Source: Tubiluchus corallicola (taxonomy: Eukaryota > Animalia > Priapulida). From it: DNA of 64,000 bases. Shown here in pieces: positions 1 through 64,000 of this stretch. The stretch lies in NCBI GenBank assembly GCA_030141605.1, contig JAQGDQ010000187.1, forward strand, positions 1 to 64,000. Reading direction: 5' to 3'. Both the position numbers and the translations under genes were made by a program. Within the stretch, counting starts at the first letter, position 1, and every line of letters begins with the position of its first letter. A model generated the notes under the pieces. It was not told the origin of the DNA and searched no databases. It saw only the letters and a program-made list of their open reading frames with translations.

Positions 1-1028
1 TATTAATTATTTAAGGTGTTGTCATTATGTCATAAAGGCATTATGTAAGTGGTATAAAATGTCAAGATGAAATTTTTAAGCTTTATGTAAGTGGAGGGTT
101 TTCTTGGGCTTTCAACATTTTTATCAATTCTTCCAGTAGGCACAGGACAAACGGTTTGACTACAGAATGATTTGACATCTAGGTAAAAGTTGTTTACTTC
201 ATTGCTCTCACTGAAAAGCAAACAATTATTAATAAAGCATTTTCAATAATGCATGGATAAAAAATTAGTTATACCTTCTTTTTCTTTTTTGCGTAACCGT
301 TTCCGTCGCCGATCAATGCAGGCAACTTCAGCTTTCAGAGACAAGTAAACTCTCCGTAGCTCCTGCAGCTGTTCTTGCAGATAGTTAATGCGATTTTCTC
401 CTTCAAGTGAGTCATCCACTGCAACAGATATCACATAATATGCATCGATAGGATAATACTGAAACTTCTTTCTATGAAAATTGTTATTTGTCACTGTTAC
501 TGTTACTGTCATTTACTCTTACAGCATAAATTTTCAAAACCAGTTCATGATTAGAAACATAAGCGCCACCCTGTGTGCCTACAAAAAGCTTTATTGTTTC
601 ACTAGGAAACCATTTTTAGCTAGACAATATTAAAAAGATTAATGCAATGTATAGCACAATAAAACACTCCAAATGGCTCCTAATCAGTCATAAATCTATG
701 TAACGGATGTCTTGCATACATTACACGAGTATAATTGATGTACAGCACAATAACCAATCAAAATAGCTTTTGGCTAAATTAAATTCCTAGCAGTTAAGTT
801 GTAATGAGAACAGAGACATTTGAAGAAGGTTAGTTTTTTGAAGATAATGAGTAAGCTTACCTTTGCAGAAATTCCATTTTTGAGGCCGATCAGGAGGCGG
901 TACAAGCGGTGCTTTGCTGCTTGTTCTTGACTCCTGCGAAGCTGATTCTACTTGGCTTGAACTACTGTGGTTGTCTTCAGTGTCTTCACTATCACTGCCT
1001 GTTGTACAAGAGTCAATTTTTAACATTT
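1..1028 (-). repeat. Inverted duplicate of 4153-5180, carrying ARID4 exon copies at 861-999 and 275-418; may extend left of the window
   Basis: Position i pairs with 5181-i. ORFs 30..221, 243..512 and 787..1026 mirror 4960..5151, 4669..4938 and 4155..4394. Mismatches seen at 665/4516 and 813/4368. Confidence 0.97.
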
Positions 1029-2241
1029 AAATATTAACTGTAGTACTTTCTTCTAATTCACTGTCTACTTCTTCAAATGGCACAACAAAAATTTCTGACA
1101 ATTATAAATCCTAAGCTAATCTAAGACCAAAAAGTATGTGCTCAGTGAAATGTAAAAGCTCATTACAATGCTCTTACAACTTGACGTTTCAATTTGTGCA
1201 AACTTGCATAATGTAATATAATACACAATGTGATACATATACCAGAAAAATTTTACTCATACATCGATCACTTTGTTCTCAACATCGGGAAGTATGTAAC
1301 AGATTTCAGATAATCTTGGATATATGAAGATAATTATAGTTGTTTTCAAAACCACAGATTCTTAATTTATGAGTAATTTTTTTCAAGTATTTGCCTTAAC
1401 TTTAACACATAACATATAAACTTAATCATTGTACATTATAATTTAATTAAACAAAGATTGTACAGCTTAGTTAGACAATTATCAAACTACTTAGTGAGTC
1501 AAACAAATACTGTAATTTACAATGAATATATTAGAATTATTAGCATCATCAATAAAACATTGCAACACTGGATGATGGAAGATCTCTTTAAAAATAATCT
1601 GCAGGCATGGCACACATCAACCTAGGCTATGAGCATTCAAGGATGGTCACACATGACTGTTTTGTTGTTGTTGATGACGTTGAGGCTGTAGATGTTGCTG
1701 CTTCAGCTGCTAAAAAAGATAGGATACATTTAAGTTTAAGTAGTCTTAGAGGCTTTTCACCTTATGAGTTATCTTCAATTGTTAGCGGATGGATACAGTG
1801 GTTTGCATAGCAACCACTCATTAAAATGAAGCAAATGTTTTAGAAAAGAGTGTAAAACTGCAAAATTATCCAACCATTATGCTACATCAGTTGCGAATGG
1901 AGACAAAAACTTTTTCTATCTGATTAACAATTTCACACAACTGAAAATCTCAGCTAGGTTCCTCTGCTAGCACATGAACAAGGATACAAATTCCTTTAGT
2001 TACAGCATAGCAATCAAGAATGTTAGGAACAAGACACCAACATATCAATGAAGATGTTAAATTCAAATAGCAATGCTTACATTATTTAAAAGACAAGAAA
2101 AGGGGTACCTGAAGTAGGTTTCAGAAAAATCGCCTTAAAAAATTATATTTTTTATAGCAATTTTACGCATACATTGTACTCATATTGATATAATTTTTTG
2201 TTTGCTTCCATTTTAAATCTCCAGCAATACTGTTCCGACAG
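1025..2241 (-). repeat. Inverted duplicate of 5331-6547, carrying the ARID4 last coding exon copy at 1627-1709 and part of the 3'UTR
   Basis: Position i pairs with 7572-i. ORF 1607..1810 mirrors 5762..5965. Mismatches seen at 1799/5773, 2157/5415 and 2166/5406. Confidence 0.97.
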
Positions 2242-5200
2242 AAAAGAAGAGGCAATGCAAACTCGAGCTGGGCGTCCTCACTTAATAACAAATCGAGACA
2301 AGTCTCTGCTCGAAAATACTCCACCGACTACTCCTGAGCAATCTCCACCACATAGACCTAGTCAAATGGGCACTTGTGAACAGTACGTTTGTGGCTTTTT
2401 TATTATTTATTAACAAACAGACTAAACTTCATTGTACAATTTGGCTCCAGTTAAAAATATCAATTTTATGTCATTTAAACTAAAATTGTCTCCTAAGCCT
2501 ATCTTAGGGAATATAAAATACATAAGCCTTCTCTAGTGTAGTGTTTATTAGTAGGAATAACTTTTTTAAATACTGGAAATTTTGTGATAAAAAACATATG
2601 TTTGTGATCAAACATATACCACATAGATTACTTAATCATTACCCAACCATGGAATTCTAAACAAATGTTGTGTACCTGTTATATTAAAATTTATTATTTA
2701 CAGTCTATACAAATGGAAAAACTGGGTCCTGTACATTGTATTTTTGTTTGGAATTAATGATAGTGATTTGATATATCTCCTTACATAGTTCGATCAGCAG
2801 TGTTAGCGTTGCTAGTAGTGGCAGTAGTACACCAGATCATATCAAAGAGGATACATCGCAATTGGATGGCAGCTCAAATTCAGACAGTCTTAGTAGCCAT
2901 GATGTGAACAGTCAAGCCCCATTAATTATGAAACGACATAAGTCAGCATCAGAGTCTGAGGCAACAACAACGCGGAAACGACGGCGACGTCATGTGGCAG
3001 CCAGCAAGTCTACGAAGCACCGAGCTAAAGCTGGTAATTATCATATTACATGCCACATCCATTGTAAATATAGTCGTGAGATCTTCATAATGCGTAATTT
3101 TGTGGTAGTTACTTCGCTTGTCTGAAAATAAAATACTGCTAAAATGTTTTCTTTTCTCAAGTATTCTTGGATTCATGCATAAAAGCAAAATTGTTCAGAA
3201 GAGATACGAAAACAGATACTAGTATTTTAAAATTTAAACGACACTGTTAAAAATAATCACCACTGCCTCCCATATGTAATTCAATTTCTGTACTTCTCAG
3301 CTTTTAACTTTATCTCTGTGACTACTACAAAGATATGTGATTTCTGGTCCTAGTTAAAATTAACAATCAAACATTTAAGAGCAAAATTAAACAAAAATCT
3401 GTTGTTGCATTATTTTATCAAAAAATAATAACAATTGGTTAAAGTTAGTATAACTTTTTCCTGGTGATATATGTACTTGCATGAAATTGCATTGTACAGA
3501 TGTTATGTAAGGAGGATTTTTTTTTATTTTTTCATCTCGAGCATGATACCTGGCCCACAAAGCAATGGTGTCTCTGTTTTATGGTTTACATTTCCCGACA
3601 TAAATATAAGTTTATCTGTCGTTTTTGAATGGTAACAGTGGCTTTATGCTGAACAGTTTTAGTAGGAACTATGACGTTTTTACCATGTAGCAGCTAATTG
3701 GTATTCACCTCTAAATGGTGGGCCTAGTTAATGTAAATAGTTGCAGTGGAACTAGAACTCATCATCATTTATCAATGACAATCTGCTGTGATGTGACACT
3801 GAATTAACCAGAGATGTCTTAGCCATCAGATATGGCTGTGTGTGTACTACATCATCCTTCAACAAAACCCAGAGGCAGTATGACAAATGAAACTACCCAG
3901 AACAATTTTCTTAACAGAAACGTGCTTTACTAGCCAGGCCCAAGCAGTCAGTATTGCCTAACTTTACAGCCACTGCACATTGTGATAATTAAACTGTTTT
4001 CCTACATCTGAAAATATATATTTTTGATCAAATATTGTACACAGTGGAAGCATTGAAAAAGTTGTTAGGAGTACAAGCTGTTTGAGATACTAATTGACAG
4101 AAAATGATAAGAGTAAATTCAGTCAAAACCCATAAAATTGGAAATATATTAAAAATGTTAAAAATTGACTCTTGTACAACAGGCAGTGATAGTGAAGACA
4201 CTGAAGACAACCACAGTAGTTCAAGCCAAGTAGAATCAGCTTCGCAGGAGTCAAGAACAAGCAGCAAAGCACCGCTTGTACCGCCTCCTGATCGGCCTCA
4301 AAAATGGAATTTCTGCAAAGGTAAGCTTACTCATTATCTTCAAAAAACTAACCTTCTTCAAATGTCTATGTTCTCATTACAACTTAACTGCTAGGAATTT
4401 AATTTAGCCAAAAGCTATTTTGATTGGTTATTGTGCTGTACATCAATTATACTCGTGTAATGTATGCAAGACATCCGTTACATAGATTTATGACTGATTA
4501 GGAGCCATTTGGAGTATTTTATTGTGCTATACATTGCATTAATCTTTTTAATATTGTCTAGCTAAAAATGGTTTCCTAGTGAAACAATAAAGCTTTTTGT
4601 AGGCACACAGGGTGGCGCTTATGTTTCTAATCATGAACTGGTTTTGAAAATTTATGCTGTAAGAGTAAATGACAGTAACAGTAACAGTGACAAATAACAA
4701 TTTTCATAGAAAGAAGTTTCAGTATTATCCTATCGATGCATATTATGTGATATCTGTTGCAGTGGATGACTCACTTGAAGGAGAAAATCGCATTAACTAT
4801 CTGCAAGAACAGCTGCAGGAGCTACGGAGAGTTTACTTGTCTCTGAAAGCTGAAGTTGCCTGCATTGATCGGCGACGGAAACGGTTACGCAAAAAAGAAA
4901 AAGAAGGTATAACTAATTTTTTATCCATGCATTATTGAAAATGCTTTATTAATAATTGTTTGCTTTTCAGTGAGAGCAATGAAGTAAACAACTTTTACCT
5001 AGATGTCAAATCATTCTGTAGTCAAACCGTTTGTCCTGTGCCTACTGGAAGAATTGATAAAAATGTTGAAAGCCCAAGAAAACCCTCCACTTACATAAAG
5101 CTTAAAAATTTCATCTTGACATTTTATACCACTTACATAATGCCTTTATGACATAATGACAACACCTTAAATAATTAATAATTTTCTTTTTTAGTTACGT

Positions 5201-5945
5201 AAGTCTTTAAAGCAGGTAAGCATAATGCTAAGTAATATAACTTTGCATGGAAAGTCTTTTGGGACATAGTTTAACATTTCGTTTTCTTCCCCTGATTAAC
5301 GTTGTGCATATATGATATCATATAATGGCACTGTCGGAACAGTATTGCTGGAGATTTAAAATGGAAGCAAACAAAAAATTATATCAATATGAGTACAATG
5401 TATGCATAAAATTGTTATAAAAAATATAATTTTTTAAGGCGATTTTTCTGAAACCTACTTCAGGTACCCCTTTTCTTGTCTTTTAAATAATGTAAGCATT
5501 GCTATTTGAATTTAACATCTTCATTGATATGTTGGTGTCTTGTTCCTAACATTCTTGATTGCTATGCTGTAACTAAAGGAATTTGTATCCTTGTTCATGT
5601 GCTAGCAGAGGAACCTAGCTGAGATTTTCAGTTGTGTGAAATTGTTAATCAGATAGAAAAAGTTTTTGTCTCCATTCGCAACTGATGTAGCATAATGGTT
5701 GGATAATTTTGCAGTTTTACACTCTTTTCTAAAACATTTGCTTCATTTTAATGAGTGGTTGCTATGCAAACCGCTGTATCCATCCGCTAACAATTGAAGA
5801 TAACTCATAAGGTGAAAAGCCTCTAAGACTACTTAAACTTAAATGTATCCTATCTTTTTTAGCAGCTGAAGCAGCAACATCTACAGCCTCAACGTCATCA
5901 ACAACAACAAAACAGTCATGTGTGACCATCCTTGAATGCTCATAG
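2242..5945 (+). CDS. ARID4: ARID4A/ARID4B-like (RBBP1/SAP180) chromatin protein, C-terminal exons only; 5' end cut by an inversion junction
   Basis: Phase-consistent GT-AG exons 2242-2382, 2789-3033, 4182-4320, 4763-4906, 5863(or 5866)-5945. They encode [11 protein letters not shown], the ARID4 C-terminal coiled coil [39 protein letters not shown], and a Ser/Thr-rich tail ending ILECS* (vertebrate ARID4 ends in ECR*). Confidence 0.88.
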
Positions 5946-8900
5946 CCTAGGTTGATGTGTGCCATGCCTGCAGATTATTTTTAAAGAGATCTTCCATCAT
6001 CCAGTGTTGCAATGTTTTATTGATGATGCTAATAATTCTAATATATTCATTGTAAATTACAGTATTTGTTTGACTCACTAAGTAGTTTGATAATTGTCTA
6101 ACTAAGCTGTACAATCTTTGTTTAATTAAATTATAATGTACAATGATTAAGTTTATATGTTATGTGTTAAAGTTAAGGCAAATACTTGAAAAAAATTACT
6201 CATAAATTAAGAATCTGTGGTTTTGAAAACAACTATAATTATCTTCATATATCCAAGATTATCTGAAATCTGTTACATACTTCCCGATGTTGAGAACAAA
6301 GTGATCGATGTATGAGTAAAATTTTTCTGGTATATGTATCACATTGTGTATTATATTACATTATGCAAGTTTGCACAAATTGAAACGTCAAGTTGTAAGA
6401 GCATTGTAATGAGCTTTTACATTTCACTGAGCACATACTTTTTGGTCTTAGATTAGCTTAGGATTTATAATTGTCAGAAATTTTTGTTGTGCCATTTGAA
6501 GAAGTAGACAGTGAATTAGAAGAAAGTACTACAGTTAATATTTAAATATGTTGATATTAGTATATGTAGGCAAACATGGATCTTTGATCTTTATTATATA
6601 CACATTAAAGCTGAATCATCGTCTTGTTTTCTGGGCAGGTATTTTTTACAAAATTTTCTTATCTATGGAAGGCTCATGTTTTTATGGGTCATTGTTTTTT
6701 AGTGTTACATGTTAATGTGCAGAAAACAGGACAGTTGGCTTCAGTAGTTGTTGTTATTTATTAATGAAATGTTTATTGTAAAAGTATTTTAACGACCATT
6801 GTGGACCTGAAATGAAATTCAATGTACGTGAGTTAAATTATTTTATCCTTCAAGCTGTATGATGAATGTATAAGAATCTAGCAATACAGCTGTTGTCAGT
6901 TGGCCATGAAAAGTTGAAACTATTTTTCATACTTCTTTATGTAGAGTGTGAATAATGTTGTGCTTTTCAGTACTGTATGTGTGAATTGATGAATGTTTAC
7001 GCATATATTACCTTATCGCTGCATATACAGAACAGGAAACATTTCTTAATGAAACAAAATTTTCACATTCTGTAGCTAACTTTTTATCTATATTGTTCTC
7101 ATAATGGATTATATGCAAGAAGGATAGACAACTCATAGATAGTAAATAAGAAGACAGTATTTTATACAAATCAATTTGTACTGTATTGTAAACCAGTTAG
7201 TAAGCAATTATTGTTTCTCATTCTTATAATTGTTGCTACAATAAACTACACTTGCATTGGTGTATGAAATAATTTTATTTCTGTGTACAAAATTTAGTAA
7301 ATGCAATCTATTTTTTCTTACATATTCTACATTCCAGAAAAGGTTTTATCACCTTAAAAATTTTAAATTTGGTAGTAAATTGCAAGGTGTGTTGGTTCAG
7401 GACACTATGTAAAGCAGTTAAGAGTTTGAATGGATATATAGCTTTATTATTGATGCTTGGTAATGTTTCGCTTTGTTGTTGCTTGGTAACGGCTGCTGTT
7501 TTTTTCTGCATAATTTTTAAAAATCGGTAACCAAAATTTCGCTGATTTTAGAGAAACACTAGTAGGAACTTGTATTATAGGTTTGGACTTAAGTGTGATT
7601 AGGTAAAAACAGAATTGGTATAACGAAGCCAAGTTATTCTGTACAGACGGTTGTGTTTATTGTGAGAAATGTGCAGTGATGTTTGCAACTAAGTTGAATT
7701 TCCCTTCTGACAACTAGTTGCCTTTTAACTGGTGTAAGCAGCCATTTTTTGGATGAATGCAGCATTGTGGTTTTGATAGCCAAAAAGTATTCATAAAAAA
7801 TTCCGTTACAGATTGGTTCGATTTGTGGTTTTTGATATGGGACGATAGAAATGTTACAAAAGCAATGCAATACCAGTATTTATGGCATTCAGTTTGTTGC
7901 AACCCGTAACGAAACAATACCCAAAAAATTACTTGACAAGTGAAATATACCTTTTAGTAACACAATAACGTTGGAGTTAAAAAAAACTACATTTGTCCTT
8001 TACGCAATAAACAAGCAAACAATCATTATTTCTACCAGAGCCTATGAAAAGCATACATTGCAAAATTTAGTTTAGAATAGGGATTAGTCCTGCCATACAT
8101 GAGTTGCTAGGGAATCCCTGCGAATTTTATACTTAAATTTTTAACTATTTTCTGCATTGCATATTAATGAGATGCATGTTGAATCTACTTCATTTTATTG
8201 TATCAAAAGAGAGGGGCTAAAACAATCACATTGTCCCTCAATTATATAACGTCAGCCGTCCACGGCTCACGACTTTGCTGTTCTCTATCTCACGACGAAA
8301 ATTTTTCTTTTAAATATTTCTTTAATAACTACAAGTTGTTACACCTCATTAATGTGCAAAGTTTTAATATGTAATTTTGTTACCGTTTCTCTGCTACACG
8401 CACTAACGCGTTTCAATTTGCCTTAATACTGTTATATTTTGTTGATTTTTTGATTTACTGCCAAGTTTTGAACTGGCAATATAAAGCATAATCGTGATTA
8501 TTGTTTTTCTTTCTGCATAATTAAATGAAGATAACGAAGAAAGACATGCACTAACTGCTAACGTAACTGCTGTAAATAAGTTGTTATACTTTATGAAGAT
8601 TTTTGTACTATACAGTAGTTGCTACATGGATAAAATAAATTTCAAGTGTTTTACAACAAAATTTTGTTCGTAGACTATTTTTTGAGCACAACGTTTTTGT
8701 GCATAATTTGTAAAATGTTAGCCAGCTAGCACGTTTAGTAGGAATGCACACGTTTAAGCAGGCAAAATTATAATGAACATTACGAACTACGACTTCTCAG
8801 AATCTTACATTGCTGTTTTATAATCAGTTACTATTCATCAATATTAGATGAGTTTTTTTTAGGATAATGGTCTTGCAACATTTAACTATGGCGTAGCACA

Positions 8901-9994
8901 CGTAAACTTAATTTATAACAAGTACATTTCAAAGGTAATTGTATCACAAAAATTCAGTAGACAGATTTTTTTACCAAGTACTCTGACTACAGTTTGACTT
9001 CGTTTATTCATTCATGAGTTCTTGTTGCATGAACCGAAAGAAAACGAATTCAGAATAATAGAGGTAAAGTCAAGTAAACAACGACAATGGGAAGTCATAA
9101 TTAGGGTTCGATATCGCCGCAGCCGGCCATTAAACAATGGCTTAACTAAATGCCTGTTTTACACTATCCTCTAATGCGATAACACTCGCATTAAATGACT
9201 CGTTTGTCACAATCTCTGGAATTCTCATCATGTTTGATTATTGCATTCAAGATGTAAACTTATTGTTTGACCAAGAACCAAGTTAATATAGCTGTTAAAA
9301 GTAGCTACATAGTTGGTCGCCACCACTCGCCACTAATTCATTTAATGTACAATGAAATCTTTCGTTATTACTTTTCTACCACTATCGGTGATGTTTAACA
9401 TTACTTTGCCTGTGAATTACCCTTCCACATCGACACTCCTTATTTGACCTGATTCAACATCAAAAACGCACCTCTTGTTTGTTCTTATAAGTTTAATATT
9501 TAACTTTTAACATTTAATGTTAGAATTATAAATGCGCTGAATATAAGTGAAATTGAGCCGGTTACTGCACAGTCTGCACATAATGTTGTTCATCCGATTG
9601 TTTGAACTTTGAGCTAAAAACAATTACAGGTTGTACTCTGGGTCAAGCTGGTTCAATTGCAATAACGACGATTCAGTCATTACGCCTGTGTGAGCATAGG
9701 TAAATATGTAATATGGACCGCATTTTTATTCAAAATTATTACATTATTACTCAAGATGTTTATATGTATCTTATGCTGCGGTTAGTGATCATAATTTTTC
9801 AGAAATTAAGTGTAATTTCTGCCTTTTAATTTTCTTATGATTCAACTCTAACTATTTACTACTGCGTGCCCACAAAAATGTATAACGCATAATCACAAAT
9901 AAACATGTCCATGCGCCCAATATTGGCTGCCTAAGTCTTCTTTACTATTGCTTGTGATACAAATTGAGCGCTTATTCACGTTGACGTTAATACT

Positions 9995-10094
<100 letters not shown>

Positions 10095-10529
10095 GTTTCT
10101 TTATTATCAAAACCAAACAAGTTGAACTATATTACAATGTAAAAATTGTAAAATATGAAGGAATTAAAAGTTTAATTAAAAACAGCATTATAAATTATTT
10201 AATAGAGGTAAGCAAATTGAGTTTAAACTTATGTTTGAAAGTTAGTCTATGAGATAAAACTGTTAAGAATTTTTCTGTTATACATTATGGTAAGGGGTGT
10301 TTCAGGCAGCGGCAAGTACTTATATCTGTGAGTATACGCATCTGGCAATATTTCACTGTATGAGTATGTATTGTTATCAGTATACTAACAATAACATTAC
10401 TTGAATCGATAAAACCAACTTTTTACGGGAATTTTCGCATCTCGAAAACTCGGCGAAAGTTCTTAACACGCCTACAGCCAGCTATGGCTGTGAGCTCGCA
10501 ATTCCATTAAGCCGTGTTAACAACTTTTT

Positions 10530-10840
10530 AACAAGGTCCGTACTCCGAAGCGTGGGGTCCAGTTGTTAGTGGAGCCTCCAATGACGATCTAATTAACGCA
10601 TAAAGCGCTCGCCAATTACCTTTTTTAAAACATTGTAAAACAAATAAACAAACGATCAGCAAAAACATTGAAACATAGATATGCGAGTATTTCACTGGAT
10701 TCACAGTATCAAGAAACTTCGCGCGCACTGGGCACACATTATCATCGTAATATCCTCCGCTCGAACGCTTGAGCGGGGTCTCTTTTTGGCGTGGGGCCCA
10801 ATTTTAATAAATCTGTCTAACTGACTTAAAACCGGCCCTC
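10530..10840. mobile_element. Possible small non-autonomous DNA element (MITE-like)
   Basis: GC-richer island with imperfect inverted ends (caaggtccg ... accggccct), repeated gcgtgggg(t/c)cca motifs and an internal hairpin ccgctcgaacgcttgagcgg. Confidence 0.35.
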
Positions 10841-11479
10841 ATCCCAAAACATATGAACATACCCACTTTGGGCGTTAAGATGATTGGACATTTGAAACTG
10901 CATAAAAACGAATGCCTGTAGGTGTTGGTCATTTAGATTTAAACCTGTGTAACGTTTCTTGTTTTTCTTTCCTTTTGTTTGTTTCCTTTTCATTGTAAAA
11001 ATATGTACGAAATGATGTGGCTTTTCACAAAACAAATTAAAGAATGCCGTGCTGTTGTTGATTTAAATTCTCGTCATCTTCATGGCGGTCTCGCTTTATA
11101 AACAAAGATCAGTACTTTGAGGCCTAGTTCAAATTTGCCCGCATGTGGTTGCTATATATTACATGTATTCATCGCTTATGTAAACTCGGGTATTTGATTT
11201 GTAACTAAGCAACGACCAACCCACAACGTCCGTTAAATTACCGCGGTCTTCCAAATGTAGTTCAGTCCAACTTTTGGAGGCGTCCAATTACCATGTAACT
11301 CATTTGTAGCACAAGTATGTTGTGAAATAAAGGTAAGTTGCGGGCTGTAATACGTTTTTAGATTAATTATAACACAATTCTTGTTAAATGTGATCAAATA
11401 CGCGGAATGTAGTTATGTAAAGACTAACAAATTAAAAATTTATAATTACTGTTCTCGAATAGACAGGTCACTCTGGTTT

Positions 11480-12403
11480 ACCGGCTACGTGACATTTAGG
11501 CGGGGCCTTTTTAGCCCGGGTCATTTGAGCACAGGACACTTGCATGAGTGCGAGAAATTTTGGGCACGGGACATTTGGGCAAGGGACACTTCGGCATGAG
11601 ACATTTGGGCATCAGTAAAATTTAATATTTTACCCATTTTTTTAGTTTTTGTATATTCAATTTTTAATGACTCTAACTTTTTCCTAACTTTCTAACTTTC
11701 ACATAAGAATCATCGCTTCGCTAAATTGACTTTGAATTTTTTTAGTTTTCATTTTAATTTATGTGTAGTTTTAAACTGAACGAAGCAGAAGAACGCTAAG
11801 CAATGTTTATATTAGTATTTTTTAATGACAGCGTAATAAAATCAGCATTTTATTTCAAAAATATCTAGTGCATCACAAAAATAGTAAATAACAGAAACGT
11901 GCATTACGAAAGATCTGTTACAACTAGGGCAATAATTTAATCAGTATCATCACAATTCTTCCATTGGGCATTGTTTAGTTCATTAGTTGCTTATAACTAA
12001 ATGTCAACTTGAACACGACTAGCTAGATCAATTACATGTAGTAAGTAAAATTAAATGATGTATGCTCATCAATATCAAGATCAACAATACCTGTAAGCAT
12101 TTTTGCTTATCTTTTGCGAAATGTAATAAAGTCATGATAATATTACCATTCAGCAGCATTGCTTTTAGACGTGCTAAATGAGTTACATGTATAGGTAATA
12201 TACTGTAGTTGTTTATAGTTTTACACGATCGTACTCTCGACAATAATTATTTGTTTTAAAGTTTATGGTAATTAGGTAGTGGACGAGGATTTCCATATAA
12301 CAGCGTGATTTTTAGTGCAAAACAGAAACAATATGCTCTTGTGTGATCACTAACATCTGCGCTGGCGTCCAAATGTCTCGCGCCCAAAAAACCGTGCCCA
12401 ATT
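11480..12403. mobile_element. Non-autonomous DNA transposon with subterminal ~15-bp repeats (MULE-like)
   Basis: Left end has tandem ggacatttgggc-type units (11490-11612); right end has the inverted motif (gtccaaatgtctcgcgcccaaaaaaccgtgcccaattt, about 12366-12403). Family assignment is inference. Confidence 0.6.
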
Positions 12404-13199
12404 TTGTACTTAATCTATGTACTTATTGCTAAATCTTTAGTTATAAACTAAAGCTTGCACCAATTTTGCCCGATGCACCGAGTTTTACTGGCGCGGCTGA
12501 GGTTGTGATTTCCACAGATTTCACAATGGGATTGGTAATTCACGCCATTTTACTGGTTACTAACATTCTGTACAAAGTTCACACTCACTAGCAATCAAAC
12601 AAAGAGACAAACGTTAAAGGGAGACTGAAATGAGCATTTGATCCACTATGTATTTTATGGCTGCCAGCTACTAGTTGGAAATGATTAGACAACAAATTAT
12701 AATTTTGTAGACGGCTAAAATGAATTTTCCCTCCATAAGCTAGAGTAAGTGCAGAAAAATAAGAGGAAAATGCGAAAACACGAACAATTGCTAACATAAT
12801 ATTAATTTTGATGATTTTTTTATGTGCGTTTCTTTTTTCTTTCTTTCCAGGCGTCCACCTGGAGCTTCTTGCATTTAATTTCTTTAATGTAGAAGTTTGA
12901 TTAAAGCCTAAATATTGTTTGTAAGATATGTTTTTTTTTACCAAAATATTTGACACTAGCTGAACCATAATTTATGCCTTTCTAGAGATATAATGTTTCA
13001 CCATATTTTTGGCTATTTTTTATTTTAAGGAGGCCTGTCTTCAAAGTTAGTAACGTACACTCGGGGCTTAGAGAGCAAACAATTTAAAAGGCATATTCGC
13101 TAAAGATCAAAAGGAATTGCCGCCAATAAAACAACGCTCGTTTTGTGCTTGGCTAAAATTTGTTTTCTCTTATTAAGTAAATAAATTCCAATATTTCTG

Positions 13200-15420
13200 T
13201 TTATCGTCGCGAACTTTGATTTGCGAGTATTTGCGCTCTGTTCCTGCTTTGCAAACAGGTGTTTGCGTTGTCTACGTGCAAGTTATCACTACAAGAAAAT
13301 GTAAATAAATAACAACTTGAAGTTGTAAGTGAGTCATCTATACAATGTGGACTTAATTACTGAAAGGAAACTTGCAATTTAGTAAGCAGAACAATTAAGA
13401 TCAAAGTTGGCTGTCACTGTCATTTTTCTGCAATTTTTCTTCTACTAATGCTGTTATTTTGCTAAGAAGAAAAGTGCTCTTTGACATCGCGTTGCGTTAG
13501 GTGATTACGACATGCATTTACGAAGCCGCGGCACACAACCAGAAGGGGATAATAGCAATCGCTCGACCTCCGTACGTAAGCAGATAAGGGTGAGTATGAC
13601 TAGAAAGGTGATCACAGAGCCCTGTTCGAGTGTACCGTTGTCCGAATAAATGGAGCTGTGGTAGCTAGTATTACTTTACTTTTTAATGAGCATTATTTTA
13701 GCCATTTTTTACTAAAATAGGAGGACTAGCAGAAAGATATATGAGGTGAAAATTGCTCATGCGATTATTCATCAGTAATAATTGAACCAATACAAATAAT
13801 GTGCAGGATGTGTTGCTAGGCAACACTAAACGTCGATGTTTATACAGAACAAAGTTCAATGGTCCTAATTTATAATAGTTAGGCTTCTCAGCAGAATTTG
13901 AGTCAGTCAGTCAGTTAATAAACAGAACATTGTAAGACGAAAACTGTTGGGCAGCCAAAATAACTTTGGTAGCTCACTGTGGCAGAAAGATGACAAGCTG
14001 TAACGAGGTCGATGATACTCTGAGGTCAAAGGTCAATTTTCCGAAACGTTTCGTATCGTAGAGTTGGACAACCAAACTTAAGGGCCTAAAATTAACAGGT
14101 GAGTGACAAATTGTAGACAGTGACTTTGGGTGCTGATTTCAGATCATGGGCCAATCTTCCTAAGTTTTCATTTTGTCATTAACAGAAGTTGTCGAATCTC
14201 ACATGACTGACAAAGGCGACGGAACTGCAGTACACTAAAGTCTACGTTCTCTGTGGCTCAGGATTACCTCGTATAATATCTTTTGTCTTTTAATAATGTA
14301 GCATTTATAACATTCCAGGTACCACTTATAACAATTTTCAGGATCCACTTCTACATGCGCTTTAAAACTTTAAGACATATGTACGGCATACCCAATTTAC
14401 TGTGTTAAATCATATTGTAATTACATGTTCTTTAAATTTATCTAAACGTTAGTTTTTTATACAACTTTTCTTCCATACACAAATTTTGTATTAAAGTGTG
14501 TCGAGCTCGTTACTATTATTATTATTATTATTATTATTGTTATTATTATTACTATTATTGTGATAATAGCTATAAAGAGATTAACGTCTGGGCTCAATTT
14601 ATAATTTCAGGAGCCAGGATTGAAACACTGATAAAAAATTTTTAAAATGTAAACGAAATTTTCGACGTATTACAGTTCGTCTATATATATATAGGCTGGA
14701 TTATGATGCTTCAATTGCCTTAATTGTCATAGCATACATAACACATGATGGACAGTAGTACACTTCATTCGCACAGACAAATTATCTTGCCACTCTGAAC
14801 ATAAGCTAAAATTTAGCACATCGATAGGTGCAGTACTTTGAAACAGAACAATCTCAGCAGGTAGATCTGAGTTGTAATGCTTTACCTGTCTCTCAGTCTA
14901 CCCGTAGAGATTACTCTGTGAAGTTACAACTGAATATGAAGTGGATGCGGAAACTTTTTAGTGACTTAGACATGGTTAGAATTCAATTGAAACAAAGCAG
15001 AACTCAACTCAATTACCATATTGTCCGTACAGACTTGAAATGTTATAAGTCATACTGAACACATGATTATGGATTACACAACCCCACATGAGTATTACAT
15101 CAGGTACTGAAGTGCATTTTAGACAGTATCTTTTGTGATGCTCTAGCGGTGTTGGAATGTGTTTTCATCAATGCTATTATATTGAATGGAGACCAAAATG
15201 TTGAACATGTAGACGACGCTACTTCGATAGAAATTTGTATTTATACTGATAATAGGTTAAACTTCCAAGATGCAGCTTTCCAAGACTTCCAATGATATGA
15301 TCAAAATCACCTTTATGTTAATTGTTTTAAAACTATAGAAATGTTAATCACTCTCACGAAATGTAGTACTGCTGTTGTCCCCTTTGTAATGAACGATTCA
15401 AATATTGAACATGCCAGTAT
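13200..15420 (+). pseudogene. Probable decayed multi-Ig-domain gene
   Basis: Signal-like LRVFALCSCF (about 13220). Ig strand motifs with stops or frameshifts: ADKGEYD*K (about 13580), TDKGDGTAV (about 14205), VQYFETEQSQQVDLSCNA (14828, after an AG), DALAVLECVF and, in another frame, YIEWR (about 15140-15190), RNVNHSHEM*YCC (about 15340-15375). Confidence 0.45.
14509..14560. repeat. (TTA)n microsatellite, imperfect
   Basis: Run of tta/att units. Confidence 0.9.
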
Positions 15421-15869
15421 CTGTATATTGTTAAACATGAACAATTCAGAATGATTTAAATTGAAATGCTCACGTTGAATCTATGTGTAAAAAAACCAGC
15501 TAAACGATTGCATTTTCTTAGACAATTTAAAAAAGCTGGTTTCAACACAAATAAAAACCTGTTAAAATATATCTCTTCAGCAGGACTTGGTACTGCATCT
15601 CAATATTTATATTGTAATTTATAAATGTTCAGTCTTTATGATTGCAAAAATAAACTAATTCTAAATTCAGTACTTGTGTGTAAGATAATAAATCTTTTAT
15701 GTTATTGAACAACTGAATAATCATGAGTTCATATTAGTTTGCGTGTATACATCACTTTTTCAAAAAAAAGTTGTAACAGTACTGTTGAACAAATTCATTT
15801 CAAAAGAATTGTTTTCATCTAAAACACCCAAAAACCTCAAAAAATGCAGAAAACAGCAAGACTGGTAAT

Positions 15870-18800
15870 ATATTAATTTTATTAAAATATTTGAAAGAGT
15901 CAAATAATTATGGTCTTCAATACAATACATAAACATAATTTAGCTAAACATTTAATATCATGTAACACACCACCAATTAAGATATAGTAACATAGACATT
16001 AAATTAAACTTCTACAGAATACCTGTAACAACTAGGAGCTGCACTTCATGGGGGCTGTCTAGTAAGCTGGAACTCTTGTTTACACATACCTAAATTAAGT
16101 ATTTACACAAAACAAATAGCTTTCAAGTGTCATCGTCATTTCAATAGCTTGACAGAAGTTCGTACATGCTCATTCCTTTTTTTGATAAGGTCCAAAAACG
16201 ATGACTTGAAATCTTATAACAGCTTCTCAAGGCCAACATATCTGCCTTGATAATCACAAAAATGAGTGATTTTGGAAATAATTCGGAAAATTATCCACAA
16301 GAATTTGGAAATAAACTTATAAGACTTGCTTAATATCAGTTATATCAGTTTTGACAATATATGTACCACAAATTGTCTGTGCAATGTATGATTTACAAAG
16401 GTTAATCACCCGAAAGTAAGACAAAGCAGTCGTACACATTTTGAAGCGAAACTAATTACTTGGAAACTCCACTCAAAACGTAGCCTAGTTTATCATCAAT
16501 TAAAAATTAATAATACTTGAGAATAATATTTACAAAGTGATAACAAACTACAACACTAAGCTACAATCAGTTAGGATCATGATCTGGGCAGTGATAAATT
16601 TATCATCATTAGGAAATTTTTCAACAGTAAAACTGTAATAATTAAAACTGGAAAATAAATTTTGGCATCACCATATTATTTCTGTGCATAAAAAACAACA
16701 ATTTCCAAATTTGATAGTTTTAATAACAGAAATGCAGAAGAATGAACTTTTTGGTTCCTTAAGAGATGGTTAGAAAATGTAAGTACTGCAATAACAAGTT
16801 GCATTTTGGTAAAACAAACAAGGTTACGAAACATCTCTAAATTAGTTCTAATTTCTTATTGAGACCCACAATTATAAAACATTGAGAAACAAATATTATG
16901 AAAAATGCTTAACATCGAAGACTGGCAGTGAAAAGATGTAAAAAATGATTACACCATTTTGCAAAAACTAAACAAAGTACAATGTAGTGCACATGGTGCA
17001 AAACTGTAACTAGAAAGTTATTTTAATATTAATAATATTATTTAAGCTTTTGAATCACAATGAACAGGTTCAAGATGGACACAAACGTAAAGGCAAACAC
17101 TAAGCAGATTAGAAATACAATATAGCTGCAATTGCAGAATTTTATCACATTTAAGCAAATTATGTACAAAATGTTAAAATAATAAATTCTGCTCAGTAAA
17201 GCTTTTAACAATAAATATATGTAATACAGCCATGTAAGCATGCCCAATTACACAAAAGGAATGATATGCATTGAACAAATCAAAACCTAGTAATTACTAG
17301 CATACAAACAATAGATACATTCTTCTAAAAAAAGCTCAATTCATGGCTAAATGTCACTGATTTATTGCCAAAAACGTACAAAATAACAGTATGAAACCTG
17401 GCAAAACAACTGCAAATGCAGAATCACAAGTACAATATCTTGGACATGAAATCACTATGAAAATCTTAGGCACATAAACTTCAAAGAGCTCAGATTATTA
17501 CCTGAAAACAAGCCAAACATAATACTGCAAAAATCACCAACATAACAATGATTGTAAAATAGATTTTGGTCTTTAAACCATAATTGTAGCTACAGATAAT
17601 AATAAATGTAAATCATAAAGAGTTTTGATTTTTAGCTGCAAAGTGGGCAAAATAAACTATAATATTTAATTTTGTTCATGGTATTACACAGAACGACCTG
17701 TTTATTTAAATAACATTATTAAAAGAACAAATTGTAAATGAAAAAATTAACTATAATCTTACAAGCTACACATAACGATGAGCAGTTACTGTTTAATGAC
17801 ATACAACAATATTAAGCACGGTTTACTTTCGATTACTGAAGCTTATTAAAGACTATTTTATGTTCCCATTCTGACCCACCACTTTAATGGACAGGTGTTT
17901 GGCAACTATTAAAAATTTGCTTATTTCATGTTCAGAATGTTTTTTTTTACAATCATAAGCCCTCAAATTTAAATACATTTGGTGAAAAATATTTCTTGCA
18001 GATTTTGCACTGTAAAACAAACCTTTTTGCTAAGGCTGAACATTATGAAGTTCTGATAAGTGACCTACTAAGCAGTCCATATGTAAAATAGACCTTTTTT
18101 ATTATATGTTAAGCTAAATAATATTTACAGCTAGAATTGTTTAACTACAGTCAAACCTCGTTAAAAAGCCAAGTATGGGGTACAACTCTGACATTACGGT
18201 AGAAATGGCAGCAAGGCACAGTTTATTAAATTTCAACAGCTAGAAGCCTTTAATGATAATTTTGTGAATGTATTCTATTTATAATTAAACTCTTAGTAAC
18301 AGAACTCTCCACCAACACAGATGATGTTACTCTACCAACATGCCATACTGAACAACATTTACCTAATTAAAAAACCTAGTAATGTTTATCTGGAGTAAAG
18401 AATTATGAAACTCATCATGAAATGCTGGCATGGAGTAACTGTACGCAACTTATAATCAAATTGTGCTTATGAATACTTTGTTTAGTTTTAGACATATTTC
18501 CTATTTTAACTTATAAGTTTAAGTACTTAGTAAGCGGCTGTTTATGTGTTCAAAGATAGCTCTTTTTACAAAAAAATAGTTGTTTGGCATAAGTATTCAC
18601 AGTACTTTGAGTACTCATTACAATGGGATTGATTTATAACTTGAAACAGATTTTTGACTAATAAGTTATAAATCAACCCCCTTTTAATTCTAGATGTTCA
18701 AAGCACATTGAATGCTTATGTTAAACAACTACTGTATTACAAAAAGAGTTAGGTACCTAAAAAGAATAAAGCCGATTTCTGACTTTTTAACACATCGACT

Positions 18801-19292
18801 CTCAGAATGGATGGCTGCGAGTAATGTTGGCAGTATTCCTTGCATTTAGTATCATGTGGAGATCGAAATAAACTAGTATTACGGCAAAAACGATATTATA
18901 ACGGCGAAGGGAGATGGAAGTAAGTAGTATAACAAGGCTGAATGCACTAGAAATATTTATACACATTTAACAATTAAATAAAGCAAACTTGCAACAAGAG
19001 TAAGCTTGTAACATGAAAAATAAACTTATGGACAACTAAATAAAATCACACGATTAGCAAACATTAAGTCATTTTCCTCTAGTTTCGTCCTTTAAGCCAC
19101 AATGGCAATGAAAAGAAGACAAAGCTCAGAACTTAGTAATTGATCATCAAGTCACCTTCTTCATGGCTGTATCAAATTACAAGCTGCCATCTTGAAACCA
19201 CATCACTTTTAGCAATGACCATTCTGTTGGTCAATAATATTTGTTAGACTGTCATAGCAGAATATCTTCACTTGTGGGTGTAGCCCTTAAGT
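15870..19292 (-). other. Probable long (about 3.4 kb) Ena 3'UTR
   Basis: ORF-poor, minus-strand U-rich sequence after the stop codon. A minus-strand AATAAA near 15878-15883 is followed by U/GU-rich sequence. The endpoint is inferred. Confidence 0.45.
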
Positions 19293-35758
<16,466 letters not shown>

Positions 35759-36098
35759 TTTTAGTTACCGCTGTCACACTCAAAATGAAAATGAACGGAT
35801 TTTACAAGCCTATCTTTAGTCGAGCTCAAGAATAACTTAAAACTTCTTATTAAGAGCAGGGCCCCTTGTACAGTACATACTTGAAGTTTTTATTGACATA
35901 GATTATCACGACAATTTCGACAAAAATCACTTATACGAAACAATATAATACAAATCCAACTTTTCAGTTCCTTTCCCTTACAAGTCGTACGCAAAACTGT
36001 GAATGATTTTTGGGAAAAACGCAAGTTATCATTTTACATTTTGCAACGACTTGCACAACACTAAGTCATTGCTAGTTTGCGAAGTCAAGATTTGTTGG

Positions 36099-36186
36099 AT
36101 CCATACATCCATCCACCCATCCATCCATCCATCCATCCATCCATCCATCCATCCATCCATCCATCCATCCATCCAATCATCCATCT
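36099..36186. repeat. (ATCC)n microsatellite
   Basis: Direct observation. Confidence 0.95.
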
Positions 36187-36469
36187 GTCCGGAGCCTAAA
36201 TCCGTTTTATATCAGACCGAGTGATAAACAAATTGATGTACTACTAGGCTGTTAGTTTAAACTTGCTAATATGTAAACATATATTTTTTACACAAACATA
36301 GTTACACCCAATATATAAGCTGCAGGCACATTATACTAATAATAGATGCTTTTATCGTTATGCAATGCTTAACATTATGCTATCCTTATGCTGCTTTGCT
36401 GCATATTTTAGGTTTTAGTTAAACCATTATGATGCTTTATATTTTTACTGTTATGTCCTTCAATAAACT

Positions 36470-37180
36470 AACTGCTTGGTTCTTTCCACCTCCAAATAAC
36501 AATCATCTCCAACACTCTTCATCAGTTCTTCCTTGCCAAGAGATTTTGTTTCTTATCTGCACATAAAACTCACATCTTAAAATTGCATAGTCTGCAGTTT
36601 CCTATCTTTGCCACATTTACAGAGTCTTTTTTCCAAGCAATAACTCCAAGCATATAAAGGACTTTCTCCCAATTCTAATGTACCATCCCTGGCTTTGACA
36701 AGCAGCTTAGCTCCCAATGTGTCCTTCATCTAGGCTCAAATGCTATGTTGTTTTTGCAATCGCTGTCCTTTTGACCACGGAGCAGTTATTTAACTTTTCA
36801 AACCACATTTTAGTCTTATTTCAGCTACAATTTTGTTTATATGTGCATCCCATGCTTTTTCGCCCAATTGTTTGTCATAAATTTTGTTCAATCCTAATTC
36901 ATTTAGTTGTCCAAATGCCATAATATTGCCAAACACTGGCATCCGATACTTATCACCTAAATGACTAGTTCTTTGCAGACACTTGGATTGCAATCTATTC
37001 GTCACTATCCAGGTTACTACCTTTTTCAGTAACCGATCTTCACTCGGGAATATAATTCTTTTAAAAAATTTTAGGTGAGCCTTCGCTTCTCTTTCTTAAA
37101 ATGACGAAAACCCTGCTTCACACCTAACAGCAGTGCCACTACTTCCTTTTATTTTCCAAAGCCATCTTAAAAATTCGTAT
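36470..37180 (-). mobile_element. Degenerate non-LTR retrotransposon ORF2 3' fragment
   Basis: Minus-strand fragments such as TAVRCEAGFSSF*EREAKAHLKF resemble post-RT regions of RTE-like LINEs; many disablements. Confidence 0.4.
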
Positions 37181-37659
37181 TGTATATTGTTATACTAGTT
37201 AACTTCTGTGCAGAAATACCATTTAATCAACACCAGGAATAATTCTAGTTTTTTTTCTTGGAGTTGGCTTTATATTATGACAAAAGCTTGAACTGTACTT
37301 TTGATGTACTAAATCCAAGAATTACTGCTATAAAAACAGGGATGACTGGTAAAACTGCTGGTCTGCTGGTAACAAGGGGGTGAGAATTTTCTAACAGAAA
37401 GCGAATTTGAATTATTTGCTTTCAAACTCGAATCAAATTCAAATTCAGTTCTAAAGATTTTCAAGTAAATATGCCAATCATTAATAAAAATCATTGTGGC
37501 AGAGATCATATTGTATTGCTTGAAATTGTTCTGCAGTAAATTATAATTTGTTTAAGAATTGTGCACAGAAATCACAGCTAAATTGTGCTGATTGCTTGCC
37601 GTTTCAGGTTTCAGGTGTTTTAAATGAAGAAAAACGTCCAAACTCGAAGGTTACATGCT

Positions 37660-38045
37660 CACTGCTCCTATGTACACCACTATTGTTATAACTACGATTC
37701 CTATTATTCCAAAAGCTAAGACAATAACAATGAAGATGGTGTTGAGGTGGCAGCTGGTAGCGGTGGCGATGACGAATACAGCAATAACATTGAACAACAA
37801 CAACCTGCATGCTGTTGTATTACCAATGCTGCTGCTAGTTTTGTCATTATTATCATCGTCCTCATAATCGTTAAGTTCACCATCATCATTATCCATTATC
37901 AATCAGACCATATGTAATATTGTTATTACTGACGATATTAATATCATCATTATCATTATTAATACTACTACTATTATATATGTTAGTAGTAATAATATAA
38001 ATTATATAATATATAATTTATATATATATATAAATATATATATTA
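37660..38045. repeat. Degenerate trinucleotide and AT-rich low-complexity tract
   Basis: Mixed aac/atc/att/gat triplets followed by (TA)n; explains the spurious ORFs at 37604-37902. Confidence 0.75.
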
Positions 38046-38576
38046 CTAGCAGAAACAGGTTAGTAGTTTATATTTAAATTTCACGTAGGTCAGTTGAGGC
38101 CTCAAGCTTCAGTCTCACAACGATCATAATAATATCATCATTATTATATGCCCAATGCCCATTACGTCTACTGTAGACACTGGGCAGGCAGAATTCTAAA
38201 AAATAATGAAAGAAATCTGCCCTCGGGACAAGCGAATTAAAATAAATACATCCTTTGTATTCAAGGTTGTAGCGTCTTAACTGCACGTTGCAAGGAAACG
38301 CCGAAATCGTGTAGTTATATTGGTGTTTTTTAACTTTTCGCGGTTGCGTCTTCGCGTTGCCAGGTAAATATTGTGAACTTATAAATGTCTTCTGATGGAA
38401 AAAGCACCCGACGAATCAAAAACAACTTGGGTAGCTAAGATAAATAAAGATGTCAACAGCTACAGCCAAATCCAGTTTTGAGAGCACAAGAATATGCCTT
38501 GTTAGCTGCAGATGCGGGTAAGTGGTATTGGTAATACCTAGTGCCTCAATGTCTACAACAGACGGAATGAGAAATT

Positions 38577-41000
38577 GTGAATTGAATTGAATACTCAGCA
38601 GCACCGAAGGTGTACTACATTTTTGTGAATAATTAAATAAGCTTATTCCATCATGCATCAGTGGGGCGTGGTTTTATAATCCAACATCCTTGTTATAGAC
38701 ATATTCCAATTAGCACGACTATTAAATTTCAATGGATGATGTTGATAGTGTGCATCTAATTTCGCCTTAAAATCAGATGTTGCTATTCTCACATCACAGG
38801 GCAATCTGTTCCCTGAAGGAAGACCTTCAGCATCGGTCTTAAAATCATTGGTTTCTAAACAAAACAAGATTATCAAACTTATAACATTTACTAGCAAAAG
38901 GGAACATGTAACACCTTTGTATTTGCAACTAAATCTACTAAAAGTTCATGATCTGTATAAATTAGAATTGCTCAAGTTTGTACATAAATTCAAAAATAAT
39001 TCACTTCCAGATCTCTTCAGCAATTATTATACTTTAGCATGTCACATGCATCACCACTCTACTAGGTTTGCTACAACCCAATCTTATTTTATTGAAAGAT
39101 TCAACACATCTAAAGGCCAGAATTCTTTAAAACACCAAGGATCTTTGCTGTGGAATTCATTACCAGACCAGTTAAAGTCCAGTAACTACAAAAAGTTAAT
39201 TTTAAACTATAAAAAACAACTTATTGCAGGATACAAATAAATGAGACATTTTGCTTATATACTTGTAATACTATACATATTTTTTTCATTGCTACGACAC
39301 TTAAAGATTTTGTTTAAGTTTTTGTTATATTTTGATTTCATTTTGTCTGATTTACAGTTGAAGTAGTTTTTCGATGGTTTAATTTATTATATTTTCTTTC
39401 TCAACAAATTCAGTCATTGATGTTATTATTACAACATTTCAGTTTTGTTTTTCTTATTTGCTTCTGTTTCTTGTTTTGTTTTGTATGATTTATATTTGCC
39501 TTATTTTTCCTTGGTTTAATCTATTATATTTTTTCTCGACAGCTTTGGTTGATCATTTTACTGTTTTTTGTTTTTGCCGGATTTTTTAGTTAATGCTCAA
39601 ATTATGCATATTCTGTTATCTTAAAAATCTCAAGTTATTTTTATTGTGTTTGCTTCGCATGATTCATAGTATTTTAGAATTGTAAATCTTTCGTTATTTA
39701 AACTATATGTTCTACAGTATTACGATACCTATCATTCAATTGCCAAATTAACACACATCAACTGAATACAAATTTAAATTGATAACGACGCCATAATTAA
39801 GTTTATTTAATCATAACTATTTAAGGGTGGCTGACTTGATAACCTACGGGTTCTTCGCTGCCCTTCCCTTGCTTCAAAATATTCCATGTATTCTTTATAC
39901 TGTATTTTTATCGTTCTAACGGAGATAATAAATAATTGAATTGAATTGAATTGAATTGTTCCCGATCTCTGGCAGCATACAGAAACATTTGTATTTACCA
40001 GTTACGTAATTTAAACCTATTCGTTTTAATTAATTTTCATATGGGAAGTTCATTAGGTCCGGTAACATGTTCAATGCTCTCATTTGAACAGCTTTGACTG
40101 GGTCCACTATATACATGCTCTAGGACTATTCCAAATGCTACTTCCATACTCCACTTTTGCTGTACAAGTGCCACATACAGAAGTTTGTAAGTTTGCAGAT
40201 CTAGATACTTGAAATTTCTCCTTATTAATACATTGTTTCATTTGGTACTCTTTATAATTTCAGCTGTGTGATCTCTAAAAGGTAAAATTTAGTTTATTAT
40301 CTAGTAATAATCCAAGGTTTTTCTCACAAGCACTAAAGTCCAGTTCTGCCGGAACAGCACTTGCATCTCACAATTTGTATTTATACTCATATCCTACTCC
40401 CACAGAATGAACCTTACACTTGTTGGGATGGAACTGCATACCACTTGCAACTGCCTAAATGTAGAGCCTTTCTAGATCCACAAACAAACACAGAGTTAAT
40501 ACCAAACGTTGTGGCACTCCACTAGTAATCAAGGACACAGTCGGCTTATAGCCATCAAGTCATGTGTGTGATCTTCTGTTTTCTAAGCAGTTAACTATCC
40601 ACTGTAAAGCTGAATGGGCCATGCCATAATTTTCAAGTTTCGTAAACAAAATAATGATGAGATATAAGATCAAATGCCTTTTCAGGTCCAATACTATATC
40701 AAAAGCTTGTTAGCATCTTTTAACTCGAACCATGTATCACAACATTGTAATAGTTGGGTAACCATTGTTTTACCCTTAACAAACCATGCTGTTCTTCACA
40801 GATAATGTTGTACCTTATAAGATGGTTCATGATATGCTTCCTTGTGATTTTTTCTGCCATCTTATCAATTGCATTTAATAGATGAACTATAGCTTGATGG
40901 ATCTGACTTATCCCCTTTGTTATGAATGGAAATAACCTGTCCCACATTCCACTGTCCAGGTAACTGACAATCAACAAAAGACCTATCCATTAAGGCGTAT
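38577..41000 (-). mobile_element. CR1-clade LINE relic, interrupted by a second LINE
   Basis: Minus-strand RT motifs HIMNHLIRYNIICEEQHG, KAFD, LENYGMAHSALQWIVNCLENRR, SGVPQ, MQFHPNKCKV and EKNLGLLLDNKL (39960-40900). The C-terminal NRLPCDVRIATSDFKAKLDAHYQHHPLKFN resumes at 38850-38700, with a (TTCAA)n tail near 38577-38593. Confidence 0.8.
38852..39958 (+). mobile_element. 5'-truncated L2/Crack-type LINE (ORF2 C-terminus, 3'UTR, (TTGAA)n tail)
   Basis: Uninterrupted ORF 38848..39240 (REHVTPLYLQLNLLKVHDLYKL..HHHSTR..GSLLWNSLP), T-rich UTR, terminal stem-loop at 39824-39870, AATAAA, then (ttgaa)n. Confidence 0.85.
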
Positions 41001-41165
41001 ATAGACTTGAAAAGTACATTCCTACATTCATTTTAGTTACGTGGATGGTCGCTATCTGTAGCAAATTTCTCACCGATTCCTGAAGCATTTGATGTGACAA
41101 TTGACACAAATTATAATTGATATTAATAACTGGTCCTACAGTTGAGTAATTTTTGTGATATATTT

Positions 41166-41170
<5 letters not shown>

Positions 41171-41229
<59 letters not shown>

Positions 41230-41310
41230 TCGCTCTCTTTCTCCATCTCTCTCTCCCTCTCCCCTCTCTTTCTCCCTCTTTCTCTCCCTTTCTCTCCCTC
41301 TCCCTCTCTT
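41171..41310. repeat. (CT)n microsatellite
   Basis: Direct observation; explains ORFs 41123..41401 and 41142..41513. Confidence 0.97.
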
Positions 41311-41334
41311 TGTGTCTAATACTCAACAGATATA

Positions 41335-42385
41335 GTGAGAATTTGGCAGGTACATCTCTACAGTATGGCTTCACGGACAAGCTCAGCACTGAGCTTTGCA
41401 TTTACACAATGAAGGATGTTATAAATTCATATCTGAATAAGCAAAATGAAGCAATAAGTAAAGGATATCTCGAAGGCATTTGGCTTAGTGAACTATCACT
41501 AGCTATTCTTTAAATGACTACAAATTGCAGTTCCAAAAATTATTGTGCGTATGTTGTTCTTTTTTATTTAGAGCAGATGCTTACTATTAGATGTGGTCAA
41601 TTTAATGCCCAAGTCTTTAAAGTGGGGAACAACATTAAACAAGGTGGAATACTATCTCCTGTTCTTTTCAAAATTTATTTCAGGGAGTTTAGCATTGAAT
41701 TAAGTGAAATGCATAAAGGCTGTTGCATTGGTGAAAAATATGTTAATCAGTTGATGTATGCCAGTGATGTATGTCTTCTGGCAAAAACTATGAGTGCTTT
41801 ATTTTACAATATCTAGTTGATATATAAATATATACATATATATGCAGTATTCTATGCGGATCAAAACAAAATTAATCTCTGTTAAATCAACTATCATGTC
41901 ACAAGTAACATTTAACTCATTACATATAAAAAATTGCAAAATAAGCTCATGTTATCAAGAAAAATACTTAGGACATGTCATAACTTCAGGCAATAAAGAT
42001 GATTAAGGAAACATTCTCTGTTTTCCTGTAGAGCAAACAAACTGTTAAATACATTTAAAAACTGTAATGATAATGTAAACAGATATTTCGATAAACAGCT
42101 ACTGCAGCAACCATGCGGCTACATGGAGAAATTTTTATAATATCAAACCAAAGATAGTATACATTGTATTACTGCATTAATTTTTTGAAAAACCGTTCGA
42201 CTTTGGTCAAAGACAATTATGTGTATCCTGTAATCTCAAATACTTTGATTTTATTAGAAAGTGTGTGTTTAGCCTGTATATAAGGATAATAAACAGTAGT
42301 AATACCATTTTGAATCAGTTATGTAACAGTGATATTAGATGCATGTCTAGCATATGTGCCAAATGGCAATCAATCATATACATGA
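41335..42385 (+). mobile_element. Degenerate LINE reverse transcriptase (RTE-X-like)
   Basis: QYGFTDKLSTELCIYTMKDVINSY, FKVGNNIKQGGILSPVLFKIY, GCCIGEKYVNQLMYASDVCLLA (YADD changed to YASD), KYLGHVIT; stops and frameshifts. Confidence 0.8.
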
Positions 42386-43039
42386 TTATTATTTTATTTT
42401 ATTTATATTGAAGGGAATTAGGTTATAAAAGGTTTTGTAGTTTCTTTTGTGTATATTTGTAAATAGTATTTATACGCTATTTTAGTTAATTCATCATATA
42501 CAAATATTGTCAACAAAACTAACGAAGTGCCATTGTATTCCTTAAATGTGACAATCATTCTCAGCATTTTATAACTAGACTGGGTGTTTACTATGTGTAA
42601 CTCAGTAACCGCCAGGGTTAACTACTACAGCGCTGCTAGCTCTTGGCCTCTGTCCCATTTTTCAGTGCACGTATAAAGCATTCCCTGATTGTAAATCCCT
42701 TGCATGATTTGCCATTATAAACCTAAGTGCAACGTACCGTGTGCTAGTTAGAATAATTTATAGCAAGCGGTTTGCTCAAATCAGCGCAAATCGGCTACAT
42801 TGCATGCCCGATTATGGCATGTTGAGGTATTTGCAGTTTTTGCAACATGTTTTTTTAGTAACACTTCTTTTTAACAGATTTGCATTTCTGATCCTGTAGT
42901 CATTCTTAATATTTTTGTTATTATGTTTCAAAGGTATGCTGTCTTACAGAACATGTCAATTTAACTTGACCATAGTCTGAGAGTAAAGTGTGAGCTTAAC
43001 TTGACAAGCTTGTTGACTAGATAGCAATAGACAATCCTC

Positions 43040-46000
43040 ATGGCAAAGAAGGGAAAGGCAAAAAAGAAAGCAGCGAAGACTAAGAAAAAAGTTCAAAGCG
43101 ACGATGACGATGAATATTTGTGAGTATAATTATTATGCACCTTTGTCAATGACTTAAAATCTAAATTTTAGATTATAGGGTTTTCTGAAACTTTGCTATG
43201 TGTGTTTTTATGCCTAAACGGTGATGTATTTTATGCCTAAATTCTAATACTGATAATAATTTGATTATTCTACTTTTATTAAAGATTTTAAGCCAAACAT
43301 GTAGTAAAAGCAGTATATCAAGTAGTAGGCATTATTTGTGCTAAAAGTCTTTAAATATCTTTAATGATTTTTTTAAATACTTTAATACTTCAAATATTAC
43401 CAACACCAAAATAGCTCAAGCTCCTCTCCATTGACTTAGGGATCTAGCCAAAGCAGCATTTTGCCAATAAATTAGCAAGCATTTTCTTGTCACTAAGTAA
43501 GAGCAATATGCAGCTGGTGATAGCACTTAACAAGCCTGATTGAATGGTTATGTTACTTACACCATGTGAATGTCAGTAGGTGACAACAGTTTCAAATCTT
43601 TTGAGCATTATATAGGATAATCATTCATTTAGAATCTGATTGTATGTTATTAATCAATATTTGTATGTTATAATGACATTTTATGCAAATCTGAACCTGC
43701 AGCTGTGTTTATTGCTGCAATGAAATGGCTTGTAGTGATACAATGCCAAAAATTTTCCTTCTTTTTCTAATTGGTAAAGCTTGAAGATTTAGGTTTAGTC
43801 TGGGTTTACCTATACAAAACTATGCTTTAGTTATAGCATGTATATCTATTTTTACTTTTAGTCAGCAGAGCAGCTATAGTCGATTTGATGATGAAATCGC
43901 ACAGATGACTAGCAATAATATATTTGGGGAGGAGAATGAAGTGCAAGAGGAGCTGAAACAATCACTGCTGAAAGAGTTAAATCAATCCATTAGTAATAAA
44001 CCACCATCACCTATTGTACAGCAGAAATCAAAGAAAATGCAGCCAGTAGTAATACAACAAAAAGTGGTGGCTGCTGGTAAGATACAGATGATGAGGCAAA
44101 GACAGTTTTCATAATTGCATGTAGCTCTGTTATCATATGTGTTATTTAATGAGCAGGTGCATATGTACACTGCATGTAGTTGCCATCTTTAAAAACCAAA
44201 ATGCCAGAAAAAATAGCTGGAAAATAATCCTAGAAAAAGTGGTCTCGGGTGATTGACCATCCATCACCGCGTTTTTTGTATTTTAAGATTCTTTGACTAG
44301 ACTGTAACACGATATCCATATTTATTATATGTCTTTATGTATATTTTTAATAGTGTACCTATATTGTTGTGCATAAGCATGTTAACTCATTAAGAAAGCA
44401 AATTGTTTTTAAAACATTTTAATTTGGAAATGTTTTTGCACTGAAAAAGAGCTCTCATCAGTTTATTGGTATTAAATCTACACAGAGTTGTAACTACTTT
44501 CATGTATTTTTTTAGATATAAAGTTGACAAGTAAAGAGCTATTTATAGCCTTTAATAATTTTAAAAGAATGCCTTTAGAGAAAACACAGGTAAGTTTACT
44601 TGCACCAAAGAAAAATTGGTACTGGATCAATTTATTTTGAAGAGTGTAGGATTTAGTTTATTACAATCAAGACTTGTTCTGGTAAATTTTAATAGTCCTA
44701 TAACGATTATTGTAGATATTGTTGTATCTGCATATTGCTTATTAGCACATCAAGGCTTGACTATAGTCAAAATTTAAATCATGTTTGGGTAAAATTATGT
44801 TTACATATGTGCCTGTCAATGTATAAGAAGCATGGGAATCAGATATCTTGCTGTTTGTGACATACCGTTCTAAGAGTCATTCGTCTAAGTAGTAACCTAA
44901 CATGAATTTTATTCACTGTTTTAGAGTGTTATAAAGACCAAAGTTGACTATAACAACTTAGTCGATCTGGATCTTAGTGGCGTTCAGCAGTTAACCAACC
45001 TTTTCTTCTTAATACTTGGTCGTAGCGGAGCATCCGGTGTAAAACAGCTTGCCCGTGTTAATTGTACAGGCTGTGTTCATTTAACAGATATATGTATGAA
45101 ATGGTTATCATCATTTGCAAAATTAGAAGAGGCAAGTTAATGATTATTATATTTATCGATGAATTTTGTGCACACTACATTCACTGCAGTTAGTTTTTAG
45201 AAGCGATGAGGCGTGGCTTCTCTTATATACATTTAAAAAGTTTATTCTGCTCATATTGAATTGTACATCTATTTTTAACAATATTTGACATTTGTGTATC
45301 TTCTTAATATGTTGTTTTTTTCCATATGTGCACATGCACACCCATAAATAAAAGCTGTTCATTTCATTTTGATTTCATGCCATACCACTTTTACATAAAA
45401 TATAGGATATAGTTTTATTATTGCTAAACATAAATAAAATATCAGCTTTTTTAATAGTCTAACGTATCTTGTTTCAGCATAGGTCTGCAATGATATGTCG
45501 AGGCATCATAATATTTTTTGTTACAATACATGTATCCTCAAAGCACACTAGTATTGCGATAACCTGAGTCATTGATATATAGGACATGCTTGACTGTCCG
45601 CTGATAAAAACGGTGTGAAATAATTCTAGCTGCAGTTTAGAGTGTACTGTAGCTATGTAACAATCAGTGCAGTGGCAGCTGCGTAGCATTAGCAGGCCAC
45701 ACAGACAGACCTGCTGCTAGCAACCAAAGTGGTTGAAAGTGCAATGTATTTATAATAATTTATAGTAGGTCAATTACGTTTTTTTATTCTGAAGTGGAAA
45801 GCAACACATGTGAACTAGAAAATGCACTAACATATTTTAAATTAAAAGTTTGAAATGCTTTGCTTTTCTAATGACTTACAATATGATTAGTAAACAAAAA
45901 TCAAAAGTTTGCTGAATTAATTTAGCATTTGGCAATATTAACTTTTCTTCATAGATAAATGTAATCTACTTAGCTTTTATTATACATGTATATATATATA

Positions 46001-49000
46001 TATATATATGTACATGTAAAATAAAAGCTAAGTAGATTAGATATACATATACAATATACAATATATATATATATACATACAATATACATATAGAATATAC
46101 ATATATATATATATATATATATACATGCATGTATGTCAACAGCTTACTCTAGTTTTTTTCTAAAGCATGCAAACATATACATATACAATATATATATACG
46201 TACAATATACATATAGAATATACACATATATATATATATATACATATATGTATGTCAACAGCTTACTCTAGTTTTTTTCTAAAGCATGCAAACATCGTGA
46301 CAGTCCTACCATAGCATCATAAAGTTTTTGCTACCCTTAACTTCAAAAACTTACGGCTAGATTCTAAAGCCTTGTGGAATATGGCCTGACGTGTGAAAAA
46401 CCATTGCTTGTAGTGTAGGTATCACCTTTACCGTCTAGTGGTAATAGTGCATCAGATCCATTCAGAATTGCTTCAATATTATCTAAACAAAGTGAATTGT
46501 GTTGATTAGATTAATAATGTTAGTTGTAATTTTTAAAAATTACTAGGCCTCTTGGTGTTCTCATTGTCTTGAGTAAAACTCCAATCTCCAGTTTGATTGA
46601 AGATTGAATGTTCGTTTTCAATAACCAGCTTTTAATAAATTGTAATGTGCCTTGAATGGTGATGATGAAATAAGTCTTTTAATGTAATTATTGATGGCTG
46701 AGCTACTGCTTCTTTATTGTTTAGGTAATATTTGATGGCTGCAATCAGTTGAGTGAAAGAAGTTTAGTGTCATTGTTCGAGTCATGTGAACAGCTAGAAA
46801 AAATATCGATGGCGGGGACATCTGTTAGCTTTGTTCCAGAACCAAAGAATTTATATGTTCATCTTAATCTAACTGGCTGTCCTCTCATTACACCACCTGC
46901 TAATTACATAGCTAATAAGCCATTGGGAAAGTATTATAAAGGTAAAACAAAATTTCAGTTTTAAATTAACTCTAATCTTAATGAATATTGATTTAGTAAG
47001 TTGTTATTGTAAACAGTCAGTGTGTATATTTAATCACTTGTGCTTTCTACATTACAAGATTGCAAGAGAGTAAACTGCATTTGAGAAATATTAATGTTTC
47101 TGACAACAGAAGGGTAATTATGGGGTTTATGATAACAACACAATTAGAGGTTACTGGTTACCTTTTTCAGCCAAGGTCAGCTTGCATCAACCTAACCTGT
47201 TTAAAAATGAATTTAGTAGTTAGTTTCTAAATTTTTACCAGGCACAGAACATAGGGACAAAGTTTATATGTATAAAGTGATCATAATTGGCAGTACTCCT
47301 TCATCACATAATTATATCGATGCTATTGTGAATGGAAAAAGATCTACCATGTCCACCAAGCCTGTCTTCATCCACAAAGGCTGGAAACCTAAACAGGGCG
47401 CTAACTCTTACAACATTTTCCAGTGCACTTGGGTAAGTACAATAACATGTTGTCAGAATTGTTAAAGTCGTTTCCTAATAATCCTATACTAATAAACAGT
47501 TTGTCTAGTAACTAATTATGTAAGTAGAATATTTCTAGTATAAGTTTTCTATGTTGATTTTCTGTCATTATTGCATGTCATATAAAACGTTACCATATGT
47601 GTGAATGTGGTACCACCCTGAATTGCTTTAATCTGTGAAACAGCTGTGCTCTAGTAGGTATAACTTCTGTTGTAATCTCTTTCTTGATTGCTTTTCTCTT
47701 AAATGTGCAAGTGCATACTTTTTAATGTTATAAAAATTTATTAATAAATATTCAGGACATTTCTAATATTTTGATTGAACTAATTTGATTGAATACTTTT
47801 ATTTCAGAACAAAGTCCATATTATCATGCAATACAAATCATAAATAACAATCAAACATTAACAAGTCATATGGATTTATTTCATACAGATAATTAAAATT
47901 ACTAATTTTTTCAGTAACACACAAAAATTACAGCGAAGAACTGAGAGAATAAACCCCAGTACCCTTTACTGGTGTAGCTCAGGACTCTGTAACTTTGCCA
48001 TTTTTAACATTGCAAAAAACAAGGTTTTTTGAGATTTAAGAAAGATCCAGTGCTTTTTGTGTCCATTTCCATAGTTAAGGAATGCTAATTGTAGGCTTAT
48101 GTACTTAAAAAAGTTGTATTTATTTCAGAAAAAGCCAAATGTTACATTTAATATACAGTGTTGTTTTACTTGTAGGAACTTGTGCCACTATTCATTAGCA
48201 ATAGAAGCATTGTTGTGCTAATAGCAGATGAAAGTGAATCTGGTCAAAACAACAATGCGAACATTGCTATTAAGATAGCTTCAATACTCAGCCAGGTAAT
48301 GACTACCATTAATAATTCTAAGTTCATTGGCTACAGTAATCATTCAAGACTGGTTTAATCTGCATTTCTGTTTGTTTGCAGTTTTTCGGGAAAAACTGAA
48401 AAAATGAACAGGTAGATAGATAGCAAGAAAAAGTAATAGTCTGATGTAGTATAAATTGTCATTGTAGCATAACATTCTGATTTTTATAAGAATCGACTAG
48501 CATATTTTTATATATGACGCCCTACTGAATGCCAATGGTTATTGCTGGACTATGTAAAATTTTTCAGTGATTGTTCAATGTCTCTGGTTTTCAATTTAAC
48601 TTATTATTATTAATTTTATTAATTAATAATTATTAATTTTACAATAGGTTAGCAAATTAGCTAATGGGAATAGTCATGCAATGACAGTGTTTGTAAATGA
48701 TGGTAAACAACATTGGATCTGATTAGCAAATGGATGACTGCCCTTTTAAAAAATTGCTTCTGCATGATTTTATTTATTCCGACTATTTGTTTTGCTGAGG
48801 GAGGGTATATAGACACATCCACTGTGGATAAGACTTTTCTGCGTGTTAAGTATTTCAGTATTAAAGCATCAGTTGTGATAAATGGCCAGATTCTGGTTCT
48901 GTCACAACCATGAACATAATTTTGACGGTTATCCAGCCCATTGTCTTGTGCTAGATACTGGTCTGGAATGTGCTGAATGTATAGAAAAATCTTTGAAATT

Positions 49001-52000
49001 TTTTATTTTGTCAAAGAGATATAGAGCTTATTGAGAAATGCTTTTTTTCAGTTTCCAAATGTAGTATTTATCTTATCTGGTGTTCAAGTTGATGCAATAG
49101 AGAAGATGTTGCAACAGCTGCGCAACAACTGTAATGTGGATGAAAATACCGCAATGAAGTGTGTAATCATCTGTGTTATCAACTTATTTTTTAATACCAT
49201 GTCTTCGTGGTACCAAATAATCAGATTGATTATTAGTTTTATTAATATCGTTTTAATCACAAAGTGGCATTGACAACAGTAAAAGAATGTGTAGTGTGTA
49301 TATGTGTTCTAATACTATAAGGATATCTCTGTAAAAACTCGATAATACCAGTCTTGTTGGTTTGATTTTTAGTCATGTGTCGTAATCTCTTATTATGTAT
49401 GACCTTAAAATTGTAGAATTATATTGCGGGGTGTTACTGCTGCTAATCTACGGTTTTGTGTCAAGTAATGAAAATGATTGTGATTTATTTTCTACACATT
49501 TTATTTGTAATAAAGCTTTTAAGGTGGAAATTAGCATTTATGTGTAGATAAATGTAGAAAAGACATTGAATTTCTAAAAGTAATAACTTATCAAAATTTT
49601 TATGAACAAATGCTTATTGTGCACTGCTGAGAGAATTTATTTTTTCAGTAATTTGGAAAGACTAAGTTTCACGGACCAGATTCAAATGGGAAGGCTTGTT
49701 CATTTCACAACAAAAGTGTTGCACAAAAGCTTCTTTTCAAGTCGCCTTGTTGCATCTGGAATAGATTCATTTGAGGTAAATAACATTGTCACCTGCAACT
49801 TGTTCAAAAATACCACTCGTGTTTTTATTCAGCATAAAAAACATTTTATGAAATTTTATATTTCCTATACAGTGCTTCTTGTTATACAAATCTAATGCTT
49901 TTTTGTGTCATTTTTTTGTCACTGTAAAATAATTGTGACGTGTTTGTTTTTTACAAAAAAGTGTCTGATGAGTTAATTTGCTTATTTTCTATGGCTTAGT
50001 TAATTAAAATATATTAACATGTGTTGGAAGTTGGAAGTGTGTGGTAATATTTGTTTATTTTATTTAGAGTGGAGCAGATGTACAGAAAGTTTTTGAGGAA
50101 GCAGCTACTAAACTGTCAACCATTTGTCCAGAATTTGTTGCTTTAGACAAGGATTTTATGAAGGTAGCTACACAAAAATTACCTGGTAATCAGGTACTGA
50201 CTGTAGCAAGTCTAGATGAAGCTCTTGGGAAACCATTCTTATCGAGACCATTGACTTTTCAGAAAGCTATAGAGGCCATGCAAAATATGGTAATAATTCT
50301 TTATAAATATAAGTACCTTACATTAATATTTGTGACTTTCTAGGTGAAGGATTAAAAACATTTCTATGCTGTGTAAAGCAGAAGTTTTTTGCATTTTTAA
50401 TTTTTAAGAATGAACTCACTTTTAAAGTAATTACTTCTTGCTACATGTAAAGTGAATATCAACTTTTTCCTTTGTAATTGCATTTGCACATTTATAAGAT
50501 TTTGTCCAACTTAAATATAGACATTTTTGTGAACACCATGTTGTATGTGAATTTTTGTTTGTTTAGGGTGTGCTAATGTACATTCCATCACTCACTCAAA
50601 AAGTAGTTATAACTGACTTGAAATGGGCAGAAAAGACATTTAACAGTTTGTTCACCAAACCTGACAAACTCCATAAGCAAAGTATTTCTTTCATAGTGCC
50701 GGAAACACCAGTTTACACGAAAGATGAAATGAGACAGTTATTAAAAGATACTGAGTCAGAAGAAAAAGTAATTTTCATTTTTTTTAATATTTTGTGATGA
50801 ACTGGTAGTAATGAGCTGATTTCTAATGAAATAGATTAGTTGAAAAGTTTTTGAGTTGTAAGATTGATTGTGAAATATTATTCATTTTGAAACCTTTTTT
50901 TATTCAAGTATAAGAAACAGGCAAGTAAACTGTTAAACATCATGAATTATATTTTATAAAGCGAGACTTTTAGACTGTTCAGTTACCTTTGTGCAATAGT
51001 TTAAGTTTGCCTGCAGTTAGAGGCCACATTTTCATACATATGTAAAATACACCCAGTTATACTTCTCTAATAGGAAAAAAATCTTGGCTCTTGTTAGAAG
51101 CATTTTGGTTTTTAATAGATCAGATTTAATACTCATTATTTACATTTACATTTCAGCTTGATATGCTACTAGAGGCACTTCAAGAATTTGGTCTTATTAT
51201 TAGGATACCTCCTGAAACCTCACCATCAAAGTCTTTGTATATTATGTCATCTCACTTGCTTGCTGATGTTCCTGTAGCATTGGTAAGTTCTATTATAGCA
51301 AAGTTTTGTCAGATGTCTGACAGCGCAAATCATTTGGTTGGTGACTGCACTAAGGTGATCACCCTGTGAAAGTGACTTTGTTTGACATTCTCGGGTTTGC
51401 AGGTTGGGGAATTGTACCAGGTAGAGCTTGTAGGTGAATTGCTTCAGACTTGCAGTGGTTCAGCAATGCGGCGCACCTAGTTAGCAACTTATAAAATTTT
51501 CATACTTTGTAGTCTGGAAATGATGCAAAAAAACTGAAAAATTTTTAGAGTTCTGTATTGATGGTTAACTTTTTTATGTATGATACAATAAAAAATGACT
51601 ATATTCAATTGCAATTTAGTGATAAGACATGTTAATATGATAATATGAGAGTTTAATACTACAAATAAACAAAAATTTTATGCTTTGGAACTATATTTTG
51701 AGATTTCGATGGGAGCTTTCAACTCCACAATTTTTTGGGGGGGGGGTAGAATGTAACTATACATTTTATGGCAATGCATGTGTAATCAGAATCACTCTGA
51801 ATCATCAGCTTTTTTGCAAAATTTGATGAACAACGGCTGACTGAGCTAAATATATAGAAAATATACAAATATTGTTGAAGAAATCAAACAAGTTTAATAT
51901 CAAATGCATTTTATAAACGTACTTAAAAAACTAAAAAAATCATACCTAATAATTTTAATTGTGCTGGGAAGTTAACTAGGCAAACATTTATTTAGATTTA

Positions 52001-55000
52001 GCTGATTTTCCTGCATTTGAATTGTTTTTAGTTTGGAAAAAACGAGTTCAGTTGCAAAATGTTTCCTGACAATGTCCAAGCACATTTGGCTTCATGCCGG
52101 CAGGCCTAATTTCCTGATTCATCTGGGGCAAATCCCAACACATAATTATTACATTTAATTTAGAGACAAAAACAACTCAACAAATTGAATCAAACTAAAC
52201 CTGTGTTTGCACTGGGAACCAGAAAATCACTTCCTTGTCATTTTGATTAGGCAAATATTAATTTCCTCTTCATAATAGAATAACTGCTTCGGTAGTTTCT
52301 TTCCATAGTTTATTGTTGCTAGTATAATTAATGCTAATGTGCTGTTCTAAACTGTATTAGATGCCATGTAGATTTCCAAGAAATTTTACATACTTTGCAT
52401 GTAATTGGCTAATTGTATGGCTAATTTAATACTTGTAAATAATCTAACAGCAGAAAGTAAATAATTGTCACACACTTAGCAGAATTTATATCTGCAGACA
52501 TAATGTAATCATCTGAAACAACAAACAATTGTAAATACTGTGTTTTCATATTTTTGTAGAAACACTACTGGACGCCTAAGACACAAATGTATGATCAAGA
52601 AATGGGATACGCATTTTCCTTTTACTATCAGCAGAGTGTAGGATTAATACCAATACTGCTGAATGAGCTAGCAAACACCTGTAGCTTGGCAGTACTTTGG
52701 AATGCAGGCTTTATTTTGCAGCAGCGTGGAATGGAAGCACTGATTCAACTTAGCAGTCAGAATTCAGCTAAAGGTAAGTTGTCCTGGGTCTTTGTTAAAA
52801 CACTCTGAGCAACATTACATTTAACTTTAAGTTACTTCTTTGTATTCCTCTTTGAAGACTACAATGTGAAATTGTTATTACGACAAAGTATCGCTATCTA
52901 CGTCTCGAGGCCTTCACAAATTTATGTAATATGTTTTTTGCCTTATAGTTCAGTTATCACTACTATCTTCCTTGTTTGTAAAATTAAGACTTAATTTTTA
53001 CCTTGGTTAATCTGTAGTTAATTAATTGTTGAATACATGCAGCACCTGCTAAACTGGAACTGTTCGTTCGAGCAATGCGTCCACCAGATGACATGGACAC
53101 TGTTATGGTTGAAACTGGTCCAAAGCAATGCATGGAATTTATGTTAGGCCTGTGCTCATTAATAACTCAGTACTTGTGTAATAGAGCCGGTATTGGGTAT
53201 CAGGTATTCAAGTGTGGCCTAGAAATTATTTTTTGCTTGAAGTGGACCGTTTAATATTTTCAGCACAGGAACTGTTTAATGTCACTGATGAATTTTTTGT
53301 GTATTTTTATGTAACTTGCAGTTAGAGTATGTGATTCCTTATCTACAGTATGTAGAATATGCACATTGTTTTACTGAAAAATCACCAGGTTTGTGTGCTG
53401 TGTTTTAGCACTTACAGACTGCTGTTTATATGAGAATTTTGGCACTTTTTTCATTCGCTTTCAAGGTAGCAAATGCTCCTAGTGATGCAAACTTTGCCAA
53501 TGTTTAGATTGAAGGTATTTACTCTGAAGATCAGTGCCCGAAGACGAAAGCAGCTCATGTGGTAAAGATGTGGGAGACACCTTTAGATATGATGGAAGGC
53601 AAAAAGTGCTCAAACTGCCAAGCTACAATTAAGCGAGAGCTATTACTTTTGCATGGTATGTGAAGAGTATGCAATTCAGGATTTTAAATTTGAATCTTTG
53701 CACTTACAACTGTATTTAAGGGAAAGATAATATAAATTTGCCGAGGCAAGCTGTACAATACCAGTATGCACATGCAATTGGACAGATATGAAATGATAGA
53801 TCATGTTATTAATTCTCTGTGTTTGCAACTGTCGGAAGAAAAAAACGAATGCAAATTGTACAATATTTACTAAACAAATAAGGTGGACATGAAAAATGTA
53901 AATAATAATTTTTTGTGTTAGTTAGAATAATTGCTATGATTGGCTAAACTATTGCTTAGTGTAAGAAATGTGTAGCAACTTATGGAATTGTGGTATTTAT
54001 ATTAATTACTTGTCACTTCTTTTTTCTTTCAGAACTGCTTCCAATGAAGCACGTTAATCGTATTCAGTCTGGAACATGTACACTGTGTGCACGAAGATAC
54101 AGAAAAGAACCATCTTGCAACACTTGCGCCTTATGCTCAGTTTGTCAGGATTTCATTTTGGTTAGAATTTTTTTAACCTAACTGCTACTCATAAAGTATG
54201 GATTACTTAATTAGTTGTAATTTTAATTTCATGAAAATAAATATTAATTCAATAAAGGCATAATTGTGAAATTTTTGAAACCAAATTTGATCAAAAGCAT
54301 AGAATGTGTAACAGTCAGGTAGAGCTTGAATTTAAAATACGAATCTTTGATTAGGTGTATTTTTTGTATGTAGGTTTGAATTTGCAAGTTTCACATCAAG
54401 AGTGTTTCACTCTAACAAGAATTTTTTATGAAATTTTACTCTTGTTTCATTCTGAAAATGAGTTTAGAAGGCTCTCTTTTATCTTCTATTTTACCAAGGT
54501 TTTTCCCAGTTTAGAGCAAGCATGGCAATGGGTGAACTAATAATTGTTGTACAATGACAAATGTTTGGATATTTCTAAAACCCAAGTATGCAGATCACTC
54601 ATCATATAGGAAAAATATTATAAATTTTAGTAATAGTTTATTATTTTAATCATTGATATCCAAGTTATCATAAGAAGACAGTAAGGGTATTGTTTGCATT
54701 TGTAACTTCTTTGATGCCTCTTTTGGTTGTTGTTTTTTCAAAAATGACCTACTAACAAATTACTGTAGATTATATACTACATTATATACTGTAGATTATT
54801 TAAGTACTACTTCTTATATTCCAACTTTGGCCCATATTAAGGATAAAAAAGTTTCAATAGTATTTTATTTTTAAGAAGTATTTACGTTATAAATGTGTGA
54901 TTATAATTATGAAGTTGTTTATAATAATTTGCCTTCATGATTTGGCATTTTCAGACCAGATGTATAGCTGTTTCCCCATCATTTTTTCCCTCTTACTTGC

Positions 55001-58000
55001 TGACACATTCAACTGATGAGCAGATGCAGGAAGCAGTAAAACAGGCAGGCAGTTATGTGACTGTAACACCTTTGAATGAAGACATTGTAACTCTTCATTA
55101 TGAGCTGAAAGTTGGAGATTCATTTTTTATAAGCTTTTTGAAAGGGCCCTTTCCTGTAATTGAGGTTGCAATTGCGTAAGTTTTTCATCGTATAAAGTTT
55201 TCTGTATTTTCTTTGCGCATAATTTTATGAAGTAGTTTAATTTTATGCTTATTTTTTTCACAGTTAGCATATTTTTGTGAGTACCATTCCTCTTACACAT
55301 CATGAAGAATGAGATGGTATTTTTGATACAGAAACATTTTTTTATTTAGCCAACTTCTGCTGGTCAGCTATAATTTCGAAGATGGTAAGATTGTACAGAA
55401 GCAGCTTGACTACCCGAATGAGGAAAGTAATGAGGAAGAAATGATTACGGAAACAGATAATACAATAGAAAAGGACACATTCATAAATGGCTGCTGCTTG
55501 CTTTGGAAGATCACACACAAAGTAACATACTGTAAAATTCCTTCAATCAGTTGTCTTTTCAAATGATTAGTATATTAACTTTGACTGAACGATTTATTTT
55601 GTAAATTTGTATGTGTGGTTAATACATATATTTGTACAGTCAAATTAGAGTTGGAAGGACAGGTGCATTGTTAATATTTAGGCATAAAAATCTCTTTTTA
55701 TAGTTGACACAATTTGTACTCTGAGACATTGTCACCAAGTGAAAGCTTTCAGTGCAAATTTACATTTTTTATGTAATACCTAAGAGTAAAGGAGTTGCTT
55801 ATTCATTTTTATTCACGTTTGTTTCAGCTTGTCGATATGGAATCATCTGAGTCGTTGGAAATGAGCAAGCGTTCTGAGTCAACGACCATTGCTTCGGCTG
55901 AATCAAGAGGAAGAGATACAGGGAAGAAATCTCTCCAAGCTTTTTTTGAACTAATGGTAGATGATAATTTGATTTATTCAGTTTCTCTCCCAAAGCTTGA
56001 TGATGGAATGCTGGTTACAGATGCATCAATGAAGTTTTCATTCTCAGCTGATAGTGAGATGGTAGTTGGCTCTTTAGGCTTTCAGGTGTGGCTTTGTTTA
56101 TTTTAAAAGATAAATATATGTTTAATGCTGCCGTGAATATTAAGAATAACTTTTATAATTAAACAATTTGCATAATTTTTCTAAGAAATGAAATAAAATA
56201 TCAGTAAAAACTAACTGCAGAAGTACCACCATCTCACAAGCTTTTTAAGAAAATATTTATTAATTCCGATTCGGAAAGCTTCATTTTTCTGGAATTTCAC
56301 CAGAAAATTGATGGAAGCTGAAACTGTGGAAATCATCATTTCCCAGAAACAACAAATTCTGCATAGCTCAGAAGCAAGACTTTTTTAGCCTAGAACAATT
56401 TTTATTTAGACTATTAAACAGACTATTAGACTATTAGGTCAAACAGTACCTTAACTTGCTGCAGTATATGTGTTAGTCAACCAGACCGTGTGTTTACTGA
56501 TGTTACCGTTACCGCAAGTTTTAATTGATGTTTGTTAGGCTACATGTCAGTTGTTTAGAAAAGCATGGTGAGTTACAAACATATTTTCACTTTGCTAATA
56601 GAGCTGGTCACAACATTGATCATTTAAAATTCTGTATTGTATAGGCAACTCAAAACCGAATTACTGGATTTCAAGAAGGCATGAAATTAGAAGCATTAGA
56701 TAGGAAAAACCCAAGCCTTATTTGTGTTGCTTCTGTTAAGAAGGTGTTCAGCAACGGCAATGTGGAAATCTACTTTGATGGCTGGTCAGAATCGTAAGTT
56801 GTTCAATTAAGTTTTTTGATAGCATATAAGAATATTCGAGTTAACTATATTTGCTTTTAGTGTTTAGTGATAATTCTCAGTATGTGATACAATATTAGAG
56901 GTTTTTGGCTAACATTAGCAGTTTTGCACACCATTGGTAGTAACAGACTGTAAGTGATGCATTATCCTAGAGCATTACATTTTTGTGTAACGTACCCTGT
57001 CATGTGCTATTTCTGGGAAGCAGTAAAAAAGAACTGTACTTTTTATAGTGTTTTTATCACTCAACAATGTTTTCTTTCTTGGTTTAAAGTTTGTTGCCTG
57101 TCATAAGCCTGCTGTTTGATTATATGCCAAACTGTCAGTATTGCATGCGTTTAACTACCGAACATGCAATTGCTAGGTTATTTGTTTTCCTTGGAAATGG
57201 CCACAGATAACACAGCAAGCTTTAAACTTTAAACTTACTAATTGCTTCTGCAGATTTTAAAAATATTCTAATTTTGTCAAAAATTACAATTGTGCAAAGC
57301 CTGCATGGCTGCTTTTGCAGCCTAATTAATGTGTGTGCTAAAACCAAAACAAAAATAATTTTTCAAAAAATATTTTTGCTATGTTTTTGTTTTTACAAAA
57401 TGCAGAAAAGTTACATTTCAACAAATGATTTTTTTTACAGTTTCTGAACGCTCAACTTTTTCAAACAAGCTCATATCATGACCACTCAACTATATCTTAC
57501 CCTCAACAACGAATTTGTTGAAAAAAATTGCCAATTCAGTTTTGATTGTATTATTAAATGAGCTGAAAATGCCAGTAGGGTCTAACTGTATTATAGTCAC
57601 TATTGCGTAAAAAGATAGAGAACACCTCTCCTTCCCCACTCCTTCCTTGACTAACGTGGTAGACTATTTGGTGACAATAAGAAGAACAGAATAAAATGAA
57701 ACTGAAAAACTACATAAAATTTGTCAAAGAAAAGTACGAGATAAACATACTAAACGTGTTTGGATATTAATCACGTTGAGCATCTATCGTGGTGGAGAGG
57801 TTAAGAGGTGATATGTATACTATATTTGTGGCTTAGTTTGATAGTTATTCTCTTAAACTATCTATGTTTACAACTTGGAGCTGAATGTTTATTTCTCTTG
57901 GTATGATCTAGCATTAAATGTTTGTTTCTGTCGGTATGTTCCATATAAGAATACCTCTGGGAAATCATTAATTTTTAAAGATTTATGCTGGTTTTATCTG

Positions 58001-61000
58001 AAGGACATGTAAAGCCAAATTGTGATTAAATATTCTTTATCTGAATAAAATGTAGGTGATACAATAAAATAATGCAAGTAAATGTCCAAAACGTGATATG
58101 CAGGAAAACCTTAAATAAAGCTTACCTCATCTCATGCAAAAACAGAAAGACAGAAAACACATACAGTAATCAAATTACTTAGACATTATCATAAAAAATC
58201 AAATAAATTAGTGGAAATTTTTTCCAGATACAAGTTGAAATTTGTTAAAACGCGTTGTAAAAAATATTGTTTTAAATTCCAGTGTGTATGATAACTTAGC
58301 GTATGTATAAGGTAGATTCAGCCACGACAGTTCCGACGTAGCAATGTATAGCAATGCGATATGCTTCATTTTTTGTGTAGGTTTTACCGATTGTTTATAT
58401 GACCTTCTAATCTGCTTTTATTAGATTTTTTAATTAAACTCTGCAATCTAATCTCTGTACGGTAGAGTTTACAACTATAACCAGTTTACTGTACATTATG
58501 TTTAATCCAACATACTGATTTTCTTTATTAGGATTTGTAATCTGCATGTTAGGCTCAAATGGTAATTGTATCTAGAAAGTAACTGGTTGCTGACTTGACA
58601 GTTTCTTTTTTTATTTTCAGATTCAGTTACGTTTGTGAGTCCACTGATAAAGATCTTCATCCTGTTGGATATTGTAACCATGTAAATCATAACCTGAGTG
58701 CACCTAAAGGTATGGCTTAGTTTAATTTTGTTTATTATATCATTTTACAACAATGTCTAACAACACAGGTCAAGTTCATCACTGCATCAAAGATCAAGTT
58801 CTCATACGTATCAATAAAATTGTTAAAGATTACATTTAAGTTAAAATTAAATGACGTATTGTAACTTAAGATTTGTCAGTCTGCTTAGAGTGTTTTTGAA
58901 GTGCAGACATTAATAGCTTTTCATGTACTAAGAGGCTGTGGTCATTCTTGAAAGCACAAGTCATTTGTTTTTAATATGTCTATTCTTTGCAGAAAAAGAG
59001 TGAGAAATTAAATATTGTGCATATTTGTAGAAAATGCACTAGGATGAAATGGTTACAAATTATTTGGTGACTGTTGTGACACACTACTTAAATAATTAAA
59101 TGTAGTGTTAAACATTTAAATGTTTTAAACAGGTTTATATTGTGGTAACAGTTTTAATTTAATTTCAAGAAATTTTTCAAGCCACTTAAAAATTTGCAGA
59201 AATTTTTTTGTTTAACTACGCATTTCATGAGGTGCATTTTTAAGATTATTCTAAATTGTTGATTTTTTAGGTGACACTGATTCCAATTTTTCTTGGCCTG
59301 ACTACTTGGAAGAAACTGGTTCAGTTCCTGTACCTTATGAGTTGTTTACAAATCCGGTATGAACATTGCTTGGCATGCGATAGGATACAATGTCTGTGTT
59401 ATTGATACTTCTTCAGTACAGCTTACATTTAGACTTTTATCATTTTACTGAGTTAGTGCTGATATTGTATGTGCAAGAATTTGATATCCTGACAGTTGTC
59501 TACAACTTATTTTTCCTTCATTTCAGGAACAACTTGACAATTCTCCACCAGACCCAGTTTATAAAAGATTTAATTTTTCTATTACAACGTGCACCTTTGA
59601 TGCCACTGTAAACCCACTAGGTATGCTGTGAATATATTTTTGTGGTGTTTTATCTTATATTAGTGTGTTACATTATAGCCAATAAAGAGCTACCAGCTCA
59701 TGTTATACATGTAAAAGATCACCTTTAAATATAATTTTATGTTATCTTATCTTCTCTTATCTTACAGTATTTGTCATTTGACTAAAGGTAAAATAAGTCA
59801 ATGTTTGCGACTGCAATATTTGTTTAATGAGAACTTTCATTTTTGTCGATTTGATGTTTTTATTTTATTTGAATGTGCAGACAAAATAAACGTTTCAGTA
59901 CTCATTTTGAGTATTAGAGATAGTAAACTGTTGCAATAATTTCAGTAAGGTATTTTCTGATATAAGTGCAGAAAACAAAACTCGTATTTTTCAGTACTAG
60001 CATGTAGTGTGAGGAAAAGCGCTGCGGTGCTGGCAAAGGTGTTCTATGGCTTAGATTCGGATAGCTACTTGTTCTCTCTGCTCCCTCTTGATTTGGATTC
60101 AACCATACTGCAATATCCATGCAGACGAGCTGTACATGATCTCAGCAGACAAATGATTTACTTTCTTTGTGCTCACAGGGGTATGAGAGCTGTTGAAACA
60201 ATTCTGACTGTTATTTTAATAATATTATCACTTCAATTATTTAGGAAGGTGAATGCCGATACAACAGTGTGTAGTAATTTTTACTGCTGCGCACATTGTT
60301 GTTGCCATCTTAAATTTCAAAATGACCACCTGCCATAAAATTATATAATGTATTAATTACCTTTGCAAGTTAGTTGTTTGTAAGACTAATTTGTCAGGCA
60401 GCTTGCAGACTGATGTCAGCAAAGTTCAGTTCAGTAGAAGAAATTGGATAAACCCATTCCTGCAGCCAAAAAAAATGAAGAAAATCATAAATAAGTGGCT
60501 TGTCAGTAGAATTATGCTTTTTAACATAAGACTGAGGTGCACATAATTCATTCTTAGGAAATGCTTATAATTTGAATTTTGTGATACATTCTTTCATTTA
60601 ATTTTTCAATTTTCCTATTTGCAAACCCTTGAAAACTGCTATATCCTATGACTGCATCCACGTTTTTAGATCATTGAGTACAATAGAGCACACTAGAACA
60701 TAGTACAACAACCAAAAATATGAATAGGGATTATGGTGAACCCATTAATTAAAAGGCATATAAAATGATATAAAATGCAAGCAGAATTTTAAAATAATCT
60801 GGCATGCATGGGATTTGTTGACTTGAAAGATAGCCACCTTATTTTGTGCCGTTTTGTGTGTTAACTTTGTTTTGCCTAAATTATAGTATCAAGAGTCTTA
60901 AGAACTAATAATCTTACTTCTATAGTATGCTTCTGTTTTTTTCCAATTTTGCTGAATACAATTAATAAAGATTAAATACATTTTATACAGTCTACAGGTC

Positions 61001-64000
61001 CTCAAAAATATAATTATTACAAAGAATTTTTGTCCAATCAACTGTAATATATAGTCAGTTTAGAGAGTGTTTTTATTTTTTAGATGCAGAGCATTTCATA
61101 GATTTGGCAGGTATTATGTATCAGCCAAGCAAGATTTCTTTCGATTCTTTGTTGTCTGATGTTTGGGTTTACTGTTGTTACGTGCTCTCTAAGAGAAAGG
61201 TATATGTTCATTCATGGTTTAGAAAGGAATAATAAATTTAATCATACTTGTTATAAATATAACTCAATAAGACAAACTCCATTTTGTGTCAACAGAAAAC
61301 ATTTGATTACTGGGATGTTGAAACAGTCGTTCTGTTGTATAACCACACTATGCCAAACATATTAAAGCAATTGAAAATATCCAAGAGCGAGCAACTAGAT
61401 TGATTGTCAAACTTAAGAATCTTAATCGACTTAAGAAACTGAAACTCCCAAGTCTGGCATTTTGGAGATATTTTTATTTTTGTTACCTGAAACACTGTTA
61501 TACTGGTACTTAAATTAAAAAAGCTACGTTCTATTTTCATCAAGATCGGTTTCACTCTTGAGGTGTAGTGTACACTCACGTCTCACTACTACAGCTCACT
61601 TAATTCGCAAGGGTTTCTCTGTCATTATCCAAGCTTGAGATATTTTTGCCATCTTGCTCTTCTTTTTACATTAGTCAGTGCCTAGAAAGTATGCCGCACA
61701 GGCTTTAATTGAAGTGCTTGCTAACTGACAACAATGTTTGGCTTTCACAGTTCAAGCTATATGCTACTGGCTATGATGCAATTTGCATTAGGGAACTGGT
61801 CAGGAGTTTAATTCTTGCACTCTTTTTTTCAGACAACCATTCCCGTCTTTGACAAGATTGTGAAAGATTCATCATCCGTGTCACTGGAGCAGGTCCTTAA
61901 ATTACAGTTTTTAGTTTTAACAAAATTTTAGTTGTTATGTTTACAGTAGCAGTTATGGTTGTGCACTTTTTGCTATCAGGTTCTTTTACCATGCAGTGAA
62001 AATCTTAGTCTTGACATCAATATTTAAAGTAAAAATAATCTGTTATTGTTTGCCTTATCAGCACTTTATAGTTGTTATGTTGTATCACTTTTGCTTGTGA
62101 TTTGTGTTAAACGTATGTAAGAGCAAAGATACCAAATAGAAATATGAATTACACTTTGCAAATACCTGTGCTACTAATAATTAGATTATTATAAATTAAT
62201 CAAGAATGCTACTTTGATATATTCTTATTTCTATTCTTCAGGTGTCGGCTGGAGTGCAGCGATTATTGTATATGTACCTTTATACAATCAGCATGTATTC
62301 TCCGTTTCTGAACATGTTTAGGCAAATTGAGGCACAAGGAGAAAACTACGAGCTTGTACTTCCTGCTAACTCGGGGGTAAAATGACCATCTTTATAAAAA
62401 TAACATCCATTTCATGGTTTAATTGCTGTTAGTTTATTAAATTGTAAATTATTTGCTGCATTAAAGTTGTTTTGTTTATTTTCTTTTATAGGAAGTTGTT
62501 GAACTTGCTAAAAGGACTGAAGGCCATTTGATTAAATTTGCTGCGAAGAACCAGATATCTCGTTACAGTTGTCCATTCCACGCTGACACTTATCGTCCCG
62601 AGGAACAACTAGAAACTATTGATGTAGCTCAGTATCTTCCATACGCGCCTTTAATTGTGAGGCTCAATTTCAGTCAAAACAACATTAAGGAACTCCCGGA
62701 ACACATTTTTCGGGATCTGTATGCACTCCAGTTTGTTGATTTCTCTAATAATAACCTAGAAACAATTCCAAGTGGTTTGCCCAATGCTAGGAATCTTGTT
62801 GCAATAAATATAGCTGGGAATAACATACAAGAATTACCAAAGGATTTCTCTGCAGCCCACTCCTTGAAATCTCTCGACATTTCCGATAATCCTTTTCACA
62901 ACATTCCCACTGAAATCTTTGCCCTGTCTGGACTGCAGGCTTTGATTGCCAAATCTCTTGTCCTTGATGTATTGCCTGATGATATAGGCAACTTACAGCA
63001 GCTGAAAACATTGGATTTATCTGAACATCAATTGAGCTTTTTGCCACAATCAATGGGCCACATGAGAGCCATGGTTCACTTTCATATCTGTGGATTAAAA
63101 TGGATAAAGCATCAAGGTTCAAATACTATTATAACAACTGAGTCATATCGGGAGTACGTTAATCACCACAGGGCCCTACGTGGCACTTATAAAAAAGTAA
63201 GTTTGTTTACCATAACATTTTATAACAACAAGTTATATTGTTTTATGTATTCTTTTTGATTTGTTTAACTGTTGTTTATTGTGAATATTATATCCCCCAA
63301 AAAGCTTTACTTTATTTCAAATTTAACAGCTGCAGCAAATCTTTTGTTATAGGGATTTGTCATACATTAATATTAAAATTTTTAATGGTACATTCAGAAT
63401 CAGAACTGATGGCGCCAAAAAACCTGTGTGAAAACTACTGTATTGAGTTAAAAGCATATCAGATGGTGGATGTGCACCAGTTATGGATACAAGATAGTTT
63501 AGCAAATATGGCTTTGTCATTAATGCTAGGCCATTACGTTTTTCAGCTGAAGCAATCTGGAGCAGGAAACCTCTTTGATTAGGCAGGGTTTTTTTGAGGC
63601 CTCCCAATGTATAAGTGCTTCTTGTTTTGGAATTTTTTACTGTACTATGTAAAGAACAGAAATTTAATACTATGTAAAGAGTATTAAAATAAACTTTTAT
63701 ACAAACATAAAATTTATTTATTTATTTTTGCAAGCCTCTTTTTACTAATTTTTTTACTCAAAAGTAAGGTGCTTATATTGGATGTAATGTTATAAGATTA
63801 TTAAAATAAACTTTTATACAAACATAAAATTTATTTATTTATTTTTGCAAGCCTCTTTTTACTAATTTTTTTACTCAAAAGTAGGGTGCTTATATTGGAT
63901 GTAATGTTATAAGATTTATTTCTCATCCAATGTAAGCATATCGGAAATGTCGAATTTGTTTAAGCTAATATTGAGCTTGTTCATGTTTTCAGGAGCTAGA
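43040..64000 (+). CDS. Large ROCO-like multidomain protein: Cys-LRR, degenerate Roc, COR, Cys-rich segment, MBT, LRR; 3'-incomplete, over 1600 aa
   Basis: 28 phase-consistent, stop-free exons (4809 nt): 43040-43119, 43862-44076, 44516-44589, 44925-45131 (GC donor), 46725-46941, 47242-47432, 48176-48295, 49052-49158, 49649-49775, 50068-50289, 50567-50767, 51157-51282, 52560-52773, 53043-53203, 53508-53655, 54033-54160, 54955-55175, 55350-55521, 55828-56085, 56645-56793, 58621-58709, 59271-59356, 59527-59620, 59995-60180, 61084-61199, 61833-61892, 62242-62376, 62492-63196. A 29th exon starts at 63993. Confidence 0.85.
44925..46941 (+). CDS. Cysteine-containing LRRs plus ROCO-type LRR cap/linker
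   Basis: LVDLDLSGVQQLT, LARVNCTGCVHLTD, LEEVIFDGCNQLSE, LEKISMAGTSV, LNLTGCPLITPPANYI. Confidence 0.8.
45962..46039. repeat. Near-perfect AT-rich palindrome around a (TA)n core
   Basis: Arms taatctacttagcttttatt / aataaaagctaagtagatta. Confidence 0.9.
46046..46295. repeat. About 120-bp tandem duplication with TA-rich microsatellite
   Basis: Two copies of ...gtatgtcaacagcttactctagtttttttctaaagcatgcaaacat. Confidence 0.85.
47242..53655 (+). CDS. Degenerate Roc followed by COR domain
   Basis: KVIIIGSTPSSHN (G1 position), LFISNRSIVVLIAD, FPNVVFILSGVQVD (G4 position). COR-like VVITDLKWAEKTFNSLF, LLEALQEFGLIIRI, LYIMSSHL, YAFSFYYQQSVGLIPILL, LWNAGFIL. Confidence 0.7.
56645..59356 (+). CDS. MBT (malignant brain tumour) repeat over three exons
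   Basis: GFQEGMKLEALDRKNPSLICVASVKKV..VEIYFDGWSESFSYVCESTDKDLHPVGYCNHVNHNLSAPKG..FSWPDYLEETGSVPVPYELF closely follows the MBT consensus. Confidence 0.92.
62492..63196 (+). CDS. Canonical 23-aa LRR array exon
   Basis: Repeated LxxLxLxxNxLxxLP units (LNFSQNNIKELP, VDFSNNNLETIP, INIAGNNIQELP, LDISDNPFHNIP, LDLSEHQLSFLP). Confidence 0.93.
63682..63916. repeat. About 117-bp tandem duplication in an intron
   Basis: Two near-identical copies of tattaaaataaacttttatacaaac...ggatgtaatgttataagatt. Confidence 0.92.

Follow-up and report, generated by a model that had tools for sequence, protein, structure and literature searches.

The window, by which we mean the whole stretch of 64,000 nucleotides of Tubiluchus corallicola DNA analysed here, contains on its + strand the beginning of a gene that, on balance, appears to specify the front ~1,600 residues of a giant invertebrate ROCO protein: a dead Roc-COR scaffold, a methyl-lysine-binding MBT domain, and LRRs leading to an active Roc-COR and a TIR domain. 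Judged from its domains, the protein would be a variation on an invertebrate ROCO-TIR type that is known but uncharacterised, set apart by the dead Roc-COR in front, and it likely belongs to the MBT-LRR-Roc-COR-TIR group. The features are collected in Table 1.

Table 1. Features of the window and exons of the ROCO-like gene with their predicted content
Feature	Position	Strand	Residues	Content
Ena/VASP-like gene	about 19650-29000	minus		WH1/EVH1 exons, proline-rich exon, VASP_tetra (tetramerisation) exon
Retroelement-like ORF fragment 1	38749-39240			Upstream of the ROCO-like gene; no Pfam match
Retroelement-like ORF fragment 2	41514-41816			Upstream of the ROCO-like gene; weak RVT_1, E 5.6e-5, below cut-off
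Exons 1-3	43040-43119, 43862-44076, 44516-44589	+	1-123	Lysine-rich start (1-17), then acidic patch
Exons 4-5	44925-45131 (GC donor), 46725-46941	+	124-264	Few Cys-containing F-box-LRR-type repeats, PLxxPP linker
Exons 6-9	47242-47432, 48176-48295, 49052-49158, 49649-49775	+	265-446	Predicted pseudo-Roc domain
Exons 10-12	50068-50289, 50567-50767, 51157-51282	+	447-629	Predicted Roc end and COR-A
Exons 13-15	52560-52773, 53043-53203, 53508-53655	+	630-803	Predicted COR-B and Cys/His-bearing COR end
Exon 16	54033-54160	+	804-846	Cys cluster C819, C822, C832, C835, C838, C841; C849 in exon 17
Exons 17-19	54955-55175, 55350-55521, 55828-56061	+	847-1055	Acidic/Ser-rich stretches; coding by codon usage
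Exons 20-22	56645-56793, 58621-58709, 59271-59356	+	1056-1163	One MBT unit, core and following arm
Exons 23-27	59527-59620, 60001-60180, 61084-61199, 61833-61892, 62242-62376	+	1164-1358	
Exon 28	62492-63196	+	1359-1593	Canonical 23-residue LRR array, about six repeats from residue 1413
Exon 29 start	63993-64000	+		AG acceptor in matching phase

General features of the window

With a GC content of ~33% and spliceosomal introns, the window is animal-type DNA. Upstream of the ROCO-like gene lie the Ena/VASP-like gene and the two retroelement-like fragments. The start of the window is marked by two inverted duplications at 1-2241 and 4153-6547 (1028 nt and 1217 nt), which are 100% complementary and hold exon-like sequence; they are likely an assembly artefact or a very recent rearrangement. 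Intron 4 of the ROCO-like gene carries AT-rich palindromic and tandem repeats (45951-46295), including a 50-nt hairpin without a loop, and intron 28 a 117-nt tandem duplication (63677-63910) whose copies are 98% identical.

Sequencing run X1 is DNA-like, with introns covered and splice joints absent. A single contig of this run, over exon 25 and its flanks (60893-61897), has a depth of 103 compared with about 1-27 in other bins, and terminates in adapter-like sequence. Three of the 20 SNPs in X1 are exonic and all three change a residue, numbers too few for a selection test.

Gene structure

From the ATG at 43040 to position 63196, the 28 exons of an independent, hand-built model join in frame to 1593 codons with zero stops. 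The original prediction had likewise described 28 consecutive stop-free exons, and the domain order that it gave is correct. Exon 29 opens in phase just before the window ends at position 64000, and the gene extends past that end.

The intron borders are GT-AG in 27 of 28 cases and GC-AG in the remaining one. The sole non-GT donor, GCAAGT at 45132 after exon 4, falls inside the first LRR array, and the halves of one LRR are cleanly joined across this intron, which begins after 45131. Exons have a GC content of 0.39 against 0.30 in introns (near-final coordinates), and in codon usage 26 of the 28 exons outscore 90% or more of the 246 stop-free stretches taken from introns, the exceptions being exons 3 and 16. 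In a leave-one-out splice-site test, joining at the top-scoring donor and acceptor preserved the reading frame for 22 of the 28 junctions (P 1.2e-6 against 1/3), a result that is partly dependent on our own gene model, from which both the matrices and the search regions derive. The chosen donors ranked first at 18 of 28 junctions, as did the chosen acceptors. Exons 16, 18, 19 and 26 have weak donors, and exons 6, 14 and 24 weak acceptors; for exon 24 the acceptor may instead be at 59995. This is a real gene, and it had been read correctly.

The joint of greatest importance is intron 16, since the ROCO half and the MBT half lie on either side of it. Its donor is weak (rank 3 of 12), and read-through from exon 16 ends at a stop codon (54179) that is followed by AATAAA at 54236 and 54251. 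Exons 1-16 could on these grounds be a separate gene or isoform, a free-standing ~850-aa protein of F-box-type LRR, pseudo-Roc, COR and Cys-cluster content that ends in intron 16, the MBT-LRR part then belonging to a distinct MBT-LRR-Roc-COR-TIR gene. A free-standing FBXL-type LRR-Roc-COR-TIR gene does exist in anemones (NG1, PMC5094078), and MBT is the first domain in the published MBT-ROCO lists. A stop with AATAAA is, however, an unspecific signal, since 8 of the 28 introns give the same on read-through. The exon 17 acceptor ranks first of 21 and matches in phase, and the intron is only 794 nt long, with a GC content of 0.263, 0.25 CpG per 100 nt and no CpG-rich promoter-like patch, whereas the CpG value ahead of exon 1 is 1.8 and that around the neighbouring gene's start is 5.0. 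The dead Roc-COR is, moreover, invisible to Pfam, which would explain its absence from the published lists. We consider a division into two genes or isoforms unlikely; the 28-exon chain probably belongs to one gene.

A loose end of run X1 behind 54297, with an initial A-run, was rejected as poly(A) evidence (2 records, agreement 0.63): other sequence comes after the A-run, and another contig crosses the site unbroken.

The first LRRs and the Roc-COR region

Exons 1-3 gave nothing above the Pfam cut-off. Exon 4 has weak generic LRR matches, and the PDB sequences matched by exon 5 at E<=10 are all F-box/LRR proteins (8/8), the best being FBXL2 with a weak E of 0.033. The array in exon 28 is recognised by Pfam as LRR_8 (E 6.2e-19). 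Two types of LRR, as originally proposed, are hence present: F-box/LRR-like in exon 5 and canonical in exon 28.

Zero Roc or COR matches were obtained when the 28 exons were scanned singly with Pfam, and exons 11 and 13 had no match among PDB sequences. For this reason a ROCO profile was built from 23 ROCO proteins (P0006, P0012, P0184-P0204). ESM Atlas matches of exon 10, with scores of <=0.83, were taken as noise.

Using hmmsearch, the profile matched residues 489-718 of the spliced model with 21.3 bits (E 4.5e-9), while the best of 500 shuffles reached 3.6 bits (a domain was reported in 265 of them) and the score for the reversed model was -3.4. With hhalign the match covered residues 239-722 (probability 88.7%, E 2.5e-6, score 55.0 over 407 columns), the controls scoring at most 23.6 in 40 shuffles and 16.9 when reversed. 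Linker, Roc, COR-A and COR-B are colinear and in order, and the PLxxPP linker, which precedes Roc domains, aligns with the start of the profile. The COR-A sub-profile scored 10.0 bits (E 3.6e-5), a value reached by none of 227 scoring shuffles; Roc, weak alone, scored 3.2 bits (none of 199 scoring shuffles), and the Roc part gave an E of 8.8e-4 and a probability of 23% in hhalign. COR-B alone was not significant, its score being reached by 16 of 205 scoring shuffles, and the COR-B region (exons 13-15) overlaps the whole-profile match. A Roc G-domain directly ahead of COR, which characterises ROCO proteins, is present as judged by sequence profile only. At this level residues 239-722 are demonstrably homologous to the LRR-linker/Roc/COR tandem, and the Roc-COR assignment of the original prediction is borne out by splicing and HMMER search.

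The nucleotide-binding motifs of the first Roc deserve further attention. The G1 position, within exon 6, reads GSTPSSHNY (residues 281-289; 47289-47315). GK[TS] is absent from residues 261-470 and Walker A from the whole spliced model (1595 aa). The DxxG of G3 (switch II) is also absent from residues 261-470, and it is not provided by any of the 16 micro-exon candidates of intron 6. At G4, GVQVD aligns with GTHxD, the Asp (D382) being retained and the remainder changed. G1 and G3 motifs occur in 23 of 23 profile members, the G1 count being circular because the profile domains were located by G1. Lacking both GK[TS] of the P-loop and DxxG, this unit is likely unable to bind GTP in the normal manner; the loss supports the earlier pseudo-GTPase reading, and the first Roc-COR is, to judge from its motifs, in all likelihood a pseudo-GTPase. 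A P-loop look-alike, GxxxxGKT at 46926, was considered as a rescue of G1 and rejected, as it exists only if the exon 5 donor is read through, and that frame reaches a stop 7 codons later.

The first Roc-COR could also be a decaying duplicate without a regulatory role, the MBT pocket then being a passenger. The branch of the model is very long (a quick tree, unfinished and giving no placement, puts it at 6.9 substitutions per column) and the sub-domain scores are weak. Against decay, however, ten exons have kept an intact frame, all domain segments are retained in order, and the listed indels of run X1 are all intronic (6/6; one DNA run and a small sample). We regard decay as improbable and favour a dead Roc-COR kept as a scaffold.

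Cysteine cluster and middle regions

The cysteine cluster of exons 16-17 is likely, by its sequence, a zinc-binding module. Exons 17-19 have no Pfam match, and neither residues 847-1055 nor residues 1164-1400 received a domain assignment. For exon 17 alone, the PDB sequence search gave 2 chance matches and ESM Atlas scores of <=0.83, i.e. noise; its AlphaFold model has a pLDDT of 46 and a best fold-search Z of 4.1, which is meaningless. Support for a Neuralized-like domain in exon 17 was not found. The PDB sequence search with exon 24 returned no matches. Within the window, none of the 28 exons scanned singly with Pfam matched a kinase family, such as would follow COR in the LRRK/Roco kinases, and no clear transmembrane helix is present, the top 19-residue hydropathy mean being 1.77.

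The MBT domain

Exons 20 and 21 both match Pfam MBT above the cut-off (E 2.9e-11 and 2.9e-7; positions 1-36 and 39-66), and exon 22 provides the arm that normally opens the next MBT repeat, giving the beta-core with arm of this family. Our own profile of 150 MBT repeats found a single match in the spliced model, with 136.7 bits. Tandem repeats (two to four) as in the Polycomb-type MBT proteins L3MBTL, SCM, SFMBT and MBTD1 were not found within the window, which contains one unit.

The pocket of dSfmbt, as given in the available text of PMC2693881, consists of D917, C925, F941, W944 and Y948, and Scm has F355 at the last site. Matched to dSfmbt by spacing, the pocket residues here are D1074, C1082, F1099, W1102 and F1106, so that the Asp, the three-aromatic cage and the small Cys gate are all present, with Phe at the last site like Scm F355. 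The same text reports that repeats which do not bind are blocked by a bulkier residue in place of the Cys, and that repeats 2 and 3 of dSfmbt make no contribution to binding although they keep the Asp; an intact pocket is for this reason insufficient for binding. Phe at the last cage site is linked, in the accessible part of PMC3229088, to a preference for monomethyl-lysine. The MBT claim of the original prediction is upheld by the Pfam matches, the profile score and the complete pocket, and we think it likely, from the pocket residues, that the domain binds Kme1/2.

The best PDB stretch is repeat 2 of L3MBTL1, and the closest PDB matches are all chromatin readers. Together with the lysine-rich first 17 residues, this would suit one protein acting on chromatin, in which the basic N-terminus serves for nuclear import, the MBT is a reader of histone Kme1/2 like those of L3MBTL and Scm, and the ROCO parts act as scaffolds. 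In the solved structures, however, chromatin MBT proteins have two or more tandem repeats each, as against the one unit found within the window. MBT units are also found dispersed in architectures not of the chromatin type, namely in a NACHT-WD40 protein (P0065) and a PHR/RCC1 protein (9 proteins scanned among the matches), for which reason the domain is regarded as mobile, and the published relatives terminate in TIR. A role in chromatin is on this evidence quite unlikely, and we prefer a signalling protein with a single methyl-lysine reader. P0065 itself is 2264 aa long and has several MBT units at dispersed places, a further NLR-like architecture with a captured MBT.

Proposed architecture and mechanism

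By analogy with B3S268 and LOC101848126, the architectures of which include them, an intact Roc-COR and a TIR should lie beyond the window, and we expect a Roc-COR-TIR there with fair assurance. That the gene instead ends after the second LRR array, or has another effector and no second Roc-COR, is very improbable: MBT followed by LRR_8 is the order of B3S268, which continues into Roc, COR and TIR_2. The output proposed in the original prediction missed the likely TIR, in which the published relatives end.

The most likely reading is that of a cytoplasmic signalling scaffold. Pseudokinases restrain a partner kinase, and restraint of the active Roc-COR by the dead unit may be modelled on such pairs. 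The dead Roc-COR would be a nucleotide-independent scaffold, serving as a constitutive dimer or an autoinhibitory surface; since COR domains dimerise ROCO proteins (PMC6337361, legend to Fig. 3), it would keep the dimer together or in a preset orientation and hold back the active unit. The single MBT would recognise a lysine that carries one or two methyl groups, and the second LRR array would cap the active Roc-COR, the GTP cycle of which would control the clustering of TIR. This clustering and the GTP cycle of the second Roc would both be gated by methyl-lysine bound to the MBT or by a ligand of the LRRs. The pathway served may be innate-immune or stress, and we incline, without great confidence, towards a signalling role of the immune type. 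Coupling to lysine methylation is what we infer. As a speculation, the lysine-rich N-terminus of the protein itself is a candidate ligand of the MBT, since dSfmbt, in the available text of PMC2693881, has low sequence selectivity and prefers basic flanks.

A more far-reaching proposal, offered tentatively and with doubt, is that the protein represents an overlooked ancient animal tandem-ROCO family in which a functional methyl-lysine reader is set between a pseudo-GTPase Roc-COR and an active one, an immune signal through GTPase and TIR being switched by lysine methylation. In such a family the reader's ligand could be the lysine-rich N-terminal tail, methylation of which locks an autoinhibited state. 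If such a family exists, it offers a pseudo-GTPase ROCO made by nature, in which Roc-COR serves as a scaffold apart from any GTP cycle, and an MBT at work outside chromatin complexes.

The mode of action of Roc-COR in LRRK2 and its relatives is debated, as the available part of PMC6337361 relates, between a switch like that of small GTPases and a nucleotide-regulated dimer. A unit with the sequence signature of Roc-COR minus its nucleotide motifs, likely beside an active copy, would permit a direct test of which functions require GTP. It is also a warning for surveys based on domain lists, in which such units are missed, as Pfam on single exons saw nothing of the dead Roc-COR. In a protein that probably signals through TIR, a lone MBT whose pocket is complete would, if true, tie lysine methylation to invertebrate innate immunity.

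Comparison with known systems

The literature and the databases were both screened for relatives. An MBT-LRR-Roc-COR-TIR protein is listed for Trichoplax adhaerens (B3S268_TRIAD; PMC5094078, Table S10). MBT is one of the domains that the legend to Fig. 1 of PMC4104024 names for Trichoplax Roc-COR proteins, and three Trichoplax ROCOs have a Ras-like domain N-terminal to ROC in the accessible text of that paper. For Aplysia californica, PMC9334734 gives LRR, ROC, COR, TIR and Mbt repeat in one predicted protein (LOC101848126), filed as a possible novel GTPase-linked signalling protein of the TLR type. The combination of MBT, Roc-COR and TIR being already in print (PMC4104024, PMC5094078, PMC9334734), its surprise is reduced. 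The original prediction knew of no characterised protein joining MBT to Roc-COR; the joining has been listed bioinformatically in these papers, and the architecture is in part that of an already described family, but the kind is uncharacterised. No description of a pseudo-GTPase or tandem Roc-COR, or of a dead Roc-COR ahead of an MBT, was found in the literature searched, subscription papers being mostly outside the search, and 'MBT domain' was absent among the matches listed for the general ROCO literature.

Among proteins of <=2000 aa, a search with exon 28 gave 33 generic LRR proteins and no orthologue, and one with the MBT exon 0/4 candidates. In a representative search, the best 150 of 559 matches all had at least two matched stretches and none resembled the model outside the MBT. 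A search with a lancelet Roc gave 22 ROCO proteins, none with MBT, and a metagenome scan for orthologues gave 5 loci at 25-35% identity.

Like B3S268, the T. corallicola protein has an MBT and then LRR_8, after which B3S268 goes on to Roc, COR and TIR_2; unlike it, compared by description only, it has an N-terminal FBXL-type LRR and a dead Roc-COR, which the B3S268 listing does not contain. With LOC101848126 it shares the combination of MBT, LRR and Roc-COR domains in one predicted protein. By description, the two differ in that the accessible part of PMC9334734 mentions no pseudo-GTPase unit, and in that TIR was not seen within this window.

A parallel to exons 4-15 is the actiniarian NG1 (Nematostella A7T2M0; PMC5094078), which has F-box/LRR-like repeats, Roc and a low-scoring COR. 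The GTPase of NG1 is recognised by Pfam (Miro/Ras) and precedes TIR_2, whereas here the GTPase motifs are gone and the Cys cluster, the MBT and the second LRR array come next.

The order LRR, PLxxPP linker, Roc, COR-A and COR-B is that of MFHAS1/MASL1, LRRK1/2 and the lancelet LRR-Roc-COR proteins (P0012, P0184, P0186, P0203, P0204), and P0012 and P0186 likewise have a helical insertion after G4. Unlike the present protein, MFHAS1/MASL1, LRRK1/2 and the lancelet ROCOs keep G1 and G3, and none of those fetched has MBT in its Pfam list.

In its pocket the MBT resembles repeat 2 of L3MBTL1, repeat 4 of dSfmbt and repeat 2 of Scm/SCML2, with which it shares the Asp, the Cys and three aromatics, and Scm in particular, which also has Phe at the last cage site. 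Those proteins have two to four interlocked repeats, whereas here one self-contained unit of core plus arm is set in a ROCO protein.
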